Source of the DNA: Candidatus Levyibacteriota bacterium
Lineage (GTDB): Bacteria; Patescibacteriota; Microgenomatia; Levybacterales; UBA12049
Length of the DNA: 64,000 nucleotides
Reading direction: 5' to 3'
Assembly (NCBI GenBank): GCA_016186645.1
Contig: JACPLF010000006.1
Location: forward strand, 124,808-188,807
The notes under the pieces are model-generated. The model was given only the letters and a program-made list of their open reading frames with translations, was not told where the DNA came from and did no database searches. This document shows, in pieces, positions 1 through 64,000 of this stretch. Position numbers and translations under genes: made by a program. Positions within the stretch are counted from its first letter, which is position 1, and every line of letters starts with the position of its first letter.

Positions 1-1
1 A

Positions 2-154
2 GGTTTTCGTGAAGGACAGGAAGTAGATCGAGAAGTCAATGGCAGAAATTACAAACCGTTTTTAAATAGATTAAAAGATTTTCAAAGAGTTGCAGAAAAG
101 GCAAGAAAAGAATATTTGGAAAGAATGGCAGTTGCAGGGAAAGAAAGCATCTAA
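2..154 (+). CDS. 3' fragment of an upstream CDS (C-terminal 50 aa, ...RLKDFQRVAEKARKEYLERMAVAGKESI*), function unknown
   Basis: Open frame runs from the window edge to a TAA at 152-154. There is no start codon in the window. No recognisable motif. Confidence 0.3.
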   Translation, partial: GFREGQEVDREVNGRNYKPFLNRLKDFQRVAEKARKEYLERMAVAGKESI

Positions 155-162
155 AACTACAG

Positions 163-189
163 CACTATCTAGTGATGGAGTATTGTAAA
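163..189. repeat. 27-bp repeated motif CACTATCTAGTG(A/T)TGGAGTATTGTAAA, copy 1 (upstream of the GT4 gene)
   Basis: 26/27 identical to 7327-7353. Core CACTA-TC-TAGTG is an inverted repeat. Confidence 0.5.
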
Positions 190-228
190 GTTCCCCTAGT
201 TTCCTTTTTCTTGATATAATTCTTAACA

Positions 229-1338
229 ATGAGAGTGGCGTTGGTTTATGATAGGGTGAATAAGTGGGGAGGGGCGGAGAGAGTTTTGTTGGCGCTTCAT
301 AAGCTGTTTCCCGATGCACCTCTTTATACTTCGGTTTACGACAAGAAAAAAACCCCATGGGCGAGCGTATTTAATGTAAGAACTTCGTTTCTGCAAAGAT
401 TACCATTTGCCATGAACCATGAACTATTTGCTGTCCTAATGCCTTTGGTATTTGAGAGTTTTGATTTTGATGAATATGATTTGGTAATTTCTGTGACATC
501 GGAGGCGGCAAAAGGAATTATTACCAAACCCAAAACAAAACACATTTGTTATTGTCTAACGCCAACGCGTTATCTTTGGAGCGGATATGATGAATATTTC
601 AAGAATCCTGTTTTAAGACTTTTATCAAAACCTGTTGTTTGGTATTTAAAATTTTGGGACAAAATCGCAGCACAACGTCCAGATGCATATATTGCAATTT
701 CAAAAGAAGTGCAGGGGAGGATTAAAAAATATTATGGAAGAGAATCAACTGTCGTGTATCCGCCAGTAGAAGCGTTCAGTTTGTTAGCGTCTAGCGTTCA
801 GTTGGGAAATAAAAAACTAGACGCTGACTTACTAGACGCTGAACGCTCGTATTTTTTAATAGTGTCACGTTTGGTGCCATACAAGAAAATAGATTTGGCG
901 ATAAAAGCTTTTAACGAATTGAAGTTGCCATTGAAAATAATTGGGACGGGTTCGGAAACGGGAAGCCTTAAGAGAATAGCAAAATCAAATATTGAGTTTT
1001 TGGGTAACTTGACGGATAAAGAGCTAGTAGGGTATTATAGAGCCTGTCGCGCTCTGGTTTTTCCAGGCATTGAAGACTTTGGATTAACTATATTGGAAGC
1101 CCAAAGTTTTGGCAAACCTGTCATAGCTTTTAGAGCAGGCGGATCGCTTGAGACAATCATTGAAGGAAAAACCGGAATATTTTTTAATGAGCCAAATATT
1201 GAAAGTTTAACCAAAGCAATAAAGCAATTTAACAATATGAAATTTGATCCAAAAGATTGCATAGAACAGGCCAGTAAGTTTAGTTTTGAAATGTTTAAAA
1301 AACAATTTATGAGTGCTATTAACAATATAGCAATTTAA
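229..1338 (+). CDS. glycosyltransferase, GT-B fold, family 4-like
   Basis: C-terminal GT4 signature FPGIEDFGLTILEAQSFGKPVIAFRAGGSLETIIEGKTGIFF (E-x7-E-like region), 369 aa. Confidence 0.75.
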   Translation: MRVALVYDRVNKWGGAERVLLALHKLFPDAPLYTSVYDKKKTPWASVFNVRTSFLQRLPFAMNHELFAVLMPLVFESFDFDEYDLVISVTSEAAKGIITKPKTKHICYCLTPTRYLWSGYDEYFKNPVLRLLSKPVVWYLKFWDKIAAQRPDAYIAISKEVQGRIKKYYGRESTVVYPPVEAFSLLASSVQLGNKKLDADLLDAERSYFLIVSRLVPYKKIDLAIKAFNELKLPLKIIGTGSETGSLKRIAKSNIEFLGNLTDKELVGYYRACRALVFPGIEDFGLTILEAQSFGKPVIAFRAGGSLETIIEGKTGIFFNEPNIESLTKAIKQFNNMKFDPKDCIEQASKFSFEMFKKQFMSAINNIAI

Positions 1339-1352
1339 CAATATAGCAATTT

Positions 1353-2417
1353 ATGTCTATGAAGATTATTATTTTTGCAGGCGGAGTAGGAACAAGACTT
1401 TGGCCTTTATCTCGAAAAAACAGCCCAAAGCAATTTGAAAAAATATTGGGGGATAAATCTACATTACAACTCGCAGTTGAGCGTCTGCGTCCTGATTTTG
1501 AGTTTTCCGATATTCATATTGCAACTGGTAAAAGATACGAAAAAATAATAAGGGAACAACTTCCTCAAATCCCAGCTGACAATTTTATTTTTGAACCCTC
1601 AGTTAGAGACGTAGGTCCTGCTGTTGGTATGGCGGTATCAATTATCGGAAAAGGTCATCCCAATACACCTGTTGCAATTTTGTGGAGCGACCATTTTGTT
1701 AAGAAAGAAAGACGTTTTCGTGAAGTTTTACATTTCGCGGAAGACCTAGTCAAAAAAAATAACAACTCACTTATTCTAATTGGACAAAGAGCAAGATTTG
1801 CAAATCAGAATTTGGGATGGATAGAATTTGGTGAGGAGACAGCTGAGATTAGAGGGACAAAAATTTTCAAATTCAAGAAATTGATTTACAGACCAACACT
1901 CGAACAGGCAGAGAGTTTTCTAAATCAAAATTTTGCCTGGAATCCGGGATATTTCGTCACAACACCAAAATTTTTATTGTCTCAATTCGAGAAATTTACC
2001 CCGGACTTGTATAGAGGTATTGTAAAAATAAAAGACGATAAGAGCTTGAATAGAATATATCCGACACTTGAAAAAATAAGTTTTGATAATGCAATTTTGG
2101 AAAAAATAGATCCTAAATATGTATCTGTTATTGCCGCAGATTTGGGCTGGAGCGATGTCGGAGCATGGGAAGCATTGAAAGAAGCTTTAGAGAAAGCATC
2201 AACGGAAAATGTTACCAAAGGCAAGGTCCTTATGACTGATGCTACCGACAACTTAGTTTTTAATTATACTGACCAATTGGTGGTAGGTATAGATTTAGGA
2301 AAAATGATTGTAATAAATACAGATGACGTTTTGCTTATCTGCCACAAAAATTCCGTTCCTAAAATAAAAAAACTCGTTGAAAAATTAGAAAATACGCCGC
2401 ACGAACATCTCACGTAA
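1353..2417 (+). CDS. mannose-1-phosphate guanylyltransferase-like sugar-phosphate nucleotidyltransferase
   Basis: N-terminus IIFAGGVGTRLWPLSRKNSPKQF matches the GDP-mannose pyrophosphorylase G-loop consensus. 354 aa. Confidence 0.7.
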   Translation: MSMKIIIFAGGVGTRLWPLSRKNSPKQFEKILGDKSTLQLAVERLRPDFEFSDIHIATGKRYEKIIREQLPQIPADNFIFEPSVRDVGPAVGMAVSIIGKGHPNTPVAILWSDHFVKKERRFREVLHFAEDLVKKNNNSLILIGQRARFANQNLGWIEFGEETAEIRGTKIFKFKKLIYRPTLEQAESFLNQNFAWNPGYFVTTPKFLLSQFEKFTPDLYRGIVKIKDDKSLNRIYPTLEKISFDNAILEKIDPKYVSVIAADLGWSDVGAWEALKEALEKASTENVTKGKVLMTDATDNLVFNYTDQLVVGIDLGKMIVINTDDVLLICHKNSVPKIKKLVEKLENTPHEHLT

Positions 2418-2420
2418 ACT

Positions 2421-3095
2421 ATGTTTGACACAGATGTTACAGAAATAAAAAAAAGCATCTATTTTGCATTCGGCAAGAGGATGATGGATATAATTTTTTC
2501 TATCTTGATGCTTACTTTCTTTGCTCCTTTAATTTTGATAATAGCCATAGCAATAAGACTTGATACCAAAGGTCCAGTCTTGGCAGATACCCCTCGAAGG
2601 GTGGGGAGGAACGGGAAACTTTTCAAAATGTATAAATTCAGATCCATGGTTGAAAATGCGCATGACATTCTGCGGGAAAACCCCAAATATTCAAACTTAT
2701 ATAACGTTTACAAAAAGGGGAGTTATAAGTTAAAAAATGATCCGCGCATTACAACTGTTGGCCGTTTTATTCGTAAGCATTCTCTCGATGAAATTCCCCA
2801 AGCTTTGAATATTTTACGAGGCGAGATGAGCTTGGTTGGTCCTCGTGCTTATTATCCAGATGAGTTGCGCAATCAGCAGAAAAAATATCCTCATACAACT
2901 GATTCTGTTAAGATTGTGCTTTCGGTCAAACCCGGAGTGACCGGCTTCTGGCAGGTTTCAGGACGATCGGAAATAAATTTTGATAAGCGTATTAAAATGG
3001 ATGCATCCTATGTCAGGAAAAGGTCTCTTCTTTATGATCTTTGGATTATCGTAAGGACCCCTTGGGCAATGATTACAGGCCGCGGCGCCCTCTAA
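2421..3095 (+). CDS. polyprenyl-phosphate sugar phosphotransferase (bacterial sugar transferase family, WbaP/PglC-like)
   Basis: TM helix followed by [26 protein letters not shown] and SLVGPRAY motifs typical of PF02397. The real start may be the internal MMD at about 2481. Confidence 0.75.
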
Positions 3096-3101
3096 TCTTT
3101 G

Positions 3102-3130
3102 TTGCTTTTCAGACAGTTTAATGTTATAAT
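3102..3130 (+). promoter_or_regulatory. sigma70-like promoter (TTGCTT-17-TATAAT) positioned for a leaderless start at 3137
   Basis: TTGCTT at 3102-3107, 17-nt spacer, TATAAT at 3125-3130. The ATG at 3137 lies about 7 nt downstream of the -10 element. Confidence 0.35.
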
Positions 3131-3136
3131 ATTTAT

Positions 3137-3379
3137 ATGGATGTGAATAAAAGAGAAAGTGAACAGCCAAAACAAGCTCCAACCGAAGCTTCAAGAGGAT
3201 TTTTGACGCGTTTTTTTGCGAGTGATTTGGCTATAGCCACTGTCGGTTCAGGGACACTTTTACTTTTGACAGGCATAAATTTTGCACGAGGGGACATCGC
3301 GACAGCCCAAGTCGGTAGTTTTGGGTTAGGTCTTATGGCAGTCGCTAAGATTTTGTCAGAAAGACGAAAGCAAGATTAA
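3137..3379 (+). CDS. small hypothetical protein with a hydrophobic segment
   Basis: 80-aa ORF with a near-consensus promoter directly upstream. No known motif. Confidence 0.3.
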   Translation: MDVNKRESEQPKQAPTEASRGFLTRFFASDLAIATVGSGTLLLLTGINFARGDIATAQVGSFGLGLMAVAKILSERRKQD

Positions 3380-3741
3380 TGAACAACCATAATATTTTAT
3401 TAAAAATACTTGAAATAATTGGGTACAGCGACGATAAAGACGCTTTTGTAGATGAGTTTTTGAAAAATGTTCAAATGCAGTCAGTTATTGACTTAATCCA
3501 GTCATTGCCCCAAGATAAACAATCAGAAATTAAAGAAAAACTTGCCCAAATTCAAAATGACCAGAATAAAGCTTCAGATTTACTCAAAGCCTATTTTACA
3601 GAGGAACAAATACAAGAAGCTCTGAAAAATTCTTCAAAAAAAGCAATGGAAGAATATATCAAAGCTATAAACCCAACCCTATCTTCAGCCCAAAAAAATA
3701 ATTTAATTACGTTCTCCCAACAGATCAACCCCTCAGCCTAA
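3379..3741 (+). CDS. hypothetical protein
   Basis: 120-aa ORF, start overlaps the previous stop (translational coupling). No motif recognised. Confidence 0.35.
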   Translation: MNNHNILLKILEIIGYSDDKDAFVDEFLKNVQMQSVIDLIQSLPQDKQSEIKEKLAQIQNDQNKASDLLKAYFTEEQIQEALKNSSKKAMEEYIKAINPTLSSAQKNNLITFSQQINPSA

Positions 3742-3807
3742 ACAAAAAAACTAATTTAGATTAAGTTGGATTTGACAGGACTTAGGTTTTTTGCTTATTA
3801 TTAATAG

Positions 3808-5769
3808 ATGGAAGGATTTAATAAGATTGATTTGCAAACTCCTCCCCAATCTTCAGATCCTATCGTTGTTGATAATAGACCAAAGGCAAAAACAAGAAAA
3901 GCTCTTCCCAAAAAATCACTAATTGTTCTTGGGGTTTTGGGAATTGCAATACTCTTTTTTGGATTAATTCTCCTATCTCCAATACAAAAAGCTTATTCCG
4001 ATGCCAAAGCTACATTTACGCAAGTGAAGATCACGGTAGATGCATTGAAAAAACAAAATATAGATTTGGCATCAACAGAGCTTGATAAGACCAAAGTAAG
4101 CTTGACTGCGACCCAAAAAAGCCTAGACGCAATGGGTTATCTTAAATTCATCCCTATCGCGGGCATGTACTATGGCGACGCACAGCATCTAACCAAAGCC
4201 GGATTTTATGGGCTGTCAGCAGCTAGAGTTCTTATTGATTCCATTGCTCCTTATGCTGATTTATTAGGACTAAAAGGGCAGGGAAGTTTTGTTGGAGGCA
4301 CAGCTTCACAGCGCATAGAAACAGCAGTCAGAACCATGGGTAAAATAACCCCTCATATTGATGATATTGCTAAGCACGTAGAGGGCGCAAGACGCGAAAT
4401 AGATGCTGTTAATTCCAATCATTACTTCTTTTCATCAAAAATTAAAACCCAATTATCACAAGTTCAGCAACTAGTTGACGAAGGGGTTACATTTGTTACT
4501 GATGCAAGACCTCTTATTAAAATCCTGCCTTCCCTTTTGGGGGATCCTAAAGAGAAAAAATACTTGGTACTTTTCCAAAACGACAAAGAACTAAGACCAA
4601 CAGGCGGATTTATAACAGCTTATGCGATTTTTAGAATAGATAAGGGTATTATTCACGTAGATAGATCAGATGATATTTACACCTTGGACAATGGGATTTT
4701 TGGCAAACCCAAGGCGCCGGCCCCCATTCTTAAATACCTTCCAAATGTTACAACTTTGCATTTAAGAGATTCCAATTTGTCTCCGGATTTTATAGCCTCC
4801 ATGGATACGTTTAATGCTCTGTACAAAAACGCAACTGGATATGTCCCTGTGGATGGAATTATTGCTTTGGATACAAATGTTCTGGTCTCAACAATCAAAA
4901 TATTGGATGATGAAGTTTATGCAGGAGGAGTAAGATTTACCAGTAAAACCGACCCTCGCTGTGATTGTCCCCAGGTTATTTATGAGCTTGAACGTCTTGT
5001 TTCAACACCCAAAAGCGTTGATCTAAAAGTAACTACACTTGCAGCTGTTCAGGCCCAAAGAAAAGATCTTATCGGAACGCTTTTATATGCGATTATGGAT
5101 AAGGCTCTTAAATCTTCACCCAAACTATATTGGGGACCTTTATTTCAGGACATGCTTACACAAGTTGAGCAAAAACACATTATGTTCTATATCTACAATA
5201 AAGATGCGCAGTCAGGCGTTGAATCGCTGAATGCAGCGGGCAGAATAATGCCGTTTGAGGGAGACTATTTGCATATCAATCAGGCCAATTTTGGCGGAGC
5301 AAAATCCAATCTATTCGTACAGGAAGCTGTAATTCAAAATTATGAACTGGGCTCGGATGGAATAATAACCAAAAAAATTACAGTGAATTACAAAAATCCG
5401 CATGCTCCATCGGACTGCAATCTGGAACGCGGAAATCTTTGCATAAATGCGGTTTTGAGAGATTGGATAAGGGTATATGCACCAAAAGGAAGTAAATTAG
5501 TTGACAGTAAGGGGTCGGAAGTCAAAATGACGTCTTATGACGAATTAGGCAAAACAGTTTTTGAGGGTTTTCTTACAGTTAGGCCAAAAGGAGCTGCAAC
5601 CTTCTCTGTATCTTATACTTTGCCATTTAAAGTTGAAAAAGGGTCCATCCCTCTTCTTATACAAAAACAGCCGGGAACCGGAGGTAATGAATACACACTT
5701 CAAGTTAGAGGAACCAAGATTGATAGTTTTCCGCTCTTAACAGACAAAGAGTTAAAAATTAAACTCTAA
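3808..5769 (+). CDS. DUF4012-family membrane-anchored protein
   Basis: N-terminal TM segment and the characteristic LFQNDKELRPTGGFITAYAIFRIDKGII motif of DUF4012 proteins found near cell-wall loci. Confidence 0.55.
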   Translation: MEGFNKIDLQTPPQSSDPIVVDNRPKAKTRKALPKKSLIVLGVLGIAILFFGLILLSPIQKAYSDAKATFTQVKITVDALKKQNIDLASTELDKTKVSLTATQKSLDAMGYLKFIPIAGMYYGDAQHLTKAGFYGLSAARVLIDSIAPYADLLGLKGQGSFVGGTASQRIETAVRTMGKITPHIDDIAKHVEGARREIDAVNSNHYFFSSKIKTQLSQVQQLVDEGVTFVTDARPLIKILPSLLGDPKEKKYLVLFQNDKELRPTGGFITAYAIFRIDKGIIHVDRSDDIYTLDNGIFGKPKAPAPILKYLPNVTTLHLRDSNLSPDFIASMDTFNALYKNATGYVPVDGIIALDTNVLVSTIKILDDEVYAGGVRFTSKTDPRCDCPQVIYELERLVSTPKSVDLKVTTLAAVQAQRKDLIGTLLYAIMDKALKSSPKLYWGPLFQDMLTQVEQKHIMFYIYNKDAQSGVESLNAAGRIMPFEGDYLHINQANFGGAKSNLFVQEAVIQNYELGSDGIITKKITVNYKNPHAPSDCNLERGNLCINAVLRDWIRVYAPKGSKLVDSKGSEVKMTSYDELGKTVFEGFLTVRPKGAATFSVSYTLPFKVEKGSIPLLIQKQPGTGGNEYTLQVRGTKIDSFPLLTDKELKIKL

Positions 5770-5792
5770 TTTATACTGAGCTTGCCGAATGT

Positions 5793-6344
5793 ATGAGAAC
5801 TTATAAAATAGAAGGAATTGTTTTGAAGCGGAGAAATCTGGGTGAGGCAGACAGAATATTGACAGTTTTAAGCAGGGAATCTGGAAAGATTTTTATTAAA
5901 GCTCCTGGGGTCAGACGAATTCCAAGCCGCAGATCCTCCCATGTTGAACTGTTAAACCTTTCACAACTAACTCTGTATAAAAGCTCACGAAGCTTTATGC
6001 CGTTAGTGACAGAAGCTCAGACTCTTGAAGACTTTTCTCTTATTAAGTCAAGTCTTCGCAAAATTGGATGTGCTTTTTATATTTGTGAGCTGATAAATGG
6101 TTTGTGTCCGGAGAATCAGGAGAACAAGAGTGTATTTTTTCATCTGAAATCTACTCTTTTGGCGCTTAACGAGACCTCAAACGCTTTTGATCTTGTAAAA
6201 AAGTTTGAAAAAGATCTTTTGAAGGAACTCGGATTTTGGTCAGAGGCAAAACTTCTTAAGACTCAAGACTCGAGAACAGTTATGGAGAGGTTGTTAGAAA
6301 GAAAACTTAAAACTATACGTGTCATGCCGCTTTTCGCCGTTTAA
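5793..6344 (+). CDS. recO: DNA repair protein RecO (short form)
   Basis: N-terminus MRTYKIEGIVLKRRNLGEADRILTVLSRESGKIFIKAPGVRR matches the RecO OB-fold N-terminal consensus. 183 aa. Confidence 0.55.
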   Translation: MRTYKIEGIVLKRRNLGEADRILTVLSRESGKIFIKAPGVRRIPSRRSSHVELLNLSQLTLYKSSRSFMPLVTEAQTLEDFSLIKSSLRKIGCAFYICELINGLCPENQENKSVFFHLKSTLLALNETSNAFDLVKKFEKDLLKELGFWSEAKLLKTQDSRTVMERLLERKLKTIRVMPLFAV

Positions 6345-6750
6345 TCAAAGCTTTAAAAGTTAAAATATCTGCAATTAATAAGACTATAGAATAAAATCCA
6401 TAAATAATAGCGGTTGAAATATTAACGTTTATAAACACAAAAAAGAAAAATAAAACCATTAATGAAAACAAGAACAATCCGATTAGTGAAGATAATTTAG
6501 CTAGAGTTCTCATGTTTGGAAAAATTAATCCCAAAATATTAATCACCCCAATAATCCCAATAACCAAAAGAGTCAAATGGTAAATCTCAAAAGTAACTGG
6601 CCAACTCACTCCAGAAAAAGACCCCATCATTTCCAAATAATGCGGAAACCTAAAAGGCATGAAGTAAGGTTGAGGAAAAATATGTGTTGGGATAATAAGA
6701 ATCGCACCTAAAATAAAAATAAAAAGATAAAGAATTTTTAACTCTTTCAT
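6322..6750 (-). CDS. small polytopic membrane protein, unknown function
   Basis: 142-aa ORF with several hydrophobic helices. Convergent with recO. Confidence 0.4.
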   Translation of the reverse strand: MKELKILYLFIFILGAILIIPTHIFPQPYFMPFRFPHYLEMMGSFSGVSWPVTFEIYHLTLLVIGIIGVINILGLIFPNMRTLAKLSSLIGLFLFSLMVLFFFFVFINVNISTAIIYGFYSIVLLIADILTFKALIKRRKAA

Positions 6751-7326
6751 GCCGCTTTTTCTTGTTAAGAAATAGTATAGAGAGTTTGGATTCCATTGAC
6801 AACTACCTTATAATGTGATATTGTTTGAACGTTATGGTAATGAAGGAAGCATTTTCTCAAGCGGCAAGGCTTCCGGAAAATCAAGATCTAGCAAAACAGC
6901 TCCTAATTAAAGAAGTGGAAAAAGAGTGAAGCCGCTGGCGTAAAAGACCCCGAGCCAAGAGTTGTAATATCTGGAGAAATCCCAGCTAGATCAAAAGTGT
7001 TAATACCCCGAATACCTAGCCTTGAAGAGAGTAATGCTGTTGAAGAAGGCAGAAGATGGCTTGGTCAAGATTGATTTTGGGTTTTTCCTCTGGTAGTGCC
7101 TTCTAAGAAATAAGTTTTTGAATTCCTGGTTTTTTTGGATTTTTCTTCTTGGTTTCCGTTTTTGTTATACGCCTTTTTGATAGGCGGTGTGGGATTAAAT
7201 TGATAATTTTATCCACCCCATGTGATTACAAAGGTACGCTATAGCGTAGTCTTGTAATTATATCGGATGAGTTCTCTATAAGTAATTTAATGCTTCAATT
7301 TCGTCCACATCCAAATATTTCTTCAT

Positions 7327-7353
7327 CACTATCTAGTGTTGGAGTATTGTAAA
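7327..7353. repeat. 27-bp repeated motif, copy 2 (upstream of glyQS)
   Basis: See copy 1. Confidence 0.5.
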
Positions 7354-7460
7354 TAATTAAGTTCACACATTAAAGGTGTAAAGCTAAAAATCTGTTATTG
7401 TAAGGTTTAGAAAAAGAGTCAATTATTTTGTGCTATAATTTAAAAGTGGATACAAATTTA

Positions 7461-8798
7461 ATGGAAAAAATTGTCGCTTTGTGCAAAAGGCGCGGATTTA
7501 TTTATCCGGGATCGGAAATTTATGGGGGAATTACTGGATTTTGGGACTATGGACCGCTCGGAGTTGAATTGAAAAACAATATTAAGCGGGAATGGTGGAA
7601 AAGCATGGTTTATGATAGAGATGACGTGGTGGGAATTGATGCGGCGATCATAATGAACCCCGAAGTTTGGAAATCCTCAGGGCATTTAGAAGCATTTACG
7701 GATCCTCTTAGGGAATGTAAGCTGTGTCATCAACGTTTTCGAGAAGATCATTTCAGGGAATTTTTAAAACATGTACCAAAAGGAGTTGGTAATGTTGCGC
7801 CAAGAAAAGAATTTGTTAGCATTTTTTACTGTAAAGATGGAAAATACCATAAGTGGGAAAATCTTACTGAGCCCAAAGTTTTTAATCTATTAACAGAAGT
7901 ATTTTTAGGTGTAACTGAACCAAAACAAAAAGCATATCTTCGGGGAGAAATTACGCAGGGAGCTTTTGTTAATTTTAAAAACGTTGTTGATTCGACAAGG
8001 ATTAAAATTCCTTTTGGAATCGCACAAATTGGAAAAGCTTTCAGGAACGAAATAACTCCAGGAAATTTTACTTTTAGATCCAGGGAATTTGAGCAGATGG
8101 AGCTTGAGTTTTTTGTTGAGCCAAATGAAAAAGAGGCAGTAAGATGGTTTACTAAATGGAAAGAAGAACGAATGCAATGGTATGTATCGCTTGGAATGAA
8201 TGAAGAAAAGCTTCGGTTTAGAAAACACGGTGATACAGAACTCGCTCATTATGCGAAAGCAGCAGAGGATATTGAGTACGAAGCCTCATTTGGATGGTCG
8301 GAGTTTGAGGGAATACACAATAGGGGAGATTGGGATTTGTCAAAACATAAGCTTACTTATAAGGATGAGGAAACTGGAAAAGAACTTACTCCTTGGGTTA
8401 TTGAAACATCTGGAGGGGTTGACAGATCAACCTTGTTCTTTTTGATAGATTCGTACTTTGAAGATGCAAAACGTGTAGTGCTTAAACTTCATCCAAAACT
8501 TGCGCCTTACAAAGTCGCTGTGTTTCCTTTGTTGGCAAATAAACCTGAATTGGTTGAAAAAGCAAAGGGAATTTATAAAGACTTAAAGAAAAGTTTTGTT
8601 GCTACTTATGACGGACGCGGAAATATAGGAAAGAGATATTTTGCGCAGGATGAAATCGGTACGCCATTCTGTATCACAGTTGATTTTGAAACTTTGGAAA
8701 ACGATACAGTTACAATTCGGATTCGGGATACAATGAAGCAGGAAAGAGTAAAAATTGACAATCTTACTTCTTATATCTTAGAAAAGATTAAAAAATAA
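7461..8798 (+). CDS. glyQS: glycine--tRNA ligase (dimeric class II form)
   Basis: MEKIVALCKRRGFIYPGSEIYGGITGFWDYGPLGVELKNNIKREWW is a canonical GlyRS N-terminus. An extended -10 TGCTATAAT lies at 7431-7439, so the ATG at 7461 is preferred over the track start at 7428. Confidence 0.85.
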   Translation: MEKIVALCKRRGFIYPGSEIYGGITGFWDYGPLGVELKNNIKREWWKSMVYDRDDVVGIDAAIIMNPEVWKSSGHLEAFTDPLRECKLCHQRFREDHFREFLKHVPKGVGNVAPRKEFVSIFYCKDGKYHKWENLTEPKVFNLLTEVFLGVTEPKQKAYLRGEITQGAFVNFKNVVDSTRIKIPFGIAQIGKAFRNEITPGNFTFRSREFEQMELEFFVEPNEKEAVRWFTKWKEERMQWYVSLGMNEEKLRFRKHGDTELAHYAKAAEDIEYEASFGWSEFEGIHNRGDWDLSKHKLTYKDEETGKELTPWVIETSGGVDRSTLFFLIDSYFEDAKRVVLKLHPKLAPYKVAVFPLLANKPELVEKAKGIYKDLKKSFVATYDGRGNIGKRYFAQDEIGTPFCITVDFETLENDTVTIRIRDTMKQERVKIDNLTSYILEKIKK

Positions 8799-8867
8799 TA
8801 TTTTGCCATCTTGACAAAATCCTGACAATTTGTAGAATAAAATTAGCATTACTTAAAATTTATTTAG

Positions 8868-9212
8868 ATGGTAAGATCTGAAGCATTAACAACTCCTCAT
8901 GTTTCTGAAAGTATTCAAACGGCAATTGAGCCCGCGAAACTTAAGACCCAATTAAGAGCAGAGCAAATCTTTGTATCGCCAGATGATATATTGTTGACTG
9001 AATACGGAAGCAGTCTGCAAGCAGTCATTGTGTTTGAGGGAATGCTTGAAAATCCAGGAGAAGGCATTAGCGATGGACGAATCAGAGAAATTAAATCAGA
9101 AATTGAAAAATTATGTCAAGTAAGCGGTATAGACGTATTAGATAAAGATTTAAGATCCCAATTTAAGAACATAGTTACAGCGCGATTAGCAGGTAAAAAC
9201 ACACAAACATAA
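8868..9212 (+). CDS. hypothetical protein
   Basis: 114-aa ORF preceded by TTGACA-16-TAGAAT (8811-8838). Confidence 0.4.
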   Translation: MVRSEALTTPHVSESIQTAIEPAKLKTQLRAEQIFVSPDDILLTEYGSSLQAVIVFEGMLENPGEGISDGRIREIKSEIEKLCQVSGIDVLDKDLRSQFKNIVTARLAGKNTQT

Positions 9213-9252
9213 TCTTGACAAAAGATTTAGTGTTGATACAATTAATTAAGGA

Positions 9253-9708
9253 ATGAAAAATAAAAATTTGATTATATTTTTGATTGTTGGAGCGGTTGTT
9301 TTGGTTGGCGGGGGATTTTTGGTTTTGTCAGGTAATAAAAAAGCAGAGCCTGTGGTTGACCAAGCTCCGCTTGAGGATCAAATTTCTATAATCAAACCGG
9401 AAGACATAGGATTGACCCTAACAGCATCAAGTGACAACAGAAAAGTAATACTGGAAGTTAAAAAAACAGAGGGACTAGCAGGTCTTGATTATGAATTATC
9501 TTACACTTCAAAAGGAGATATTCCGCGAGGAGTAATAGGACATATAGATGTGAGGCAGCCAGGGCAATTGGTAAAGCAGGAAATAACTTTAGGCACATGT
9601 TCTGATGTTTGCCATTACGATGAGGATGTTTCAGACATAAAAGTTATTCTAAAAGTTGCGAAAGCGGACGGAACTGTCTCTCAGGTCGAAAAATCCCTCG
9701 AACTTTAA
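9253..9708 (+). CDS. hypothetical membrane-anchored/secreted protein
   Basis: N-terminal hydrophobic helix (LIIFLIVGAVVLVGGGFLVL). Promoter TTGACA-16-TACAAT at 9215-9242. Confidence 0.4.
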   Translation: MKNKNLIIFLIVGAVVLVGGGFLVLSGNKKAEPVVDQAPLEDQISIIKPEDIGLTLTASSDNRKVILEVKKTEGLAGLDYELSYTSKGDIPRGVIGHIDVRQPGQLVKQEITLGTCSDVCHYDEDVSDIKVILKVAKADGTVSQVEKSLEL

Positions 9709-9797
9709 CGTTTAATATCTAAATCCAAGTTTCAATAACTACATCTTGCGTATTCTACTTTGCAGAACACTATTTTATCGTTTTAGTATCTTGACAA

Positions 9798-9851
9798 GTG
9801 GGAAAAAGTGGCTCAAAATGATAATAAGTGGGACAAAGTGGGAAAAGGTGG
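9798..9851 (+). promoter_or_regulatory. putative MraZ operator array: five (A)AGTGG(G) repeats on a 10-bp period overlapping the mraZ promoter
   Basis: GTGGG/GTGGC/GGTGG at 9798, 9808, 9828, 9838 and 9848, with TTGACA at 9791-9796. MraZ is known to bind direct TGGG-type repeats upstream of its own gene. Confidence 0.5.
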
Positions 9852-9933
9852 AGCGGAGTTCTGCAAAGCAGAACGAGCTCGCCTGCGAAGCGAAAGCGAA
9901 GACAGGCGTGGCTGCCGCTAATCGCAGGCAGAT

Positions 9934-10395
9934 ATGAAAGATACGGCAGGCCAAATGCTTCTTGGACAATACGAAGCAATTGTTGGGGAAAAGCACAGGG
10001 TAGCATTCCCTAAAAAATTAAGAGAAATTATAGGAGAAAAATTAATAATAACTTTAGGATATGAAAGTTCGCTCATTATCGTATCGGAAACAGGATGGAA
10101 GGCACTTCTCGAAGGAACAGAAGGAAGGCCATTTATTGAGAAGCCAGCAAGGGAAACTCAGCGTTACCTTCTCGGGGGGGCAACAAGCGTTTCGCTTGAC
10201 GCTAAAGGAAGGTTTATCATACCTGACTACTTACGACGCTTTGCAAAGATTAAGGGAAAAGTTATATTCCTAGGATTGTCACGATATGTTGAGCTGTGGG
10301 ATAAAGAAATTTGGGAATCCTACATAACTGATTTAGAAAAGAACATTGACAAAATTTCGACGAAACTGATTGGGAAGGACACGAAAGACAAATGA
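9934..10395 (+). CDS. mraZ: transcriptional regulator MraZ
   Basis: Two-domain MraZ signature (MLLGQYEAIVGEKHRVAFPKKLRE... and second repeat RFIIPDYLRRFA). First gene of the dcw cluster. Confidence 0.85.
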   Translation: MKDTAGQMLLGQYEAIVGEKHRVAFPKKLREIIGEKLIITLGYESSLIIVSETGWKALLEGTEGRPFIEKPARETQRYLLGGATSVSLDAKGRFIIPDYLRRFAKIKGKVIFLGLSRYVELWDKEIWESYITDLEKNIDKISTKLIGKDTKDK

Positions 10396-11246
10396 CAGAC
10401 TTTCACATAAGCGTACTTTTACAAGAAGCAATAGCCGGACTAAAAGTTGAAAAAAATAAGAAGTATATTGACGCGACGCTTGGTGGAGGAGGACACGCGA
10501 GGGAGATTTTAAGATTGGGGGGAGGAGTTTTGGGGATAGATGTGGATCAAGAAGCGATTGATTATGTTCGAGAAAATCTCAAATCTCAAATCTCAAATCT
10601 CAAATTGGTACGGGGGAATTTTAGAGACATAGACAGAATTGCACGTTTAAATAATTTTGAGGAAGTGGCTGGAATAATTTTTGACCTTGGTGTTTCCAGT
10701 CATCAAATAGATGCACCCGAAAGGGGATTTAGCTTCCAGAATGAGGGCCCGCTGGATATGCGAATGGATCAGGAGTTGGGGGTAAGGGCCCTAGACTTAA
10801 TAAAAATTTTAACAAAGGACGAACTGAATGAAATATTTAATAAATTTGGTGAAGAAAGCCGTTCTTGGCAAATATCTGAAGCTATTGTCAGCGCCCGTAG
10901 CGTGAAAGAGATTAAAACGACAAGAGAATTGGCAAAAATAGTTTTTAAAACAGCCGGAGAAAGCAAGAAAATCTTTCAGGCATTGAGGATTGTAGTAAAT
11001 GACGAATTGAATTCGATTATGGACGCTCTTCCTAAGGCATTAGGTCTTTTGGAGCCAAAAGGAAGATTAGCCATAATCTCATTTCACTCTCTGGAAGATA
11101 GAATTATAAAAAAGCACTTTTTAGAATTTGAGAGAAAAAATATGGGAAGAATTATTACACAAAAACCAATTGTTCCAAGTGATGCGGAAATTGCGCTAAA
11201 TAAAAGAGCAAGAAGCGCCAAGTTAAGAATTTTTGAGAGAAATTAG
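10392..11246 (+). CDS. rsmH: 16S rRNA (cytosine1402-N4)-methyltransferase RsmH (MraW)
   Basis: HISVLLQEAIAGL...YIDATLGGGGHA motif and position after mraZ. Contains an in-frame heptamer tandem repeat at 10575-10606. Confidence 0.85.
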   Translation: MTDFHISVLLQEAIAGLKVEKNKKYIDATLGGGGHAREILRLGGGVLGIDVDQEAIDYVRENLKSQISNLKLVRGNFRDIDRIARLNNFEEVAGIIFDLGVSSHQIDAPERGFSFQNEGPLDMRMDQELGVRALDLIKILTKDELNEIFNKFGEESRSWQISEAIVSARSVKEIKTTRELAKIVFKTAGESKKIFQALRIVVNDELNSIMDALPKALGLLEPKGRLAIISFHSLEDRIIKKHFLEFERKNMGRIITQKPIVPSDAEIALNKRARSAKLRIFERN

Positions 11247-11273
11247 CCCGTTCGGCAAGCTCAGGATAAATAT

Positions 11274-11561
11274 ATGAAAAAACCTGCCCTTATTATTACA
11301 TTTTTGATTGGAGTGATTGTTGTGCTCTCTATAGTTAGAGTAGTTGTCTATAATAGATTATCTACCTCTGGAGTATTGGTTGGAGAACTGGAGGAGCAAA
11401 TCAGTCTTTATAAAACACAAAATGCTATTTTGGCAGAAGAGGTCTTGTCTTCTTCTTCTCTAACGAGTATAGTTGCAAGAGCACAAGATCTGGGATTTAC
11501 CAACAAGGACAAATCGCTCTTAGTTATTAAAACATCAAGACCTTTGGCTGTTAAGCGATGA
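11274..11561 (+). CDS. ftsL: cell division protein FtsL-like (single TM plus coiled coil)
   Basis: 95 aa with an N-terminal TM helix and a helical C-terminus. It sits in the canonical position between rsmH and ftsI. Confidence 0.5.
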   Translation: MKKPALIITFLIGVIVVLSIVRVVVYNRLSTSGVLVGELEEQISLYKTQNAILAEEVLSSSSLTSIVARAQDLGFTNKDKSLLVIKTSRPLAVKR

Positions 11562-11573
11562 TCCTTCGAATGT

Positions 11574-13253
11574 ATGAAATGGCGCTATCCTTTAGTTTTT
11601 ATAGCCTTGGTTTTCTTCTTTGTCTGCGTAATAGCGCGCTTATTTTATTGGCAAGTTGTGAAAGCAGAAATGCTCTCCGAGTTGGCCCAATCTCAATATA
11701 ATGGAATTATCAGAGTTTTGCCGCGGCGCGGAGAGATAAAAACGTCTGATGGATTTTCTTTGGCAGCAAATAAGGTATCCTATCTTTTATTTATTAACCC
11801 AACAGCAATAAAGGATAAAAAATATACTGTAAATATTCTTTCTTCGCTCCTTGATCTACCTGCGGCTTCTGTAAGCTCAAAAATTGTGCCTGAAAAATTA
11901 TGGGTTCCAGTTCAATCAGGCTTGGATGCCAAGAAGAAAGAAGAAATTGAGAGGATACATATTCCCGGAGTCGGATTTGAAGAACAATATTCCCGTTTCT
12001 ATCCTGAGGCATCCACTGCTGCTCATCTGGTGGGATTTGTGGGAAAAAATGAGTCGGGGCAAGATAAGGGATACGTTGGCCTTGAGGGGTTTTATGATAG
12101 GCTTTTGAGAGGCAAGGATGGATATGCTGTGGAGTTTCACGATGCCCTTGGAAGGCCGATTTTATCCAAAAGAATAGATAGAACCAATGGATCGGACGGG
12201 GGCAATCTTTTCATGAGTATTGATAGGTCAGTGCAGTTTCTGGCTGAACAAAAACTCAAAGATGGAATTGAAAGATATGGTGCTTTGGGGGGGATGGTTG
12301 GGATTATGGATCCAGCAGCAGGAGATATTGTCGCGATGGCTTCTTTTCCTTCGTATTCACCTCAAAAATATTGGGAATATGACGAAAGTTTGTATACAAA
12401 TCCATTCATTACGAATACATATGAGCCTGGATCTACTCTGAAGCCAATTATAATGGCATCTGCTCTGGATGCGGGAATTATCACCCCTCAGACGAAATGT
12501 GATATTTGCGGGGGGCCTGTGAACGTAAGCGACTATGATCTGCATACCTGGAATGACAAATACTATAAAGATACAAATATGATTGAGGTCATACAGCATT
12601 CCGACAATACTGGTATGGTTTTTGTTGCCTTAAAACTTGGGGTAGACAAAATGATATCTTATTTAACCCGCTTTGGGATAGGCAGCCTAACGGACATTGA
12701 TCTTCAGGGAGAAATAGCGCCCTCTTTTAAGCCCAGATCCGCTTGGTATGATGTGGATTTGGCAACTACTGGCTTTGGCCAGGGAATTTCGGTTACGCCT
12801 ATTGAGCTTTTGAGTGCGTTTTCAGGACTAGCAAATGAAGGAAAAATTATGCAGCCGCGAGTTGTGAAAGCTTTTGAGAATGCAAATGGAGAAACACTTA
12901 AGATTCCGGTTAAGGTCAAAGGGACTCCTATTTCAGCCAAAACTGCCAAAGTTATGACTGAAATTCTGGTAAATGCAGTTGAGAAAGGAGAGGCTCAATG
13001 GACAAAGCTAAAAGGCTACAGAATAGCCGGAAAAACAGGTACAGCATCAATTCCTGTGGCTGGACACTATGATCCCAAAAATACAATTACATCATTTATT
13101 GGTTTTGCTCCGGCAGATAAGCCCAAATTTGCTATGCTTGTAATTCTAAATAAGCCAACTAGCTCGATTTATGCGGCAGAAACCGCAGCTCCTTTATTCT
13201 TCGACATCGCAAAAGATCTCCTTTCCTACTACGGCATTCCCCCAAGTGAATAA
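11574..13253 (+). CDS. ftsI: penicillin-binding protein / peptidoglycan D,D-transpeptidase FtsI
   Basis: SXXK (GSTLKP), SXN (HSDNTG) and KTG (AGKTGTA) active-site motifs, with an N-terminal TM anchor. Confidence 0.85.
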   Translation: MKWRYPLVFIALVFFFVCVIARLFYWQVVKAEMLSELAQSQYNGIIRVLPRRGEIKTSDGFSLAANKVSYLLFINPTAIKDKKYTVNILSSLLDLPAASVSSKIVPEKLWVPVQSGLDAKKKEEIERIHIPGVGFEEQYSRFYPEASTAAHLVGFVGKNESGQDKGYVGLEGFYDRLLRGKDGYAVEFHDALGRPILSKRIDRTNGSDGGNLFMSIDRSVQFLAEQKLKDGIERYGALGGMVGIMDPAAGDIVAMASFPSYSPQKYWEYDESLYTNPFITNTYEPGSTLKPIIMASALDAGIITPQTKCDICGGPVNVSDYDLHTWNDKYYKDTNMIEVIQHSDNTGMVFVALKLGVDKMISYLTRFGIGSLTDIDLQGEIAPSFKPRSAWYDVDLATTGFGQGISVTPIELLSAFSGLANEGKIMQPRVVKAFENANGETLKIPVKVKGTPISAKTAKVMTEILVNAVEKGEAQWTKLKGYRIAGKTGTASIPVAGHYDPKNTITSFIGFAPADKPKFAMLVILNKPTSSIYAAETAAPLFFDIAKDLLSYYGIPPSE

Positions 13254-13290
13254 TAACAAAAACAGGCTTAATAGGCTATAATATAGGAAT

Positions 13291-14502
13291 ATGTGGCAAG
13301 ATATTAAAAATATTTATCATTTGGGAATTGCTGTGCTGGCAAATATTTTTTACGGGTTTTCTTCTCAGAAAATTAAAGTTATTGGAGTGACGGGTACGGA
13401 CGGAAAAACAACCACGGCAAGCCTCATTTATCACATTTTAAATACTGCAGGCTTTAAAACATCTATGGTGACTTCGGTTGGCGCAGTCATTAGCGGGAAA
13501 AAGTACGATGTAGGTTTTCATGTTACTACTCCTTCATCTTTTGCGATACAAAAGTTTTTCAAAAAGGCTTTGGATACGGGATCGAAATTTCTTGTCTTGG
13601 AGACTACTTCCCATGCTTTGGATCAATTCAGGGTATTCGGCATTAGTTATGAAGTCGGAGTTCTGACAAATGTTACTCATGAGCATTTGGACTATCACAA
13701 AACTTATGAGAATTACGTCAAAACCAAAGCCAAACTTCTTGAAATGAGCAAAATTGCAATTGTTAACAGAGACGACTCTTCCTACAAACTAATTTTTAAT
13801 TTCAAATTTCTAATTTCTAAGTTGGTGACGTATGGAATGGGAAAAAATAGCAACATTAATCCCAAAACGTTTCCGTTTGAAACAAGCATGATTGGCGAGT
13901 TTAATGTTTATAATTCGCTTGCAGCAATTGCAGTTTGTATGCAGCTTGGAATAAAAAATGAAGATATCAGAAAGGGGATTGAAAGCTTTGTGATGCCGCT
14001 TGGAAGAGAAGACATAATCTTTAAAAAGGATTTTACTGTTATGATTGATTTTGCGCATACTCCAAATGCTTTTGAGCAAATTCTTAAATCAATCAAGCCG
14101 GAAGTAAAAGGTAGATTAATTCATGTTTTTGGCAGTGCCGGAGCAAGGGACGCAACCAAAAGACCATTGATGGGAAAAATGTCCTCAAAATACGCAGATA
14201 TTATTGTCTTAACAGCGGAAGACCCAAGATCAGAAAAAATTGAGAAGATTAATAGTGAGATTAAATCTGGAATTCCCCACTTCGCTAAAGCTTCGTGGGG
14301 CAAGCAGAATTCAGTTCAGCTTGTTGAGATTCCTGATAGGAAGGAAGCGATTAAAACCGCGATTGATATGGCAAAAAAAGGAGATTTCGTTATTATAACA
14401 GGCAAATCTCACGAAAAATCTATGAATTACGGACACGGCGAGGTCGCATGGGACGAATATAAAGCAGTAAAAGCTGCTTTAGAATTAAGATTTAAGAATT
14501 AA
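13291..14502 (+). CDS. murE: Mur ligase, most likely UDP-MurNAc-L-Ala-D-Glu:diamino-acid ligase MurE (short form)
   Basis: P-loop GVTGTDGKTTT, HLDYH and DFAHTP motifs, and EDPR in place of the DNPR motif. Position after ftsI supports MurE. 403 aa. Confidence 0.6.
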   Translation: MWQDIKNIYHLGIAVLANIFYGFSSQKIKVIGVTGTDGKTTTASLIYHILNTAGFKTSMVTSVGAVISGKKYDVGFHVTTPSSFAIQKFFKKALDTGSKFLVLETTSHALDQFRVFGISYEVGVLTNVTHEHLDYHKTYENYVKTKAKLLEMSKIAIVNRDDSSYKLIFNFKFLISKLVTYGMGKNSNINPKTFPFETSMIGEFNVYNSLAAIAVCMQLGIKNEDIRKGIESFVMPLGREDIIFKKDFTVMIDFAHTPNAFEQILKSIKPEVKGRLIHVFGSAGARDATKRPLMGKMSSKYADIIVLTAEDPRSEKIEKINSEIKSGIPHFAKASWGKQNSVQLVEIPDRKEAIKTAIDMAKKGDFVIITGKSHEKSMNYGHGEVAWDEYKAVKAALELRFKN

Positions 14503-14513
14503 GATTTAAGAAT
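14481..14513. repeat. 33-bp direct repeat copy 1 spanning the murE stop codon (AGAATTAAGATTTAAGAATTAAGATTTAAGAAT)
   Basis: Near-identical (32/33) to 15852-15884. Encodes the ...ELRFKN* C-terminus. Confidence 0.6.
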
Positions 14514-15873
14514 GAAAAAGATACGCTCAATCCACTTCGTAGGAATTAAGGGTGTTGGAATGACTCCTCTGGCAATTATTGCCAAAGAAGCAGGAATGAG
14601 CGTTTCCGGTTCGGACATCGCAGAAGAATTTATCACTTCACAGCTTTTAAAAAAAGCAGGAATTGTTCCTTTTGTTGGTTTTTCAAAAGAAAATGTTAAG
14701 AATCCGGATTTAGTTATAACAACCGGAGCGCATGGCGGATTCAACAATGTTGAAGTTTTGGAGGCAAAGAAGAAAAACATAAAAGTTATAACTCAAGGCG
14801 AGGCGGTTGGGATTTTCATGAAAGGAGAAATCTTTGGAAGAAGGTTAATCGGAATTTCTGTAACAGGCACACATGGAAAGACCACTACAACAGCAATGAT
14901 TGCTACAATGCTTAAAGACTGCGGGCTTGATCCGTCTTTTGTAATTGGGACTGGAAATATTTTGTCTTTGGGATCATCAGGCCATTTTGGGAAAGGGAAA
15001 TATTTTATAGCTGAAGCAGATGAGTACATGACAGAACCCAACTTTGACAGAACGATAAAGCACATGTGGCAGCATCCAAAAATTGCCGTAATTACAAATA
15101 TTGAATTTGATCATCCGGACGCATATAAATCTTTGGATGATACTCGGGAAAAATTTCTTGAATTTGCCAATCAGTTGCCAGTTCAGGGGGTTTTAATTAT
15201 ATGCGGAGATGATCCTCAAGTTAAGAAACTTCTTTCCGAGTTTAAGAGTAGGAAAATAACCTACGGATTTGATAAGAATAATGATTTTGTCGTCGACGAA
15301 GTTTTGAAAGGTATTAAGTTATCTGTTTTTGGAGATCACAATAGACTAAATGCTACTGCAGCTTTCATAGTAGGTATTGAAGTAGGTCTTGAAAAAGAAA
15401 ACATTAGAGAAGGCTTAATTGCATTTAAGGGGTCGAAAAGGCGGTCTGAATTGGTAGGTAGGCTTGAATCCGGAGCTTTAGTTTACGATGATTATGCTCA
15501 TCATCCCACAGAAATTAAAAGAACTTTGCAGGCTTTCAGAGAAAACTTTCCAAACTCAAAAATAGTCTGTATTTTCCAACCCCATACATATTCTCGAACC
15601 AAATCATTGTTCGAACAATTTAGTAGCTCTTTTGATGACGTTGATACTGTTGTTTTAACTAAAATATTTTCTTCCGCGAGAGAAAAAGTTGATCCCACAG
15701 TTTCAATGCCTGATTTAGCTACAAAAATTGGCAAAAAAGCCTTATTTTTGCCTAATCTTTCTGATGTGGTAAAATACCTAAACAATCAAGATTTTGGTGA
15801 GGGGACTATTGTGATTACTATGGGAGCCGGAGATGTCTACAAGATTAGCAAAGAATTAAGATTTAAGAATTAA
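14512..15873 (+). CDS. murC: UDP-N-acetylmuramate--L-alanine ligase MurC
   Basis: N-terminal IHFVGIKGVGMTPLAIIAKEAGMSVSGSD and P-loop GTHGKTTTTAMIA. Confidence 0.8.
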   Translation: MKKIRSIHFVGIKGVGMTPLAIIAKEAGMSVSGSDIAEEFITSQLLKKAGIVPFVGFSKENVKNPDLVITTGAHGGFNNVEVLEAKKKNIKVITQGEAVGIFMKGEIFGRRLIGISVTGTHGKTTTTAMIATMLKDCGLDPSFVIGTGNILSLGSSGHFGKGKYFIAEADEYMTEPNFDRTIKHMWQHPKIAVITNIEFDHPDAYKSLDDTREKFLEFANQLPVQGVLIICGDDPQVKKLLSEFKSRKITYGFDKNNDFVVDEVLKGIKLSVFGDHNRLNATAAFIVGIEVGLEKENIREGLIAFKGSKRRSELVGRLESGALVYDDYAHHPTEIKRTLQAFRENFPNSKIVCIFQPHTYSRTKSLFEQFSSSFDDVDTVVLTKIFSSAREKVDPTVSMPDLATKIGKKALFLPNLSDVVKYLNNQDFGEGTIVITMGAGDVYKISKELRFKN

Positions 15874-15884
15874 GATTTAATAAT
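15852..15884. repeat. 33-bp direct repeat copy 2 spanning the murC stop codon
   Basis: AGAATTAAGATTTAAGAATTAAGATTTAATAAT. MurC therefore also ends ...ELRFKN*. Confidence 0.6.
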
Positions 15885-15885
15885 T

Positions 15886-17223
15886 ATGGAGAAAATTGTT
15901 ATAAAAGGCGGAAAAAGATTAACAGGCAGTATTTTTGTATCCGGAGCCAAAAATGTGGCTTTGAAAGCCATGGTGGCTGCATGTTTGACAGATGAGAAAG
16001 TGACAATAAAAAATATTCCTTTAATTTCTGATTTTATGGTTATGGTTGCAATAATAAAGGAATTAGGAGGAAAGGTTAAGGTCGTTGATCATATTGTCCA
16101 TATTCACATGAAGAAATTCAAGAAAGAAAAAATTTCCTTGGAAGAAGCAGGCAAAATACGAACATCTGTTATGTTTCTAGCCCCGCTTTTGGCCAGAATG
16201 GGAAAAGCAATTATTCCTAACCCCGGAGGATGCAGAATCGGAGCAAGGCCAATAGACAGAACCGTAGAAGGTCTTGAGAAAATGGGCTATTCAGCTTCAT
16301 ACAAAAGTAAAGACGGATTTTTCTATTTGCATAGCAAAAGTGAGCCTGCAAAAAAAGAGATTGTTTATAAATTTGAAAAAAGCACTCATACCGGCACTGA
16401 GACTCTTATTATGGTTGCATGTCTTTTAAATGGTACAAAAATAACTTTGGAAAATGCTGCTGCAGAGCCTGAAATAGATGAGTTAATAAATCTTCTTAAT
16501 CAGATGGGTGCTAAAATTTTAAGAACCAAAGAGAGAACAATAGTTATACAGGGTGTTGAGAAATTGAAGGGAACAGAATTTACCATAGATTCAGACAGAA
16601 ATGAAATTGTTACCCTTGCTGTTGCGGCTATTGTTACAAAAGGAGATATTCTAGTGAAAGGGGTGCAAAATGTTGACCTATCTCCCTTTATTCAAAGACT
16701 TGAGCTAGCCGGTGGAGGAGTAGAGCAAAAAAAAGAAGGAATCAGGTTTTTTTATAAAGGAGAATTAAATAAAGTTGATGTTGAGACCTCAATTTATCCC
16801 GGTTTTATGACGGATTGGCAAGGACCTTGGGCGATACTTATGACTCAGGCAAAGGGAGAGTCAATAATTCATGAAACAGTTTATGAAAATAGATTCGGAT
16901 ATGTTAAAGAGCTTGGAAAAATGGGAGCGGATATAGCTCTTTTTAATCCTGAAATAAAAAATCCTGAAAAAGTTTACAATTTTAATCTGTCCGACAACGA
17001 TGATTCCTATTTCCATGCAATAAAAGTAAAAGGCCCAACAAAATTACATAACGGCGTTGTTGAGATTTCAGATTTGAGAGCGGGGGCAACTTTGGTTTTG
17101 GCCGCTTTATCAGCAGCAGGAGAAAGTGTAATATTCGGCGTTGAACATTTGGATCGGGGATATGAAAAATTAGAGGCAGGATTGGGAAGTCTGGGTGCTA
17201 ATATAAAAAGAATTCAGGAATAA
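15886..17223 (+). CDS. murA: UDP-N-acetylglucosamine 1-carboxyvinyltransferase MurA
   Basis: MEKIVIKGGKRLTGSIFVSGAKNVALKAMVAACL is a canonical MurA N-terminus. 445 aa. Confidence 0.85.
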   Translation: MEKIVIKGGKRLTGSIFVSGAKNVALKAMVAACLTDEKVTIKNIPLISDFMVMVAIIKELGGKVKVVDHIVHIHMKKFKKEKISLEEAGKIRTSVMFLAPLLARMGKAIIPNPGGCRIGARPIDRTVEGLEKMGYSASYKSKDGFFYLHSKSEPAKKEIVYKFEKSTHTGTETLIMVACLLNGTKITLENAAAEPEIDELINLLNQMGAKILRTKERTIVIQGVEKLKGTEFTIDSDRNEIVTLAVAAIVTKGDILVKGVQNVDLSPFIQRLELAGGGVEQKKEGIRFFYKGELNKVDVETSIYPGFMTDWQGPWAILMTQAKGESIIHETVYENRFGYVKELGKMGADIALFNPEIKNPEKVYNFNLSDNDDSYFHAIKVKGPTKLHNGVVEISDLRAGATLVLAALSAAGESVIFGVEHLDRGYEKLEAGLGSLGANIKRIQE

Positions 17224-17229
17224 TTTTCT

Positions 17230-17970
17230 ATGAAAAAAATTGCAGCAATTATTCTGGCAGCGGGTAAAGGAAAAAGAATGAAATCAAAATATATAAATAA
17301 AGTTGTTGTTTCCTTGGGCGATAAGCATATGATTCTTCACGCAGTCGATAGATTAAAAGGGCTTTTGATTAACCCTATAATTGTGGTTGTAGGTTTTGCA
17401 AAAGAATCTGTGATGAAAGTTCTGGATGGAAAAGTAATCTTTGCAGAGCAAGCAAAAAGATTAGGTACTGCTCATGCTGTAATGTGCGGCTTGAAAAAAG
17501 TACCACAGGATGTAGATGCGGTTTTGGTTCTCAATGGAGATGATTCGGCTTTTTATACGAGCGAAATAATTGAAAAACTCATAAAAACCCATCAGGATTC
17601 AAGTGCGGCATTATCTTTTTTGACAATAACAGTTGATAATCCTTCGGGACTTGGAAGAGTAGTTAGAGATAATAATGGCAAAATAATGGGAATTGTTGAA
17701 GAAAAAGATGCAACCGAAAAGCAAAGAGGAATTAGCGAAATTAATCCGGCGTGCTATACTTTTAATATCTCATTTTTGAAAAAATATTTAGATAAAATTA
17801 AGAAAAGTGATGTTACCGGAGAATATTATCTAACGTCCCTTATAGATGCTGCAATTAAAAACAACGAAAAGGTGGAATCGGTTCCCTGTGGAAAGATTTT
17901 ATGGCGGGGAATAAATACGCCGGAAGAATTAAAAGAAGCGGAAAGATTATTTTTAACTTTTAAAAATTAA
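17230..17970 (+). CDS. sugar-phosphate nucleotidyltransferase resembling the GlmU N-terminal (uridyltransferase) domain only
   Basis: AAIILAAGKGKRMKS G-loop. 246 aa with no left-handed beta-helix acetyltransferase domain. Confidence 0.6.
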   Translation: MKKIAAIILAAGKGKRMKSKYINKVVVSLGDKHMILHAVDRLKGLLINPIIVVVGFAKESVMKVLDGKVIFAEQAKRLGTAHAVMCGLKKVPQDVDAVLVLNGDDSAFYTSEIIEKLIKTHQDSSAALSFLTITVDNPSGLGRVVRDNNGKIMGIVEEKDATEKQRGISEINPACYTFNISFLKKYLDKIKKSDVTGEYYLTSLIDAAIKNNEKVESVPCGKILWRGINTPEELKEAERLFLTFKN

Positions 17971-17971
17971 T

Positions 17972-18403
17972 ATGGAAATTACAATAGAACAGATCAAAAC
18001 TTTTTCTTCTGATTTAACACCGGCTTTAAATAGTCTATTAAAACAGCTAAATGAAGAAGCAGAAGCTCTTGATGATAAAGACGTTATGGGAATAATTGAG
18101 TCTTCACCTAATCGCTTGTTTGTTGCAAGAAGCGGTAGAGAAATAATCGGCATGCTGACTTTAATAGTATTTCGTAGCGCTTTTGCAAAAAAAGGACTGC
18201 TTGAGGACATTGTTGTTGATAGTAAATATCGGGGAAAGGGAGTTGGTACAAAAATAATTTTGGCTGCAATTGATGAGGCTCGCCGTGAAGGAGTGACTCA
18301 TCTTGATTTTACTTCCAGTCCTCAGCGGGAGGATGCAAATAGACTCTATCAGCATATGGGATTTGAGAAGCGAGACACCAACGTATACAGAATAAAATTA
18401 TAA
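17972..18403 (+). CDS. GNAT family N-acetyltransferase (candidate glucosamine-6-P N-acetyltransferase)
   Basis: GNAT motif A region VDSKYRGKGVGTKIILAAIDEARREG. 143 aa, the size of GNA1-type enzymes. Start overlaps the upstream stop. Confidence 0.65.
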   Translation: MEITIEQIKTFSSDLTPALNSLLKQLNEEAEALDDKDVMGIIESSPNRLFVARSGREIIGMLTLIVFRSAFAKKGLLEDIVVDSKYRGKGVGTKIILAAIDEARREGVTHLDFTSSPQREDANRLYQHMGFEKRDTNVYRIKL

Positions 18404-18880
18404 ATGGACAAAAATAAAGTTGTACTTTTTGATATAGACTACACTCTCTTTGACACAGCTTTTTTTAAAGAAAGTAAGCTTTTAAAACATAAAATCTATG
18501 AAGAGGTAATTGATGTTTTGGATGGTCTGAGTAAAATTGCAATTCTCGGAGTTTATTCGGAGGGAGATATTGATTTTCAAGTAAATAAAATTAAGGAAAC
18601 AAATATAGATAGGTATTTTGCCAAAGAAAATACGCATGTCGTTTTAGATAAGCTTTCGGATTTAAAAATAATATTTGAAAAATACAAAAATAAAAAAACT
18701 TTTCTTGTTGATGATAAGTTGCATATTTTACATAATGTAGAACAATTATTTCCTGACGTTTTTACCATTTGGGTAAAAAGAGGACCATTTGCGCAGAGCC
18801 AAACAGAAATTGCAGGATTCAAGCCCGATGCAGAAATCACGAACTTGGGAGAAGTTAAGAGTTTGATACTTAATACATAA
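18404..18880 (+). CDS. HAD-superfamily hydrolase-like protein
   Basis: N-terminal DxDxT motif (VVLFDIDYTLFDT). 158 aa. Confidence 0.5.
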   Translation: MDKNKVVLFDIDYTLFDTAFFKESKLLKHKIYEEVIDVLDGLSKIAILGVYSEGDIDFQVNKIKETNIDRYFAKENTHVVLDKLSDLKIIFEKYKNKKTFLVDDKLHILHNVEQLFPDVFTIWVKRGPFAQSQTEIAGFKPDAEITNLGEVKSLILNT

Positions 18881-18889
18881 TACTTTCGT

Positions 18890-20695
18890 ATGTGTGGAAT
18901 ATATGGTTACGTAGGCCATAAATCAGAAGCGGCAAATACTGTCCTTGATGGATTAAAACTTCTTGAATATAGAGGTTATGATTCTTGGGGAGTGGCAGCG
19001 AAGATTAAAGATGAAAGATTAGAGATGAAGGGTGGATTCCTTACGGAAAAACATGTTGGGAAGATAGGGGATAGCCATTTAAACTTTCAACTCTCAACTT
19101 TCAACTCTCATCTGGCAATAGGGCATACTCGCTGGGCGACTCATGGAGGAGTTACGGTTGCAAATGCTCATCCTCATACAGATTGCAAGGCTCAAATTGC
19201 AGTTGTTCACAATGGCATTGTAGAAAATTTCCAAGAATTAAAAACTTATCTTTTAAAAAAAGGCCACAAATTTATTTCGGAAACGGATACAGAAGTTATT
19301 CCCCATTTGATCGAGGAGAATCTTAAGCGAGAAGGTTTTGCTTCATCTGTGCGAGACGCATTTAATGCCCTAAGAGGCCTGAATGCTATTGTTGCTGTAA
19401 ATGCAGGATCTAGTGAAATTGTTGTTGCGAAAAATGGCTCACCTTTGATTATTGGTATTGGAGATCAGGAATTTTTTGTTTCTTCAGACGTTATTGGAAT
19501 TGTAGAACACACAAAAAAAGTAATTTTCCTCAAAGATCTAGAAATGGTTATTTTAGGGAATCCGCCAGCTGGCGGAATTCAGCTCCTATCACTTCCTGAG
19601 GGAAATAAATTAGAAATAAAACCCGAGCAAATTACCTGGAGTTATGAAATATCTACAAAAGGAAAATTTGACGATTTCATGATAAAAGAAATTCATGAGC
19701 AACCCAATGTAGTTAGAAATATTGCAGGAAATTATACAAGTCAAATTGAGAAACTAGCTAAAGAAATTCAAAATTCAAAAGGAACTTTTTTCATTGGGGC
19801 AGGAACTGCATATCATGCAGGATTTTCCGGAAATTATCTTTTCTCAAAGATTGCTAAAATCCACGTCAACACATCTGTCGCATCTGAGTTTAATTATTTG
19901 GAAGATTTTTTAACTAGGGACAGTCTTATTATTGCTTTGTCTCAAAGTGGAGAGACTATTGATGTTGTTGAGCCTTTGAATCGTGCAAAGAAAAAAGGAA
20001 GTAAAATTTTTGCAATAACAAATACTTTGGGCTCTACAATTTATAGAATGGCAGACTATAACATGCTCCTTAACGCCGGACCTGAAAAAGCAGTTGCGTC
20101 AACAAAAGCATATATCGCCAAAGTAAGCGTTATCCTTATGTTGGCATATGTTTTAATAGGGAAAACAAATGAAGCAAAAAATATTCTTCTCAAAACTGCA
20201 GATGAAATAGAAAGACTTCTTTCAGAGACAACGGTTGACGATATTAAAAAAATAGCCAAGGCTCTTTCTGTCTCAAAAAATGTTTATGCAATTGGGAGAG
20301 GGGTGTCCTATCCTTCTGCTCTTGAGGCAGCGCTCAAAATTAAAGAAGTAACATATATTCCTACAGAAGGACTTGCGGGAGGAGAGTTAAAGCATGGAAC
20401 GATTGCATTAATTAGCAAGGGAGTGCCCTGTATTGTATTTGCGCCAATGGACGAGACTTATGAATCAGTAATTTCAAATGCGATTGAAATTAAATCAAGA
20501 GGCGGAGTAATTATCGGTATTAGTCCGAAAAAAGCGGAAGTTTTTGACCATTTTGTAGAAGTGAAAGATGTGGATTCGGGATCCTACATAGCCCAAGTTG
20601 TGGTTGCTCAGCTTCTCGCTTATTACATGGCAATTGACTTGAAGTTGGATGCAGACAAGCCCCGCAACCTCGCCAAATCCGTTACAGTAAAGTAG
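18890..20695 (+). CDS. glmS: glutamine--fructose-6-phosphate aminotransferase GlmS
   Basis: MCGIYGY N-terminal nucleophile and two SIS domains. C-terminal ...AKSVTVK is near-canonical. Confidence 0.9.
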   Translation: MCGIYGYVGHKSEAANTVLDGLKLLEYRGYDSWGVAAKIKDERLEMKGGFLTEKHVGKIGDSHLNFQLSTFNSHLAIGHTRWATHGGVTVANAHPHTDCKAQIAVVHNGIVENFQELKTYLLKKGHKFISETDTEVIPHLIEENLKREGFASSVRDAFNALRGLNAIVAVNAGSSEIVVAKNGSPLIIGIGDQEFFVSSDVIGIVEHTKKVIFLKDLEMVILGNPPAGGIQLLSLPEGNKLEIKPEQITWSYEISTKGKFDDFMIKEIHEQPNVVRNIAGNYTSQIEKLAKEIQNSKGTFFIGAGTAYHAGFSGNYLFSKIAKIHVNTSVASEFNYLEDFLTRDSLIIALSQSGETIDVVEPLNRAKKKGSKIFAITNTLGSTIYRMADYNMLLNAGPEKAVASTKAYIAKVSVILMLAYVLIGKTNEAKNILLKTADEIERLLSETTVDDIKKIAKALSVSKNVYAIGRGVSYPSALEAALKIKEVTYIPTEGLAGGELKHGTIALISKGVPCIVFAPMDETYESVISNAIEIKSRGGVIIGISPKKAEVFDHFVEVKDVDSGSYIAQVVVAQLLAYYMAIDLKLDADKPRNLAKSVTVK

Positions 20696-20752
20696 TTCGG
20701 CAATATTCGGTAAGATATGGCAACATTCGGCAATATCTGGTAATATAGATTC

Positions 20753-21736
20753 ATGAAGATTCCGCCGGTATATACGATTTCATGTAAAATGCTGTCGCTT
20801 ATCACCAAAATTGAGGCAGAAAGATTGCATTTTTCCTCTTTAAGTCTTCCTGAAGAGCTGAAAGAAAATATACAAAGAATAAGTCTTCTGAAAAGTTCCC
20901 TTTTTTCTGCTCGTATTGAAGGAAATCCGCTTAATGTCTCTGATTTTGAATATGGGGCAGAAGCGGAAGAAGAAAAGAAGAAAGAGATATTTAATATTCT
21001 TAAGGCAATAAATTTTATAGATAAAAATACAAAAAAGGGCATTACGAAAGATTTAATTTTACATTTACATGTCTTGGCTTTGAAGAATATCTCATCGAAT
21101 GGCGGTAATTTTCGAAATGAAGTAAGCGCGATTTTTAATCAGGCGGGAGTTGCTGTTTATATGCCGCCACCGCCATCCATGATCTCGAAATCGTTAAACG
21201 AACTCTTAATTTACATAAATTCAAAGACAGAAAAATTTCCTCTTATCACTTCTTTCACCGCGCATCTAATTTTCGAAAAAATTCATCCTTTTTTAGATGG
21301 AAATGGCAGAGTCGGCAGGCTTCTAATTTCGGCGATTCTAAAATCAAAAGGTTGGGATTTTACCTTTACGGTACCTTTTGAAGAATATCTTGAGGAACAT
21401 AAAGACGAATATTATTTTCATTTAAGTAGCGGATTGAAGAATGCCAATGATTATCTTGAATTTATGCTTGACGCATTCTACAAACAAATACAAAAAATAA
21501 AAGATCAGATTGATCAGGAAATTGCCAAAGAATCGCATCCATTCCTTCCGCCCCGTCAGGAAGAAATACTTAATATCATTAAAGATCAGATCGTTGTGTC
21601 TTTTGATATGATAAGAAGGCGATTCCTTCGGGTACCGCAAAGGACACTCCGCTGGGATCTAAAAAAACTTCTTGATAGAAGACTTATTGAAAAAAGCGGT
21701 GCAACAAGAGGAAGATATTACAGGATAAGAAAATAG
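20753..21736 (+). CDS. Fic family protein (class II, with N-terminal inhibitory motif)
   Basis: Fic motif HPFLDGNGRVGRLL. Upstream SARIEGN matches the [S/T]xxxE[G/N] auto-inhibition motif. Confidence 0.8.
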   Translation: MKIPPVYTISCKMLSLITKIEAERLHFSSLSLPEELKENIQRISLLKSSLFSARIEGNPLNVSDFEYGAEAEEEKKKEIFNILKAINFIDKNTKKGITKDLILHLHVLALKNISSNGGNFRNEVSAIFNQAGVAVYMPPPPSMISKSLNELLIYINSKTEKFPLITSFTAHLIFEKIHPFLDGNGRVGRLLISAILKSKGWDFTFTVPFEEYLEEHKDEYYFHLSSGLKNANDYLEFMLDAFYKQIQKIKDQIDQEIAKESHPFLPPRQEEILNIIKDQIVVSFDMIRRRFLRVPQRTLRWDLKKLLDRRLIEKSGATRGRYYRIRK

Positions 21737-21781
21737 ATTTTTTTCTTGACAAAATAAAAATTCTATATTATTATTCGGCTT

Positions 21782-22021
21782 ATGGGGCGTCATAAAGAAA
21801 GATTACCTAAATCACCTGATCCAGCTGTTTCTACAAAAACCGTTACGAGACATGGTAAGCGTGTGGAAGTAACAAGTGTAGATCTTAGCAGGGTTACTGG
21901 TTCTTCTGAGCCTAATATAGGAGACGAAGAGCGCATACAAAGAGTGCTGGAAGAAATACGGGACGCAGAACGAACCCCATTCCATGTTCGCGGAAGACAC
22001 TCGAGGCGCGGGGAGAGATAA
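21782..22021 (+). CDS. small basic hypothetical protein (weak)
   Basis: 79-aa ORF preceded by TTGACA. Overlaps an antisense ORF. Coding status uncertain. Confidence 0.25.
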   Translation: MGRHKERLPKSPDPAVSTKTVTRHGKRVEVTSVDLSRVTGSSEPNIGDEERIQRVLEEIRDAERTPFHVRGRHSRRGER

Positions 22022-22033
22022 ATTAAGGTTAGT

Positions 22034-22062
22034 TTGTATATAAACCTTCGGAATAGTATAAT
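22034..22062 (+). promoter_or_regulatory. sigma70-like promoter TTGTAT-17-TATAAT immediately upstream of mraY (leaderless geometry)
   Basis: -35 at 22034-22039, -10 at 22057-22062. The mraY ATG at 22069 is 7 nt downstream. Confidence 0.4.
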
Positions 22063-22068
22063 ATCCCA

Positions 22069-23076
22069 ATGGCGCAGCTTTTGGGGCTAATTCTTTTGTC
22101 TCTTTTTATAACAGGAATTCTTCTCATACCCTTCATAGATTTTCTTTACAAAATGAAGCTAAGACGTGTCAAGCAGAAGACCGTTGACATGTTTGATAAG
22201 CCAACTCCCACATTTGACAAATTCAACAACTGGAAAGCAGGCACACCTTTTGGGGGTGGAATTTTAATTATTGCGGTAGTGTGCATACTCACTTTCTGGG
22301 CATATGGAATTCTGGAAACGAAAGTTAACGCTTGGCAGCTTTTCGTAATTATGGTTACATTTATTGGTTTTGGGCTTTTGGGTTTTTATGATGATCTGAA
22401 AAAACTGGTTCCAGGGCACAAGGTCTTTTTCGGCTTACGATTCAGGCATAAATTTATAATTCAGTGGATTTTGGCTCTTGTGATAGGAGCTATTTTGTAT
22501 TTTCAGCTTGGGTATTCTTATATTTTTATCTGGGGTTTTGGACTTGCATCCCTTGGGTATCTTTTTATTCCTTTTGCGGCTTTTGTTATCGTCTCTTTTG
22601 CGAACGCTTTTAATATTGCAGATGGTCTGGATGGGCTGGCGTCCGGACTTTTGTTAATTTGTCTTGCGGCTTTTTTGGCAATCACTTCTAATCAGTTGGA
22701 TCAGCCTTTGGGAATTTTTGTTGCCGTACTTATGGGAAGCGTTGGTGCTTTTCTGTACTTTAATATCTACAAGGCAAGGATTTGGTTAGGCGATGTTGGA
22801 GCCTTATCTTTGGGGGCAGTATTAGCTGTAATTGGACTTTTGACCGGAAAAATTATTGCGTTGGCATTTATTGGAGGAGTATTTGTCATAGAAATTGCAT
22901 CATCCTTAATTCAGATTCTTGCCAAAAAATTTCTTCACAGAAAAGTTTTCTTGGCATCTCCATTCCATCTGCTTTTGCAAAAGATAGGTTGGGATGAGCC
23001 AAAAATTGTTATGAGAGCATGGCTTTTGGGATTCCTTTTTGCTATCTTAGGGCTATACATCGCATTTATTAACTAA
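22069..23076 (+). CDS. mraY: phospho-N-acetylmuramoyl-pentapeptide transferase MraY
   Basis: Polytopic membrane protein with MraY-typical loops (NAFNIADGLDGLA and GDVGALSLG). Confidence 0.9.
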   Translation: MAQLLGLILLSLFITGILLIPFIDFLYKMKLRRVKQKTVDMFDKPTPTFDKFNNWKAGTPFGGGILIIAVVCILTFWAYGILETKVNAWQLFVIMVTFIGFGLLGFYDDLKKLVPGHKVFFGLRFRHKFIIQWILALVIGAILYFQLGYSYIFIWGFGLASLGYLFIPFAAFVIVSFANAFNIADGLDGLASGLLLICLAAFLAITSNQLDQPLGIFVAVLMGSVGAFLYFNIYKARIWLGDVGALSLGAVLAVIGLLTGKIIALAFIGGVFVIEIASSLIQILAKKFLHRKVFLASPFHLLLQKIGWDEPKIVMRAWLLGFLFAILGLYIAFIN

Positions 23077-23091
23077 CGTCTTCAAAAATCT

Positions 23092-24156
23092 ATGAAAAAA
23101 ATAGATATTTCCCTACTTTTTAGCGTAATTCTTCTGACTCTCTTTGGACTTTTCATGATTTTTGATGCATCAAGTTTTGTTGCGTTTAGGGATTTTGGGG
23201 ATAAATACCATTATGTAAAAGACCAATTTGGTTGGGTAGCACTGGGTTTTGTCGGATTAACTCTTTTCTCATATTTTGATTATCGCAAATTATATTCACT
23301 TGCTCTCCCCATTCTTTGTACGGCTTTGGTTTTACTTATTTTGGTTTTTGTTCCCGGAATAGGAATCAATATTTTGGGAGCAAGCCGTTGGATCAATACA
23401 GGACTAGTCACTATTCAGCCTGCAGAATTTGTAAAATTAGCATTGGCTATTTATCTGGCTGCATGGTTTTCAAACAAAGAAAAAGGAAGGCTTTTGGCAT
23501 TTTTGCTTTTGATGGGATTGGTCTTGGGGTTAGTAATGCTTGAGCCGGACATGGGCACTACAACTGTAATACTAAGTGAAGCTTTTGTGATTTATTTTTT
23601 GTCAGGAGCACGAATTATTTATTTTTCTCTAATAGTTCCTGTTGTGGCAATGTTGGGATTTTTATTTATAAAAATGTCTCCATACAGAGCGAAAAGACTT
23701 GAAGCATTTCTAAATATTGGCGATTCTATTGAGTCTTCTTCTTATCATGTCAAGCAAATTTTAATTGCGCTTGGCGCAGGAGGGTTAACCGGAGTGGGCC
23801 TTGGAAATTCTATACAAAAATATGCTTATCTTCCCGAAAGCACAACAGATTCGATTTTCGCAATTATCGCAGAGGAGTTAGGATTTATTGGCGCAACTGG
23901 ACTAATTATATTTTTTATTTTTATTTTTTCTCGATGTTTTTATATAGCTGTCAATGCAAAGGATAATTTTGGTAAACTTTTGGGGGCAGGAGTGACAACC
24001 TTTTTGGCAGTGCAAACAATTATAAATTTGGCAGCTCAAACAGCGCTGGTTCCTTTGACAGGAATACCTTTGCCCTTTATTTCTTATGGAGGATCTGCTC
24101 TAATTATTGATCTTGCTGCTGTGGGGATATTGTTGAATATCTCTAAAAATAGTTAA
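23092..24156 (+). CDS. ftsW: SEDS family peptidoglycan glycosyltransferase FtsW
   Basis: FtsW/RodA fold motifs (MLEPDMGT and DSIFAIIAEELGFIG). Located between mraY and murG. Confidence 0.8.
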   Translation: MKKIDISLLFSVILLTLFGLFMIFDASSFVAFRDFGDKYHYVKDQFGWVALGFVGLTLFSYFDYRKLYSLALPILCTALVLLILVFVPGIGINILGASRWINTGLVTIQPAEFVKLALAIYLAAWFSNKEKGRLLAFLLLMGLVLGLVMLEPDMGTTTVILSEAFVIYFLSGARIIYFSLIVPVVAMLGFLFIKMSPYRAKRLEAFLNIGDSIESSSYHVKQILIALGAGGLTGVGLGNSIQKYAYLPESTTDSIFAIIAEELGFIGATGLIIFFIFIFSRCFYIAVNAKDNFGKLLGAGVTTFLAVQTIINLAAQTALVPLTGIPLPFISYGGSALIIDLAAVGILLNISKNS

Positions 24157-24186
24157 AAATTCAAAATGCAAAATTCAAAATTACAA

Positions 24187-24219
24187 CGTAAAGTTGCGTG
24201 GCAACAACGTTGCTTTACG
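24187..24219 (+). repeat. GC-containing hairpin (CGTAAAG-TTGCGTG-GCAAC-AAC-GTTGC-TTTACG) flanked by 13-bp direct repeats AAAATTCAAAATT
   Basis: Inverted repeat seen directly. Flanking direct repeats lie at about 24158-24185 and 24224-24240. Confidence 0.45.
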
Positions 24220-24302
24220 CAATTTAAAATTCAAAATTTAGATTCTAAATTAAAAACTTTTAACTTTTCACTTTTAACTTTTAACTGGAGCGGAGGCGAC
24301 TT

Positions 24303-25436
24303 ATGAAAGTTGTTTTAATTGGCGGACATTTGTCTCCTGCACTTTCTGTTTTGGATGCGCTTCCCAAAGATACAGAAGTTCTTTTTATTGGGAGAAAATA
24401 TGCGTTTGAGGGGGACAATGCGTTATCTTTGGAATACAAAACAATTACTTCCATGCATGTTCCCTTTATCGGGTTAAACACGGGAAGATTACAACGCAAG
24501 ATAACTCGCTTTACTCTTTTTTCTCTTTTAAAGCTCCCTTTTGGAATTATTAAGTCCTTTTTCATTCTTATTGAATTCAGGCCTGATGTTGTTGTGGGGT
24601 TTGGAGGTTACGTTTCCGTTCCGGTCATCATTAGCGCTTTTGTTCTTCGAATTCCGGTTGTGATACATGAGCAAACCATGGAGGCAGGGCTTGGCAATAG
24701 GATAGTTTCCCGATTTGCAAAAAAGATTTGCATATCGTGGCAAACTTCAAGGATTTATTTTCCAAATAGTAAAATTGTCTTAACTGGAAATCCCATACGC
24801 AAATTTTCAATTTGGAATTCGCCGGCCGGCGGAAAATTCTCAATTTTCAACAATAAATTGCCGACAATCTATGTTACAGGAGGAAGTTCGGGATCGCATT
24901 TTATAAATGTAGCAATTGAAGGAGTAATCGAAGAACTTTTGAAAAAATATAATATTATTCATATGGTCGGAGACGCCCATGAATATCATGACTTTGATCG
25001 TTTGAAGCAATTAAGGGATGGTCTGCCCGTAAACCTTCGCGATAACTATATTTTGGAAAAATTCATTGAGCCTTCTGAAGTTGGAGATCTGATGAGGTCA
25101 TCTTCTCTAATTATTTCAAGATCAGGCATGAATATCGTCTCGGAACTTATATATTTTGAAAAACCCGCATTATTAATCCCTCTTCCTTTTTCTCAAAACA
25201 ATGAACAGTTAAAAAATGCCAGGTTTTTGCAAAATTTGGGAATTGGAAAAATTCTGCAGCAGAATGATGCAGATTCAAAAAAATTACTTCAGGCAATTAG
25301 TCTTATGTTTAATAATCTAGATAAGTATAAAATAAATGATCAAGAATTAAAAAAATTATCCTTAAAAAATGCAGCGCAAAATATAATTTCTGTTATTAAT
25401 TATGTTACAAAGCCCAAGACAAAGAAATTCCTTTAA
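24303..25436 (+). CDS. murG: undecaprenyldiphospho-muramoylpentapeptide beta-N-acetylglucosaminyltransferase MurG
   Basis: GT28 N-terminal G-loop (VVLIGGHLSPALSV) and C-terminal LLIPLPFSQNNEQLKNARFL. Confidence 0.8.
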   Translation: MKVVLIGGHLSPALSVLDALPKDTEVLFIGRKYAFEGDNALSLEYKTITSMHVPFIGLNTGRLQRKITRFTLFSLLKLPFGIIKSFFILIEFRPDVVVGFGGYVSVPVIISAFVLRIPVVIHEQTMEAGLGNRIVSRFAKKICISWQTSRIYFPNSKIVLTGNPIRKFSIWNSPAGGKFSIFNNKLPTIYVTGGSSGSHFINVAIEGVIEELLKKYNIIHMVGDAHEYHDFDRLKQLRDGLPVNLRDNYILEKFIEPSEVGDLMRSSSLIISRSGMNIVSELIYFEKPALLIPLPFSQNNEQLKNARFLQNLGIGKILQQNDADSKKLLQAISLMFNNLDKYKINDQELKKLSLKNAAQNIISVINYVTKPKTKKFL

Positions 25437-25800
25437 AAAAAAGATAGGTGTTTATATTTCGCTTCTTATAGTATTGGGTTTTCTTTTTTTTCTTGCTAAT
25501 TTATTTTTCCAAACAAAATCTTCCTCATTCATAAGTCCTTTGGGGACAAGTAATGTTGATAAAAGTAAAGTTGAGAAAATTTTGAAAGATAATAATATTG
25601 CATTTTCTGGAATTGTAGTTTTGGAAGACGCTTCTTATGGGATAAGTATCCCCAATAATGGACAAGTCAGACTTTCTTCCCAAAAAAACATTAACAAGCA
25701 AGTAGCCTCTTTACAAAGAATACTAAGAGAGCTTACAATAGAGGGAAAGCCATTTAAAAATATAGATTTTAGGTTCGAAGAGCCTATTATTTCCTATTAA
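25402..25800 (+). CDS. small single-pass membrane protein in the FtsQ/DivIB position
   Basis: 132 aa with a TM helix plus a short extracytoplasmic domain. Occupies the ftsQ slot but is far shorter than FtsQ. Confidence 0.3.
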   Translation: MLQSPRQRNSFKKKIGVYISLLIVLGFLFFLANLFFQTKSSSFISPLGTSNVDKSKVEKILKDNNIAFSGIVVLEDASYGISIPNNGQVRLSSQKNINKQVASLQRILRELTIEGKPFKNIDFRFEEPIISY

Positions 25801-25808
25801 TCAAAAGT

Positions 25809-27101
25809 ATGGTAGATGGAAAAATAGTCGTAGGTGTTGATATCGGTACCTCAAAAATTGTTACTATTATTGCAAGAGTAGAGAATGAAATTGCAAATGT
25901 GTTGGGAGTTTCAGAAGTTGCCTCCCGAGGCGTTAAAAAAGGCCAAATAGTAGACATAAAAGAAGCAGTTGAATCTATTAATAATTCACTTGATGGAGCC
26001 GAAAGAATGGCTGGCTACTCTGTCTCTCATGTGGCTGCTTCAATCGGCGGAGGACATATTGAGTCTCAAAATTCAAGAGGCGTTGTTGCAGTATCATCTC
26101 CTCAAGGGGAAATAACCGAAAGTGATCTTGCTCGCGTAATTGATGCGGCTAAAGCAGTTTCTCTTCCATCGAGCCGCCAAATTGTTCATGTTTTGCCTCG
26201 TAATTATGTTGTTGATGGACAAGAAGGAATAAAAGATCCAATTAGTATGACTGGGATAAGGCTTGAGGTAGATACTCATATTATCTCAGCTGCTTCCACG
26301 TCTTTAATGAATTTAGAAAAAGCTTTTTCCCAGGTTGGTATCGATATTGATGGGGTTGCTTTCAGCGGATATGCATCCAGCCTTTCGGTTTTGTCGGAAA
26401 CGGAAAAAGAATTAGGAGTTGTATGCGTAGATATTGGAGCGGGAACAACAGACATATCGATTTATTCGGAAGGATCAGTCGCATATTCTTCCGTATTACC
26501 AATTGGCGCCAGACATATAACAAATGATTTAGCAATAGGTCTTAGAATTTCTTTGGAGAGCTCTGAAAAAATTAAAATTTATTTATCCAATACCCGAAAA
26601 AACCCAAAAATAGAAAGACTTGGAGAAACATTTGAAAAAGAAAATATAAATAGAGATGAAGTAGACTTAAGCTCTCTAGGTCTGCCGGAGGATCTTAGAA
26701 AAGTTTCTCACAAAACATTAACAGATGGAATAATTAGGCCTCGGCTTAATGAAATTTTTACCATGATAGGAATAGAAATTAAAAGGTCAGGATACGCGGG
26801 ACAAACACCTGCGGGGATTGTAATAACAGGAGGCGGAGCGTTAACTGTTGGAATAGCAGATAGCGCCAAAAGAACTTTGGCAATGCCGGTCAGAATTGGG
26901 CTGCCAATTAATATAAAGGGCCTAATTGATGAAATAGAAACCCCTGCTTTCGCAACTGTTGTAGGGCTTGCGGTTTTCGGCGGCAGTCTTGATGTGAGAA
27001 AATCTTTGCCTTTCGGAATTAGTCTTCCTTCCTTGGGAAATTTGGGATTTAACAAAGCGCTTTCCCGTCTTATAAATTTAATCAAATCCTTCATGCCATA
27101 A
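25809..27101 (+). CDS. ftsA: cell division protein FtsA
   Basis: Actin-like ATPase motifs (VVGVDIGTSKIV and CVDIGAGTTDISIY). C-terminal amphipathic ...LINLIKSFMP*. Confidence 0.85.
   Translation: MVDGKIVVGVDIGTSKIVTIIARVENEIANVLGVSEVASRGVKKGQIVDIKEAVESINNSLDGAERMAGYSVSHVAASIGGGHIESQNSRGVVAVSSPQGEITESDLARVIDAAKAVSLPSSRQIVHVLPRNYVVDGQEGIKDPISMTGIRLEVDTHIISAASTSLMNLEKAFSQVGIDIDGVAFSGYASSLSVLSETEKELGVVCVDIGAGTTDISIYSEGSVAYSSVLPIGARHITNDLAIGLRISLESSEKIKIYLSNTRKNPKIERLGETFEKENINRDEVDLSSLGLPEDLRKVSHKTLTDGIIRPRLNEIFTMIGIEIKRSGYAGQTPAGIVITGGGALTVGIADSAKRTLAMPVRIGLPINIKGLIDEIETPAFATVVGLAVFGGSLDVRKSLPFGISLPSLGNLGFNKALSRLINLIKSFMP
27081..27101. repeat. ftsA 3'-end sequence ATCAAATCCTTCATGCCATAA (copy A, inside ftsA)
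   Basis: Direct repeat with 34138-34161 and 34971-34995. Confidence 0.6.
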
Positions 27102-27143
27102 CAGAATATTGCAAAGGAAGTTTTGAGTGTTGTAAAATAAATT

Positions 27144-30100
27144 ATGCCAGTAGATATGACACCAGAAACAGAAAGCGGACATCATCCTAATGGAGAGGGG
27201 GGGGCAGAATCCCCTTTGCCGGAGATAAGGCTGACCCAAGTTGTTAAATCGGCATCTCCAGTTGTTCCAGAAAGAATTTTAAGGGAAAAGACCATGGAAG
27301 AAAAAGCCTTGCTCGTGCCTTACGGGGAATACACGTTTCTTATTGTAAGGGATTCCGGCAGAATTGCTCTTTTGGACGCAAATGGCAAGAATGTAGAGGA
27401 ATTTGCCAACTTGGGGTCAACGATGATTCTTGATTGGGATAGTATCAGAACGAAGAGGGTTACACGAATAACTAGATTAACAGCAGCCGGGAAAGAAGAA
27501 ATTAGTGTGCATGAATTGAAAGATCCAAAATTAAAGAGAGCGGCTAGTGAGAAATTCAGCTATTTAAACGTAGATTCTATGGAAATTCCACCTCCATGGA
27601 AATTGGACGATTCTCATCCCGGACAGATTCATTTCTCCATTTCTAGAAATGGTATTATTTTTGGCTCAGGTGAAATAGTGGGTTTTCGTACAACGGACGA
27701 GCATGATATTCCTTATCCTGTTCGAAACTGGATAAGGACAGATAATGCTAGTGTTGATTTTAAAGATAGACTGTTTTTGCAAAATATGGCGATTGGGCTT
27801 CCTACACTTACTAAAGAAGTGGCAAAATTGCCGCGCGGTGTTGATGCGTTTGGCAGAACGGAGTATATAGTAAACGCTTCGGATGAACTTACGCTTCATT
27901 TGGGTGATGACAAGAAGGTTTACTTGGGGCGCGTAGACGCGGGAGGACGTATCTGTGTTGATCCTACGGAGAAAGATGCAGTTTACTTTCTAAGCCAGCA
28001 AAATCCTACTTATTTACTCAAGATAGATGCATCAGCGGAGCGCATTTCACAGAGACAGCGATTGGAAGCTCAACATTTACCTTTCCCTAGAGATTTTGGT
28101 GCGGTTAAATCCATATCCATTGATCCGCAAGGCAGCTTTTTCATGCTAGAAACAGATAAGGGAATCGTTCTTCTGGAAAAAGGTACACTTAAGGAGTTGA
28201 AGGATGCTCCTGGTTTTTCTTCGGCGCATTTTGATTCAAAAGGAAGAATAGTTGCTCTAGATAACAATGGGTACTTTGTTATATTGCAGCCGGATTTAGA
28301 GGAGTATCGTAGAGCAATTGAAAAGGCAAAGATGGAAGGGATTGTCAGAGGAGCAACAGCGGATTTATTTGGAAAAGAAGAAGCTGAAACCGGAAAGGTT
28401 GATGTCGATAAATTTAAGCATCTGTTGCCAATAAGGACAAATTTGCAAAATGATTTCGATCCTCAGATACGTAAAATCAAAACTTTTAGTGAGACAACCG
28501 CAATTTCACGAGCTCTGGATACATTAAGATCCCGCCTTGGGTCCCAAGGACTAAATCCCGAACAAGTATTATTTATCACAAAAGGAATAGAAGAGGCAAT
28601 ACGAGCTAAACAACAGGAATTGGCTATGCCATTGGTTGTTCAAGGATTGGCGGATTTACAGGGCAAGCTTTCAGGAGACTTAACTGTAGCTGTTCTTTCT
28701 GAAGCCAGAGACGATCTTACCAAATTAAAATCTTTGGAAGGGTTCGTTGATGAAGGGACGCGCGCCAAAATAATTGCTTTGGAAAAACAATTAAGTACGC
28801 AGAGCTCTGAGTTTTTTCGTAGAGAAAGCCCGGTGATTGAAAAATATGGTAGCGATATTGTGCAAAGGGAAATAACAAGACTTGTACAGATAACAAGTAA
28901 ACCTGATTTTGACGATTGGCAAGAACATACATTGCCTCAGCAGTTAAGGAGGCTAACGGAATTGATCAATAATTATCCGCCAGACGCTCCTTCAGAGACA
29001 TTAGAGAGACTTCTGTCTTTTAGCAAGCAACTGCGGGACATGGCTAGGGAATATGAGATTAAATTTAAAGAAAGATATGCGGAGGTTCGTCAAAGGGGAT
29101 CTGTAATAATGGGTGAAAGAGTAGGATTAATTGAATCAGACATAGTTTCGTTTGCTGAAAGACTTAGAGGTAGAGGTTTTAAGGATAGGATGCAGGCAGA
29201 AACTCATATTGGATCAAGTGAGGCATTGGGAATCCTTCGATCTGACATTGAAGAGCTTGCAAGGCAAAATCCGGATGCAGCAAGAGAGTTAGATAGGACA
29301 CTGAAAGCGCAAATTGCCAACATAATGTTTGAAATTGAGCGTGGCGGGCTGACAACAATTGCAGAAACTGGTCAGCAAATGGAGTTATTTGGAAAGACTC
29401 TATTTCCAAGATGGGAAGCCCCAATCAAAGAAAAGACTCAAAAAAAAGTTGATCTTATTTTTATCCCGAATGAAAGATCAGAAGGCCCAGGAATTTCTCC
29501 AGATAGAATTTACGGCGATGTGGGGCTTGCTGTTATAAATTCACGGGGCAAGGTAGCAAGAGTAAGACTTTTTGAGGGATGGGAGAAGGAGAATGCAGTT
29601 AGATTGGGCATATTGCCTTTAATTCCACCATCCTATGTTACGTATGCTGAGTTTGGGGAAATAAGAAAGGCATATATGGACTGGAATATCGGAGAGAAAT
29701 CAAAGATTCGGCAAGAGCTTGCCCAAAGAAGCAACGTGCTTCGGGAGTGGCGAAAAGCAAGACTAGGGCAACACAAATCTCCTCAGGAAGAGGAAGAATG
29801 GAAAGACTTACTTAGAGATTATGTAAGTTTTTATGCTGAAAATTATATCTCTATTTTGCATCGTGTGGATCGTGTAAAAAAAGCTCCGGAGGGCGAGTAC
29901 GAGAATGGAAAAGGTTTTGTTCCTGAGTGGCAAAGCCATTGGACAGTAGACGAAACCACAGAGCACTATTTGGAAGAAATGGCTAAGGCTTCCGGAATGC
30001 AGCTTGATTTACAAGAAGGCTTACTTAATCTTAAGGGGCATGCGGGAACAGGAAAAGACGTACTCGTAAAAATGTTTAGCAATCGAACAAACAGGCCTTA

Positions 30101-30998
30101 TTTTACAATTGACTGCTCAAAATGGACAACAGAGTTCGAACTTTCAGAAGACGTAGTGCTTGAAGCAGAAGACGGCGCGTCAAAAACAGTAAAAGTCCCA
30201 TCAGTTGTTTTAAACGCTATAACAACCCCTGGTGCAATTATGTACTTCAATGAGATTAACGCCATGCCGGAACAGGCACAGATTTTCCTGCATGGATTAA
30301 TGGATGAAAAAAGAACATTGACTCTCAAAACAAGTTCGGGAAAAGCGGTTAAAACTTTGCCTAGTGTGCTTTTGATGGGGTCGATGAATCCGGGATATCC
30401 GGGCACGTTTAATCCCCAATTTGCAACTAAGAGTAGAATGGTTGGACTAGAAATAGATTACCCTCCATTATATGGAGAAAGAGGAACAAACGATCCTAAT
30501 CCAAACCCTCCAATAAGCGCTGCTGAGGCATTACGGGTTGCTCGACAAGTTGATTCATTGGCTGATTTTACCTATGAAGCCAATCCTAAGCACAATGAAT
30601 TCGTACGAATATGGGACAGGTATGTTAATGGGATTCAAAATGGAGCGCCTGACTTAAATCAAGTACAAAGATTTGATGTTGAAGCTATTTTGACAATGGT
30701 GGAGTTTGCACAAAAACTTAGGGAAGGATTTATACTGAAGTTTGAAAAAGCAAGGGCATCGTCAATTCCTAAGGGAACACTTTTAGTTGATCAGCCAATA
30801 ACAGGAAGAGAAATGAGAAGAATGGCTTACTTTTTAAGCAAAATGTCTCCAGAGGAAAAGGCAACAGCTAATCCAGAAGCAGTAATAAGAAGTCTTATTG
30901 AAAGATTCTTCCTGTCCCATATTGATAAGAAAGATGAGAGGGATGAAATAAGAACAGCAATGGCTACTTGGACGTCGTCCAAGAGACCGGCAGCTTAG
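27144..30998 (+). CDS. giant (1284 aa) protein with a C-terminal MoxR/AAA_5-class AAA+ ATPase domain and a roughly 900-aa unassigned N-terminal region
   Basis: P-loop GHAGTGKD, Walker-B-like IMYFNEIN, FLHGLMDEKRTLT and sensor region LLMGSMNPGYPGT align to MoxR-family signatures. No signal peptide. Confidence 0.65.
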   Translation: MPVDMTPETESGHHPNGEGGAESPLPEIRLTQVVKSASPVVPERILREKTMEEKALLVPYGEYTFLIVRDSGRIALLDANGKNVEEFANLGSTMILDWDSIRTKRVTRITRLTAAGKEEISVHELKDPKLKRAASEKFSYLNVDSMEIPPPWKLDDSHPGQIHFSISRNGIIFGSGEIVGFRTTDEHDIPYPVRNWIRTDNASVDFKDRLFLQNMAIGLPTLTKEVAKLPRGVDAFGRTEYIVNASDELTLHLGDDKKVYLGRVDAGGRICVDPTEKDAVYFLSQQNPTYLLKIDASAERISQRQRLEAQHLPFPRDFGAVKSISIDPQGSFFMLETDKGIVLLEKGTLKELKDAPGFSSAHFDSKGRIVALDNNGYFVILQPDLEEYRRAIEKAKMEGIVRGATADLFGKEEAETGKVDVDKFKHLLPIRTNLQNDFDPQIRKIKTFSETTAISRALDTLRSRLGSQGLNPEQVLFITKGIEEAIRAKQQELAMPLVVQGLADLQGKLSGDLTVAVLSEARDDLTKLKSLEGFVDEGTRAKIIALEKQLSTQSSEFFRRESPVIEKYGSDIVQREITRLVQITSKPDFDDWQEHTLPQQLRRLTELINNYPPDAPSETLERLLSFSKQLRDMAREYEIKFKERYAEVRQRGSVIMGERVGLIESDIVSFAERLRGRGFKDRMQAETHIGSSEALGILRSDIEELARQNPDAARELDRTLKAQIANIMFEIERGGLTTIAETGQQMELFGKTLFPRWEAPIKEKTQKKVDLIFIPNERSEGPGISPDRIYGDVGLAVINSRGKVARVRLFEGWEKENAVRLGILPLIPPSYVTYAEFGEIRKAYMDWNIGEKSKIRQELAQRSNVLREWRKARLGQHKSPQEEEEWKDLLRDYVSFYAENYISILHRVDRVKKAPEGEYENGKGFVPEWQSHWTVDETTEHYLEEMAKASGMQLDLQEGLLNLKGHAGTGKDVLVKMFSNRTNRPYFTIDCSKWTTEFELSEDVVLEAEDGASKTVKVPSVVLNAITTPGAIMYFNEINAMPEQAQIFLHGLMDEKRTLTLKTSSGKAVKTLPSVLLMGSMNPGYPGTFNPQFATKSRMVGLEIDYPPLYGERGTNDPNPNPPISAAEALRVARQVDSLADFTYEANPKHNEFVRIWDRYVNGIQNGAPDLNQVQRFDVEAILTMVEFAQKLREGFILKFEKARASSIPKGTLLVDQPITGREMRRMAYFLSKMSPEEKATANPEAVIRSLIERFFLSHIDKKDERDEIRTAMATWTSSKRPAA

Positions 30999-31013
30999 TT
31001 ATGCAATACAGAT

Positions 31014-34000
31014 ATGGATATGGATACAGAAAGAGGAGAAATACCGCGACCTCCGCAGAAAGATGGACTTGCTAGAGAAAAAATTTTTCTCGCAGAGCAA
31101 GCCTCGGAAGGTGATTTAAAAGTAGTCCCCGGAAAAAATTGGGCGTTCCACTATCCTCACGGTGCGCAAGCACGATCTGATGCCATTTCTGGTCTGCTTG
31201 ATGGGCGGACTAAGCCGGAAGATGTACTTGGTGATTTAAAACCAGACGCCTTTACCTATGATGTTGCTGATCTTGAACATCAAGGTTTAGTTTCGGTTGC
31301 TGGAAGAGTTAGAGATGTTTCGGCATATGTAACTCATTATGATTATTCCCGATTTGCTCAGTTTGTAGCTAGCTTGCAGGGAACAGGTATAACTCCTGAT
31401 ACAGCTCAATCTCTTTATGATGGTATAGCTCAAAACAGAATCCGTAAAAAAATGATCGAGGCTTATGGATATACAGGCAGAAAGCAAATGGAAGAAGCTC
31501 TTAAGTTGGAAGCAGAGAGAGCTGTACAGCAAATTGGCAGCCTTCCTCGCGTTGAGAAAGTGTTGGCGGCCTTAAAAATGAACTGGATGGCCGAAGATCA
31601 GCTTGCTAGAACTGAGCAAAGAGATCAAACAGTAGGACAACTGTCTCCTGATGAGCGTCAGCTTTATGATCTGCTGAGAGATCCTTACCAAGACTACGTA
31701 AGAAGGGGTGATCAATCTGCTTATGAAAGTTTGGTAAATGGGGTAAAAGAGAATATCCCTAAAATTCAACAAGAGCCAGAGAAGCCAGAGGAACCGCAAA
31801 GGGATGAAGCTCAGGAGAAGCTTGAAGAAGAATTGGAAGAATATAAAGATGAAGCGGTGCCGCCCGTTACTCCTGGAGATCCGGGAATTCCGCCTGAAGA
31901 TTCTGACGAATACCATACTCCTTCATCTCCCCCATGGGAATCTGAAGAGGAAGCATCTTCCCATCCGTATTTTGAAATAACTCCAAATGGAACGAGTACT
32001 AAGCCAATGACAGGATATTATGCAAGCGGCAGAAAAAGCCATTACGACATTGATCAAAAAACATGGAGTAAGAAAAAGCAACTCGTTTCTTATGGTGCAA
32101 ATATAAATGGGAATGAAAGGCAAACTATTTCGGCAACAGTAGGCAAGGGGCTTACATCTATACCTATACCAAATGGGTACGGATTGGATATGCAGTCTCT
32201 CAAATTCACAGGTGACAGGCCTGAAATTTTCAGAGATCAAAATGGATGTTTTTATATAAAAACTGATGGAGGCAGTACGTTTTCAATAGATTTCTTAAAA
32301 GAAAATCCTGTTTTTTCTGGTTCCCCAATAGCAGATGATATAGTGCCTATCCATAGAGGACAGCTTTCTATAGAGACGGAAAACGCAATGACTGGTTTAG
32401 TTGGCAGCGATTTAGAAAAAGCAGAAGCGCTTCGCAAATATTTACTCTCAAAACATTTTTATCCCGGCGATGGTGATTTGCAAATGGCGCAGGCTTTGCA
32501 GCTTAAGCTAAGAAGTGAGTCTGCAGGAGACAATTATATTCAAAATCTTGACAAATCGGAGTATCTTGAATGCTATTCTGCGAATACGCTTTTTATAGCA
32601 ATGCTCAGGAAAATTGGTATTCCCGCAAGATTAGTTATTGGCCACCGAGTAGAAAACGCAAAAAATGGCAAAGCAAGCATTAATTCAACTACCGGTCACG
32701 CTTGGACTGAAGTATGGGATGGTAGTGCTTGGAGAAGAATGGATGCAACGCCACGACCAAAACAGCAAAAGAAAGATCAAAAGGGCGATTCAAATTCTCC
32801 TACTCAGGAAGCGCAGGATGGAGGGATTGAAGGACAAGGTCAGCCACAGCAAGATCAACCTCAGCAGGGGCAAGGTAGTCAATCTGGCGAGTCAATGCCA
32901 GGTCAGCAAATGGGTGAAGCTTCCGACCAAGACATAGCTCAAGGAGAATCACAACTTGACAATGCCCAACAATTTTCGGAGCATTTGGAGCAGGAAAAGC
33001 AAAGCTTAGACCAAAAACTTGAAAATGCGGAGTCCTTCCAAGATTTAAAGAAGTTAGAGCAGGAAGCTCAGGAGTCTGATTTGTTTGATGACATGAAACA
33101 AGATTTACAAGACAGGTTAGAAGCAAAAGAGGAGCAGATGAAAGAAGCAATTAAAGAAAATCTTGATGAAATGGTACAAGACGGATTTTTAGATGAGGAG
33201 AGGAGACAGGAACTTGAGAGACAGCTTGAAGAAAATAAATTAGAAGAACTCGATCGAATTAGACAGCAAATTGAGCGGGAAAGCAGGTTATTTAATGAGT
33301 ACCAAGATATCAAGGAAGAAGTAGCGCCTTTGGTTGATCAGTGGTTTGATTACTTTGTAGAACGATTGCCAAGGCAGAAAGAAGTTGAGCTGGATGAAGA
33401 TTCACTTACCCGACAGGGGGCTTTCAATAGACATTCTGTAATGAAACCAAGGAATTTGCTTTTCGGAACTGTTAAAAATCCCCGAGTTATTAAGCCGTCA
33501 ATTAAACCAAAATTTTTAGCTTCAGTTATGGTTGACGTAAGCGGTTCAATGGCTGGAGAGAAGTTAAATATGGCAAGGAAACAATTGGTTTTCTATAATG
33601 AACTCTTTTCAAGGATTAGCAGTGAATTTGGTTTTATAAGGTATGCAAATAACATCTTTTCTGATAATTTAGTTGAACTCAAAACTTACGATCAAGATTA
33701 TGAAAGTCCTGTAAGATACGATTGGGGAGATGGTACTCGGTCAACAATTAAAGCGCGTCTTATGCAAGCGCTTCATACACAAGGAGGGACAAATATGCTC
33801 CCGGCAATTCAAAAAGCAGCAGCAGATTTAAATAAAGAAACATTTGAGTATCCAGATTATGCTTCTGCTTTTTATTTTGTTGGAGATGGGGAAGATACAT
33901 CTGGAAATTCAGCGAGAATTAAAGAGTTTTTAGGATTACTGGATTCTGAACATGGATTCGGAGAACATATGCTATCAGCAATAATGCTAGGAGATGAATC

Positions 34001-34136
34001 TCAAAGAAGAGGATTGGCCGCTATTTTTGGAGATGAACATACAACAGTTGCTCCAGATTTTGAAGCTTTGATCGAACAAAGTATGTACAAATTTGATGAA
34101 GACATAGAAGCGTATTTACGAGATAAAACTATATAA
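31014..34136 (+). CDS. giant (1040 aa) transglutaminase-like, coiled-coil and von Willebrand factor A (MIDAS) fusion protein
   Basis: Transglutaminase core Cys-His-Asp context (ECYSANTLFIAMLRKIGIPARLVIGH...GHAWTEVWDG...RMDATP). Q/E/D-rich low-complexity linker and a heptad-like charged region. vWA MIDAS motifs DVSGSM, GGTN and GDGEDT. Confidence 0.7.
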   Translation: MDMDTERGEIPRPPQKDGLAREKIFLAEQASEGDLKVVPGKNWAFHYPHGAQARSDAISGLLDGRTKPEDVLGDLKPDAFTYDVADLEHQGLVSVAGRVRDVSAYVTHYDYSRFAQFVASLQGTGITPDTAQSLYDGIAQNRIRKKMIEAYGYTGRKQMEEALKLEAERAVQQIGSLPRVEKVLAALKMNWMAEDQLARTEQRDQTVGQLSPDERQLYDLLRDPYQDYVRRGDQSAYESLVNGVKENIPKIQQEPEKPEEPQRDEAQEKLEEELEEYKDEAVPPVTPGDPGIPPEDSDEYHTPSSPPWESEEEASSHPYFEITPNGTSTKPMTGYYASGRKSHYDIDQKTWSKKKQLVSYGANINGNERQTISATVGKGLTSIPIPNGYGLDMQSLKFTGDRPEIFRDQNGCFYIKTDGGSTFSIDFLKENPVFSGSPIADDIVPIHRGQLSIETENAMTGLVGSDLEKAEALRKYLLSKHFYPGDGDLQMAQALQLKLRSESAGDNYIQNLDKSEYLECYSANTLFIAMLRKIGIPARLVIGHRVENAKNGKASINSTTGHAWTEVWDGSAWRRMDATPRPKQQKKDQKGDSNSPTQEAQDGGIEGQGQPQQDQPQQGQGSQSGESMPGQQMGEASDQDIAQGESQLDNAQQFSEHLEQEKQSLDQKLENAESFQDLKKLEQEAQESDLFDDMKQDLQDRLEAKEEQMKEAIKENLDEMVQDGFLDEERRQELERQLEENKLEELDRIRQQIERESRLFNEYQDIKEEVAPLVDQWFDYFVERLPRQKEVELDEDSLTRQGAFNRHSVMKPRNLLFGTVKNPRVIKPSIKPKFLASVMVDVSGSMAGEKLNMARKQLVFYNELFSRISSEFGFIRYANNIFSDNLVELKTYDQDYESPVRYDWGDGTRSTIKARLMQALHTQGGTNMLPAIQKAAADLNKETFEYPDYASAFYFVGDGEDTSGNSARIKEFLGLLDSEHGFGEHMLSAIMLGDESQRRGLAAIFGDEHTTVAPDFEALIEQSMYKFDEDIEAYLRDKTI

Positions 34137-34137
34137 A

Positions 34138-34161
34138 CTCGTCAAATCCTTCCTGCCCTAA
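34138..34161. repeat. ftsA 3'-end-like direct repeat copy B (CTCGTCAAATCCTTCCTGCCCTAA)
   Basis: Non-coding copy 2 nt after the vWA gene stop. Would encode LVKSFLP*, compared with the ftsA C-terminus IKSFMP*. Confidence 0.6.
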
Positions 34162-34183
34162 AAACTTTTGATATAATCATCCC

Positions 34184-34627
34184 ATGATCGAAAGACAGCC
34201 CTATGTGGAGCGTTATCAGGTCATGACTCCGCAGCAACGAAATGCGGAAATGAAAGGGTTATTTGCACTTCTTCCAGATGCCGACGTAACTTGGTCAGCT
34301 TTTCAGGGATTATTAGAATTGTTACAGCCCGAGGATATAAAAGAAAGACTTGCTTCTATAGATCTACATTTTGCAGAGAAAAAAGATATTTCTGATCATA
34401 GGAGAGCTTCTGTATTAAGACAGAATTTGACCGTGCGGCTAAATACTCTGTTGTCTTTTTCAATGATTACAGATGCCTTTAAAGTCTGTATCGCTGATGT
34501 GTTTAATCACAATTTTGACGTAGGCGTAAGTGAAGAAACATTAGTAGGTTGGATATTCCCCAGTGGAAGAAAATGGTATGCAGATTTGTTCCAATGGGAC
34601 CAATTAGAGAACGGTGGGATATTTTGA
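34184..34627 (+). CDS. hypothetical protein (147 aa)
   Basis: ORF lying between repeat copies B and C. No motif recognised. Confidence 0.35.
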   Translation: MIERQPYVERYQVMTPQQRNAEMKGLFALLPDADVTWSAFQGLLELLQPEDIKERLASIDLHFAEKKDISDHRRASVLRQNLTVRLNTLLSFSMITDAFKVCIADVFNHNFDVGVSEETLVGWIFPSGRKWYADLFQWDQLENGGIF

Positions 34628-34823
34628 TAGACAACAAGCAAGAAAGATAGAGCAGGAAGCGTATGTGTCTGCAATCGATCAGTATTTGAGACAGGAACTA
34701 CCTTATGAAGAAGAACAGGATGAGCCATTGGATGAAGAAAGCTTGGAAAATGAACGAAAACAAAAAGAAATTATTGAGAGATGGAGAGGTGAATTTATTC
34801 AGCGCTATGGTGACGAGCCTTAA
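34614..34823 (+). CDS. small acidic hypothetical protein (69 aa), possibly the frameshifted continuation of the previous ORF
   Basis: Starts 14 nt before the previous ORF's stop in another frame. Highly acidic (EEEQDEPLDEESLENE). Confidence 0.3.
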   Translation: MGYFDRQQARKIEQEAYVSAIDQYLRQELPYEEEQDEPLDEESLENERKQKEIIERWRGEFIQRYGDEP

Positions 34824-34970
34824 AATCTGAATAAGTTTTGATGTTTCCTCCAAAGGCGGACAGGTCGAAAGATTGAAACGAATTCATTTTCTTTTTTGTT
34901 ATCTCCATACCCGTACAACATTACGCTATAGCGTATCACTGTACCAGCACTAACTTTTTAAGCTATAAAA

Positions 34971-34995
34971 CTTCGTCAAATCCTTCATGCCATAA
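34971..34995. repeat. ftsA 3'-end-like direct repeat copy C (CTTCGTCAAATCCTTCATGCCATAA)
   Basis: Non-coding copy about 60 nt upstream of purN. Preceded by the 14-bp palindrome TACGCTATAGCGTA at 34922-34935. Confidence 0.6.
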
Positions 34996-35056
34996 TCCCC
35001 TTGCTTTTTAGTTTTTGTTTGCTAATATAAGTTAAACTGCTTCAGAGTATTTTGCG

Positions 35057-35785
35057 ATGAAAGAAAGATTGGCGACTTTAATTTCAGGGGGCGGTACCAC
35101 AATGCAAGCAATCATAGAAGCTTGTCAATCCGGAGAAGTTCCAATGGATATTGCTTGTGTTATTTCCAGCAGTCCTACTGCTGGCGGAATAGAAAAAGCA
35201 AAGCGCTTAGGAATTCCGGACAAAGATATTGTTGTGATTGATCCAAATAAATTTAAGGGTAGAGATAAAAAAATGGATCAAGACGCATTCGGTTTTGCAA
35301 TTTTACAAACACTACGAAAACGCGGGGTAACTGTTGTTACTCAAAATGGCTGGCTGCCCCTAACTCCACAAAGTGTTATAGATGAATATTCAGATGCGAT
35401 ATTTAATCAACACCCAGGCCCGGTACCGGAATTTGGAGGCAAAGGAATGTATGGGAGAAGAGTGCATGCCGCAAGATTGTTGTTTGTTCGGGAAACGAGA
35501 AGAAATTTTTGGACAGAGGCTATTGCTCAAAGAGTCCATAGAAATTTTGATCAAGGATCAGCAGTTAAATCTGAGCAAGTTGATATTCTTCCGGATGATA
35601 CAGCTGAAGATTTACAAAAAAGAGTTTTGCCAATTGAGCATCGAGTGCAAATTGAATTACTTAAGGATGTTGCTCGCGGCAATGTTAAGGAAGTAACAGG
35701 AAGGGAAAAACTTGTACGTCCCGGAGAAGAAAGAATTTTATTTCAGGCAAAAAAAGCAGCAAGATTATTGTATCCGTATGGATAA
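35057..35785 (+). CDS. purN: phosphoribosylglycinamide formyltransferase PurN-like
   Basis: N-terminal ISGGGTTMQAII loop and formyl-transferase fold order. 242 aa. Confidence 0.7.
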   Translation: MKERLATLISGGGTTMQAIIEACQSGEVPMDIACVISSSPTAGGIEKAKRLGIPDKDIVVIDPNKFKGRDKKMDQDAFGFAILQTLRKRGVTVVTQNGWLPLTPQSVIDEYSDAIFNQHPGPVPEFGGKGMYGRRVHAARLLFVRETRRNFWTEAIAQRVHRNFDQGSAVKSEQVDILPDDTAEDLQKRVLPIEHRVQIELLKDVARGNVKEVTGREKLVRPGEERILFQAKKAARLLYPYG

Positions 35786-36893
35786 ACGCAGGGGAAAGAA
35801 AATAACGTATAAATCATCAGGAGTTAATTATCAGGATTTGGATCCTGTGAAAAAACTTGCGCAAAAGGGAGCTTTAAAAACTGCGAGAAATCTTAGGAAA
35901 AACGGATATAAAGAAATTTCTGAGAGCCGAGGAGAATCTGCATTTGTTTGGCAGCAAGGTAATTTTTTGATGGCATCTGTCATTGAAGGACTTGGAACGA
36001 AAAATCTTGTTGCAGATATAACAGCGCAAATTACCGGCAAATCTTATTACGATATTATTGGCCACGATACTGTTGCAACAATAATAAATGATCTGATTGC
36101 TGTCGGAGCAAAACCGTTGACTATAAGTGCGTATTGGGCGGTAGGCCAAAGCGATTGGTTTAAGAATAAAAAAAGGACAAAAGATTTAATAAGGGGATGG
36201 AAAAGAGCATGCAATCTGGCGGGTGTTACGTGGGGCGGCGGAGAAACGCCAACTCTAAAAGGAATAATTCGGGAAGAATCAATAGATCTGGGAGGGTCTG
36301 CGATTGGAATTATTTCTCTAAAGAAAAATCTTATTACGGATAAAAAATTAAAAATTGGCGATAGAATAATACTTTTAAGAAGCAATGGAATAAATGCAAA
36401 TGGATTGTCATTGGCCCGAGCGCTTGCAAAAAATTTACCAAAAGGTTATGCAACAAAACTTCCAAGTGGAAAAATTTATGGAGAAGCGCTTCTTGCAAAA
36501 ACAAATATTTATGCAAAATTAATACAGGATTTGCTAAATGCAGGAATTGACATTCACTATATTTCAAACATAACAGGACATGGACTGCGAAAAATAATGC
36601 GGGCTCGTTTAAATTTTACTTATATAATTGAAAAAATATTTAATCCTCAAGAAATATTTTTATTTATCCAAAAGCACGCAAATTTATCCTCTTACGAAAT
36701 GTATCAAACATTCAATATGGGAATGGATTATGCTTTATTTATTCCTAAAAAAGATATTGAAAAAGCACAAAAAATTATAACTAAAAATAAATTGGAAAGT
36801 ATAGATGCCGGACGAGTTGAGGAAGGAAAAAAACAAGTTGTGATAAAACCAAAAAACATTATTTTTAATGCAGAGACATTGGGAGTTAGATAA
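35778..36893 (+). CDS. purM: phosphoribosylformylglycinamidine cyclo-ligase (AIR synthase) PurM-like
   Basis: Collinear PurM motifs (YKSSGVNYQDL, IEGLGTKNL, GGGETPTLKG, NITGHGLRK and MYQTFNMGMDY). ATG overlaps the purN stop (ATGGATAA). Confidence 0.75.
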   Translation: MDKRRGKKITYKSSGVNYQDLDPVKKLAQKGALKTARNLRKNGYKEISESRGESAFVWQQGNFLMASVIEGLGTKNLVADITAQITGKSYYDIIGHDTVATIINDLIAVGAKPLTISAYWAVGQSDWFKNKKRTKDLIRGWKRACNLAGVTWGGGETPTLKGIIREESIDLGGSAIGIISLKKNLITDKKLKIGDRIILLRSNGINANGLSLARALAKNLPKGYATKLPSGKIYGEALLAKTNIYAKLIQDLLNAGIDIHYISNITGHGLRKIMRARLNFTYIIEKIFNPQEIFLFIQKHANLSSYEMYQTFNMGMDYALFIPKKDIEKAQKIITKNKLESIDAGRVEEGKKQVVIKPKNIIFNAETLGVR

Positions 36894-36949
36894 ATTGTTC
36901 CATTGACTTTTGGAAAACAGGATGTTAGGATAAGTTGATTCCTTAATAT

Positions 36950-38062
36950 ATGTTAATAAAGCCTCAAACAACAAATTTCGCAAAGATTAGGGTCATGGGG
37001 ATTGGCGGAGGGGGAATGAATGCCCTTAACTCTATGATTACCTCAAGCGAAGTCAAGGGTGTAGATTTTATTTCAGTTAATACAGATGCGCAGGTTCTTC
37101 TTTTATCCAAAGCCCAAACAAAAATCCAAATAGGTGAAAATTTGACAAAAGGACTAGGAAGCGGGGGAAATCCGGATATAGGACGTCAGGCTGCAGAAGA
37201 ATCTTACGAAAAAATAAAGGAATTTATTGATGGATCGGACATGGTTTTTATAACTGCGGGTATGGGAGGCGGAACAGGAACCGGATCAAGTTCTGTTATT
37301 GCTAGAGCGGCAAAAGAAATCGGAGCTCTGACAGTTGCAGTCGTCACCAAGCCTTTCGCTTTTGAAGGAACCAGAAGAATGGTGGCAGCAGAAGATGGAA
37401 TAGAGGAGCTTCGGGAAAAAGTCGATACATTAATCGTTATTCCAAATCAGAGAATTTTGGATGTTGTTGATAAGAAAGTTTCTCTTCTTGAAGCTTTTAG
37501 AATTGCAGATTCCGTATTAACTCAAGGAGTACAGGGAATTTCGGATTTAATTACCATTCCGGGCCTAATCAATGTTGATTTTGCTGATGTAAAAGCAATT
37601 ATGAGTTCTGCTGGATCAGCTCTTATGGGAATTGGAACCGGATCTGGGGAAAATAGAGCACAAATTGCAGCAAGATCGGCAATCGCATCTCCTCTTTTGG
37701 AAATTTCTATGGATGGAGCGCGCGGAGTCTTGTTTAATATTACCGGAGGACCTGATTTGACAATGACAGAGGTTGATGACGCAGCCAAAATTATTTCAGC
37801 AGCAGCAGATCCGGATGCGAATATTATTTTCGGCGCCACAATTGATGAGGCAATGCATGACCAGATAAAAATTGCAGTTATCGCAACCGGATTTGATCAC
37901 ACCCGCCAAACTCTCAAAGAATTTGTAAAGCCAATTGTGAATATGGCACCCTTGAAGATTGAAGTTAAAGATAGCCAAGAGCCAACGCCACAGGAGCCTC
38001 CTCAGGAGGACAATAACGACGACGCCTGGGACATTCCCGCTTTTTTGAGGCAGAGGAATTAA
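36950..38062 (+). CDS. ftsZ: cell division protein FtsZ
   Basis: Tubulin signature GGGTGTG, N-terminal [14 protein letters not shown] and C-terminal conserved peptide [10 protein letters not shown]. Confidence 0.9.
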
Positions 38063-38073
38063 TCAAAAAAGGG
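38036..38073. repeat. ftsZ 3'-end sequence (copy Z0) CCCGCTTTTTTGAGGCAGAGGAATTAATCAAAAAAGGG
   Basis: Direct repeat family with copies at 39776-39815, 39834-39865 and 40492-40522. Confidence 0.6.
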
Positions 38074-38152
38074 ACTTCGCTTCGGCTACAGCCCGCATTC
38101 TTAAGCTATTGACTTGTTACATTCTTCTGTGGTATAGTATAAATACTAAATC

Positions 38153-38193
38153 GCCCTGTGAGGTCGTAAGACATTTGCAGGGCTTTATTTTTT
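38153..38193 (+). terminator. rho-independent terminator downstream of ftsZ (GCCCTG-19 nt-CAGGGC + TTTATTTTTT)
   Basis: 6-bp GC-rich stem followed by a 10-nt T-rich tract. Confidence 0.55.
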
Positions 38194-38209
38194 GCTGTAA
38201 TATCAACAT

Positions 38210-38746
38210 GTGAAGCAAAAATGTATAATTCTAATCGATGGAAGTAACTTTTATTTCAAGCTTAAAGATTTAGACCTACACAATCTTTTATCTTTTGACT
38301 TCAGTCTTTTCATTCAGCTTATTGCCAGGTCTTGCAAAGTTGTAAATGCATGTTACTATGTTGGCCGAATTAGACAAGATGGAAGCAGTAAAACCAATAA
38401 ACTTTTTGATAGCCAACAAAAATTGCTTGGTAATCTTAAGAAGCATAGTATTTCATATCAGTTTGGTTACTTATTAAAAAGCGGAGGAGCGTATCATGAA
38501 AAAGGTGTTGATGTACAGATTGCAGTAGATATGTTGGTTTCTGCTTACGAAAATGTTGCGGATCGGATTATTCTTGTCTCTTCCGATACTGATTTAGCGC
38601 CTGCAATCAAAAAGGTGCGTGAAAAAGGGAAAATCGTAGAATACATAGGATTTTCCCACAAACCGAGTGTCGCAATGGTTAGTTTTTGTTCGGAATCAAC
38701 ATTATTAAAAAAAGAGGATTTACTACCTTTTATCAAATCTAAATAA
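38210..38746 (+). CDS. NYN/LabA-like (PIN-fold) domain protein
   Basis: CIILIDGSNF start, KGVDVQIAVDM and ILVSSDTDLAPAI motifs typical of LabA/NYN domains. Confidence 0.6.
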   Translation: MKQKCIILIDGSNFYFKLKDLDLHNLLSFDFSLFIQLIARSCKVVNACYYVGRIRQDGSSKTNKLFDSQQKLLGNLKKHSISYQFGYLLKSGGAYHEKGVDVQIAVDMLVSAYENVADRIILVSSDTDLAPAIKKVREKGKIVEYIGFSHKPSVAMVSFCSESTLLKKEDLLPFIKSK

Positions 38747-38847
38747 ATAATCCCTTAGCCTCAAAACCGCGTCGTAATATAGTCATTGTGCGACATGAAT
38801 TTTGTAGTATATAAAAATAAAATATGAAAATGATATAATTCTTAGGA

Positions 38848-39624
38848 ATGAAGAACGACCTTAAAAAACATAACAGTCTTATCCTTCCTACGCCTCAAGA
38901 GCTCAAAAGAATAAGCGTATCTGACAAACGAGCTGCGGTTGCAAAAATCATAGATATTGTTGGAGGTCTATTTCAATATAATACGAAAGAGTGGATTAAG
39001 ACTGGTGGAAATCTCATCTCTGCATGGTTATCTAACGACCTTGGAGGTGAGGCAAGATTTCAAATGCAAAAGTTGCTTGAAACAGGAAAGTCAAAGAAAG
39101 AAGCCTATGAGACAAGAGAGGGATGGACAAACATTTCTGATGTATTTGGTTATCTCTATTCGGACAAAGCACCGAATGCGGTAGTATTTAATGCACTAAA
39201 GGCAATTCAAATTTCAACAACTGAAAGTACTCCAAGCGAAACGGAATTATTGAAGGCAAATTCGTTCATAAGAATAGTGAAATCGCTAAATCCTGATGAT
39301 ATTCGAGTAATGTTTGCAGCTTATGAGCTCTACAAAAAATACAAAAAAGGGGAATCCTCGAAGATTTCCACTTTTCAGGATTGGTATATTGCTATTTCTG
39401 ATATGGTTAATTTGCCAATAGACAGTGTGGTTGATACGAGGATGAAATATGACTCTGCAGTGAATGGCTTTGCGGGTACATCACTCTTCGGATTATCAGA
39501 ACCTTCCTCATCTACAGTCGGAATGCCAAACGCTGGTTTAAACGCTTTGTCCATTGGAATATGTGAAATGGTGGAAAAGGGAAATGAGATGCTACTGTCA
39601 ATTGATGTAGAAGAAGAAAAATAA
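38848..39624 (+). CDS. hypothetical protein (258 aa)
   Basis: ORF only. No motif recognised. Confidence 0.4.
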   Translation: MKNDLKKHNSLILPTPQELKRISVSDKRAAVAKIIDIVGGLFQYNTKEWIKTGGNLISAWLSNDLGGEARFQMQKLLETGKSKKEAYETREGWTNISDVFGYLYSDKAPNAVVFNALKAIQISTTESTPSETELLKANSFIRIVKSLNPDDIRVMFAAYELYKKYKKGESSKISTFQDWYIAISDMVNLPIDSVVDTRMKYDSAVNGFAGTSLFGLSEPSSSTVGMPNAGLNALSIGICEMVEKGNEMLLSIDVEEEK

Positions 39625-39775
39625 GCATGAGTTCGTATATGCTTCAAGTCTTTAATTTTTAATTGACTTCTTTCTGTCAAACTGTTAAATTCTATTTGAA
39701 GACTTAAAAAGGTAAACACTTCAATCGGGTGCTTTTTAAGATTGTAGCTTCAAAAGTAGGGAATGACTTATAAAT

Positions 39776-39815
39776 CCCCGCTTTTTTGAGACAAAGAAAT
39801 TAGTCAAAAAAGTGG
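39776..39815. repeat. ftsZ 3'-end-like direct repeat copy Z1
   Basis: CCCCGCTTTTTTGAGACAAAGAAATTAGTCAAAAAAGTGG, about 34/40 identical to Z0. Confidence 0.6.
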
Positions 39816-40480
39816 ACGTCGCTGCTGCTCCAGCCCGCCTTTCTAAGACAGAGGAATTAAATTTCATTTGGATCTTGACTTTTTCAATTCTGGTTGCTAG
39901 AATGAGCCAAATGAATAGACAAGAAACCGAATATTCAGAACCATTAGTTCATGCTGAAAGCCTAAGTACATTGGAACGTGAAACTGCCAGCGAGTTTGGC
40001 GCAATGGTAGATGGATTATTGAGAGATGCGCCGAATGTTGCCGTTCAAGGAAGATATGCGCATGATAAACCGTCCATAAACAAGGGTATAGAATTCGAAT
40101 TCGGAAATAGCACTGTAAAAGCCTCGTTTTTTGAAAGCTTTGGATCACCCCCCGCTTATCGTCTTGAAATCATAACTCCTATTATTGTTGACAATTTGCA
40201 ACACGATTCAAATTCAAGGTTAGGATTATCTCCTCTAAATCCGCATGAATTTGTCGAATTTAGAGGAGATCCTCAAGCTGGGTCGGTTTCTGTGCGGGTA
40301 CGAGCAGTCGATCAGTTAGATCATTCTGGTAACGAAATGACCCTTACTAGATATACTGCAGGAGGTCTACTGCCGCCAATTAATACTTTAGGAGAAGGTA
40401 AAATCGAAGCATTCGAGAGCGTAATTAAGTTATTTAAGAATGTAGTTCCTCAGAACCCAGTTTATAGAAAACGATTCTAG
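39812..40480 (+). CDS. hypothetical protein; the real start is probably the internal Met at about 39901 (MSQMNRQ...)
   Basis: The track ORF N-terminus overlaps repeat Z2. No motif recognised. Confidence 0.4.
   Translation: MDVAAAPARLSKTEELNFIWILTFSILVARMSQMNRQETEYSEPLVHAESLSTLERETASEFGAMVDGLLRDAPNVAVQGRYAHDKPSINKGIEFEFGNSTVKASFFESFGSPPAYRLEIITPIIVDNLQHDSNSRLGLSPLNPHEFVEFRGDPQAGSVSVRVRAVDQLDHSGNEMTLTRYTAGGLLPPINTLGEGKIEAFESVIKLFKNVVPQNPVYRKRF
39834..39865. repeat. ftsZ 3'-end-like direct repeat copy Z2
   Basis: CCCGCCTTTCTAAGACAGAGGAATTAAATTTC, in tandem with Z1. Confidence 0.55.
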
Positions 40481-40491
40481 CTACTTGCAAA

Positions 40492-40522
40492 TGCCGCATT
40501 TTTAAGACAGAGGAATTAGAAG
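40492..40522. repeat. ftsZ 3'-end-like direct repeat copy Z3
   Basis: TGCCGCATTTTTAAGACAGAGGAATTAGAAG. Confidence 0.55.
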
Positions 40523-41127
40523 CCGAGCTTTTCTTTGACGAGGATTAAAGTTAATCTGTTTGGAGAAATTTCTTTATTTATTATTAAAAGCTTGCTTACA
40601 TTACTTTCAACTCCATAAATTTTTCTTAATCTTTTCGATTCAAGAGGCAAAACATATTCATAAATTCTCTTCAAACCTTCATCCAAATGTGCAACTATTT
40701 TTTGAGTACCGACAATCCAAATAACATGAGAAGCTGCATAAGCATATGCAGGCAATTGGCTTCCTGTATTTGAAGCAATTATTACTTTTCCATCTTCTGT
40801 CACAGCGTGTATGCTCCCAACAGCGTATTCTGGTGCAGTTCCGATCCTCTGCATTTCTCTGTCTTGAGTTGCCCGATACATTTTTGAAAGTTTATTCTTG
40901 ACAGAGTCATATTTGCCCGATTCATTTATCTCCTTGGGAAGGCCTAAAGTATCAATGGTAACAGAACTCATATTCATTACTTCAGCTCCCTGAGGTAATA
41001 ATTCTAACACTTTATTTTTCGCTTCAATTCCATTATCAACAACAAGCGCGTCAATCCCATTAGCTTTTAAATTTTCAATAGTTTTTGCGATTGATTCATC
41101 GTCGGCCAATTCACTCCAATTTTTCAT
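40516..41127 (-). CDS. LUD (lactate-utilisation, LutC/YkgG-like) domain protein
   Basis: VGSIHAVTEDGKVIIASNTGSQLPAYAYAASHVIWIVGTQKIV matches the LUD-domain core. 203 aa. Confidence 0.55.
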   Translation of the reverse strand: MKNWSELADDESIAKTIENLKANGIDALVVDNGIEAKNKVLELLPQGAEVMNMSSVTIDTLGLPKEINESGKYDSVKNKLSKMYRATQDREMQRIGTAPEYAVGSIHAVTEDGKVIIASNTGSQLPAYAYAASHVIWIVGTQKIVAHLDEGLKRIYEYVLPLESKRLRKIYGVESNVSKLLIINKEISPNRLTLILVKEKLGF

Positions 41128-41147
41128 AATCTAAGTATATCACGTTC

Positions 41148-41176
41148 TTGATACAGTATAGCTTTTAAGCTACAAT
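41148..41176 (+). promoter_or_regulatory. sigma70-like promoter TTGATA-17-TACAAT upstream of ileS
   Basis: Seen directly. Divergent from the LUD gene. Confidence 0.4.
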
Positions 41177-41228
41177 TAAATCTATGTTCACCCCGTTACA
41201 GATACGGGGAAGTTTTATTGTTTTGTTT

Positions 41229-44180
41229 ATGAAAAAAGATAAATCTGTAACGGGGTTCAAGCCTGTAAATCCCAAAGTTGATTTTCCAAAATTGGAGAGA
41301 GATCTTCTTGAAAAATGGTACAAAAGCGGAATTGTTGATAAATATTTAAAGAAAAATAGCTCTTCGAAAGAAAAGTTTTCTTTTCTAGATGGTCCAATAA
41401 CTGCAAATAATCCAATGGGCGTTCATCATGCATGGGGAAGAACATATAAAGATTTTTGGCAAAGATTTTGGAATATGAATGGAAAAAAACAAAGATTTCA
41501 GAACGGATTTGACGAGCAAGGACTTTGGGTGGAAGTAGAAGTAGAAAAAGAATTAGCACTCAGAAATAAAAAAGAAATAGAAAATCTTATTCCCGGCGAC
41601 AAATTCAAGAGCTTGGAAAAATTTATTAATCTTTGCAAGGAGAGGGTAAAAAAATTTTCTGCGATCCAAACGGAACAATCAAAAAGACTTGGGTATTTTA
41701 TGGATTGGAACAATTCTTACCATACTTCTTCTGATGCAAATAATTACGCAATTTGGAATTTCCTAAAAGTTGTCAATGAGAAAGGTTGGTTGTACAAAGG
41801 ACATGATACAGTTCCTTGGTGTCCAAGGTGTGGAACTGCAATCTCTCAGCACGAAATTCTAACTGAAGATTATAGGGTTGTTAATCACGAAACCGTCTTA
41901 TTTAAATTACCTGTTTTGAATGAAGATTATAGTTTGCTTGTTTGGACAACAACCCCATGGACGATTCCAGCAAACGTCTCTGTGGCTGTTAACCCAAAGT
42001 TTAAATATAGAGTCTGGGAATATAAGGGTGAAAAGCTAATCATTGTTTCTCCAGATGAAATAAGAAAAAAAGGAAAAAGTTCGGAATATGATACTGAGCA
42101 ATTTCAGTGGTACGAAGACAATATAATCAAGGCAGGTTTTGAACATAAAGGAGGAGTTGACGATATTGACGGTAAAGACTTAGTCGGTAAAAAATATAAA
42201 GGTCCATTTGATTCTCTCGCTAGGGTTGAAAAGGCTAAGCTTGAAAACCCCGAGACTTTCCACGTTATTGTTGCTGCAGAAGACTTGGTAGTTGGAAATA
42301 AAGGAACTGGATTGCTTCATCTGGCTCCTGCGGCTGGGGAGGAAGACTTTAAAATTGCTAAGGATAAAAAGTTATCAATAATTGAAGTTATAGATGAAGA
42401 AGCAAATTATTTAAATGATATGGGCGAATTCAGTGGAAGAAACGCCAAGAAACATCCAGAAATAATTGTGGATTTCTTGAAGAATAAGGAGGATGGCAAA
42501 TTTCTCCATGCAACACCCAAAATTGAGCATCGTTATCCAATTTGTTGGAGATGTAAAAAGGAGCTTGTTTGGAGAGTAGTTGATGAATGGTATATAGCAA
42601 TGGACCGCCCTTCGCTTAAAGCTTCGGACGGCAAATCAACCTTCAGAGAAATGATGATAGGAGTTGCAAGAAAAATCACTTGGATGCCGGATTGGGGATT
42701 AGATCGTGAGTTGGATTGGCTCAAGAATATGCACGATTGGCTTATTAGTAAAAAAAGATATTGGGGACTAGCTTTACCCATTTGGGAATGCAATAAATGT
42801 GGAAATTTTGAAGTAATTGGCTCAAAAGATGATTTGAAAAATAAAGCTGTTGAAGGATGGAAAAAGTTTGAGGGCAATAGTCCACATAGGCCATGGGTGG
42901 ATCAAGTAAAAATTAAATGCAGTAAATGCGGTGAAAAAATTTCAAGAATTCCAGATGTGGGAAATCCTTGGCTTGACGCTGGAATTGTTCCCTTCTCAAC
43001 TTTGCCAAATGAATGGTTCCCGGCAGATTTTATTACGGAAAGTTTTCCGGGACAATTTAAGAATTGGTTTTACTCTTTAATTGCAATGAGCACGGCACTA
43101 AAAAATACAAACTCTTTTGAGAGAGTGCTTGGGTTTGGATCTGTAAGAGATGAAAAAGGAGAAGAAATGCACAAGAGTAAAGGTAATTCCATTGAATTTA
43201 ATGAAGCGGCAGACAAGGCAGGAGTAGATGTTATGAGGTGGTTATATCTTAGAACAAATCCTGAGCATAATGTAAATTTTGGATACGGAGTCCTAGATGA
43301 ATTGAGACGCATGTTCGTTATAAAACTGTGGAATGTATATAGTTTTTTTGTGACTTACACGAATTTTTACAAATTTGATCCTTCCAAAATGGAATTTGAA
43401 TCCGAAAGCATTTTGGATAAGTGGATATTGTCTAGAATGAACGGAAGTATTTCAAATATAACTCGTTCTGTAGAAAAATACGATGCCATGGATGCAATGG
43501 GGTTGATAGAAATATTTATTGATGATCTTTCCAATTGGTATGTGAGGAGAAGTAGGGAAAGAGTTAAAGAAAATAGTCAAGATGCAAAGGATACTCTAAA
43601 GACTTTATGGACTGTATTAACTACTTATTCTAAAGTGCTTGCTCCGTTCGTGCCGTTTATGTCTGACGAAATTTTTACAAATCTTACAGCTGAGGAATCA
43701 GTTCACTTATCTGATTGGCCAAAGTCCAACTCAAAACTAATTGTGAATGAACTGGAAAAACAAATGGCCTGGGCCAGAGTTATATCTTCGGGAATTTTAG
43801 AGCTTCGTAAGTCTAACAATATCAAAGTTAGGATTCCGCTTCGTGAATTAAATTATAACGGACCAGTAGAATTATCAAAAGAAATCTTACAAATAGTCCT
43901 TGAAGAAACAAATGTCTATAAATTGAAGTACATTGGTAAAAAGGATGAATTTGGTTTGGGGGGCGATGTGGATGAGGAAAATCAAGATATTGATGCTGGG
44001 GAAGCAAGAGATATTGTTAGAAGAATTCAAGCCGAGAGAAAAACATTAGGTACGACATTTGATGAAAAAGTAAATGTAATTATTGAAAATTGGCCAAAAG
44101 AATTTGAAGAAGATATAAAGAAAAAAGCGATGGTCGGGAGTCTGCAAAAAGGTCCGAAATTCCTAGTTACTCGCAAATGA
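41229..44180 (+). CDS. ileS: isoleucine--tRNA ligase (type 2, Zn-finger containing)
   Basis: Class I motifs (PMGVHHAWG, KSKGN), editing domain and CxxC zinc knuckles (CPRCGT, CWRCKKEL). An alternative start lies at 41184. Confidence 0.9.
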   Translation: MKKDKSVTGFKPVNPKVDFPKLERDLLEKWYKSGIVDKYLKKNSSSKEKFSFLDGPITANNPMGVHHAWGRTYKDFWQRFWNMNGKKQRFQNGFDEQGLWVEVEVEKELALRNKKEIENLIPGDKFKSLEKFINLCKERVKKFSAIQTEQSKRLGYFMDWNNSYHTSSDANNYAIWNFLKVVNEKGWLYKGHDTVPWCPRCGTAISQHEILTEDYRVVNHETVLFKLPVLNEDYSLLVWTTTPWTIPANVSVAVNPKFKYRVWEYKGEKLIIVSPDEIRKKGKSSEYDTEQFQWYEDNIIKAGFEHKGGVDDIDGKDLVGKKYKGPFDSLARVEKAKLENPETFHVIVAAEDLVVGNKGTGLLHLAPAAGEEDFKIAKDKKLSIIEVIDEEANYLNDMGEFSGRNAKKHPEIIVDFLKNKEDGKFLHATPKIEHRYPICWRCKKELVWRVVDEWYIAMDRPSLKASDGKSTFREMMIGVARKITWMPDWGLDRELDWLKNMHDWLISKKRYWGLALPIWECNKCGNFEVIGSKDDLKNKAVEGWKKFEGNSPHRPWVDQVKIKCSKCGEKISRIPDVGNPWLDAGIVPFSTLPNEWFPADFITESFPGQFKNWFYSLIAMSTALKNTNSFERVLGFGSVRDEKGEEMHKSKGNSIEFNEAADKAGVDVMRWLYLRTNPEHNVNFGYGVLDELRRMFVIKLWNVYSFFVTYTNFYKFDPSKMEFESESILDKWILSRMNGSISNITRSVEKYDAMDAMGLIEIFIDDLSNWYVRRSRERVKENSQDAKDTLKTLWTVLTTYSKVLAPFVPFMSDEIFTNLTAEESVHLSDWPKSNSKLIVNELEKQMAWARVISSGILELRKSNNIKVRIPLRELNYNGPVELSKEILQIVLEETNVYKLKYIGKKDEFGLGGDVDEENQDIDAGEARDIVRRIQAERKTLGTTFDEKVNVIIENWPKEFEEDIKKKAMVGSLQKGPKFLVTRK

Positions 44181-45253
44181 AAAAGTCATTATTTAATATT
44201 GATTGGGGATTGATCGCTCCGGTGATTATTTTGATCATTTTAAGCCTCACCACTCTGTTTTCAGTAGATTTTTCTTTATTTAAAAGCCAGTTGACGTTTT
44301 TTATTCTTGGAATTTTTGCATTTATGTTTTTTTCTCAGACCAATTATAAAAGCATAAAAATATATTCAGCACCTATATACATAGTTTCTATTGTTTTATT
44401 GCTGATCGTTTTAATTGTAGGTTTGGAAACAAGGGGATCAGTTAGGTGGATAGAGCTTTTGGGTTTTAGGGTACAATTTTCGGAAATTCTCAAACCTTTT
44501 CTAGCGATTTCTCTTGCCTCGTATTTGTCTTCCGGAAATAATTACTCTCTAAGAACAGCATTCATAGCAACTTGTTTTTTGATGCCGATATTTTTTTTGG
44601 TATTCTTGCAGCCTGATTTGGGAAATGCCTTGATCTACTTCCTAGTCACTGCTTTAACTTTTCTCATCTTTGGTTTTCCTCTGAGAATCTTTCTCTCAGG
44701 AATAGTCATATTAACGATTCTGTCTCCTATAATCTGGAAATTTTTACATGATTACCAAAGACATCGCGTGCTTACTTTCTTGAATCCCAATGATCCATTG
44801 GGCTTGTCTTACAACGCTATTCAGTCGGTCATAGCAGTTGGATCGGGGATGCTTTTTGGACGTGGGTTGGGTTTGGGGACCCAGTCTGGTCTTCGGTTTC
44901 TTCCCGAAAGGCACACTGATTTTATTTTCGCAACATTGTCTGAGGAATTAGGCTTGATCGGGTCTACTTTGGTAGTTCTGACATTTGCATTTTTGTTGTA
45001 TAGAATTTTTGTAATTTTTATAAATCAAGAAGATTTATTTGGGAAAATATTTTCTATTGTGGCATTTTCGCTGATTTTTTTTCAATTCTTCGTAAATATC
45101 GGCATGAATATAGGCATTCTTCCAATAGTTGGAATTACTTTGCCTTTCGTATCCTATGGAGGAAGTTCTTTGCTTTCCAGCTTTATCCTCTTGGGAATAC
45201 TTTCCTCAATGAGTAGAGGGGATGCCTCGAAAAAAGTTCTGGAAATTAGATAA
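44177..45253 (+). CDS. rodA: SEDS family protein RodA-like (second FtsW/RodA paralogue)
   Basis: Polytopic SEDS fold motifs (LQPDLGNALIYF and DFIFATLSEELGLIG). Confidence 0.75.
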   Translation: MKKSLFNIDWGLIAPVIILIILSLTTLFSVDFSLFKSQLTFFILGIFAFMFFSQTNYKSIKIYSAPIYIVSIVLLLIVLIVGLETRGSVRWIELLGFRVQFSEILKPFLAISLASYLSSGNNYSLRTAFIATCFLMPIFFLVFLQPDLGNALIYFLVTALTFLIFGFPLRIFLSGIVILTILSPIIWKFLHDYQRHRVLTFLNPNDPLGLSYNAIQSVIAVGSGMLFGRGLGLGTQSGLRFLPERHTDFIFATLSEELGLIGSTLVVLTFAFLLYRIFVIFINQEDLFGKIFSIVAFSLIFFQFFVNIGMNIGILPIVGITLPFVSYGGSSLLSSFILLGILSSMSRGDASKKVLEIR

Positions 45254-45276
45254 GCTTTTTGCTATAATCTATCTTT

Positions 45277-45603
45277 ATGGAATACGCGGTTATTAAAACA
45301 GGCGGAAAACAGTACAAGGTTTCAAAAGATCAAATAATTGAGGTTGAAAGACTTCCTTTTAAAGAAGGCGAAAATTTCTCTTTTGAGGGAGTGCTCCTGC
45401 ATGTAACAGATGGAGCTGTGAAATTGGGAAAGCCAAGAGTAGCCGGAGCAGCAGTCAAGGCAGCAGTTGTAAAGCATTTTAAGGGAGATAAACTTCGAAT
45501 ATCCAAATTCAAGGCAAAATCCAAATACAGGAGGGTTACAGGTCATAGACAATATCTTACAAGAATTAGAATTCTTGATATCTTGACATCCGTGAAAAAT
45601 TAA
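45277..45603 (+). CDS. rplU: 50S ribosomal protein L21
   Basis: MEYAVIKTGGKQYKVSKDQII is a canonical L21 start. Confidence 0.85.
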   Translation: MEYAVIKTGGKQYKVSKDQIIEVERLPFKEGENFSFEGVLLHVTDGAVKLGKPRVAGAAVKAAVVKHFKGDKLRISKFKAKSKYRRVTGHRQYLTRIRILDILTSVKN

Positions 45604-45638
45604 ATTAGAATAAATCAACTTTTCACGAGGGAAAACCT

Positions 45639-45890
45639 ATGGCACATACAAAAGCGCAAGGTTCAGTTAAGGGAAACAGAGATTCAAGAGCAAAGCGTTT
45701 AGGCGTCAAGTTATATGATGGTCAAAAAGTTGCCAAAGGTAATATTATAATGAGGCAAAAAGGAACAAAGCTTTTCAAAGGCGCGGGAGTTTCTATGGGA
45801 AATGATTTTACCCTCTTTGCAGTAGAAGACGGAATTGTGAATTTCAAGAATTCTCGCGGTAGGAAAATCATAAGCGTTGTAAGTTCATAG
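45639..45890 (+). CDS. rpmA: 50S ribosomal protein L27
   Basis: [24 protein letters not shown] is a canonical L27 start. Confidence 0.9.
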
Positions 45891-45903
45891 TAAGAACCAT
45901 TTT

Positions 45904-46731
45904 ATGGATAATACGGGCATTAGTGAATCAATTCATGAGCTTGAAATTAACGTGCTGCAAAGCAACCCTCTTCAGCCCCGCGGAATAATTAGTCCTTCAT
46001 CTTTAAGCGATTTGGTTGATTCTATAAGAGAGCAGGGTATTTTGGAGCCTTTGGTTGTTGCTCAAACGCCGGCAGGATATCAAATCATTGCTGGGGAGAG
46101 ACGTTGGAGAGCAGCTAAACTCCTGGGACTTTCCAAAGTTCCAGTTGTAATCAAAGAAACCACTCCTCAGGGAATGCTTGAAATGTCTATTGTCGAAAAT
46201 GTTCAGAGAGAGGATCTTAATCCAATTGAAAGAGCATTGGCATACAAAAGACTTATTGATGAATTTGGTCTTGGGACTAATGAGGTCGCCAGAAAAGTCG
46301 GAAAAAGTGCACCAACAGTTTCTAACACAATTCGACTTTTGTCACTTCCGGATGCAATTAAAGACGCTTTGGTTGCGGGTGTAATTACAGAAGGCCATGT
46401 CCGTCCCCTAATTTCTTTAGGTGATACAGATTTAATGTTGGATTTATTCCGAAGAATACTTCGTGAAAACAGCACAGTTAGACAAACAGAAGATGAAGCA
46501 AGAAAAGCAAAGGGCGAGATTGAGAAAAGAGAGCCTCGTGCAGTAAGCGACAAGCTTTGGGTACCAGAACTTGATGAGATGGCTCGTAAAATTGCTGAAA
46601 AACATAGTTTGGACAAAGTTACAATTTTTCAAACCAGTAAGAAGGCAAAAATCTTGATAGAAATAAGAGGAGATGTAGAGGTAACTGGCCCCAAAATAAA
46701 AGCGTTAAATAAAATTTTGGCAGGCGAATAA
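45904..46731 (+). CDS. parB: ParB-like chromosome partitioning / nucleoid occlusion protein
   Basis: ParB box (GERRWRAAKLLG) and HTH (NEVARKVGKSAPTVSNTIRLLSLP). Confidence 0.8.
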   Translation: MDNTGISESIHELEINVLQSNPLQPRGIISPSSLSDLVDSIREQGILEPLVVAQTPAGYQIIAGERRWRAAKLLGLSKVPVVIKETTPQGMLEMSIVENVQREDLNPIERALAYKRLIDEFGLGTNEVARKVGKSAPTVSNTIRLLSLPDAIKDALVAGVITEGHVRPLISLGDTDLMLDLFRRILRENSTVRQTEDEARKAKGEIEKREPRAVSDKLWVPELDEMARKIAEKHSLDKVTIFQTSKKAKILIEIRGDVEVTGPKIKALNKILAGE

Positions 46732-47292
46732 TTACTTGTAAGGATTTTTGACTATCTCCATTTTGTCCAGCGGCCAGTAAGCAAAAAGAGACTTGCCAAC
46801 TATAGATTTAAGCGGAACAAAGCCCCACTCTCTAGAGTCAGAGCTTCCTGACCTGTTGTCTCCCAGTACGAAATAGGAATCTTCAGACACAGTTACAATT
46901 TCTCCTTCCTGAATAAATGATCCTCCATAGGTTCTGGTAGATGGGTCAAGAAACATACTTTGATCGAGGAGCTTTCCGTTAACAAAAACATCGCCATTTT
47001 TTAATAAGACTGTATCTCCAGGTATTCCAATTATACGCTTTATATAATCCTTTTCCGGATCAGACGGAGCCTTGAATACAATGACATCCCCTAGTTGTGG
47101 CTTTCCAAATTTTAAAGTAATTATATTTGTCAGAACGTATTGTTTGTCAAAAAAAGTAGGGTCCATAGAGTTTCCGCTAACCCGAAAGGGGCGGAAAAGA
47201 AAAACATATATTACGAGGAAAACCGCAAAAACCAAAAGAAGAGTTTGAACAGTATCTATCAAAAAAGCATAGGTTTTCCTCAAAAATTCCAT
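46732..47292 (-). CDS. lepB: signal peptidase I
   Basis: Catalytic Ser box VSGNSMDPTF, Lys box and GDNRSGSSDSREWG. Confidence 0.85.
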   Translation of the reverse strand: MEFLRKTYAFLIDTVQTLLLVFAVFLVIYVFLFRPFRVSGNSMDPTFFDKQYVLTNIITLKFGKPQLGDVIVFKAPSDPEKDYIKRIIGIPGDTVLLKNGDVFVNGKLLDQSMFLDPSTRTYGGSFIQEGEIVTVSEDSYFVLGDNRSGSSDSREWGFVPLKSIVGKSLFAYWPLDKMEIVKNPYK

Positions 47293-47423
47293 TAATTAAT
47301 TGTCCTTGATTTACCTAGCTTTGTCAATGCAAGGCAGATGTTGTAAAATGTGGTGGAGGACCCGTGGTTCAGTGGTTTACCCGTTCAAATTTTGATCCAC
47401 AAAATTTGTTCGGGTGAAGAGCG

Positions 47424-47696
47424 TTGCATTATATGTTTTATATTTATGTACTAAGGAGCGTTAAAGATAAAAAACTGTATTCTGGTTATACATCTGACTT
47501 AAGATCAAGATTTAGATATCACAACCAAGGTAAAGTAGAAGTAACTAAGCATAGAAGGCCATTTAAGCTGATTTATTATGAGGCATACTTGCATCAACAA
47601 GATGCAACAGCAAGAGAGAAATTCCTTAAGACTCAATGGGGAAGAAATTTTTTGAAAAGAGTTCTTAAGAATTATTTTAAAAACTTGGACGACTAG
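47424..47696 (+). CDS. small GIY-YIG nuclease family protein
   Basis: YIYVLRS...KLYSGYTSDLRSRFRYHNQG and KLIYYEAY match the GIY-YIG core. The 3' end overlaps the tRNA by about 10 nt. Confidence 0.6.
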   Translation: MHYMFYIYVLRSVKDKKLYSGYTSDLRSRFRYHNQGKVEVTKHRRPFKLIYYEAYLHQQDATAREKFLKTQWGRNFLKRVLKNYFKNLDD

Positions 47697-47758
47697 CTCA
47701 GTGGTAGAGCGCCTCGCTCACATCGAGGAGGTCGTTGGTCCAATTCCAACGTCGTCCA
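47687..47758 (+). tRNA. tRNA-Val (anticodon CAC)
   Basis: Manual cloverleaf. Acceptor GGACGAC/GTCGTCC, D-arm GCTC-AGTGGTA-GAGC, anticodon arm CCTCG-CTCACAT-CGAGG, T-arm GTTGG-TCCAATT-CCAAC. The T-loop is atypical and there is no encoded CCA. Confidence 0.55.
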
Positions 47759-47760
47759 CT

Positions 47761-48567
47761 ATGAGTAGGTGTTTGATTTGTAAATCCAATAATAAATACC
47801 CACTTTGCTCTAAGTGTGCAAAAAAACCCTTTTTGGTTGAAAGAGCAAGACAAATTCTTGCCAGCATAAATGATTTGGAGTTCTTGAAAAAAACATATAA
47901 TTTAAGATATGCTGAAATTAAGAATTTAAATACTCCTAAATTTTGGAATAAACTGCTATTTGATACAACAAATTTACAAGCTCAGGATGGAATGACAAAA
48001 GACAGAGTAAAAACTTCTTTTAAATTCTTGTCCAGGAATGCAAAAAAGATTCTAGATATAGGAGCGGGAAACGGGTTTGTAGAAGAGTTGATTGGAAAAA
48101 ATAAAGGCATTAAGATTTATGGCAATGATATATCAAGCATTGCAGTCAGAAAATTAAAAGAAAGATTTAAAGGAGATTTCAAAAAAGAATCACTATATTC
48201 AATGAAATATCCCAAAAAATCTTTTGATAGCATTTTTATGCTTGAGGTTTTGGAACATATTGCGCCCAGCAAGGTTTTCAGCGTGCTAAAGAAAGTCAGG
48301 GAAATTTTGAGAAAGAAGGGATCTTTGATAGTTTCAATTCCGACTAATGAGGGTTTGGAAAAGAAGAGAGATAATCTCAGCGGACATTTAAGAACGTATA
48401 CGGAAAATTTAATTAGAGCGGAGCTAAAAATAGCAGGATTTAAAGTTGTAAAATTAAAAACCCTCTATGCATTTAAAAATTTTTATAATTTTAAAAAAAT
48501 CTCAGCAAAAATTCTGAGAAAAAGATGGCAGCCTAACGATATCGTAATTTTAGCAAAACCTGAATGA
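47761..48567 (+). CDS. class I SAM-dependent methyltransferase
   Basis: Motif I ILDIGAGNGF and motif post-II. Start moved to the first Met after the tRNA (the track ORF start overlaps the tRNA). Confidence 0.6.
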   Translation: MSRCLICKSNNKYPLCSKCAKKPFLVERARQILASINDLEFLKKTYNLRYAEIKNLNTPKFWNKLLFDTTNLQAQDGMTKDRVKTSFKFLSRNAKKILDIGAGNGFVEELIGKNKGIKIYGNDISSIAVRKLKERFKGDFKKESLYSMKYPKKSFDSIFMLEVLEHIAPSKVFSVLKKVREILRKKGSLIVSIPTNEGLEKKRDNLSGHLRTYTENLIRAELKIAGFKVVKLKTLYAFKNFYNFKKISAKILRKRWQPNDIVILAKPE

Positions 48568-49613
48568 AGATTTTATTTTTTTCCCGTCTATTTTATCCCC
48601 ATATTGGCGGAGTTGAGAAGCACGTTCTAGAAGTGGGCCGGCAATTAATAGAAAAAGGTCACAAGGTGACGATTATAACGGAAGATTTATCAACTAAAGA
48701 TATACCAGTATATCTTCAATCGAAAGGAAAAATTCCAAGACATGAAGTTATTAATTTAATTGAAGTTTATAGAATTCCTGTAGGGGAAAGTGACTGGTTT
48801 AGAAAGTTTAGAATTTGGAAGGAAATTTGGAAACTTAGAAATTTAATAAAAACTTCAGATGCCATCCATTGCCACGATGTATTTTTCTGGTATCTGCCTT
48901 TTCGTTTTCTATTTCCTTTTAAGAAAGTATTTGCAACATTTCATGGATACGAAAGTTATCCTTTGAAATCAAAATCTATTTTAATGCACAAGATATCTGA
49001 AAAATTGTCTAATGGCAACATTTGCATAGGCCATTTTATAAAAAAATGGTACGGAACAAAACCGAACTTTGTTGTTTATGGAGGAGTAGAAGGAGTTAAA
49101 AGTGAAAAATTAAAAATGGAAAATGGGAATTCGGCAATTTTTATTGGCAGACTGGATGAGCAGACGGGAATATTAACTTATGTTAATGCAGTTAAATTAA
49201 TAAGGAAAAAAATACCAAATTTTAAGTTTGAAATAATAGGTGACGGAAAGTATAGGAAAGAAATTGAGAAATATTTTAAGGTTTTAGGATTTCAAAAAAA
49301 AACGGAAAAATATTTTCTAGATTATAATTTTGCATTTGTTTCCAGGTATCTGTCAATTTTGGAAGCAATGGCGGCAAGAAGATTGGTATTTGCGTCTTAT
49401 GATAACCCTCTTAAAGAAGATTATCTTAGAATGGCATCCTTTTCAAAATATATTGTAATTTTTAATTCTCCTTCCGAATTAATCTCAAAAGTTTTGTTCT
49501 ATCTCAAGAACCCGGACAAAAAAGAAAAATTGGTAGAAAGTGCCTATGAATGGGTTAAAAAACAGACTTGGGAAAAAATGGCCAATATTTACCTGAAGCT
49601 TTGGAATAAATAG
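48564..49613 (+). CDS. glycosyltransferase (GT-B fold, GT4-like, divergent)
   Basis: N-terminal MKILFFSRLFYPHIGGVEKHVLEVGRQL resembles a GT4 N-domain. Weak C-terminal motif. Confidence 0.45.
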   Translation: MKILFFSRLFYPHIGGVEKHVLEVGRQLIEKGHKVTIITEDLSTKDIPVYLQSKGKIPRHEVINLIEVYRIPVGESDWFRKFRIWKEIWKLRNLIKTSDAIHCHDVFFWYLPFRFLFPFKKVFATFHGYESYPLKSKSILMHKISEKLSNGNICIGHFIKKWYGTKPNFVVYGGVEGVKSEKLKMENGNSAIFIGRLDEQTGILTYVNAVKLIRKKIPNFKFEIIGDGKYRKEIEKYFKVLGFQKKTEKYFLDYNFAFVSRYLSILEAMAARRLVFASYDNPLKEDYLRMASFSKYIVIFNSPSELISKVLFYLKNPDKKEKLVESAYEWVKKQTWEKMANIYLKLWNK

Positions 49614-51306
49614 CTAGTATTATTAAAGAAATTAGGCTTAACCACTTTGAAAAAATAATTATCGGCAAATCTACAAATTTCACCTCGACATTATAATTTC
49701 CTTCGGGAAGATCAAAACTTATAACTCCGGGAAAATCAGGATTAGAATAGTTAACAGAAACGAGTTTTTTATTGGCCTCTACTGTCCATCCCGGGAAGTA
49801 TAGAGTGTTTTCTTTGATGTTAATACTTGAAAATGCATTAATTTGGTATCGATGACTAATTGGCGTTCTCGCAGTCTCTTTGGTAGCAGCATTTCCTTGT
49901 AAAATTTCTATATTTGCTTTTGGTTTGGTTCTAAGTTGTGATTTTTTCAAATCTGCCCAAATAGGAGATGATGGTTCCAATCCGCTAATATCAGGCTTGA
50001 TGTCAAACTCCTTTTTTAGATACTCGTCTTGAATAGTTGGAATAGTGCCCCTATTGCCCCAGTTTAATATTGTGTAGGCAATTGTAAGAAAACAAAGTCC
50101 TACGATGAACCAGTTTTTGTTTATTTTTTTAGCAACAATTCCTGCAATTATAGAAACGCATAATGCTAAAATCACAAGTAAGCGAGTAGAAAACTGGGAA
50201 TATTTTAAGAAGGGAGTAACTTCCCATATAGACTTTGACATAGGGAGTATCATAAAAAATAAAATTGCGGAAATAATTAAGAAAAAAACAAGAAGATTTT
50301 TTAGTTTTTTATTAAATTTATTTTTAACAATTAAATATATTGATATCCCAATGATAAATAGTTGTGTATAGCCAATTAAGTAAGAAAGTTCACCTATGTT
50401 GCTCTGGAATAAGAATCCGAGTCTCCAGGGCGAATACAGTAATTGCGACACTTGCGGAAATAAAATTTGGGTTGGGTTTAATCCTTGTTGCGTAAATTTG
50501 GCAAGATTTACGATAGGCAGCCAGTGGAAAGACGAAATAAAAAAACCGAATAAAATTGAGATAAAATAATAAATAATATTTTTTAATTTTTTATTATTCC
50601 TAAACCAGACAAATAATCCATAAGCTAACATTATCGGCAAAAACATTAGGGAAATTGCCTGATGAGAAAGAATTAAAAGCCCAAGAGATATTGCAAGAAT
50701 AACAAACCATTTTTTGCTATTTGTCTCAATAAGTTTTTTGATGGATAATAGTATTGCCGGTAGGAATACGAAAGAGAGATTCTCTGCTATTGTTACTCTA
50801 AAGTGTAGATCCACAAAATGGTATGGCATAAAAAGGTAGAATATTGCAGCAACAAATCCGGCTTTTTTACCCAGTTCTTCTTTGACCCAAAAATACATTG
50901 TTATTCCTGAGAAAATGAAAGAGAAAGATAGCAGCATCTTAATGCTGGTTAAAAAAGAGATACCGATAGAATGGAAGATAGAGCCTATAAAGTAAGGGAG
51001 AAAATATGCGAAAAGGAAATGTGGGTCTCCGTACCCTGCATTGAATTCGGGAGTCCATCGAGGAATAAGACGATAATTTACTAATAAATTGTAGAAAGAT
51101 ATTAATCTTTTTGCATGTAAAGAGAGATCTCCGCTTTCGTATGATCCTGCTCTAAAAATGCTTACAATCGGAAGGATCGAGATCAATATTAATAAATAAA
51201 ATAAGTTGATTTTTCGTTTGAAGAGATATTTATAAACTATTAAACCCAGAAGCAGGAAGATTGATAACATTAGGTTTAAAACGACCATTTTGTAGGCTGG
51301 TAGCAT
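49555..51306 (-). CDS. large polytopic membrane protein with C-terminal extracytoplasmic domain (possible GT-C-like glycosyltransferase)
   Basis: 583 aa with more than 10 predicted TM helices, then a soluble C-terminus. No OST WWDYG motif. Confidence 0.35.
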   Translation of the reverse strand: MLPAYKMVVLNLMLSIFLLLGLIVYKYLFKRKINLFYLLILISILPIVSIFRAGSYESGDLSLHAKRLISFYNLLVNYRLIPRWTPEFNAGYGDPHFLFAYFLPYFIGSIFHSIGISFLTSIKMLLSFSFIFSGITMYFWVKEELGKKAGFVAAIFYLFMPYHFVDLHFRVTIAENLSFVFLPAILLSIKKLIETNSKKWFVILAISLGLLILSHQAISLMFLPIMLAYGLFVWFRNNKKLKNIIYYFISILFGFFISSFHWLPIVNLAKFTQQGLNPTQILFPQVSQLLYSPWRLGFLFQSNIGELSYLIGYTQLFIIGISIYLIVKNKFNKKLKNLLVFFLIISAILFFMILPMSKSIWEVTPFLKYSQFSTRLLVILALCVSIIAGIVAKKINKNWFIVGLCFLTIAYTILNWGNRGTIPTIQDEYLKKEFDIKPDISGLEPSSPIWADLKKSQLRTKPKANIEILQGNAATKETARTPISHRYQINAFSSINIKENTLYFPGWTVEANKKLVSVNYSNPDFPGVISFDLPEGNYNVEVKFVDLPIIIFSKWLSLISLIILAIYSKASGKYWPFFPKSVF

Positions 51307-51322
51307 GCTGATATAATACGAA

Positions 51323-52489
51323 TTGTTAAGCTCTAGTGCAAGTATGAAGGTGTCTTTTATAGCTACAGTTTATAACGAGGAAGCTTCTATTAAGGCGTTG
51401 TTGGATTCACTGATGAAGCAATCCCAAATGCCTGCTGAAATTATTATTTCTGATGGGGGAAGTACTGACCGTACGGTCGGTATAATTAAAGCTTACCCGG
51501 GAAAGATTAAGATAATTATAAAAAAAGGAAATAGGTCGGTGGGGAGAAATGAGGCGATTAGAAAAACGACTAACGAAATTATTGTTTGTTCTGATTCAGG
51601 TTGCATTCTTGACAAAAATTGGGTAAAAAATATAATCGAACCATTTTCTGATCCAAAAACGGATGTTGTTGCAGGATATTATGTTGGCAAACCGAATTCG
51701 GTTTTTGAAAAGTGTTTAATTCCCTATGTTTTGGTAATGCCGGATAAAATAGACGCCAATAGTTTTCTTCCTGCCAGCCGCTCTATGGCTTTTAGGAAAT
51801 CCACATGGAAAAATGCAGGAAAATTTCCTAAAGAATTTAACAACAATGAAGATTATGTTTTTGCTAAAAATTTGATGAAAATTAACGCAAAGATTGTGTT
51901 TGAAAAAAAGGCAATCGTTTACTGGAGGCCAAGAAGTAATATTAAGAATGCTTTTACAATGTTTTACCGCTTTGCAAAGGGAGATTCAGAATCTCGCATC
52001 TTTAGACCTAAAGTGATCCTAATATTTGCACGTTATATTGCTTTCCTTATTTTTACAGTTTCGTTTTTAATTTTTAAATCATACATAATACTTAATACTT
52101 TATACTTAATACTTGCTTTTTATATTCTTTGGTCAATAGCTAAAAATTATAAGTATGTAAAAGATGCTCGGGCAATAGTCTTTCTTCCTTTGATCCAATT
52201 CGTATCAGATACGGCAGTGATAGCGGGAACAGTAATAGGCTTACTAACTCAAAAATTAAAAATATTAATTGAAGGATTATTCTATATTACAATTGTATAT
52301 TCAATAATCTTATTAAATTTCAGACACTTAAGGTCTTTGTTTAGTCCGCCTAAAATTAATCAGAGTGAAATCGTAGGCTACGCCCAGTATTTTGGCTATC
52401 CCTTATATTTTGAAACAATAATTTTATTTATTTTTATATTTACTCCAATTCTAGTTTTTTTTGTTCTTAGCAAAATGAAAAAAATATAA
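51323..52489 (+). CDS. GT2 family glycosyltransferase with C-terminal TM segments (polyprenyl-phosphate sugar synthase-like)
   Basis: SFIATVYNEEASIKALLDSL, DGGSTD and DSG-type motifs, plus a C-terminal hydrophobic region. Confidence 0.6.
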   Translation: MLSSSASMKVSFIATVYNEEASIKALLDSLMKQSQMPAEIIISDGGSTDRTVGIIKAYPGKIKIIIKKGNRSVGRNEAIRKTTNEIIVCSDSGCILDKNWVKNIIEPFSDPKTDVVAGYYVGKPNSVFEKCLIPYVLVMPDKIDANSFLPASRSMAFRKSTWKNAGKFPKEFNNNEDYVFAKNLMKINAKIVFEKKAIVYWRPRSNIKNAFTMFYRFAKGDSESRIFRPKVILIFARYIAFLIFTVSFLIFKSYIILNTLYLILAFYILWSIAKNYKYVKDARAIVFLPLIQFVSDTAVIAGTVIGLLTQKLKILIEGLFYITIVYSIILLNFRHLRSLFSPPKINQSEIVGYAQYFGYPLYFETIILFIFIFTPILVFFVLSKMKKI

Positions 52490-52498
52490 AGACTAACT

Positions 52499-54037
52499 AT
52501 GTTTAAAATAATAAAAAAAGACTTTGATGTAGTAATGCTTCTTATAATTCTATCGGCACTCTATTTCAAAGACTTCTTTTTTTCTTGTTTTAACTATTTA
52601 AATTTAAGTTTTGGATCTCAAATTCCTTTGACTTGGGATTTTACCTCACTTAATAATGTACTTCCGTATAAAGACATATATTTTCCTTATGGGATTTTGT
52701 TTTATTTTAAAAGTAATATTTTCTTAGCAATAATTAATTTCTTCCTGCCTACGATTTTATTCACAGGTATTTATGTTTTTCTCAAGAAAGCATTCGTTAA
52801 TAAATTAATCGCTTTTTTTGCTTTTATCTCTTTTTATTTATTTATAAGTAAGTTTACCGGTATAGAAAATTTCTCACGTTATGGTATAGCTTTGATCATT
52901 GGTGTTCTGCTATCCTTTATTTTCTATAGATCACCTCGGTTAACCTTAAAAGCATCTTTTTTCATTGGGATATTAATAGGTGGAGTTTTCTCATTGGTTA
53001 ATGATCAAGGGCTATATATTCTCTCTTTGTTCTTTTTCTTACTTTTAATAACTCCAATCTTAAAAAGAGTCAAATTAAGCTTCAATTTTTTAATTTCCAG
53101 AATTGTTTTTAGTTTTCTAGGATTTGTAATTGGATTTTTACCGTTCTTAATATTTTTAATCTCAAACAATGCGGAAAATGGCTTTTTACTGTTCATAAAG
53201 CATCTGCCTGATTTCTCACTGTATGCGAAGACACCATTTATTCCCTTTTCTACGACTACAGATAATTTATTTACTTTTGGAAGTATCTTTATTGCTGTGG
53301 TTCTCTTGAGTTTTAAAATTTTCTTCTCTAATAAAAGATTATCACTTATTTCTTTTATGGAATTAGGTCTGGTTTTTATCCTAATCCTTCTTGAACAGAA
53401 AAATATAATTAGATCAATTGATAAGCAAATAACTTTTATCGCATTTTTTCTTTATATAATTATGTTTAACGAATTAATAAAAGACAAAGTCAATGCTACT
53501 CTTACGGTTTTATTTTATCTAATTATTTCAGGTTTGATAGTATCCGGATTCGTGCTTCATCCATTTATTAATTATAAGTTGGGTTTTAAAAGAGAATTAA
53601 AGAGTATGTTTTTCCAGGAGAATTTAGGAAACTTTTTGGTCATAAAAAACAATCTGTGTCTTGATGATAACGTTAATAAATTAATAAAGAATAAAAGCAC
53701 AGGGCTTGAGAAAGTTAAAATGGCAATTGAAAAAGCCTCTAAAGATCCTGTTGAGATATTTGATTATTTAAGCGATCCAGTGTTTTATGTTCTGTTCAAT
53801 CAAAAACCTCCTTATTATTTCACTATTTTTGAGGGAACTCCTTTATATGCGCAGGAGTCGAACGTCAAATACATAAAAGAAAACAATATTAATTATATAA
53901 TTTACAATAACGATGCTTTAAGTATTCAGGATGGAGTGCCCGATAAGGCAAGAACTAGACTTCTTTTTAAGTACGTTTTGGATAATTTTATGATTCTAGA
54001 CAAAGTTGAAAACTTTGTAATTTATAAAAAAATATAA
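52499..54037 (+). CDS. polytopic membrane protein, unknown function
   Basis: 512 aa, very hydrophobic, lysine- and phenylalanine-rich. Confidence 0.35.
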   Translation: MFKIIKKDFDVVMLLIILSALYFKDFFFSCFNYLNLSFGSQIPLTWDFTSLNNVLPYKDIYFPYGILFYFKSNIFLAIINFFLPTILFTGIYVFLKKAFVNKLIAFFAFISFYLFISKFTGIENFSRYGIALIIGVLLSFIFYRSPRLTLKASFFIGILIGGVFSLVNDQGLYILSLFFFLLLITPILKRVKLSFNFLISRIVFSFLGFVIGFLPFLIFLISNNAENGFLLFIKHLPDFSLYAKTPFIPFSTTTDNLFTFGSIFIAVVLLSFKIFFSNKRLSLISFMELGLVFILILLEQKNIIRSIDKQITFIAFFLYIIMFNELIKDKVNATLTVLFYLIISGLIVSGFVLHPFINYKLGFKRELKSMFFQENLGNFLVIKNNLCLDDNVNKLIKNKSTGLEKVKMAIEKASKDPVEIFDYLSDPVFYVLFNQKPPYYFTIFEGTPLYAQESNVKYIKENNINYIIYNNDALSIQDGVPDKARTRLLFKYVLDNFMILDKVENFVIYKKI

Positions 54038-55656
54038 TGTTTAAGAAAATTATTGATTATATTTTACGGAATAAAATAGTTGCAGGAATAGTTATCATTT
54101 ATTCGTTGGCAATGATTAGTGTTATCGACTGGGGGATTCCAAATATCAGTCATCCATATAATTATCATATGGACGAATGGCATCAGCTTCAGTCTATCAG
54201 GGCAATAATTGAGCATGGATCACCAAATATAAGCGGAGCTGCCAATGGAACTGTTTTCCAATTTTTGCTATCAGGCATTTATCTTATTCCTTTTATTTTA
54301 TTTAAAATAGTTGATCCTTTTTCAATAAAATCGGGAGCTGAGTCATTGTTAATGCAAAAAGAGCTTTTTGAGATTCTAAGACTAAACACTTTAATATTTG
54401 GAGCTTTATCAATACTTGCTCTGTCTAGCCTTATGAAGAAATATTTCAAAACAAATCCGGTTCTCACTCTTGTTTTTTTTACCATAACTCCTGTATGGTT
54501 GGCTTTGAGTAACTATTTCAAATATGATATTGCACTGACTTTTTGGATAATTTCTTCTTTATTTTTTCTTCTAAAATATGGTACAAATACCACTCTCAAA
54601 AATTATATTATTACAGGGATTTTTTGTGCTCTTGCTATTGCCACAAAAATAAGCGCAATCCCGCTTCTTGTAATTTATTTATTATCATTTTTTTATTTTA
54701 ATCTGAATAGAAAAAAAGAATATAGGCATCTGCTTTTTGGCTTATTGGTCTTCGTATTAATATTCTTATCTCTGGGAATACCGGATCTAATTCTGCAAAG
54801 GGGAGACTACAGGGAATATTTGTACTCAAACTTAGTAAGGGATCCAATGATTTTTGATAATTTTATATTGAAGCATAATCCATGGTGGGTTTACTTAATT
54901 AAAAAAATAATTCCTTTGAATTTCGGATATATTTTTTCAGGAATAACTGCATTGGCATTGATATATTGGAGTATAAAATTAAATATAAGAAAATTTAAAA
55001 ATGAGACTTTTGTATTTATCTCAATGATTATGTTTATGATTAGCTTAGTTCCCCTGGAGCTAGGAGCAAATGGGAACAGATTGCTTGTGATCCTTCCGTT
55101 TTTTGCAATTCTCTCAAGTTTGTTTATTCAAAGACTTATCAATAGTTTTCCTTCTTTAAAACACCGCATATATGCTTTGTTAGCTTTTTTATTTATTTTT
55201 CAGTTTTATCAATCTTTTGCAATGATATCCATAAAGTGGGAAAAAGACATTAGAGAATTATTTGCTGTATGGTTAGTTGAAAATATTCAAAAAGGAAGTA
55301 CTATCGGTATTCAAAATATTCCGATATATCAATTGCTTCCCGATATAATAGTCAAAGAATTTTACTTAAAAGATGAGAATAATGTTTTTAAATATCAGAT
55401 AGTTGATGAGAGGGGTCAGCTTCCGGGCATTGTTGTAATAACAAATAAAGAATTTGATTTAAATCATTTGAAAAAATCACCCAAGAAGTCTTTGTTGGCA
55501 AGATTAGATAATGAAGGATATAGAAAATTAAAGGAGTTCAAGCCGCCTGAAATTTTGTACAAAACAATGGGCGATGAGTTTGACTTCTATTCTTCCGGAC
55601 TTGTGCCTATTTGGACAATATCGATATACGAACAAGATAAAAATCCTCAAAATTGA
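54037..55656 (+). CDS. GT-C fold membrane glycosyltransferase-like protein (GT39/ArnT-like)
   Basis: Polytopic N-terminal domain plus soluble C-terminal domain. The architecture resembles PMT/ArnT enzymes. Motif support is weak. Confidence 0.4.
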   Translation: MFKKIIDYILRNKIVAGIVIIYSLAMISVIDWGIPNISHPYNYHMDEWHQLQSIRAIIEHGSPNISGAANGTVFQFLLSGIYLIPFILFKIVDPFSIKSGAESLLMQKELFEILRLNTLIFGALSILALSSLMKKYFKTNPVLTLVFFTITPVWLALSNYFKYDIALTFWIISSLFFLLKYGTNTTLKNYIITGIFCALAIATKISAIPLLVIYLLSFFYFNLNRKKEYRHLLFGLLVFVLIFLSLGIPDLILQRGDYREYLYSNLVRDPMIFDNFILKHNPWWVYLIKKIIPLNFGYIFSGITALALIYWSIKLNIRKFKNETFVFISMIMFMISLVPLELGANGNRLLVILPFFAILSSLFIQRLINSFPSLKHRIYALLAFLFIFQFYQSFAMISIKWEKDIRELFAVWLVENIQKGSTIGIQNIPIYQLLPDIIVKEFYLKDENNVFKYQIVDERGQLPGIVVITNKEFDLNHLKKSPKKSLLARLDNEGYRKLKEFKPPEILYKTMGDEFDFYSSGLVPIWTISIYEQDKNPQN

Positions 55657-55673
55657 TAAAATAAGGTATCTTT

Positions 55674-56894
55674 ATGGGCTATTCAAAGCAAGCATTTATT
55701 GGAATCTCGTGGATGAGTGCTTTTAGGGGGATTTCCCGAGTAATTGCCATAGGAAGAAGTGTTCTATTGGCTAGAATTCTGACTCCTGCTCAATTCGGAG
55801 TTTTTGGAATTGCCTCCATCATGCTTTCATTTCTCGAAATTCTGACAGAGACAGGAATTAATATATTCCTAATTCAGCAGAAGGAAAATATTGATAAGTT
55901 TGTCAGCTCTGCTTGGATAGTATCTATACTTCGGGGGATACTAATCTCTTTAACAATAATCATCACAGCTCCTATTGTTGTTAATTTCTTTAATATGCAG
56001 GATTTGTATAGATTTTTATATTTAATAAGCGTGGTTCCCCTAATAAGAGGTTTTATAAATCCGTCGATTGTTAAGTATCAAAAAGATCTTGAATTTAGAA
56101 AAGAATTTTGGCTTAGAATATCAGTTTATTTATTCGACTCAGCTACTTCTGTAATATTGGCGCTAATATTAACTGATGCAATAAGTTTTGTTTGGGGACT
56201 TATTGCGGGAGCTATTTTAGAGGTAATTTTGTCTTTCGTATTATTCAGTCCTTTGCCGCTTTTGAAATTTGAATTAAATTTAGTGAAACAAATAGTAAAT
56301 AAAGGGAAATGGGTAACCGCATATGGGATCTTTAATTATATTGCCCAGCAAGGAGACACTATTGCCATAGGTAAGCTACTTGGAGCTGCACCTACGGGTA
56401 TTTATCAAATGGGATATAGACTTTCAACTTTACCAATTAGTGAAGTATCAGACGTAGTTAACAGGGTTGTTTTTCCGGTTTACTCAAAAATATCAGATGA
56501 TAAACATAGATTATTGCGGGCATTTAAAAGAACTCTGGTAACAATTTCTCTTCCGGTTTCAATTTTAAGTATAGTTATATTTTTTCTTCCTAAGGAATTT
56601 TTCGATTTGTTGCTTGGTCCTAAATGGGCAGAGGTGACTTCGGTAATAAAGATACTGGTAATTTATGGAATGTTTAGGGCAATTTCAGGAGTTTCTTCCT
56701 CGCTCTTTTTGTCCCTTGGAAAACAAAACTTCGTGGCTGGAATGACTTTTATCAGATTTTTCGTTCTTGCCGCAACTATTGTTCCATTAACAAGTACCTA
56801 TGGAATAATAGGCTCCAGCTTATCAGCATTGCTGTCAGTACTCCTTGAACTTCCTCTTATTGGTTACTTTATTTTGAAAATATTTAAATCATGA
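55674..56894 (+). CDS. Wzx-like oligosaccharide flippase (MOP superfamily)
   Basis: 12-TM-like hydrophobic profile. N-terminal GISRVIAIGRSVLLARILTPAQFGVFGIA is typical of polysaccharide-biosynthesis flippases. Confidence 0.5.
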   Translation: MGYSKQAFIGISWMSAFRGISRVIAIGRSVLLARILTPAQFGVFGIASIMLSFLEILTETGINIFLIQQKENIDKFVSSAWIVSILRGILISLTIIITAPIVVNFFNMQDLYRFLYLISVVPLIRGFINPSIVKYQKDLEFRKEFWLRISVYLFDSATSVILALILTDAISFVWGLIAGAILEVILSFVLFSPLPLLKFELNLVKQIVNKGKWVTAYGIFNYIAQQGDTIAIGKLLGAAPTGIYQMGYRLSTLPISEVSDVVNRVVFPVYSKISDDKHRLLRAFKRTLVTISLPVSILSIVIFFLPKEFFDLLLGPKWAEVTSVIKILVIYGMFRAISGVSSSLFLSLGKQNFVAGMTFIRFFVLAATIVPLTSTYGIIGSSLSALLSVLLELPLIGYFILKIFKS

Positions 56895-57985
56895 AAATTG
56901 CGATATTCCACGAACTAGATTTTGGCGGGGCTAGGCGTACAGTTGAAGAGTTCGCGAAAAGATTAAATAAAATTTTGGACGTAGATTTATATTATGTCGA
57001 TAATAAAGAGGACAAAAATGCAAAAAAAATTTCAAGAAGAGATTTTTTCTATCCATTTTATCCAAAAACTTGGAAAGGGAATAATTGGAAGACGAGGTTA
57101 TATAAAGACACATTAGAGCTTTATAGACTTTATAATCTGCATAAGAAGATTGCTAAAGATATCGAATCAAAAGAATATGATTACATCTTTGTTCATCCCT
57201 CCAAATTCACTCAAGCTCCTTTTCTACTTAGATTTCTGAAAAATAAATGCATTTATTTTTGTCAGGAACCCTTGAGGATAATTTACGACAAAAATTTATC
57301 CGATTTATCTTTTGTTAGGTTTCATAAAAAACTTTATGAGTTTATTATTCGCAAAATTAGAAAAAGAATTGATTTAAAAAATCTTAACAGCGCAAAGATG
57401 ATATTAGCTAATTCAAAGTTCTCAAAAGAATCTATAGAAAAAGCTTACGGGAAGAAAGTTGTAATATGTTATCTAGGAGTAGATACGAACCTTTTTAAAC
57501 CTCTAAACTTAAATAAAACAATAGACGTTCTTTTTATAGGCAATAAAGATAATGGATACGATTTGCTGGATAAGCTATCTAAGCATTTCAACAATTGCAT
57601 CAAGGCTCGTGCAGTATTCAGAGGAAATTCCAGAGTAAGCCACACAGATGAGGAATTAATTGAAATTTACAATAAGTCAAAAGTTTTAGTTGCTCTAAAT
57701 CGCAATGAGCCTTTTGGGTTAATTCCTCTTGAGGCAATGGCCTGCGGAGTTCCGGTTATTGCGGTAGGGGAGGGTGGATATAGCGAATCGGTTGTTAACG
57801 ATAAGACAGGATTTCTAATCCCAAGAAATCCCAGCAAGCTTTATGAAAAAATTAATGAGATTATTAGCAATGAGAAATTAAGAAAAGAAATGAGTAAAAA
57901 TGCTCGCGATCATGTTGTAAAAAACTGGTCTTGGGATAAAAGTATCAAAAATTTTTTGGAAATAATAAAATATGAAAAAAGATAA
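56891..57985 (+). CDS. glycosyltransferase family 4
   Basis: EPFGLIPLEAMACGVPVIAVGEGGYSESVVNDKTGFL is a strong GT4 C-terminal motif. Confidence 0.8.
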   Translation: MKIAIFHELDFGGARRTVEEFAKRLNKILDVDLYYVDNKEDKNAKKISRRDFFYPFYPKTWKGNNWKTRLYKDTLELYRLYNLHKKIAKDIESKEYDYIFVHPSKFTQAPFLLRFLKNKCIYFCQEPLRIIYDKNLSDLSFVRFHKKLYEFIIRKIRKRIDLKNLNSAKMILANSKFSKESIEKAYGKKVVICYLGVDTNLFKPLNLNKTIDVLFIGNKDNGYDLLDKLSKHFNNCIKARAVFRGNSRVSHTDEELIEIYNKSKVLVALNRNEPFGLIPLEAMACGVPVIAVGEGGYSESVVNDKTGFLIPRNPSKLYEKINEIISNEKLRKEMSKNARDHVVKNWSWDKSIKNFLEIIKYEKR

Positions 57986-60185
57986 GGTGCAAATTTCAAT
58001 TATAATTGTTAATTATAAAGTAGAAAAAGAATTAATAGATTGCATATCATCAATTATAAATTCAAAGCCTAAAACCTCATTTGAGATAATTGTTGCGGAC
58101 AATAGCGAGAATAACGATCTCAGGTTGAAATTAAAAATTTTCCCTCAAGTAAAATATGTAAAAAGCAAAGGAAACATAGGGTTTGGAGCGGGAAATAATT
58201 TGGGAGCAAAATCTGCAAAAGGAGATGTCTTATTCTTTTTAAATCCAGATACGATTATTGAAAAAAACGCAATAGATGATTTGTTTAATTTTATAAACAA
58301 GAATTCAAAAGCAGGAATGGTTGCTCCATTACTCCTTGACCTTTCGGGAAATTCCTATCCAAATCAAGGAAGCGATCAATATGATTTTAAAAGTGCAATT
58401 GTGACGAGCTCTTTTATAAACAGACTTTTTCCTAAAAACCCGATATCCAAAAAGTTCTTTCACAAAGATTGGGTAAAAAAAGAAATTGAAGAATTTGATG
58501 TTGTTCCAGGAACAGCTTTTATGATCAAAAAAAGTATTTTTGAAAAATCCGGAATGTATGATGAAAAATTTTTCTTATATTTTGAAGAATACGATTTGGC
58601 AAATAGAATTAAAAAAGCAGGTTTTAAAAACTATATAGTCCCGCAAGCAAAAGTGATGCACATTTGGGAAGCAAGCGCTAAAAAAAGAAAGGATATAAAT
58701 AGAATTTTTTCAGAAAGCCGTAATCACTTTTTTAAAAAAAATTATGGGAGGCTATTTGCATTTATGGTTAATCTATTTTCAAATATTGGTAAATATGAGT
58801 TGCTGCTTGGATTAACAGTTGCTACCTCGGTTTATCTATGTTTCTCTAAAATAGCAGAATTAATGCCTTTCATAGGTGATCAGGGTTGGTTTTACCTTTC
58901 GGCAAGAGACATGATAGTAAATGGTCAGATTCCGTTTGTAGGTATAGCCTCAAGCCATCCTTGGCTGCATCAGGGGGCATTCTGGACATATTTGCTTGCT
59001 CCATTCCTGTGGTTGTTTAACTTTAACCCTGTTGCAGGCGCATATTTGTCTATTATTTTGGGAATTTTGTCTACAATCGGGATTTATATCCTGGGCGTAA
59101 CTCTTTTTTCAAAAAGAGCCGGGATAATAGCATCTATTCTTTATACAACTTCTCCTTTGGCTGTTTATTATATGAGATTTCCATATCATACAAGTCCAAT
59201 TCCTTTATTCATTATTATGTTAATCTTTTCTTTGTATAAAATTACCCAGAACAAAATGAGATATTTTCCGCTAACAATATTTTTATTGGCGATTCTTTAC
59301 AATTTTGAAATATCAACGGTCATCCTATGGGGAGTACTATTGAGCATATTGACATATAAATTTTTTAAACAGAGAAAAGTATTTAACAAAATATTTAACA
59401 AAAAAATTATGCTATGGTCTTTTTTGGCGCTGATCACTCCTCTATTGCCCATGATATTGTACGACGTAAGAAATGGCTTTCCTCAGACTCTCAAATTTAT
59501 GGCTTGGGTTTTGTATAAAGGAGCATCTTTATTTGGTTTTAATACTCAGCATGATTTTTCAATAAATAAAATTCTTATAATGTTTGATTTTCTTTTTGTT
59601 AATTTTAAAAAATTAATTTTTGCTCAAAATAATCTAATATCTCTATTGATTCTAGTTGTAGTAGTGAGTTGGGGCGTTTATGTTCTTTTTAAAAAGAATG
59701 ATGTTTCATATAAATTAATTCCTTTATTATTTTTTATTCCTCTGATTTTTATTGTTTTAAATCAAGTTCCTTCAGATGCATATCTTCCAACGTTCTTTCC
59801 AGTTGTAATTCTAATTTTTGCCACTTTTTTAGATTTTGTTATGAATAAGAGGGTAATGATTCTTCCAATCTTGATTTTTCTGACATTTTTAATTGCCGGC
59901 AATATTAATTTTATGTTAAAAAATGATTTTTTATTCGATAAATCAAGTAAGTTATTCACTTTAGAAAAGCGAATCCATGCAGTCCACAGAATATTGAATA
60001 TAGCGAATAATAAAGACTATAATTTGAAAGGAAGGGGTCCAGGAAGTGAGCATGAAAGTTTCACAATGAATTATGAATATCTAGCATGGCGGATGGGGCA
60101 TGCCCCCTCAAAAGAAAATGAATCAACAAAAATATATATATCCGAATCTGAACATGGGATTAAAATTGAAACAAAAAATAAATGA
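57972..60185 (+). CDS. GT2 glycosyltransferase fused to a C-terminal polytopic membrane (GT-C-like) domain
   Basis: N-terminal ISIIIVNYKVEKELIDCISSI and DNSEND GT2 motifs. About 450 aa of multi-TM C-terminus. Confidence 0.6.
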   Translation: MKKDKVQISIIIVNYKVEKELIDCISSIINSKPKTSFEIIVADNSENNDLRLKLKIFPQVKYVKSKGNIGFGAGNNLGAKSAKGDVLFFLNPDTIIEKNAIDDLFNFINKNSKAGMVAPLLLDLSGNSYPNQGSDQYDFKSAIVTSSFINRLFPKNPISKKFFHKDWVKKEIEEFDVVPGTAFMIKKSIFEKSGMYDEKFFLYFEEYDLANRIKKAGFKNYIVPQAKVMHIWEASAKKRKDINRIFSESRNHFFKKNYGRLFAFMVNLFSNIGKYELLLGLTVATSVYLCFSKIAELMPFIGDQGWFYLSARDMIVNGQIPFVGIASSHPWLHQGAFWTYLLAPFLWLFNFNPVAGAYLSIILGILSTIGIYILGVTLFSKRAGIIASILYTTSPLAVYYMRFPYHTSPIPLFIIMLIFSLYKITQNKMRYFPLTIFLLAILYNFEISTVILWGVLLSILTYKFFKQRKVFNKIFNKKIMLWSFLALITPLLPMILYDVRNGFPQTLKFMAWVLYKGASLFGFNTQHDFSINKILIMFDFLFVNFKKLIFAQNNLISLLILVVVVSWGVYVLFKKNDVSYKLIPLLFFIPLIFIVLNQVPSDAYLPTFFPVVILIFATFLDFVMNKRVMILPILIFLTFLIAGNINFMLKNDFLFDKSSKLFTLEKRIHAVHRILNIANNKDYNLKGRGPGSEHESFTMNYEYLAWRMGHAPSKENESTKIYISESEHGIKIETKNK

Positions 60186-60934
60186 TTAGTGTTGTAATTT
60201 TAACAAAAAACGAAGAACGAAATATAAAAAAATGTTTGGAGTCTGTCAAATGGTGCGATGAAATAATCATTGTTGACGATAATTCCTCTGATAGAACGCC
60301 GGAAATAGCTAAGAGATACAAAATTTCATTATTTTCAAATCCTCTTAATGGAGATTTCTCGAGTGCACGTAATTTAGGTTTATCGAAGGCAAAAAATGAG
60401 TGGGTGCTTTTTGTTGATAGTGATGAGGTTGTTTCAGACGCATTAGCCTATGAGATATCAAATGCGATTGGGCTAAAAGATCAAAATTTGAGAAATTTCA
60501 ATGGATTTTATATAAGAAGGTCTGATTTTATATGGGGAAAGCAGCTTAAGTATGGAGAAACAGGATATATAAAGCTATTGAGACTTGGAAGAAAAGGTTT
60601 TGGGCAGTGGCAAGGAAAAGCTCACGAACGATGGGAAATAGAAAGACCTGTTGGGAAATTAGTAAATCCTTTATTTCATTTTCCTCACGATACTTTGGAA
60701 GAATTTCTTAGAGAAATTAATTTCTATACGGATATTAGAGCAGGAGAATTGAAAGATAACAACAAAAGAATATTTTTTTGGGATATACTTTTTTATCCGT
60801 TAGGAAAATTTGTAGTTAACTATATTTTCAAAAGAGGGTTTATGGATGGGATACAAGGGCTGGTTTTTGCAATATCTATGTCTTTCCACTCGTTTCTGGT
60901 AAGAGGAAAATTATGGCTGCAAAAGGAAAAATAA
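60182..60934 (+). CDS. GT2 family glycosyltransferase
   Basis: ISVVILTKNEERNIKKCLESV, IIVDDNSSD and DSDE motifs. Confidence 0.7.
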   Translation: MISVVILTKNEERNIKKCLESVKWCDEIIIVDDNSSDRTPEIAKRYKISLFSNPLNGDFSSARNLGLSKAKNEWVLFVDSDEVVSDALAYEISNAIGLKDQNLRNFNGFYIRRSDFIWGKQLKYGETGYIKLLRLGRKGFGQWQGKAHERWEIERPVGKLVNPLFHFPHDTLEEFLREINFYTDIRAGELKDNNKRIFFWDILFYPLGKFVVNYIFKRGFMDGIQGLVFAISMSFHSFLVRGKLWLQKEK

Positions 60935-62439
60935 TTAAATTCCTAATAGTTTTTTTAGTTTTTTCGTTAGCTATTTTTCTTAGGCTCTGGAATCTTAATC
61001 AAATGGGTAGAACTTGGGATGAGCCTTTCTATGTGGATCAGGGTTACAAAATAGTAGATGCGATAAAGAAAGGAAACTTTGATAACAAAATATTATATAC
61101 AGATCCCGATCCCCCAGTGTTCTCTAAATACCTTTACGGTTTGGCAGAGCATTTAAATATAGGAAAAGCTGCTCCCTGCGGCGGTGAATTCTGTTATTAT
61201 GATTTTACTTCGAGCAGATTAATCTCGGTGTTATTTTCCTCTTTAACTGTTTTATTGGTGATTCTGATAGGATGGCAATATGTATCTTTTTTTGTAGGTG
61301 TTACTGCCGGAGTTGTTTTTGCAACACTTCCAATTTCCCTTGGTTTGTCTCAGCTTGTGACTGTTGAAAGTATTCTTGCTTTCTTTTTTACTGCTTGTAC
61401 CTACTCATTCCTGCGCTTATTGAAAACTTTTTCTATTAAAAATGTGGTAATCTGTGGTATTTTGTTGGGTTTGGCTATTGCTACTAAATACACAAATATT
61501 ATGTTAGTTCCTCTTTTTATTTTAATTTATGTAGTGTGGAGCAGGTTTAATAAGAAAATAAAAAATAAAAAAACTTTAGCAAAGAAGCTAATTTTTATTA
61601 TCTTGGTAGCATTTGCGACCCTGTTTTTTATTTGGCCGTTTCCCTGGTTTCATATGGATTATGTTTGGAAGTGGGAGCAGGCTACCCGCTTCTCAGAAGT
61701 TGCAAGTCATCCGGTTCCCGAAGTTTTCTTCGGGCGCCTTATGCCGGTTCCTATTTTTTACTATTTTGTTTATTTCCTTATAACCACCCCATTCTTAATT
61801 TTAGTATTGTTTCTTGCAGGTCTTAAAAATATTTCAGAAAAGAAAAAGTGGATACTATATGTTATTGTGATTTGGTTTCTGCTGCCTTTCTTGCAGTCGT
61901 TTCTAAATATGAGACAGCATGGAGTGCGCTACGTAATACAAATTTATGTACCATTATCTCTAATTTCGGCAATTGGATTTAATTTTTTGTTAGAAAAATT
62001 TAAAAGTCTAAAGTATAAGTACTTATTTTTAATTGCAGTAGCAATTTATATGTTTATTATTTTGAAAAATATAACCCCTTATTATTTGGATTACTTTAAC
62101 ATTGTAGTTGGAGGAGCTAAGGGAGTTTATGAAAGTAGATCTTTTCAGATGGGTTGGTGGGGACAAGGCATTAGAGAGGCGGCCGGTTATATTGTTAAAA
62201 ATGCAGAAAAGGGAGCAAATGTTGGAATTGCCATCTCTCCATCGACAGTCATGCCGGAACTAAAAAATTACAATGTAAATAAATATGAAGAAAATAAAGA
62301 ATATGATTACGTTATTGTTAATTACTACAATATTATAAGGGAAGGTTTCAATGACTCTAAGATAAAAGAGAGATATGTTCCTGTTTATACAGTTTGGGCA
62401 GATGGAGCACCTCTTGTAGTTGTATATAAGCACAAATGA
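60913..62439 (+). CDS. GT39/GT83-like (PMT/ArnT-type) membrane glycosyltransferase
   Basis: First-loop DE motif (GRTWDEPFYVDQG) after TM1. Polytopic, with a C-terminal soluble domain. Confidence 0.55.
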   Translation: MAAKGKIIKFLIVFLVFSLAIFLRLWNLNQMGRTWDEPFYVDQGYKIVDAIKKGNFDNKILYTDPDPPVFSKYLYGLAEHLNIGKAAPCGGEFCYYDFTSSRLISVLFSSLTVLLVILIGWQYVSFFVGVTAGVVFATLPISLGLSQLVTVESILAFFFTACTYSFLRLLKTFSIKNVVICGILLGLAIATKYTNIMLVPLFILIYVVWSRFNKKIKNKKTLAKKLIFIILVAFATLFFIWPFPWFHMDYVWKWEQATRFSEVASHPVPEVFFGRLMPVPIFYYFVYFLITTPFLILVLFLAGLKNISEKKKWILYVIVIWFLLPFLQSFLNMRQHGVRYVIQIYVPLSLISAIGFNFLLEKFKSLKYKYLFLIAVAIYMFIILKNITPYYLDYFNIVVGGAKGVYESRSFQMGWWGQGIREAAGYIVKNAEKGANVGIAISPSTVMPELKNYNVNKYEENKEYDYVIVNYYNIIREGFNDSKIKERYVPVYTVWADGAPLVVVYKHK

Positions 62440-63656
62440 ACACAAAATCTATAAAGAAGTGTCGCTCCTGTTTCTCTGGAAAATTGATAAATATACTCTC
62501 TCTGGGAGAGCAATATTTATCTGATTTCTCCGAAGGAAAGCTCATGCCTAGCAAGTCACCTCTGGATTTGATGCTTTGTCGCAATTGCAATTTGGTTCAG
62601 CTCAAGCATACGGTTTACCCGAGTCTTTTATATACAGAACGTTATGGATATAAGTCCGGAATAAATAATACAATGAAAGAAGAATTACAAAAAATCGTAA
62701 TTAGCGTACTGAAAAAGATCAATAACAATGAAGAAATTACAGCGCTTGATATTGGAGCAAATGATGGAACTTTATTAAGCTATTATCCTAAAAACGTTTT
62801 TAAAATTGCATTTGAGCCTATTGAGAAATTTGCCAAAGAAAGCAAAATGCACGCAAATGTTGTTATTAATGACTTTTTTGATTCTAATATATATATGCAT
62901 AAATTGAAAAGGCAAAAAGCAAATATAATAACTGCTATTTCTTGCTTTTACGACATAGATAAACCTAACGATTTTATAGAAGGTATTAAAAAAATACTAC
63001 AAAAGGATGGTGTATTTGTAATTCAGCAGAACTATTTGGTTGGAATGATAATAAATAATGCTTTTGATAATATTGTACACGAGCATCTGGAATATTATTC
63101 GATTTTATCATTGGAAAATTTACTATCGCGTCATGGATTGGAAATTTTCCACGTCGAAGAGAGCTCGATAAATGGGGGAAGTTTTATAACGTTCGTCGCT
63201 CATAAAAATTCTAGATCGATTCAGGAGTCTGTTTTTAGATGGAGAGAAAATGAAAAGGCTCTAAAACTTGATAGAGTCAAAATTTATAAAGATTTTGCAA
63301 GAAGAGTTAATAAAAATAAAAAAGACCTTTACTTACTTATAGAGAAACTAGACAAAGAAGGTAAAAATGTATATGTTTATGGGGCTTCTACAAGAGGAAA
63401 TACTCTATTGCAGTTTTATCAATTGAATAACAGCCTCATTAAGGCTGCTGTGGAGCGAAATCCTGAAAAATGGGGTAAGAATATATCATCTGTAGGCATT
63501 CCAATTATTTCAGAAGAACAGGCAAGAAAACAAAAGCCCGACTACATGTTGGTTTTGCCTTGGTTTTTTAAAGAAGAATTTCTAGAAAGAGAAAAAAGAT
63601 ATCTTGAAAGCGGAGGACATTTTATTTTTCCTTTACCCAAAATAGAGATAATTTAA
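62436..63656 (+). CDS. SAM-dependent methyltransferase with N-terminal Cys4 zinc ribbon (sugar C-methyltransferase-like architecture)
   Basis: CRSC...CRNC zinc-binding pairs and a methyltransferase core (ALDIGANDGTL). The domain order resembles Methyltransf_13/14 C-methyltransferases. Confidence 0.5.
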   Translation: MNTKSIKKCRSCFSGKLINILSLGEQYLSDFSEGKLMPSKSPLDLMLCRNCNLVQLKHTVYPSLLYTERYGYKSGINNTMKEELQKIVISVLKKINNNEEITALDIGANDGTLLSYYPKNVFKIAFEPIEKFAKESKMHANVVINDFFDSNIYMHKLKRQKANIITAISCFYDIDKPNDFIEGIKKILQKDGVFVIQQNYLVGMIINNAFDNIVHEHLEYYSILSLENLLSRHGLEIFHVEESSINGGSFITFVAHKNSRSIQESVFRWRENEKALKLDRVKIYKDFARRVNKNKKDLYLLIEKLDKEGKNVYVYGASTRGNTLLQFYQLNNSLIKAAVERNPEKWGKNISSVGIPIISEEQARKQKPDYMLVLPWFFKEEFLEREKRYLESGGHFIFPLPKIEII

Positions 63657-63660
63657 TATT

Positions 63661-64000
63661 TTATTTTTTCTCCAAGACAAAAAAATAACTCATTCCCAAT
63701 ACGGCTTTTGAGAGTTTGATAATTTTAAAATCTTTAAATAATTTTTGTAACTCGTATTTTTTGAAGTTTTTGTGAAAGGGTTCTCCCCGAGGACAAGTGC
63801 TAGAAAGAAATCTTAGGAGCCAGATGGGAGATATGGCTGGTACACTGCCAATAAGAATTCCGCCTTTTTTTAGAACTCTTAATAATTCCGTGACTGTAGG
63901 TTTTGGATCCGGTTGATGTTCAATAACTTCTGTTGAGAATATTGTAGAAAACGTTTCTTTTTTGAATGGAAGTTTTTCTATGTCTGCTAGAATAACTTTG
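63661..64000 (-). CDS. 3' portion of a class I SAM-dependent methyltransferase (partial, start beyond the window edge)
   Basis: Reverse-strand translation ...KVILADIEKLPFKKETFSTIFSTEVIEHQPDPKPTVTELLRVLKKGGILIGSVP... matches Methyltransf_11 motifs. Stop at 63661-63663. Confidence 0.55.
   Translation of the reverse strand, partial: KVILADIEKLPFKKETFSTIFSTEVIEHQPDPKPTVTELLRVLKKGGILIGSVPAISPIWLLRFLSSTCPRGEPFHKNFKKYELQKLFKDFKIIKLSKAVLGMSYFFVLEKK

Follow-up and report, generated by a model that had tools for sequence, protein, structure and literature searches.

Heptanucleotide arrays at the stop/start junctions flanking murC in a Candidatus Levybacteria cell-wall operon

The two 33-bp direct repeats that bracket murC in this stretch of DNA are tandem heptanucleotide arrays built into the murE/murC (E/C) and murC/murA (C/A) stop/start junctions and not the scar of an insertion, a reading to which we assign a probability of about 0.9. 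The organism belongs to Candidatus Levybacteria, a CPR lineage, and its genome is small. Comparison of the 64-kb stretch analysed here (the window) with the same loci in relatives shows that junction heptamer arrays are a clade-wide property of Levybacteria. We also favour, with less assurance, a fuller account in which these arrays arose by slippage and conversion made this pair nearly identical. All features are given on the forward strand.

The genes concerned are murE (13291..14502; 403 aa, without the N-terminal domain; NCBIfam TIGR01085, 368 bits), murC (14512..15873; 453 aa; TIGR01082, 402 bits; a 100% match to a Candidatus Levybacteria protein), and murA (15886..17223; TIGR01072, 425 bits). 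As a sequence-only reading of this DNA had reported, the repeats at 14481–14513 and 15852–15884 are near-identical (32/33 positions); the first copy is AGAATTAAGATTTAAGAATTAAGATTTAAGAAT and the second differs by one G>T change. No further copy with up to 3 mismatches was found in the 64-kb window, and there were 0 in 100 dinucleotide shuffles. The repeat had also been described as a duplicated 14-mer, and TRF indeed returned a period of 14 at both sites (2.4 copies, 100% matches) along with a period of 7 (4.7 copies, 84%). On the finer view, the 33-mer consists of heptanucleotides in tandem, (GAATTAA GATTTAA)x2, with A and T alternating at position 3 of a GAWTTAA unit. Both murC-flanking sites have the head-to-tail 7-nt units, in at least three copies, that define a bacterial heptanucleotide SSR.

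At the E/C junction (14481..14513) the units are tAGAATT AAGATTT AAGAATT AAGATTT AAGAATg, and the array takes in the last 6 codons of murE with TAA, the 9 nt of spacer that follow, and the first two bases (A and T) of the murC start codon. At the C/A junction (15852..15884) the units AAGAATT AAGATTT AAGAATT AAGATTT AATAATT lead into ATG, and the array comprises the last 6 codons of murC, TAA, and the 12-nt spacer up to the murA ATG, which begins 1 nt past the end of the 33-bp repeat (at 15886) and directly abuts the array. The stop-to-ATG gap is 9 nt from murE to murC and 12 nt from murC to murA, and the 3′ ends are junction-specific, GAATG at E/C versus TAATTATG at C/A. Because every unit holds a TAA and a period of 7 shifts the reading frame from one unit to the next, three units stop all frames; the three forward frames of the array read ELRFKN*, N*, and IKI*. 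At any copy number, then, an upstream ORF runs for no more than 6 codons into the array. Since the ATG lies at the 3′ edge of the array, unit gain or loss should spare both ORFs, whatever its effect on coupling efficiency may be; at a phase-variable contingency locus, a change in repeat number turns a gene on or off through its reading frame or promoter spacing.

Translation of both ORFs confirmed that MurE and MurC end in ELRFKN*, encoded in each case by GAA TTA AGA TTT AAG AAT TAA. The MurE family profile stops at residues 397–399, so that the ELRFKN tail is array-encoded; the MurC profile stops at residue 449 and the remaining tail is likewise array-encoded. The two proteins share a tail because both enter identical array sequence in the same frame. 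The identity is thus a DNA-level one, as had been proposed, and not an independent protein-level constraint. Comparison of orthologous C-termini had been suggested as a check, and its outcome was a third one, beyond the two foreseen (protein-level constraint or DNA duplication). The tails of 240 MurC and MurE homologues are mostly translations of heptamer arrays, and orthologous tails (for example EKLKVKS, EELRIKN, and EGLRIKD) are similar because they are translated from related arrays.

To place these junctions in context, arrays were detected by a windowed self-identity measure. The window holds 10 period-7 arrays in 64 kb, compared with 0.03 expected from shuffles, and other periods within 4–13 give 0–1. 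There are three (NNNTTAA)x3 arrays in the window (0.09 expected), and they end 0–5 nt 5′ of an ATG at three consecutive junctions of one operon. The third of these, TTTTTAA CTTTTAA AAATTAA (17950..17970), lies at the glmU-N/GNAT junction, holds the glmU-N stop, and ends 1 nt ahead of the next ATG. In the loci of Levybacteria relatives there are 22 period-7 arrays in 82 kb, compared with 7 in 957 kb of comparison loci taken from a variety of other bacteria, and all 11 of the arrays with at least three NNNTTAA units in Levybacteria loci are at junctions, 2–16 nt ahead of ATG.

The junctions carry arrays at stable sites with lineage-specific units. At E/C we found GGATTAAx3+GGATG in relative L108, GGATTGA GGATTAA AGATTAA GGATG in L109, and GAAAATT AAGAATT AAGAATg in L088. 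At C/A there are six GAATTAA units in L082 and three in L110, three AAGTTAA units in L109, four AAGTTAA/AAATTAA units in L086, and GAGTTAA AATTTAA AAGTTAA in L111; L085 also carries an array. By contrast, L108, L081, and L083 have one unit or none at C/A and the genes simply overlap. Across related genomes, unit counts are 0, 1, 3, 4, or 6 at C/A and 0, 3, or 4 at E/C. A one-unit state is seen, for example, as GAA AAATTAA AATT ATG, and array-less relatives have classical ATGA or 13-nt overlaps at E/C or C/A. Variation of both unit sequence and copy number between related genomes at the same junction is the behaviour of SSR/STRR loci. The two arrays differ in unit in both relatives that carry arrays at both junctions (L086 and L109); among genomes examined with both, the E/C and C/A arrays are alike only in the window genome.

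Replication slippage on A/T-rich junction sequence is the most likely source of the arrays and of their changes in length. Shine-Dalgarno (SD) motifs are nearly absent from start-codon contexts in the window, and arrays ahead of start codons would be tolerated, and may be mildly useful, in an organism that initiates translation essentially without them. The unstructured A/U-rich spacer of 9–12 nt between stop and start would be compatible with termination–reinitiation coupling. The sequence-only reading had offered a reused coupling or processing element as its alternative. Reuse at stop/start junctions holds up. The processing part does not: the minimum free energy is −0.9 kcal/mol for one array and −1.2 kcal/mol for the other, no different from shuffled sequence (z near 0), and an RNA hairpin or processing site was rejected on this ground. 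In an Rfam search over the window the arrays match no family (the single match is a tRNA). An internal sigma-70 promoter in the array was also considered, and promoter-like matches are not enriched in the region (48 vs 44.7).

As for the near-identity of this pair, the balance of evidence leans slightly toward conversion between the two arrays. Ectopic gene conversion or replication template switching could have acted on two similar pre-existing arrays 1,371 bp apart and made them nearly the same. Copying was probably from E/C to C/A. Relative L087, independent of the window genome and from another study's assembly (ENA ERZ1292646, Hain H14 groundwater; MurE 77% identical), has an E/C array that is 33/33 identical to that of the window; MurE of the deep relative L002 ends in RERFKN*, encoded by GGTTTAAGAATTAA; and the C/A arrays closest to the window's share only a common layout and differ in sequence. 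Against this direction, the C/A arrays of the close relatives L111 and L085 have a T-rich second unit as well. A wider paralogous conversion of the murE and murC 3′ ends was ruled out because similarity stops at the array edge. The L087 contig covers the E/C junction and 393 nt of murC, and no near-identical full-length MurC for this lineage was present among the best 120 MurC matches. In a rough NJ tree, built without bootstrapping, the MurE neighbours closest to the window and L087 lineages are without an array, so the history of the array needs several losses or two gains.

The 33/33 match with L087 sits among ungapped flanking 33-nt blocks that average 76.5% identity (P ~1.4e-4 if sites are equivalent). 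This appears too stable for a neutral, slippage-prone microsatellite and hints at sequence-level selection or transfer. It is also a point in favour of the strongest alternative, which we regard as possible and clearly less likely than conversion: that the array is a selected, sequence-specific cis-acting element and the same sequence was selected at both junctions. Such an element might bind a factor that acts after transcription, for example ribosomal protein S1 or a cold-shock protein, or might enhance translation (re)initiation at internal genes that lack an SD. The position of arrays just 5′ of ATG at three consecutive operon junctions and at 11 sites across relatives fits this idea. So does the distribution of the exact 28-mer, which occurs in 19 metagenome contigs (GC 0.30–0.64) and in about 12 of 17 unique loci lies directly after the stop of a co-oriented gene, compared with 3 facing a divergent gene start. 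MacGregor suggested the same role for TAACTGA repeats (PMC4679880). However, units differ freely at one junction and some lineages (L081, L083, and L108 at C/A) are without an array, so no particular sequence is required. Heptamer arrays also occur within ORFs and elsewhere between genes, and (GAATTAA)x4 is a generic microsatellite found in 23 viral contigs as well. The mixed 28-mer is absent from viral contigs, and a phage origin was rejected on this basis.

A broader version of this idea is more doubtful still: that selection maintains NNNTTAA arrays as a junction module of Levybacteria, perhaps also of many other bacteria, serving as "universal stop plus SD-less restart". If so, a trans-acting factor that binds RNA or DNA would recognise the exact sequence, arrays could be copied between junctions, and the murC-flanking pair and the 33/33 match in L087 would reflect selection and spread and not slippage plus chance conversion.

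It is unlikely that the two arrays grew independently, each in place from a similar A/T-rich seed, and that slippage by 14 nt gave both the same A/T alternation. The unit repertoire is small: AAGAATT appears in L088 (E/C) and in L082 and L110 (both C/A), and the T-rich second unit recurs at C/A in L111 and L085. The 28-mer is present in many unrelated contigs, whether by repeated origin or by spread. Even so, both sites would have to arrive at the same pair of unit variants, identically ordered and equal in number (28/28 nt), and the arrays of L086 and L109 at the two junctions are clearly different.

In E. coli-type dcw clusters murC normally lies after murG. The sequence-only reading had proposed that murC, possibly with the murA-to-fic block downstream, was moved to its place after murE by recombination, leaving the 33-bp repeats as scars. 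Its appeal is that direct repeats bracket exactly one gene in an order that is non-canonical by the E. coli standard. The murG-murC order is indeed seen in other phyla, though only outside this group. All the Levybacteria relatives retrieved (L081–L086 and L108–L111) keep the order ftsI-murE-murC-murA-glmU...glmS, as do two much deeper relatives, L001 and L002, whose MurC proteins are 56–57% identical. In total, murC lies between murE and murA in 12/12 related loci, not variably present as a mobile cassette would be. Any such rearrangement would be very old, so a 32/33-identical repeat cannot be its relic, and the repeats are not an insertion signature because relatives carry unrelated units, or none, at the same two junctions. 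NCBIfam named no integrase, transposase, or other recombinase among 20 neighbouring ORFs (the named ones are cell-wall and division genes, GNAT, HAD, and Fic), and the arrays are unstructured, unlike the terminal inverted repeats or attC-like hairpin of a mobile element. Compared with the same relatives, MurC and MurE give concordant identity values, which also argues against replacement of a murC cassette via recombination at the arrays. Together, these data make the relocation of murC highly improbable, and the repeats do not mark a mobile gene.

Just as improbable is an assembly or polishing artefact in which mis-mapped reads homogenised two low-complexity arrays in the consensus of this metagenome-assembled contig: L081 and L085 do show chimeric or mosaic contigs at this locus, but L087, an independent assembly, carries the identical E/C array, many independent assemblies show arrays at both sites, and each copy keeps its own 3′ end (GAATG vs TAATTATG).

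Returning to the junction arrays, the closest known counterparts are the TAACTGA repeats of marine Beggiatoaceae, some Cyanobacteria, and Bacteroidetes (MacGregor, 2015; PMC4679880), also tandem 7-nt units in 2–6 copies. These heptamers end approximately 1 nt before start codons, overlap upstream stops, and stop all frames (PMC4679880). Both sets of repeats are mostly oriented toward a start codon that usually has no SD before it, some overlap the upstream stop, and forward units stop all three frames, which confines them to ORF ends; the few tolerated within ORFs are at the protein periphery. Placement of this kind (forward, a few nucleotides before a start, no SD) was seen at the three window junctions and for 11/11 arrays in relatives, and the murC-flanking arrays carry the stops in all three forward frames. 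By contrast, the units themselves are GAATTAA/GATTTAA, NNNTTAA or AAGAWTT, and several others, and the Levybacteria arrays are therefore the same kind of element as TAACTGA repeats and not members of that family. In Levybacteria a single site can carry different units in different lineages; in BOGUAY, repetition of related heptamers is rare (PMC4679880). The host differs too, being a small-genome CPR bacterium, and its arrays lie inside conserved enzymes at conserved sites.

Heptamer SSRs in general are over-represented in bacteria, which has been attributed to polymerase slippage (Mrazek, 2007, as cited in PMC4692102). Bacterial heptamer SSRs, including cyanobacterial STRR (Mazel et al., 1990, as cited in PMC4692102) and the GGGAATC/GGGGAYT repeats of Xanthomonas and Nostoc (PMC4692102), share with our arrays the enrichment of period 7, a mainly intergenic location, and a proposed slippage origin. 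They differ in having G-rich or other units, often in tens of copies, and in not being specifically built into stop/start junctions as the Levybacteria arrays are; the latter have no G-quadruplex potential. Coupled junctions (ATGA or TAATG; termination–reinitiation) likewise place stop and start within approximately 10 nt without SD; here the junction is expanded by repeat units that add 6 codons to the upstream protein. Gene cassettes and transposons with direct repeats likewise flank a single gene, but murC is flanked by tandem heptamers with no recombinase and no hairpin, and is in place in all relatives. REP, BIME, and MITE elements also differ, since there is no stable hairpin at either array and only two copies in 64 kb.

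Levybacteria are unusually rich in heptanucleotide microsatellites, with approximately one per 4–6 kb at conserved sites. We found no description of such richness for a CPR lineage in the searchable literature. The arrays encode C-terminal tails in essential enzymes, make up stop/start junctions in the cell-wall operon, and add peptide segments within conserved proteins, among them GlmS, RsmH, and MurE. This bears on how proteins acquire low-complexity segments, on why bacteria favour period 7, and on a possible role of arrays in SD-independent translation. For CPR annotation, array-encoded tails and miscalled starts occur, for example in L082 murA.

The in-ORF arrays of the window include AAATCTC x4.6 in rsmH (10574..10605), which is stop-free in all three frames and whose site in L083 encodes a different array-like peptide. 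A CTAATTT-type array in murE (13789..13820) occupies a site that has an array in every Levybacteria lineage examined, with a lineage-specific unit. In glmS, two arrays (19001..19029 and 19078..19110) fall where the protein carries extra residues (+7 aa and +4 aa) that four orthologues lack. Between ftsW and murG, the region 24151..24288 holds an AAAATTC-type array (24151–24186), a mixed tract (24221–24256), and AACTTTT x4.6 (24253–24288). The array ATACTTA ATACATA ATACTT (18866..18885) lies at the HAD/glmS junction and ends 4 nt ahead of the glmS ATG; the same unit recurs in an apparently intergenic array (52075..52117). A tandem 16-mer, TTAACAATATAGCAAT x2.2 (1319..1353), has the same architecture as the mur junctions, spanning the stop of ORF 229–1338 and ending in an ATG at 1353, and its TAGCAAT and TAACAAT units are also found at the L111 murE/murC junction. 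As a separate observation, TAAGAT followed by 6 nt and ATG resembles the leaderless-type −10 spacing of the window; such hexamers are expected in A/T-rich repeats.

One copy of the 33-mer, AGAATTAAGATTTAAGAATTAAGATTTAAGAAT, occupies 14481-14513, and a second, at 15852-15884, differs from it by a single G>T change. A search allowing as many as 3 mismatches detected no third copy in the 64-kb window, and 100 shuffles of the sequence gave 0 matches. The copies lie at the junctions of murE (13291-14502), murC (14512-15873), and murA (15886-17223), all assigned with NCBIfam. The sequence-only reading was correct that two near-identical repeats flank murC and that MurE and MurC share a C-terminus; both genes end on GAA TTA AGA TTT AAG AAT TAA (ELRFKN*), with the same codons in both ligases. 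In TRF, both copies were resolved at two periods, 14 (x2.4, with 100% matches) and 7 (x4.7). The 33-mer is a GAATTAA array with A and T alternating at unit position 3, and ELRFKN* is therefore its translation. Three GAATTAA units from the murC/murA junction of the related contig L082 translate exactly to ELRIKN*. TAA occurs within 7 codons in 3/3 forward and 3/3 reverse frames of the array. The tails of the best 120 MurC homologues are mostly array translations (EKLKVKS, EELRIKN, ERLKMKD, ENLKFKN, KLKMQKSKL, and others), as are many among 120 MurE homologues (EGLRIKD, EGLKIKN, ILKIKNQK, ALRMKD). We conclude that the 33-mers are real heptamer arrays of an already known kind of repeat, and we put the probability that they are junction heptamer arrays and not an insertion scar at about 0.9. 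MurE has only 403 aa, as in relatives, and aligns with its family profile from position 71 on, so that the usual N-terminal domain is missing.

Using a windowed self-identity measure, we detected 10 period-7 arrays in the window compared with 0.03 in shuffles, and 0-1 for the other periods within 4-13. Among Levybacteria loci (82 kb), period 7 accounted for 22 arrays, and periods 4-6, 8, and 9 for none; loci of other bacteria (957 kb) contained 7 period-7 arrays, with periods 6, 9, and 12 dominant. Heptamer arrays are thus a clade-wide property of Levybacteria. Runs of at least three NNNTTAA units occurred 3 times in the window (0.09 expected), at the consecutive operon junctions murE/murC, murC/murA, and glmU-N/GNAT, each ending about 0-5 nt before the ATG. 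Across Levybacteria loci, the distance from such a run to the start codon following it was 2-16 nt in 11/11 cases. Arrays also occur within genes. Two in glmS match insertions of +7 aa and +4 aa relative to four orthologues, one in rsmH has no stop in any frame (L083 has another array-like peptide at this site), and an internal murE site holds an array in every lineage examined, with a lineage-specific unit. Separately, a 27-nt repeat, CCCGCTTTTTTGAGGCAGAGGAATTAA, has five copies (70-100% identical) within 35425-40519, two of them at the ends of ORFs 36950-38062 and 40516-41127 (minus strand).

The units at the two junctions vary among relatives. Before murC we found GGATTAAx3 + GGATG (L108), GGATTGA GGATTAA AGATTAA GGATG (L109), GAAAATT AAGAATT AAGAATg (L088), ATTAAAA ATCAAAA ATCAAAA ATGA (L086), or no array and an ATGA overlap (L081, L085). 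Before murA there were one unit (L108), GAATTAA x3 (L110), AAGTTAA x3 (L109), GAGTTAA AATTTAA AAGTTAA (L111), four units (L086), six units, (GAATTAA)x6 (L082), or no array (L081, L083). Array endings were junction-specific, ..NNATG before murC and ..NNNTT ATG before murA. Because each junction retains its own ending, the arrays are, on this sequence comparison, site-stable microsatellites with concerted evolution of units. Gene callers misplaced starts beside arrays in L082 (about 4512 and 3136): murA was called 36 nt downstream of the array-abutting ATG (MSRIIVNGG matches MEKIVIKGG), and murC 47 nt inside murE.

As a comparison, most TAACTGA repeats terminate 1 nt short of a start codon and some run over the stop of the upstream gene; they carry stops in all three frames and lack SD motifs, and they are occasionally inside ORFs (MacGregor 2015, PMC4679880). 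The Levybacteria arrays have the same architecture but differ in unit, and the hosts of TAACTGA repeats belong to other phyla. According to PMC4692102, bacterial heptameric SSRs are over-represented, with polymerase slippage proposed (citing Mrazek 2007), and Calothrix was the source of the first report of tandem heptanucleotides (citing Mazel 1990). Our literature search for such arrays in Levybacteria or CPR found no paper.

In L086 and L109, the other genomes with arrays at both junctions, the murE/murC and murC/murA units differ, so that array identity is specific to the lineage of the window. We slightly favor ectopic conversion or template switching as its origin. This would have acted between two pre-existing arrays of similar units, 1,371 bp apart, with the four internal units as the shared tract and each copy retaining its junction-specific 3' end. 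Copying probably ran from murE/murC to murC/murA, because the independent contig L087 (MurE 77% identical) carries an identical murE/murC array, because deep relatives have similar heptamers at the murE end (L002 MurE ends in RERFKN*, encoded on GGTTTAAGAATTAA; L001 has AAGAATT-type heptamers), and because the closest murC/murA arrays share the layout and not the sequence.

The match with L087 also bears on whether the array is a sequence-specific functional element, which we consider unlikely. The array is identical at 33/33 positions, compared with 19-29/33 (mean 76.5%) in ungapped flanking 33-nt coding blocks (P about 1.4e-4 if sites are equivalent), and this is unexplained. In a rough NJ tree, the closest neighbors of both lineages lack the ELRFKN tail. 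The exact 28-mer of four internal units, (GAATTAA GATTTAA)x2, recurs in 19 metagenome contigs (GC 0.30-0.64), always within longer GAATTAA/GATTTAA arrays. It often directly follows the stop codon of a gene in the same orientation, and in some cases an inverted array comes after it. It was absent from viral contigs, 23 of which contain (GAATTAA)x4. These data would fit such a function, but units vary between lineages and some lineages have no arrays, which argues against a required sequence. In four metagenome contigs (L098, L100, L101, L107; GC 0.38-0.48), a gene has behind it a long inverted repeat, rich in A/T, that consists of a GAATTAA/GATTTAA array, a short spacer, and an inverted AAATCTT/AAATCGT-type array. 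Two others (L092, L094) have several differing heptamer arrays adjacent (TAACTAA, AACTTTT).

The arrays showed no RNA structure (-0.9 and -1.2 kcal/mol, z near 0), matched no Rfam family, and were not enriched in promoter-like sites. SD motifs are nearly absent from start-codon contexts (about 54 ORFs of the window), and the arrays are therefore not SD replacements. They supply an unstructured A/U-rich stop-to-start spacer of 9-12 nt, which would be compatible with termination-reinitiation. In many window genes, among them murE, mraY, and the ORFs that begin at 229, 34184, 38848, and 45277, the ATG is preceded at a distance of 6-8 nt by a TATAAT-like hexamer. This pattern is expected of leaderless mRNAs and suggests that leaderless transcripts are widespread. 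Five AAGTGGG-type boxes with 10-nt spacing (TRF period 10/20) lie at 9796-9851, right after TTGAC and some 80 nt ahead of mraZ (9934); we take these to resemble the GTGGG direct repeats that form the MraZ operator in the dcw promoter. The sole Rfam match in the window is a tRNA (47687-47758), overlapped by a mechanical ORF with a GTG start (47701-48567) whose 5' part is probably spurious.

MurC and MurE of the window match proteins of a Candidatus Levybacteria MAG (CPR, Microgenomates) at 100% identity. Gene order in the window is mraZ, rsmH, ftsL-like, ftsI, murE, murC, murA, glmU-N, GNAT, HAD, glmS, fic, mraY, ftsW, murG, ftsA. The order murE-murC-murA-glmU...glmS is kept in every contig from relatives whose MurC is 69-81% identical (L081, L082, L083/L084, L085, L086, L108, L109, L110, L111), with one additional gene between murE and murC in L083 and between murC and murA in L111. 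Two deeper relatives (MurC 56-57% identical) have ftsI-murE-(gap)-murC-murA-mraY-ftsW-murG, and the scan that found them showed the canonical murG-murC order in bacteria of other phyla. Because the order is conserved down to these deeper relatives, the position of murC after murE is evidently ancient. So old a placement cannot be tied to a 32/33-identical repeat, and the proposal that murC was moved in by recombination between the 33-mers, and with it the gene-mobility reading, is not supported.

The extra L111 gene (3162-3440) encodes a 92-aa GIY-YIG domain protein; its ATG directly follows a heptamer array, and murA comes next with a TGATG overlap. In L082, the core of a diversity-generating retroelement (134-1534; a bAvd gene plus an RVT_1 reverse transcriptase) directly precedes murE. 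L081 and L085, independent assemblies, are 100% identical over 2.7 kb, through murE into murC; identity then declines in steps to about 70% across murC and murA, reflecting either a strain recombination mosaic or a chimeric contig. In contrast to the murE-murC-murA core, the glmS/mraY boundary is variable, with a Fic-domain gene and a 79-aa ORF in the window (20753-22021), mraY directly after glmS in L083 (14206-14277), and a NUDIX gene after glmS in L081 and L086. At 17230-18403, GlmU is a uridyltransferase domain only (246 aa), with a GNAT acetyltransferase (143 aa) encoded by the next gene, as in L081, L086, L108, and L109; in L083 and L110, GlmU is full length and includes the hexapeptide-repeat domain, and L082 has a separate hexapeptide ORF. 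The acetyltransferase half of GlmU may have undergone non-orthologous replacement.

What the first reader, a model, noticed from the sequence alone, without database searches (positions are those of the whole stretch)
17230..20695. Split, eukaryote-like UDP-GlcNAc synthesis module embedded in the dcw cluster
The sequence shows a 246-aa nucleotidyltransferase with the GlmU uridyltransferase G-loop (LAAGKGKRMKS) but no left-handed beta-helix acetyltransferase domain. A 143-aa GNAT acetyltransferase follows with overlapping start and stop. A 158-aa HAD-family protein (DxDxT) comes next, and then glmS. From established knowledge, bacterial GlmU is bifunctional and acetylates GlcN-1-P with an LbH domain. 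Eukaryotes instead acetylate GlcN-6-P with a GNAT enzyme (GNA1) and use a separate pyrophosphorylase (UAP1). I infer that this organism may use a GNA1-like GNAT in place of the GlmU acetyltransferase domain. The HAD protein may act in the phospho-sugar interconversion. No GlmM homologue is present in the window.
Basis: inference. Interest (0 to 1): 0.55.

Follow-up and report, generated by a model that had tools for sequence, protein, structure and literature searches.

The report
Split GlmU with GNAT and HAD partners
In this tiny-genome (CPR, Levybacteria) bacterium the enzyme that normally makes the cell-wall building block UDP-GlcNAc has lost its acetyl-transfer half, and two small conserved neighbour genes (a GNAT acetyltransferase and a HAD phosphatase-type protein) appear to complete the pathway, giving a testable candidate for an alternative bacterial route.

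Summary
Four tightly packed + strand genes sit between murA and mraY: a 246-aa GlmU-type uridylyltransferase with no LbH domain, a 143-aa GNAT, a 158-aa HAD-fold protein and a full glmS. The source is a Candidatus Levybacteria MAG.

The arrangement is not chance. Of 80 species-level genomes that carry this GNAT, 23 have murA-NTase-GNAT and 4 have GNAT-HAD-glmS-glmR. The same HAD family is fused to the truncated NTase in 12 protein clusters, and one protein is an NTase-HAD-GNAT fusion. Two CPR dcw clusters without the GNAT carry an NTase+LbH protein instead.

I conclude that the GNAT most likely supplies the acetyltransferase step lost with the LbH domain. The HAD protein most likely acts at or next to the sugar-1-phosphate step.

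"Eukaryote-like" is supported only as pathway logic. The NTase is GlmU-type, not UAP1. The GNAT is not a member of the GNA1 family. It does share E-D-I, Thr114, Tyr126 and Arg140 with GNA1-type enzymes, including the independently evolved apicomplexan GNA1.

Three things are unresolved: whether the substrate is GlcN-6-P or GlcN-1-P, what the HAD protein does (mutase, phosphatase or pyrophosphatase), and whether glmM or an LbH enzyme lies elsewhere in the genome. I found no published description.

The parts
15886..17223 (+). murA (UDP-GlcNAc enolpyruvyl transferase). It is the first consumer of the module's product and the conserved upstream neighbour.
   Evidence: Pfam EPSP_synthase, 251 bits. 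It lies immediately upstream of the NTase in 23 of 80 GTDB loci.
17230..17970 (+). Stand-alone GlmU-type N-acetylglucosamine-1-phosphate uridylyltransferase. It has the N-terminal domain and linker helix only, with no LbH acetyltransferase domain.
   Evidence: NCBIfam GlmU models match profile positions 2-236 only, at about 200 bits and below cut-off. All top solved-structure hits are GlmU. The motifs LAAGKGKRM(9-17), QAKRLGTAHAV(74-84), GDD, GLGRV, VEEKDAT, EIN, GEYYLT and GIN are kept. It belongs to a large family of 240-260-aa proteins.
17972..18403 (+). GNAT N-acetyltransferase. It is the proposed replacement for the GlmU LbH acetyltransferase. The acceptor is GlcN-6-P or GlcN-1-P and is not resolved.
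   Evidence: Pfam Acetyltransf_1, 63.7 bits. AF2 model pLDDT 95. Invariant residues are E78, D79(>=90%), K/R74, G90, T114, S115, N123, Y126, T136, N137, Y139 and R140. It follows the NTase at -16 to +13 nt in 23 loci.
18404..18880 (+). Cap-less HAD-fold phosphohydrolase or phosphotransferase. It belongs to a CPR-specific family that partners the NTase and GNAT. Its role is not resolved.
   Evidence: All four HAD motifs are invariant: D10, D12, T14; S52; K83; D103-D104. AF2 model pLDDT 93. The best structural match is 2p11, of unknown function. Orthologues with a 64-aa C1 cap exist. The same family is fused to the NTase in 12 clusters.
18890..20695 (+). glmS, glutamine--fructose-6-phosphate aminotransferase. 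It makes GlcN-6-P, the entry step of the pathway.
   Evidence: NCBIfam PRK00331 637 bits against a cut-off of 381; TIGR01135 613 bits. No glmS ribozyme in the window.

Best explanation
The four genes are an operon segment of the dcw cluster that makes UDP-GlcNAc by a 'split GlmU' route.

Shown:
- GlmS is complete.
- The NTase is a GlmU uridylyltransferase domain with its catalytic motifs and no LbH domain.
- The GNAT and the HAD protein are conserved, translationally abutting neighbours of it across deeply diverged CPR genomes.
- The HAD family is repeatedly fused to this NTase.

Inferred:
- The GNAT has displaced the LbH acetyltransferase and N-acetylates a glucosamine phosphate with acetyl-CoA.
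- The NTase then converts GlcNAc-1-P and UTP to UDP-GlcNAc, which MurA, encoded just upstream, consumes.
- The HAD protein works at or next to the sugar-1-phosphate step. It may form the 1-phosphate (mutase-like, or as a 1,6-bisphosphate 6-phosphatase), or it may remove pyrophosphate.

The GNAT is an independent bacterial recruitment, not an orthologue of eukaryotic GNA1. Which glucosamine phosphate it acetylates is open.
For: Synteny:
- murA-NTase-GNAT-HAD-glmS-mraY recurs in L001-L007 with GNAT identity down to 43%.
- L009 keeps only NTase-GNAT, with overlapping genes.
- Among 80 GTDB species loci, 23 have murA-NTase-GNAT and 4 have GNAT-HAD-glmS-YvcK/GlmR.
- The linked GNATs group together on a neighbour-joining tree, apart from the stand-alone ones.

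Fusions:
- 12 of the 150 best NTase representatives are NTase-HAD fusions. Their HAD part matches this HAD family at 1e-14 to 5e-27, and they have no Hexapep.
- P0247 is an NTase-HAD-GNAT fusion.

Displacement:
- The two GNAT-less dcw clusters L092 and L093 carry an Arch_glmU-like NTase+LbH protein next to the truncated NTase or the NTase-HAD fusion.
- No LbH homologue lies in the window or within about 7 kb of the GNAT in any of the 89 loci L001-L089.

GNAT residues:
- E78-D79-I80 equals the sugar-binding E-D-(I/V) of GNA1, and Y126 equals the catalytic Tyr.
- T114, Y126 and R140 align with T117, Y127 and R141 of C. parvum GNA1. In that enzyme R141A and Y127A had almost negligible activity, and T117A cut catalytic efficiency for GlcN6P about 1,750-fold.

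Operon:
- Gaps are 0-9 nt and there is no terminator-like site inside the segment.
Against: - About two thirds of the GNAT family's members in the sample are stand-alone genes in unrelated contexts. They occur in Bacteroidota, Acidimicrobiia and Opitutales at 40-47% identity. The family is therefore not dedicated to this pathway.
- No profile library, solved structure or fold search assigns a substrate.
- The phosphate-binding Lys/Arg of GNA1 enzymes (Ce K136, Cp R113) aligns with a variable position.
- Only 64 kb of the genome was seen. An LbH acetyltransferase or a GlmM may lie elsewhere.
- L092 and L093 show that a truncated NTase can coexist with an LbH protein.
- The HAD gene is absent or degenerate in several lineages (L009, L023, L028, L063, L018, L022, L003). 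It also exists with or without its cap, which is hard to reconcile with a beta-PGM-style mutase.
- The triple fusion is a single sequence on one 5.6-kb contig.
Confidence: 0.6

Rival explanations
1. Eukaryote-order route. The GNAT acetylates GlcN-6-P as GNA1 does. The HAD protein converts GlcNAc-6-P to GlcNAc-1-P, as a HAD-fold mutase or through a 1,6-bisphosphate. The NTase finishes. Four genes would give four steps with no GlmM needed.
For: - The gene set matches the number of steps. GNAT-HAD-glmS-glmR forms a 'precursor supply' cluster without the NTase.
- NTase-HAD fusions suggest the HAD product feeds the NTase.
- The E-D-I, T114, Y126 and R140 matches are to enzymes proven to use GlcN-6-P.
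- GlcN-6-P acetyltransferase activity has arisen independently in a GNAT at least twice (PMC5838249).
- No phosphohexomutase lies in the window or in any of the 89 loci L001-L089.
- HAD-fold phosphomutases exist: beta-PGM and eukaryotic PMM (established knowledge).
Against: - The HAD protein is far below the beta-PGM family cut-off, at 18-21 bits against 189.
- Cap-less and capped orthologues coexist. In known HAD mutases the cap is needed to hold the bisphosphate intermediate (established knowledge).
- The HAD gene is missing or degenerate in several module-bearing lineages.
- The phosphate-binding Lys/Arg of GNA1 enzymes is not conserved.
- Absence of GlmM from the genome was not tested.
Confidence: 0.25
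2. Bacterial-order route with a swapped acetyltransferase. A conventional GlmM encoded elsewhere makes GlcN-1-P. The GNAT acetylates GlcN-1-P, exactly replacing the LbH domain. The NTase finishes. The HAD protein is an accessory enzyme, such as a pyrophosphatase that pulls the NTase reaction or a sugar-phosphate phosphatase acting as a safety valve.
For: - NTase and GNAT are the tightest and most persistent pair. They abut or overlap, and are present without HAD or glmS in L009, L023, L028 and L063. This mimics the two GlmU domains.
- The HAD gene is dispensable in some lineages and its cap is dispensable. That fits a small substrate such as PPi, or an accessory role.
- HAD-type pyrophosphatases are known, and BT2127 (3quq) and PpaX appear among the weak matches.
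- An NTase-HAD fusion makes sense for removing a product.
Against: - In L026-type clusters the HAD gene travels with the GNAT and glmS rather than with the NTase. That is odd for a pyrophosphatase serving the NTase.
- No GNAT is known to act on GlcN-1-P (own knowledge).
- The residue matches are to GlcN-6-P enzymes.
Confidence: 0.25
3. Hitch-hikers. The GNAT and HAD genes have functions unrelated to hexosamine synthesis, such as protein or small-molecule acetylation and a generic phosphatase. They merely ride in the dcw operon. A normal LbH acetyltransferase and a GlmM elsewhere do the work, and the truncated NTase may be redundant or may act on another sugar-1-phosphate (MurU-like).
For: - Most family members outside CPR are stand-alone genes in unrelated contexts.
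- JGI labels them RimI-like.
- The truncated NTase coexists with an NTase+LbH protein in L092 and L093.
- A close NTase relative is fused to an APH-type kinase, as in the AmgK-MurU salvage route.
- The rest of the genome was not seen.
Against: - Three independent kinds of linkage to hexosamine genes survive down to 36-41% GNAT identity.
- The HAD family is fused to the NTase in 12 clusters.
- rimI scores 33.6 bits against a cut-off of 86.4, and MurU scores 37 bits against about 200 for GlmU.
- LbH is absent from all GNAT-bearing clusters but present in the GNAT-less ones.
Confidence: 0.15

Closest known systems
Bacterial bifunctional GlmU (GlcN-1-P N-acetyltransferase / GlcNAc-1-P uridylyltransferase; TIGR01173)
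   Same: The N-terminal uridylyltransferase domain is homologous: about 35-40% identity to solved GlmUs, with all nucleotide- and sugar-binding motifs and the linker helix kept. The product and the cell-wall gene context are the same.
   Different: The whole C-terminal LbH acetyltransferase and trimerisation domain is missing. Acetyl transfer is proposed to come from an unrelated fold (GNAT) encoded by a separate gene. A HAD partner has no counterpart in GlmU.
Eukaryotic hexosamine pathway (GNA1, AGM1, UAP1)
   Same: Separate polypeptides carry out acetylation and uridylylation, and the acetyltransferase has a GNAT fold. The GNAT keeps the E-D-(I/V) sugar-binding beta-bulge and the catalytic Tyr of GNA1.
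   Different: - It is not an orthologue. GNA1s match one another at 1e-27 to 3e-16, but this protein reaches them only at about 1e-4.
- The phosphate-binding Lys and the conserved Cys are not kept, and a 3-residue insertion carries an invariant Pro and Arg.
- The pyrophosphorylase is GlmU-type, not UAP1.
- No AGM1-type mutase is in the locus.
Apicomplexa-specific GNA1 (C. parvum GNA1, PDB 6YUG; PMC5838249, PMC7587441)
   Different: Cp H81 aligns with D79 here. Cp R73 and R113 are not conserved at the aligned positions. Several GNATs of unknown or other function score higher (1z4e, 3pp9, 7wx5). The resemblance is therefore a lead, not evidence of membership.
Archaeal-type bifunctional sugar-1-P nucleotidylyltransferase/acetyltransferase (Arch_glmU, TIGR03992; ST0452-like)
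   Same: This is the type found in the same dcw position in the GNAT-less CPR lineages L092 and L093. It is the likely functional counterpart that the GNAT replaces.
   Different: It carries an LbH acetyltransferase fused to its own NTase. Nothing like it is in the window or in the GNAT-bearing clusters.
GmhB/HddC-type logic in NDP-heptose synthesis, and HAD-fold phosphomutases (beta-PGM, eukaryotic PMM)
   Same: A HAD-fold enzyme acts immediately before a sugar-1-P nucleotidylyltransferase. It either removes the distal phosphate of a 1,x-bisphosphate or moves the phosphate. This fits the recurrent NTase-HAD fusions. GmhB and putative beta-PGM structures appear among the weak fold matches.
   Different: No family-level match was found (bPGM 18-21 bits against 189). 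No anomeric kinase is in the operon. The window's protein lacks the cap domain. This comparison rests on established knowledge of those pathways plus inference.
NagU and the partial-GlmU bacteria described in bioRxiv 10.64898/2026.06.23.733835
   Same: That work shows GlmU is not the universal route. [quoted passage not shown] The present module offers a concrete candidate.
   Different: NagU is a UAP1-like uridyltransferase that replaces the other half of GlmU. Neither CPR bacteria nor GNAT or HAD partners are mentioned.

Membership tests
GlmU (bifunctional, TIGR01173 / PRK14354) | N-terminal uridylyltransferase domain with the L-x2-G-x-G-T/K-R-M loop and sugar-binding motifs | tested here: met
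   Matches GlmU profiles at positions 2-236, about 200 bits. Aligns to residues 6-239 of E. coli GlmU with the motifs kept.
GlmU (bifunctional, TIGR01173 / PRK14354) | C-terminal left-handed beta-helix acetyltransferase domain, and a whole-protein score above the curated cut-off | tested here: not met
   The protein ends at residue 246. No Hexapep hit. It scores 201 bits against a cut-off of 367. No LbH homologue is in the window.
GNA1 (GlcN-6-P N-acetyltransferase, EC 2.3.1.4, classical family) | Sequence clustering with characterised GNA1s | tested here: not met
   ScGNA1 finds other GNA1s at 1e-27 to 3e-16. The query finds them at 2e-4 to 4e-3, or 4e-10 to 9e-6 as a profile, behind non-GNA1 GNATs.
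GNA1 (GlcN-6-P N-acetyltransferase, EC 2.3.1.4, classical family) | Beta-bulge E-D-(I/V) that binds the sugar and acetyl carbonyl, and the catalytic Tyr (Sc E98-D99-I100, Y143) | tested here: met
   E78-D79-I80 and Y126 align with them and are invariant or nearly so. The residue roles come from PMC4964394 and PMC3413214. The motif also occurs in a non-GNA1 GNAT (3pp9), so it is not diagnostic.
GNA1 (GlcN-6-P N-acetyltransferase, EC 2.3.1.4, classical family) | 6-phosphate ligands Lys (Ce K136 / Sc K130) and C-terminal Arg (Ce R164 / Sc R158), and the conserved L-D-C motif | tested here: not met
   The Lys aligns with the variable H110. L-D-C is replaced by T114-S115 plus a 3-residue insertion. 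The C-terminal Arg is off by one in an ungapped extension, so that point is ambiguous.
GNA1 (GlcN-6-P N-acetyltransferase, EC 2.3.1.4, classical family) | Strand-swapped homodimer with the acceptor site at the interface, and activity on GlcN-6-P | not testable with these tools
   Only a monomer model was made. No assay was possible.
Apicomplexa-specific GNA1 family (CpGNA1/PfGNA1) | Residues shown by mutagenesis to matter for GlcN6P turnover: R73, H81, R113, T117, Y127, R141 | tested here: inconclusive
   T117, Y127 and R141 align with the invariant T114, Y126 and R140. H81 aligns with D79. R73 and R113 are not kept at the aligned positions, although K/R74 is invariant nearby. The published family is restricted to Apicomplexa.
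RimI (ribosomal protein S18-alanine acetyltransferase, TIGR01575) | Score above the curated cut-off | tested here: not met
   33.6 bits against a cut-off of 86.4. The context is cell-wall genes, not tsaB/tsaD.
HAD superfamily (phosphatase / phosphomutase core) | Four catalytic motifs: DxDxT, S/T, K, and DD | tested here: met
   D10, D12, T14; S52; K83; D103-D104 are invariant in 30 homologues. The Rossmannoid fold model has pLDDT 93 and hits HAD structures.
beta-phosphoglucomutase family (TIGR01990 / TIGR02009) | Family-level profile score and a C1 cap domain | tested here: not met
   Capped orthologues score 18-21 bits against a cut-off of 189. The window's protein has no cap.
alpha-D-phosphohexomutase (GlmM/AGM1/PGM) | Any homologue in the window or in related loci | tested here: not met
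   No motif or phmmer hit in the window or in the 89 loci L001-L089. The probe was validated. The rest of the genome was not seen.
UAP1/NagU-type (UDPGP, eukaryote-like) pyrophosphorylase | UDPGP-family fold and profile | tested here: not met
   The Pfam hits are NTP_transferase, NTP_transf_3 and IspD only. The NCBIfam hits are GlmU-type.
GlmS (TIGR01135 / PRK00331) | GATase class II domain plus two SIS domains, above cut-off and full length | tested here: met
   637 and 613 bits against cut-offs of 381 and 418, over residues 1-600.

The most novel reading that the evidence does not exclude
These CPR bacteria may make UDP-GlcNAc with neither GlmM nor the GlmU acetyltransferase. On this reading a new, third independently evolved GNAT-type glucosamine-phosphate N-acetyltransferase supplies the acetyl step. 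A new HAD-fold enzyme, often fused to the uridylyltransferase, supplies GlcNAc-1-P, either as a phosphomutase or as a 1,6-bisphosphate phosphatase. The wider GNAT family found in Opitutales (PVC), Bacteroidota and Acidimicrobiia could then be the 'unidentified acetyltransferase' of bacteria that have only part of GlmU.
Probability: 0.2. Interest if true: 0.8.

Novelty: new variant of a known kind. Interest (0 to 1): 0.62.

Why it matters
UDP-GlcNAc synthesis is essential for peptidoglycan. GlmU and GlmM are treated as universal bacterial enzymes and as antibiotic targets. A 2026 preprint shows that GlmU is dispensable or partial in many bacteria. It states explicitly that species with only the N-terminal domain must have an unidentified acetyltransferase.

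This locus supplies a specific candidate that can be cloned, a 143-aa GNAT. It also supplies a second unannotated partner, a HAD family labelled 'hypothetical' whose members mostly have no precomputed Pfam domain.

If the module is confirmed, three things follow:
- Genome-based reconstructions of cell-wall metabolism in Patescibacteria would need correcting.
- It would be a third case of GNAT recruitment to glucosamine-phosphate acetylation.
- It might reveal a new HAD-fold route to a hexosamine-1-phosphate.

Tried and rejected
- RimI, antibiotic acetyltransferase and PhnO assignments are all far below their cut-offs.
- A MurU-type assignment for the NTase was rejected: 37 bits against about 200 for GlmU.
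- No glmS ribozyme or other Rfam element lies in the locus.
- A search for GlmM/PGM homologues in the window and in 89 loci found none. This says nothing about the rest of the genomes, and I could not scan whole genomes with these tools.
- I looked for a simple two-domain NTase-GNAT fusion. None occurs among the 150 best representatives. There is only the single NTase-HAD-GNAT protein, and a follow-up search found no second one.
- Gene contexts of the stand-alone GNATs in Bacteroidota, Actinomycetota and Opitutales were read for clues and gave none. One Polaribacter locus has nagB-like and acs genes upstream, but this is not conserved.
- The HAD profile and model gave no specific function. The best hit, 2p11, is uncharacterised.
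- The first genome scan with the broad alignment A2 failed for lack of a conserved stretch and was rerun with CPR-only sequences.
- The paper on T. brucei GNA1 was not held.
- Literature searches for GlmU, GlmM or GNA1 together with CPR, Patescibacteria or Levybacteria found no description of this module.

Full report
**Observation**

They are a 246-aa nucleotidyltransferase (17230-17970), a 143-aa GNAT (17972-18403), a 158-aa HAD-fold protein (18404-18880) and a 601-aa GlmS (18890-20695).

They lie inside a typical dcw cluster: mraZ, rsmH, PBP, murE-like, murC, murA, the four genes, fic, mraY, ftsW, murG, ftsA and, further on, ftsZ.

The genes are packed with gaps of 6, 1, 0 and 9 nt. The NTase and GNAT therefore abut rather than overlap, which is a trivial correction. 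No terminator-like site lies within the segment, and there is no glmS ribozyme. An exact match in the protein database identifies the source as a Candidatus Levybacteria MAG, on a 214.8-kb contig.

**The NTase**

Every NCBIfam GlmU equivalog model matches it, but only over profile positions about 2-240 of about 450. The score is about 200 bits, below all cut-offs, and Pfam finds no hexapeptide repeat. The best solved structures are all GlmU, at 1e-36 to 1e-28. The alignments cover residues 6-239 of E. coli GlmU and keep the G-loop, QxxxLGTxHA, GD, GxGR, VExKDA, EIN, GEYY and G(V/I)N motifs. It is thus a GlmU uridylyltransferase domain plus linker helix. It is not a UAP1/NagU-type enzyme, and MurU scores only 37 bits.

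An exhaustive search of 1.84 billion representatives shows that the short form is a large family. Most of the 150 best hits are 240-260 aa.

**The GNAT**

It is a confident GNAT by Pfam (63.7 bits), and its AF2 model has pLDDT 95. Nothing assigns a substrate.
- NCBIfam hits (sat3, rimI, ArsN1, PhnO and others) are all far below their cut-offs.
- Solved-structure searches put uncharacterised GNATs first, led by 1z4e. Classical GNA1s lie well down the list.

As a membership test I used yeast GNA1, recalled from memory and verified as 100% identical to 1i21. It finds other GNA1s at 1e-27 to 3e-16. The present protein reaches them at about 1e-4. It is therefore not a GNA1-family member.

Some residues do match. 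E78-D79-I80 aligns with the sugar- and acetyl-binding beta-bulge E98-D99-I100, and Y126 aligns with the catalytic Tyr143. The 6-phosphate Lys (Ce K136) and the conserved Cys are not kept.

The profile also aligns full length with C. parvum GNA1 (6YUG) at 6.9e-11, with hhalign probability 97.5%. That enzyme belongs to the apicomplexan family, which evolved GlcN-6-P acetyltransferase activity independently (PMC5838249).
- Cp T117, Y127 and R141 fall on the invariant T114, Y126 and R140. In CpGNA1 the R141A and Y127A mutants had almost negligible activity, and T117A cut catalytic efficiency for GlcN6P about 1,750-fold (PMC7587441).
- Cp R73 and R113 are not kept at the aligned positions. A basic residue at position 74 is, however, invariant in all 28 aligned sequences.

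This is suggestive, not diagnostic.

**The HAD protein**

All four HAD catalytic motifs are invariant in 30 homologues, and the model is confident (pLDDT 93). The family has at least 273 members. Where a source names them they are mostly 'hypothetical protein', and most have no precomputed Pfam domain. The best structural and profile match is the uncharacterised 2p11, followed by assorted HAD-IA phosphatases, dehalogenases and NANP.

An alignment of orthologues from related loci shows two forms. One carries a 64-residue C1 cap. The other, including the window's protein, is cap-less. The two forms are interleaved on the GNAT tree, and one lineage (L003/L012) has lost motif I. Capped forms score only 18-21 bits on the beta-PGM model, against a cut-off of 189.

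**Comparative genomics, the decisive evidence**

Synteny:
- The order murA-NTase-GNAT-HAD-glmS-mraY recurs in metagenomic and MAG contigs with GNAT identity down to 43%. L009 retains only NTase-GNAT, with overlapping genes.
- A scan of one genome per GTDB species found 389 relatives of the GNAT. I classified the best 80 with the window's own proteins. In 23 of them murA-NTase-GNAT is present: 11 with HAD and glmS, 6 with HAD only, 2 with glmS only, and 4 with neither.
- Four more, including a complete 1.14-Mb Levybacteria chromosome, have GNAT-HAD-glmS followed by YvcK/GlmR (302 bits in L026), the UDP-GlcNAc-binding regulator of GlmS.
- The remaining 53 have the GNAT alone. They are Acidimicrobiia, Bacteroidota (including cultured Dysgonomonas, Polaribacter, Petrimonas and Algibacter) and Opitutales, and their contexts are uninformative.
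- On a neighbour-joining tree the hexosamine-linked GNATs group together, apart from the stand-alone ones.

Fusions:
- Among the 150 best NTase representatives, 12 are 471-626-aa NTase-HAD fusions. Their HAD half matches an HMM of this HAD family at 1e-14 to 5e-27. Pfam finds no hexapeptide repeat in the ten of them that were scanned.
- One protein, P0247 (626 aa), is an NTase-HAD-GNAT fusion. It is a single sequence on one 5.6-kb contig, and no second example was found.
- Other relatives are fused to Mur ligases or to an APH-type kinase.

Displacement:
- In two CPR dcw clusters that lack the GNAT, an Arch_glmU-like NTase+LbH protein (261 bits on TIGR03992) sits beside the truncated NTase (L092). 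A similar NTase+LbH protein sits beside an NTase-HAD fusion in L093.
- No LbH homologue exists in the window or within about 7 kb of the GNAT in any of the 89 loci L001-L089.

This complementary pattern is what non-orthologous displacement of the acetyltransferase would look like.

**Interpretation**

The best-supported reading is a 'split GlmU' UDP-GlcNAc module in which a GNAT has taken over the acetyl transfer lost with the LbH domain (confidence about 0.6). The steps are:
- GlmS makes GlcN-6-P. This is shown by family membership.
- The GNAT acetylates a glucosamine phosphate. This is inferred from context and from partial active-site matches.
- The NTase makes UDP-GlcNAc for MurA. The domain identity is shown; the substrate is inferred.

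The HAD protein belongs to the same process. The fusions place it next to the NTase step, and the GNAT-HAD-glmS-glmR clusters place it in precursor supply. Together these favour a role in generating the sugar-1-phosphate, either as a HAD-fold mutase or, by analogy with GmhB in NDP-heptose synthesis, as a bisphosphate phosphatase. Against a beta-PGM-like mutase are the dispensability of its cap and its absence from some lineages. Those features leave a pyrophosphatase or an accessory phosphatase as live alternatives.

I cannot decide between the eukaryote order (acetylate GlcN-6-P, then move the phosphate) and the bacterial order (GlmM elsewhere, then acetylate GlcN-1-P).

**What remains open**

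Only 64 kb of the genome is visible. No phosphohexomutase is in the window or in any of the 89 loci L001-L089, and the probe was validated. The coexistence of a truncated NTase with an LbH protein in L092 and L093 shows that the short NTase alone does not prove the absence of an LbH enzyme.

**Novelty**

Full-text searches found no paper linking GlmU, GlmM or GNA1 with CPR, Patescibacteria or Levybacteria. [quoted passage not shown] An earlier survey noted genomes that lack GlmU or its C-terminal domain (PMC7725333).

The present module is therefore a new variant of a known pathway, and it makes that open point directly testable. It is not a new kind of system.

Noticed in passing
window 27144-34136: A roughly 7-kb block of higher G+C (0.41-0.42, against about 0.36 in the flanks) sits inside the division cluster, between ftsA (25809-27101) and ftsZ (36950-38062). 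It holds two giant ORFs. One is a 1284-aa protein with a C-terminal AAA_5 (MoxR/dynein-like) ATPase domain. The other is a 1040-aa protein with transglutaminase-core and VWA domains and a long acidic, Gln-rich linker.
   Followed up: partly
window 20753-21736: A Fic-domain gene (327 aa, Pfam Fic 67 bits) is inserted between glmS and mraY. None of the related loci has it at this position. The best promoter-like site in the region (11 of 12 matches, 21746-21774) follows it, ahead of a 79-aa ORF and mraY.
   Followed up: partly
L026:6983-11039; also L029, L030, L042: In another Levybacteria-type clade the GNAT, a capped HAD, glmS and a YvcK/GlmR homologue form a separate four-gene cluster away from murA and the NTase. 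YvcK/GlmR is a UDP-GlcNAc-binding protein and scores 302 bits on TIGR01826 in L026.
   Followed up: yes
L011, L014, L015, L019, L021, L025, L026, L029, L030, L042, L050 versus the window, L001, L004, L006, L010, L013, L017, L024, L034, L038, L039, L045: The HAD family exists with or without a roughly 64-residue C1 cap. The deletion boundaries are the same in all cap-less forms, and the two forms are interleaved on the GNAT tree. In L003/L012 the protein has lost motif I, the nucleophile.
   Followed up: partly
P0259, P0272, P0290, P0316 (Mur ligase fusions); P0266 (APH kinase fusion); P0261 (tandem NTase); L092, L093: Relatives of the truncated GlmU-type NTase are fused to Mur ligases, to an APH-family kinase (reminiscent of AmgK-MurU salvage), or are duplicated in tandem. 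In L092 and L093 a truncated NTase or an NTase-HAD fusion coexists with an Arch_glmU-like NTase+LbH protein in one dcw cluster. Why both are needed is unexplained.
   Followed up: partly
L032, L053, L065, L082 (Bacteroidota); L035, L036, L043, L046 (Opitutales); L008, L061 and others (Acidimicrobiia): Stand-alone homologues of the GNAT (40-47% identity) keep the KGxxEDxVV and FxKR(D/E)TNxYR motifs. They occur in phyla where GlmU is reported as missing or partial in some members (FCB, PVC). In Polaribacter the gene lies downstream of a long nagB-like gene and acetyl-CoA synthetase. In Opitutales it is followed by a conserved gene for a protein of about 510 aa of unknown function.
   Followed up: partly
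window 13291-14502: The first Mur ligase of the cluster (403 aa) has only the middle and C-terminal Mur ligase domains, with no N-terminal catalytic domain by Pfam. The same short form (409-412 aa) is conserved in related loci.
   Followed up: no
window 48000-64000: The last 16 kb drops to 0.28-0.34 G+C. It encodes a run of glycosyltransferases and large polytopic membrane proteins (ArnT/PMT-like by eye), a flippase-like protein and a methyltransferase, so it is probably a surface-glycan island. The ORF called at 47701-48567 (GTG start) begins inside tRNA-Val (47687-47759), so its true start is probably further downstream.
   Followed up: no

What the first reader, a model, noticed from the sequence alone, without database searches (positions are those of the whole stretch)
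27081..34995. Three direct copies of the stop-codon-spanning 3' end of ftsA delimit two inserted cassettes
The sequence shows that the last 21 nt of ftsA (ATCAAATCCTTCATGCCATAA, 27081-27101, encoding ...IKSFMP*) recur as non-coding direct repeats. One is CTCGTCAAATCCTTCCTGCCCTAA at 34138-34161, 2 nt after the vWA gene stop. The other is CTTCGTCAAATCCTTCATGCCATAA at 34971-34995, upstream of purN. Copies B and C additionally share 5' context (TATAAAC(T)TCGTCAAATCC). Both would still read as an FtsA-like C-terminus plus stop (LVKSFLP*, FVKSFMP*) although they are out of frame with neighbouring genes. The repeats bracket cassette 1 (27102-34137, the MoxR/TGase-vWA pair) and cassette 2 (34162-34970, two small ORFs). 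I infer this is the footprint expected when DNA integrates at an attachment site overlapping a gene's 3' end and regenerates that end, as with islands at tRNA 3' ends, followed by tandem accretion. Alternatively, cargo may have arrived by homologous recombination carrying a piece of a donor's ftsA terminus. The slight divergence between copies fits that. No integrase is present in the window.
Basis: seen in the sequence. Interest (0 to 1): 0.8.

Follow-up and report, generated by a model that had tools for sequence, protein, structure and literature searches.

The report
Regenerated ftsA ends flank inserted cassettes
In this Levybacteria (CPR) genome, extra gene cassettes lie just after the cell-division genes ftsA and ftsZ, each bounded by a spare copy of that gene's last codons; this is the footprint of mobile DNA that inserts into a gene's end and rebuilds it, a known strategy seen here at new target genes and mostly without its own integrase.

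Summary
TCAAATCCTTCATGCCATAA occurs three times (27082, 34142, 34976; 0 expected by chance), and the copies bracket two cassettes.

It is part of something larger. In the same window the ftsZ 3' end (PAFLRQRN*) recurs three more times downstream (39777, 39834, 40493). Relatives show the same at ftsZ, at glmS, and once more at ftsA.

Differences between copies are almost all synonymous, so the copies derive from working gene ends. Older copies are decayed.

Nearest relatives have ftsA followed directly by the ftsZ promoter, which is the empty site. Two 99.9%-identical strains differ by a precise 3.1 kb insertion at the ftsZ end, flanked by a 31-nt repeat with hybrid junctions.

A conserved Patescibacteria tyrosine-integrase family sits directly after ftsZ in 6 of 6 chromosomal contexts. 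In four of them the matching attR copy lies 5.6-9.4 kb downstream. The window's ftsZ cassettes share these elements' about 100-nt right arm but have no integrase.

No integrase was found for the ftsA site, so the mechanism there is inferred. The copies show no terminator or significant fold.

Verdict: site-specific integration that regenerates the gene end, with tandem accretion. This is a new variant of a known kind.

The parts
25809..27101 (+). ftsA, intact, ending ...RLINLIKSFMP*
   Evidence: Pfam FtsA 4.9e-35 and SHS2_FTSA 4.9e-31. The C-terminus matches those of relatives.
27074..27101 (+). Copy A: the working 3' end of ftsA (attL-like junction)
   Evidence: repeat family D9
27102..34125 (+). 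Cassette 1. Promoter-like site at 27109-27138, MoxR-like AAA+ gene at 27144-30998, transglutaminase/vWA gene at 31014-34136.
   Evidence: Pfam AAA_5, Transglut_core and VWA_2. Promoter scan. A homologous pair sits at the same site in L148. The site is empty in L083 and most relatives.
34126..34161 (+). Copy B (core 34142-34161, ...LVKSFLP*), non-coding; its left part overlaps the vWA gene stop
   Evidence: (D20). It resembles the real FtsA end of relative L086.
34162..34959 (+). Cassette 2. Extended -10 TGATATAAT, ORFs at 34184-34627 and 34614-34823 (no Pfam match), then a non-coding tail of about 135 nt.
   Evidence: Homologous cassettes lie directly after ftsA in L084 and L085.
34960..34995 (+). 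Copy C (core 34976-34995, ...FVKSFMP*), non-coding. Its last 24 nt are identical to the real FtsA end of relative L085.
35057..36893 (+). purN (35057-35785) and purM (35712-36893). They lie between ftsA and ftsZ but no copy bounds them on the right. Some relatives have one of the two genes here.
   Evidence: Pfam. L090 has purN only; L101 and L157 carry a single gene of about 1.1 kb read here as purM, not tested by Pfam.
36903..36931 (+). Conserved ftsZ promoter (TTGACT-17-TAGGAT). In empty-site relatives it follows the ftsA stop directly.
36950..38062 (+). ftsZ. Its last 27 nt (38036-38062, PAFLRQRN*) are the reference copy of a second repeat family.
   Evidence: Pfam Tubulin and FtsZ_C; repeat family D1
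38063..38111 (+). Spacer whose first 9 nt pair with the A-F-L codons of ftsZ, then a truncated second copy (CCCGCATTCTTAAG, 38098-38111)
38112..39776 (+). ftsZ-end cassette(s). Promoter at 38109-38138, NYN-domain gene at 38210-38746, ORF at 38848-39624, conserved right arm at 39680-39776.
   Evidence: The right arm aligns with the arms of integrase-bearing elements (alignment A2).
39777..39860 (+). Two non-coding FtsZ-end copies (39777-39803 and 39834-39860, both PAFLRQRN*) separated by a 30-nt spacer
   Evidence: All differences from the real end are synonymous.
39861..40492 (+). ftsZ-end cassette. Promoter at 39875-39903, ORF at 39914-40480 (no Pfam match).
40493..40519 (+). Last FtsZ-end copy (AAFLRQRN*). 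Its downstream flank is homologous to the flank after the last copy in L146.

Best explanation
Copies B and C are displaced ftsA ends, and copy A is a regenerated one. I propose this sequence of events.

DNA circles carrying a short ftsA-end-like attachment site recombined with the last roughly 25-35 nt of ftsA (a Campbell-type, site-specific crossover). The element's version of the final codons plus stop became the working gene end (attL). The previous working end was pushed to the far side of the insert, where it became non-coding (attR).

Two successive integrations at the working end gave the order A - cassette 1 - B - cassette 2 - C. C is then the oldest, host-derived end. It still abuts the old downstream flank leading into purN.

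What is shown: the repeat anatomy, empty sites in relatives, the origin of the copies from functional gene ends, and the absence of a recombinase in the window. Also shown is that the identical architecture at the adjacent ftsZ end is made by tyrosine-integrase elements in relatives.

What is inferred: that a tyrosine integrase did the same at ftsA. It would have acted in trans or been lost from the cassettes afterwards. The order of events is also inferred.
For: (1) Three same-strand copies are present where 0 are expected by chance.

(2) The site is empty in the closest relative L083 and in most of about 80 relatives. There the ftsA stop is followed directly by the conserved ftsZ promoter, which in the window follows purM. 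Other occupancy states of the same site are seen in L084, L085, L090, L101, L148 and L135.

(3) The copies look like real FtsA ends. The last 24 nt of C equal the working end of L085, and B resembles that of L086. In L135 a 47-nt displaced copy encodes the FtsA end seen in its relatives L121 and L132.

(4) B and C share a left flank (12 of 16 nt, CTATA(T)AAAC(T)TCG) although they end two unrelated cassettes, and their homology to ftsA begins at the same position. CTATAA(A) also sits at the left edge of attR in the integrase-bearing ftsZ elements of L180, L186 and L187. The motif occurs only 18 times in the window on both strands.

(5) The ftsZ end in this window has the same anatomy, with 4 copies plus one truncated copy.

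(6) At ftsZ-end copies across loci, differences are nearly all synonymous: 9 synonymous and 0 non-synonymous in L083, L004 and L144, and 4/0, 4/0 and 4/1 in the window. Chance matches of equal identity have 0-1 synonymous differences out of 9. Decayed copies also exist.

(7) L144 and L145/L146 are 99.9% identical. They differ by a precise 3.1 kb insert at the ftsZ end with a 31-nt duplication. The left copy carries the insert's TAA stop. The right copy carries the insert's GACATT on its left and the host's TGA on its right.

(8) The integrase family: Pfam Phage_integrase 1.8e-30, and 326 homologues at 65-77% identity, those carrying a source name being Patescibacteria. It lies directly after ftsZ in L096, L108, L180, L182, L186 and L187. 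attR copies are found in L180, L182, L186 and L187. An IMG/VR contig has two FtsZ-end copies bracketing an integrase element.

(9) The window's ftsZ cassette right arm aligns with the arms of those elements.

(10) The strategy itself is established knowledge: attP carries a fragment of the target gene that restores it, and tandem arrays build up (PMC7192596).
Against: No integrase or other recombinase was found in the window or next to any ftsA-end or glmS-end copy in about 185 loci.

Only the window and L135 carry ftsA-end copies. Other occupied ftsA|ftsZ sites (L084, L086, L131, L148) show none, and L085 keeps only CATAA.

Cassette 1 is about as diverged from its L148 homologue as the host genes are: MoxR 51% and vWA 70% against FtsA 68% and MurG 55%. 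It may therefore be ancient, and the empty sites may reflect losses.

No presence/absence variation was seen within the source population.

The right arm of cassette 2 does not resemble the ftsZ-type arm.
Confidence: 0.68

Rival explanations
1. Import by homologous or homology-facilitated illegitimate recombination. Each cargo arrived on linear DNA from a relative in which it lay directly after ftsA, and a stub of the donor's ftsA terminus came along with it. No site-specific recombinase is involved.
For: Each copy is collinear with its right-hand neighbour as found in relatives: L085 has ftsA end - cassette 2, and L090 has ftsA end - purN. In L004 the 3' part of glmS is far more diverged from L005 than the downstream region is (80% falling to 70% and then undetectable, against 87%), which suggests a larger foreign segment came in by homologous recombination. 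Copies B and C carry amino-acid variants typical of other lineages.
Against: Random breakpoints would not give the same left boundary and a shared left flank for B and C. Replacement by double crossover does not create duplicates. The L144 vs L145 insert has 100%-identical flanks for at least 770 nt on each side, with hybrid junctions inside the repeat. A dedicated integrase family is found at the sister site.
Confidence: 0.17
2. The copies are functional sequence elements kept for their own sake, for example terminators, RNA-processing sites, protein-binding sites or translated mini-peptides. On this view they are not junction scars.
For: The peptide reading is preserved in the copies. At ftsZ and glmS, the sequence just after the stop codon is complementary to the last codons, and it co-varies with codon choice in some lineages. 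A tandem made of the ftsZ end, a spacer and a second copy is conserved across species.
Against: The ftsA copies have no terminator signature and no significant fold. They are absent from nearly all relatives, including those with the same cassettes. The copies have no start codon and are closed by upstream stops. Decayed copies exist. The hairpin test is weak: 6 observed against a maximum of 6 in 300 permutations.
Confidence: 0.06
3. Local duplication or gene conversion inside the genome, for example replication slippage or template switching that copied the gene end, with no horizontal transfer.
For: murE and murC, which are only 24% identical paralogues, share an identical 3' segment of about 32 nt built from a 14-nt unit. 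This shows that local copying of gene ends does happen in this genome.
Against: Copies B and C differ from A at positions that match other lineages' FtsA ends rather than being fresh local copies. The intervening cassettes are absent or different in relatives. The ftsZ-end copies differ from the local gene at up to 9 of 27 nt, all synonymous.
Confidence: 0.05

Closest known systems
Integrative genetic elements that target a protein-coding gene's 3' end and restore it from an attP-borne gene fragment (for example e14 and phage 21 at E. coli icd; general principle in Mageeney et al. 2020, PMC7192596)
   Same: A direct repeat of the gene's terminal coding sequence sits at both element ends. The target gene stays intact. 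The restored segment differs mainly at synonymous sites. Tandem arrays build up at the regenerated site. A tyrosine integrase lies next to attL in the ftsZ-end elements of relatives.
   Different: The targets are ftsA, ftsZ and glmS in Patescibacteria. The repeat is very short (8-12 codons plus the stop). The window's units are 0.6-7 kb, carry 1-2 genes each and have no integrase.
Genomic islands and prophages at tRNA or tmRNA 3' ends, including tycheposons of Prochlorococcus (the tycheposon example is from my own knowledge)
   Same: The att site overlaps the 3' end of a conserved gene, that end is regenerated, and cargo accretes in tandem at one hotspot.
   Different: The target is coding sequence, so the copies keep a peptide reading and a stop codon. 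No integrase or transposase lies in the local array.
Integron gene cassettes
   Same: Arrays of small, mostly co-oriented units that lack a recombinase, each ending in a recombination-site copy.
   Different: There is no intI/attI/Pc platform. The sites are not attC-type folded palindromes. The cassettes carry their own promoter-like sites. The site is a gene's coding end.
IMEX elements and pdif modules, which are integrase-less units moved by the host Xer recombinases (from my own knowledge)
   Same: Integrase-less modules bounded by short recombination sites, and tandem arrays.
   Different: No dif-like 11-6-11 site is evident. The associated integrase family is element-borne, flanked by attL and attR together with its cargo. 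It is not a housekeeping Xer.
Tn7-like transposons at attTn7 downstream of glmS (from my own knowledge)
   Same: They exploit the highly conserved C-terminal coding end of glmS as a safe landing site.
   Different: No tns genes are present. Here the glmS end itself is duplicated (about 27-33 nt), rather than a 5-bp target duplication downstream of the gene.

Membership tests
Gene-3'-end-targeting integrative element (tyrosine integrase, attP carries a gene fragment) | Direct repeats of the target gene's 3' end bound the inserted DNA, on the same strand | tested here: met
   Three copies, 0 expected by chance; repeat families D9 and D20
Gene-3'-end-targeting integrative element (tyrosine integrase, attP carries a gene fragment) | The target gene remains intact after insertion | tested here: met
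   ftsA is full length with the conserved ...KSFMP* end
Gene-3'-end-targeting integrative element (tyrosine integrase, attP carries a gene fragment) | Uninterrupted (empty) site in related genomes | tested here: met
   The ftsA stop is followed by the ftsZ promoter in L083 and in most of about 80 relatives
Gene-3'-end-targeting integrative element (tyrosine integrase, attP carries a gene fragment) | An integrase is encoded inside the element | tested here: not met
   No recombinase in the window or next to any ftsA-end copy. The feature is met only for ftsZ-end elements in relatives.
Gene-3'-end-targeting integrative element (tyrosine integrase, attP carries a gene fragment) | Hybrid junctions: attL = host left + element right, attR = element left + host right | tested here: inconclusive
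   Shown directly at the ftsZ end (L144 vs L145). At ftsA it is only indirect: the right part of C plus its flank matches the working ends and flanks of relatives, and B and C share a left flank.
Gene-3'-end-targeting integrative element (tyrosine integrase, attP carries a gene fragment) | Excised circular form or attP junction | not testable with these tools
   Needs read-level data from the source metagenomes (the SRR121134xx runs)
Integron cassette array | An intI gene with adjacent attI and the Pc promoter | tested here: not met
   No integrase in the window
Integron cassette array | attC sites that fold as imperfect hairpins | tested here: not met
   Fold z-scores of -1.3, -0.4 and -0.4 at the three ftsA copies
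Diversity-generating retroelement (template and variable repeats at a gene's 3' end) | A reverse transcriptase, and repeats of about 100 nt or more that differ at adenines | tested here: not met
   No RT domain. The repeats are 20-36 nt, and the differences are synonymous-type rather than adenine-specific.
Tn7-like element at glmS or another safe site | tnsABCD/tniQ genes and a 5-bp target duplication downstream of the target gene | tested here: not met
   No such domains. The gene end itself is duplicated.

The most novel reading that the evidence does not exclude
Levybacteria and other Patescibacteria may run an integron-like cassette platform without an integron. Small accessory or defence cassettes that lack an integrase carry a conserved arm plus a copy of the last codons of an essential, highly conserved gene (ftsZ, ftsA or glmS). 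They would be captured, stacked and shed at those gene ends by integrases supplied in trans from sister elements. The coding ends of the cell-division operon would thereby become programmable landing pads. The short, conserved tandems made of gene end, spacer and second copy would be the resting state of that platform.
Probability: 0.3. Interest if true: 0.8.

Novelty: new variant of a known kind. Interest (0 to 1): 0.58.

Why it matters
Almost nothing is known about how the tiny genomes of CPR/Patescibacteria gain and lose accessory genes. This analysis gives three concrete results.

- It names hotspots: the coding 3' ends of ftsZ, ftsA and glmS inside the otherwise conserved cell-wall and cell-division cluster.
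- It identifies a widespread, highly conserved tyrosine-integrase family whose att site is the sequence encoding the FtsZ C-terminal peptide.
- It finds a population of small integrase-less cassettes (NYN, Fic-like neighbours, Mrr, NOV_C, AAA_14/DUF4143, zeta toxin, MoxR-vWA) stacked at these sites.

There are also practical uses. The integrase and its short att site are candidates for genetic tools in organisms that currently lack any. The non-coding "ghost" gene ends are a simple marker for finding acquired DNA in metagenome-assembled genomes. They also warn annotators not to mistake them for pseudogenes.

Tried and rejected
- Chance or assembly artefact: rejected.
- Terminator or structured RNA at the ftsA copies: rejected. 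There is no terminator-like site and the folds are not significant. Rfam finds only a tRNA in the window.
- DGR, integron and Tn7 membership: defining features not met (see the membership table).
- Search for ftsA-end copies in viral contigs: 14 hits to an 18-mer, all without extended FtsA-like context, so judged chance.
- FtsZ protein search in viral contigs: nothing.
- Search for any tyrosine recombinase near ftsA or glmS ends with an integrase HMM and jackhmmer over 3516 ORFs: only the ftsZ-adjacent ones were found.
- Remnant ftsA ends at the right junction of other occupied ftsA|ftsZ sites: none, except CATAA in L085.
- A glmS-end copy after the Fic gene in the window: none.
- Within-population polymorphism of the ftsA array: none in 4 assemblies.
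- Literature: no paper in the searchable library describes ftsZ- or ftsA-end integration in Patescibacteria.
- One integrase serving both sites through a shared AAATCC core: considered, but the similarity is too short to claim.

Full report
**1.
ftsA occupies 25809-27101 (Pfam FtsA and SHS2_FTSA). Its last 20 nt, TCAAATCCTTCATGCCATAA, recur at 34142-34161 (2 mismatches) and 34976-34995 (exact). All copies are on the + strand, and none of 100 dinucleotide-preserving shuffles gave a match.

Copy B begins 2 nt after the stop of the transglutaminase/vWA gene (31014-34136). Copy C lies 61 nt upstream of purN (35057). B and C resemble each other over 36 nt (83%). Both read as FtsA-like C-termini closed upstream by in-frame stops.

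- Cassette 1: a MoxR-like AAA+ gene (27144-30998) plus the TGase/vWA gene.
- Cassette 2: two small ORFs without Pfam matches.

Four independent assemblies from different runs carry the same order. The source is a Candidatus Levybacteria MAG.

**2. The same thing happens at ftsZ in this window.**
The repeat search also returned a second family (D1). The last 27 nt of ftsZ (38036-38062, PAFLRQRN*) recur non-coding at 39777-39803, 39834-39860 and 40493-40519. A truncated copy lies at 38098-38111.

These copies bound two units:
- a unit with an NYN-domain gene and an unknown ORF;
- a unit with one unknown ORF.

Every difference between the real end and copies 2 and 3 is synonymous. Copy 4 has one conservative amino-acid change.

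**3. It is lineage-wide.**
I fetched 80 loci around FtsZ relatives from species-representative genomes and 80 loci around FtsA relatives from metagenomes. I scanned them for peptides before a stop codon that match the end of a long ORF.

- Twenty loci carry 2-5 FtsZ-end copies.
- glmS-end copies (LAKSVTVK*) occur in L004, L131, L144-146 and L157.
- A 47-nt ftsA-end copy occurs in L135.

A DNA-level scan that ignores the reading frame separates two classes cleanly. True copies have up to 9 of 27 nt different, all synonymous. Chance matches of the same identity have 0-1 synonymous differences. Several copies are visibly decayed. The copies therefore descend from functional gene ends and then erode. 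They are not selected as non-coding elements.

**4. Insertion polymorphism.**
At the ftsA|ftsZ junction, most relatives have the ftsA stop followed within 40-130 nt by ftsZ and a conserved promoter (CATTGACTTTTTAAAAATAGGGTGTTAGGATAAGT). This includes the closest relative, L083 (92% FtsA identity). In the window that promoter follows purM.

Other states of the same site:
- cassette-2 homologues directly after ftsA (L084, L085);
- purN only (L090), or a single ~1.1 kb gene read as purM, not tested by Pfam (L101, L157);
- a MoxR-vWA homologue (L148);
- an AAA_14/DUF4143 ATPase (L135, L119).

The last 24 nt of copy C equal the working FtsA end of L085, and copy B resembles that of L086.

At ftsZ, L144 and L145/L146 are 99.9% identical strains that differ by a 3.1 kb insert with a 31-nt duplication. 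The left copy has the insert's TAA stop. The right copy has the insert's GACATT to its left and the host's TGA. The flanks are otherwise identical for at least 770 nt. That is a Campbell-type junction, produced either by insertion or by its precise reversal.

At glmS, L004 (occupied) and L005 (empty) show the displaced host end next to the host flank.

**5. The enzyme, for ftsZ.**
A degenerate FtsZ-end pattern hit an IMG/VR contig. There, two non-coding FtsZ-end copies bracket a 5.9 kb element with a tyrosine integrase (Pfam Phage_integrase 1.8e-30) and an Mrr-like nuclease. A second integrase lies beside it.

Homologues lie directly after ftsZ in L108 and L096. The family has 326 members at E<=1e-20. 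The best 120 are 64-77% identical, and those carrying a source name are Patescibacteria.

In all four further contexts sampled (L180, L182, L186, L187) the gene order is ...ftsA, ftsZ, integrase, variable cargo. The cargo includes KAP NTPase, zeta toxin, a capsid-like protein and TerB_N. An attR copy of the local FtsZ end lies 5.6-9.4 kb downstream. In L186 it even matches the local ...RQRS* variant.

About 100 nt upstream of attR is conserved between these elements and the integrase-less cassettes, including window 39680-39776 (alignment A2). The window's ftsZ array therefore consists of integrase-less members or remnants of this family.

**6. What is and is not shown for ftsA.**
No recombinase is encoded in the window: Pfam was run on all ORFs of at least 100 aa except three ORFs at its right end (60182-63656), which were checked only against the tyrosine-integrase profile. 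An integrase HMM and jackhmmer over 3516 ORFs from all held loci also found nothing beyond the ftsZ-adjacent genes. None lies near any ftsA-end or glmS-end copy.

The evidence that the ftsA copies are site-specific junctions is therefore indirect:
- B and C share a left boundary and a left flank (CTATA(T)AAAC(T)TCG), although they end unrelated cassettes.
- The same CTATAA(A) sits at the left edge of attR in integrase-bearing ftsZ elements. The motif is rare in the window.
- The right halves of the copies are well conserved while the left flanks are degenerate. This is expected because only the right part of an attP copy ever serves as a gene end.

Points of caution:
- Cassette 1 is as diverged from its L148 homologue as the host genes are.
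- The end of L119 suggests a MoxR block in a third lineage.
- Cassette 1 may therefore be old, and many empty sites may be losses.
- Several occupied sites have no copies.
- The source population shows no variation.

**7. Rivals.**
- Terminators or structured elements: no terminator-like site and no significant fold at the ftsA copies. Each cassette instead starts with its own promoter-like site.
- Import by homologous recombination explains the spread of existing arrays (L004 glmS mosaic). It does not explain the duplication or the fixed boundaries.
- Local copying occurs in this genome (murE/murC) but does not fit foreign-type copies.

**8. Comparison and novelty.**
Restoring a target gene from an attP-borne fragment, and tandem arrays, are established for integrative elements (PMC7192596). 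icd/e14/phage 21 is the classic protein-gene case (my own knowledge).

What is new here:
- the targets: the coding ends of ftsZ, ftsA and glmS, which specify short conserved C-terminal peptides of essential proteins;
- the host group (CPR);
- the very short restored segment;
- the prevalence of 1-2-gene integrase-less units with a conserved arm, which gives the arrays an integron-like look without integron features.

I found no description of this in the searchable literature. I rate it a new variant of a known kind, with interest 0.58. The most novel reading still open, a trans-mobilised cassette platform anchored on gene ends, gets probability about 0.3.

Noticed in passing
window 38036-40519: A second, larger array of the same kind. 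The ftsZ 3' end (PAFLRQRN*) is repeated 3 more times plus one truncated copy, and the copies bound NYN-domain and unknown-gene cassettes. The differences between copies are all synonymous except one.
   Followed up: yes
window 38063-38111 and 39804-39860; also L004, L083, L113, L120, L126, L157, L162: A conserved 'empty tandem': ftsZ end, a spacer of about 20-55 nt, then a second FtsZ-end copy. The first nucleotides of the spacer are complementary to the A-F-L codons and co-vary with codon choice in three spacer types. The window and L113 spacers are identical over 36 nt although the adjacent gene ends differ synonymously. The function or origin is unexplained, and the permutation test was only weakly significant.
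   Followed up: partly
window 14482-14513 and 15853-15884: murE and murC are paralogues only 24% identical, yet both end in the identical 21 nt GAATTAAGATTTAAGAATTAA (ELRFKN*). The identity continues about 11 nt past the stop. The segment is about 2.3 copies of a 14-nt unit. Relatives' murE and murC ends are different, so this is a local copy or gene conversion of a gene end.
   Followed up: partly
window 38109-38200; L003 and L141 just after ftsZ: A strong promoter-like site (TTGACT-18-TATAGT) followed by a conserved hairpin and T-run (ACTAAATCGCCCTGTGAGGTCGTAAGACATTTGCAGGGCTTTATTTTTT). It recurs downstream of ftsZ in relatives. It could be a small RNA or leader. Rfam has no match.
   Followed up: no
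window 20696-20752 (between glmS and the Fic gene); same in L085 and L088: The glmS-Fic intergenic region is a tandem of ATTCGGCAA(G)ATATGG-like units (ttcggcaatattcggtaagatatggcaacattcggcaatatctgg), conserved in relatives. It looks like an operator or direct-repeat binding site in front of the Fic/DOC gene.
   Followed up: no
L004 1674-5016; L131 2829-4159; L144-146; L157 1546-1629: glmS 3' ends (LAKSVTVK*) are duplicated around inserted genes in relatives. In L004 the insert is a 1057-aa radical-SAM/B12/Fe-ADH protein. In L157 the copies form an empty tandem. The sequence after the glmS stop is complementary to the last codons. The window itself has no glmS-end copy.
   Followed up: partly
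window 47700-63656: A low-GC block (27-35% against about 36-42% elsewhere) encoding glycosyltransferases, PMT_2-type membrane proteins and a polysaccharide flippase. It starts right after a tRNA-Val (47687-47759). It could be another acquired island.
   Followed up: no
L180, L182, L186, L187, L108, L096; IMG/VR contig IMGVR_UViG_3300027835_000014 (L164/L165): A highly conserved Patescibacteria tyrosine-integrase family (64-77% identity among the 120 best hits) is always found directly downstream of ftsZ. Its cargo looks like defence or toxin genes and, in L182, a capsid-like gene. The att site is the coding sequence for the FtsZ C-terminal peptide.
   Followed up: yes
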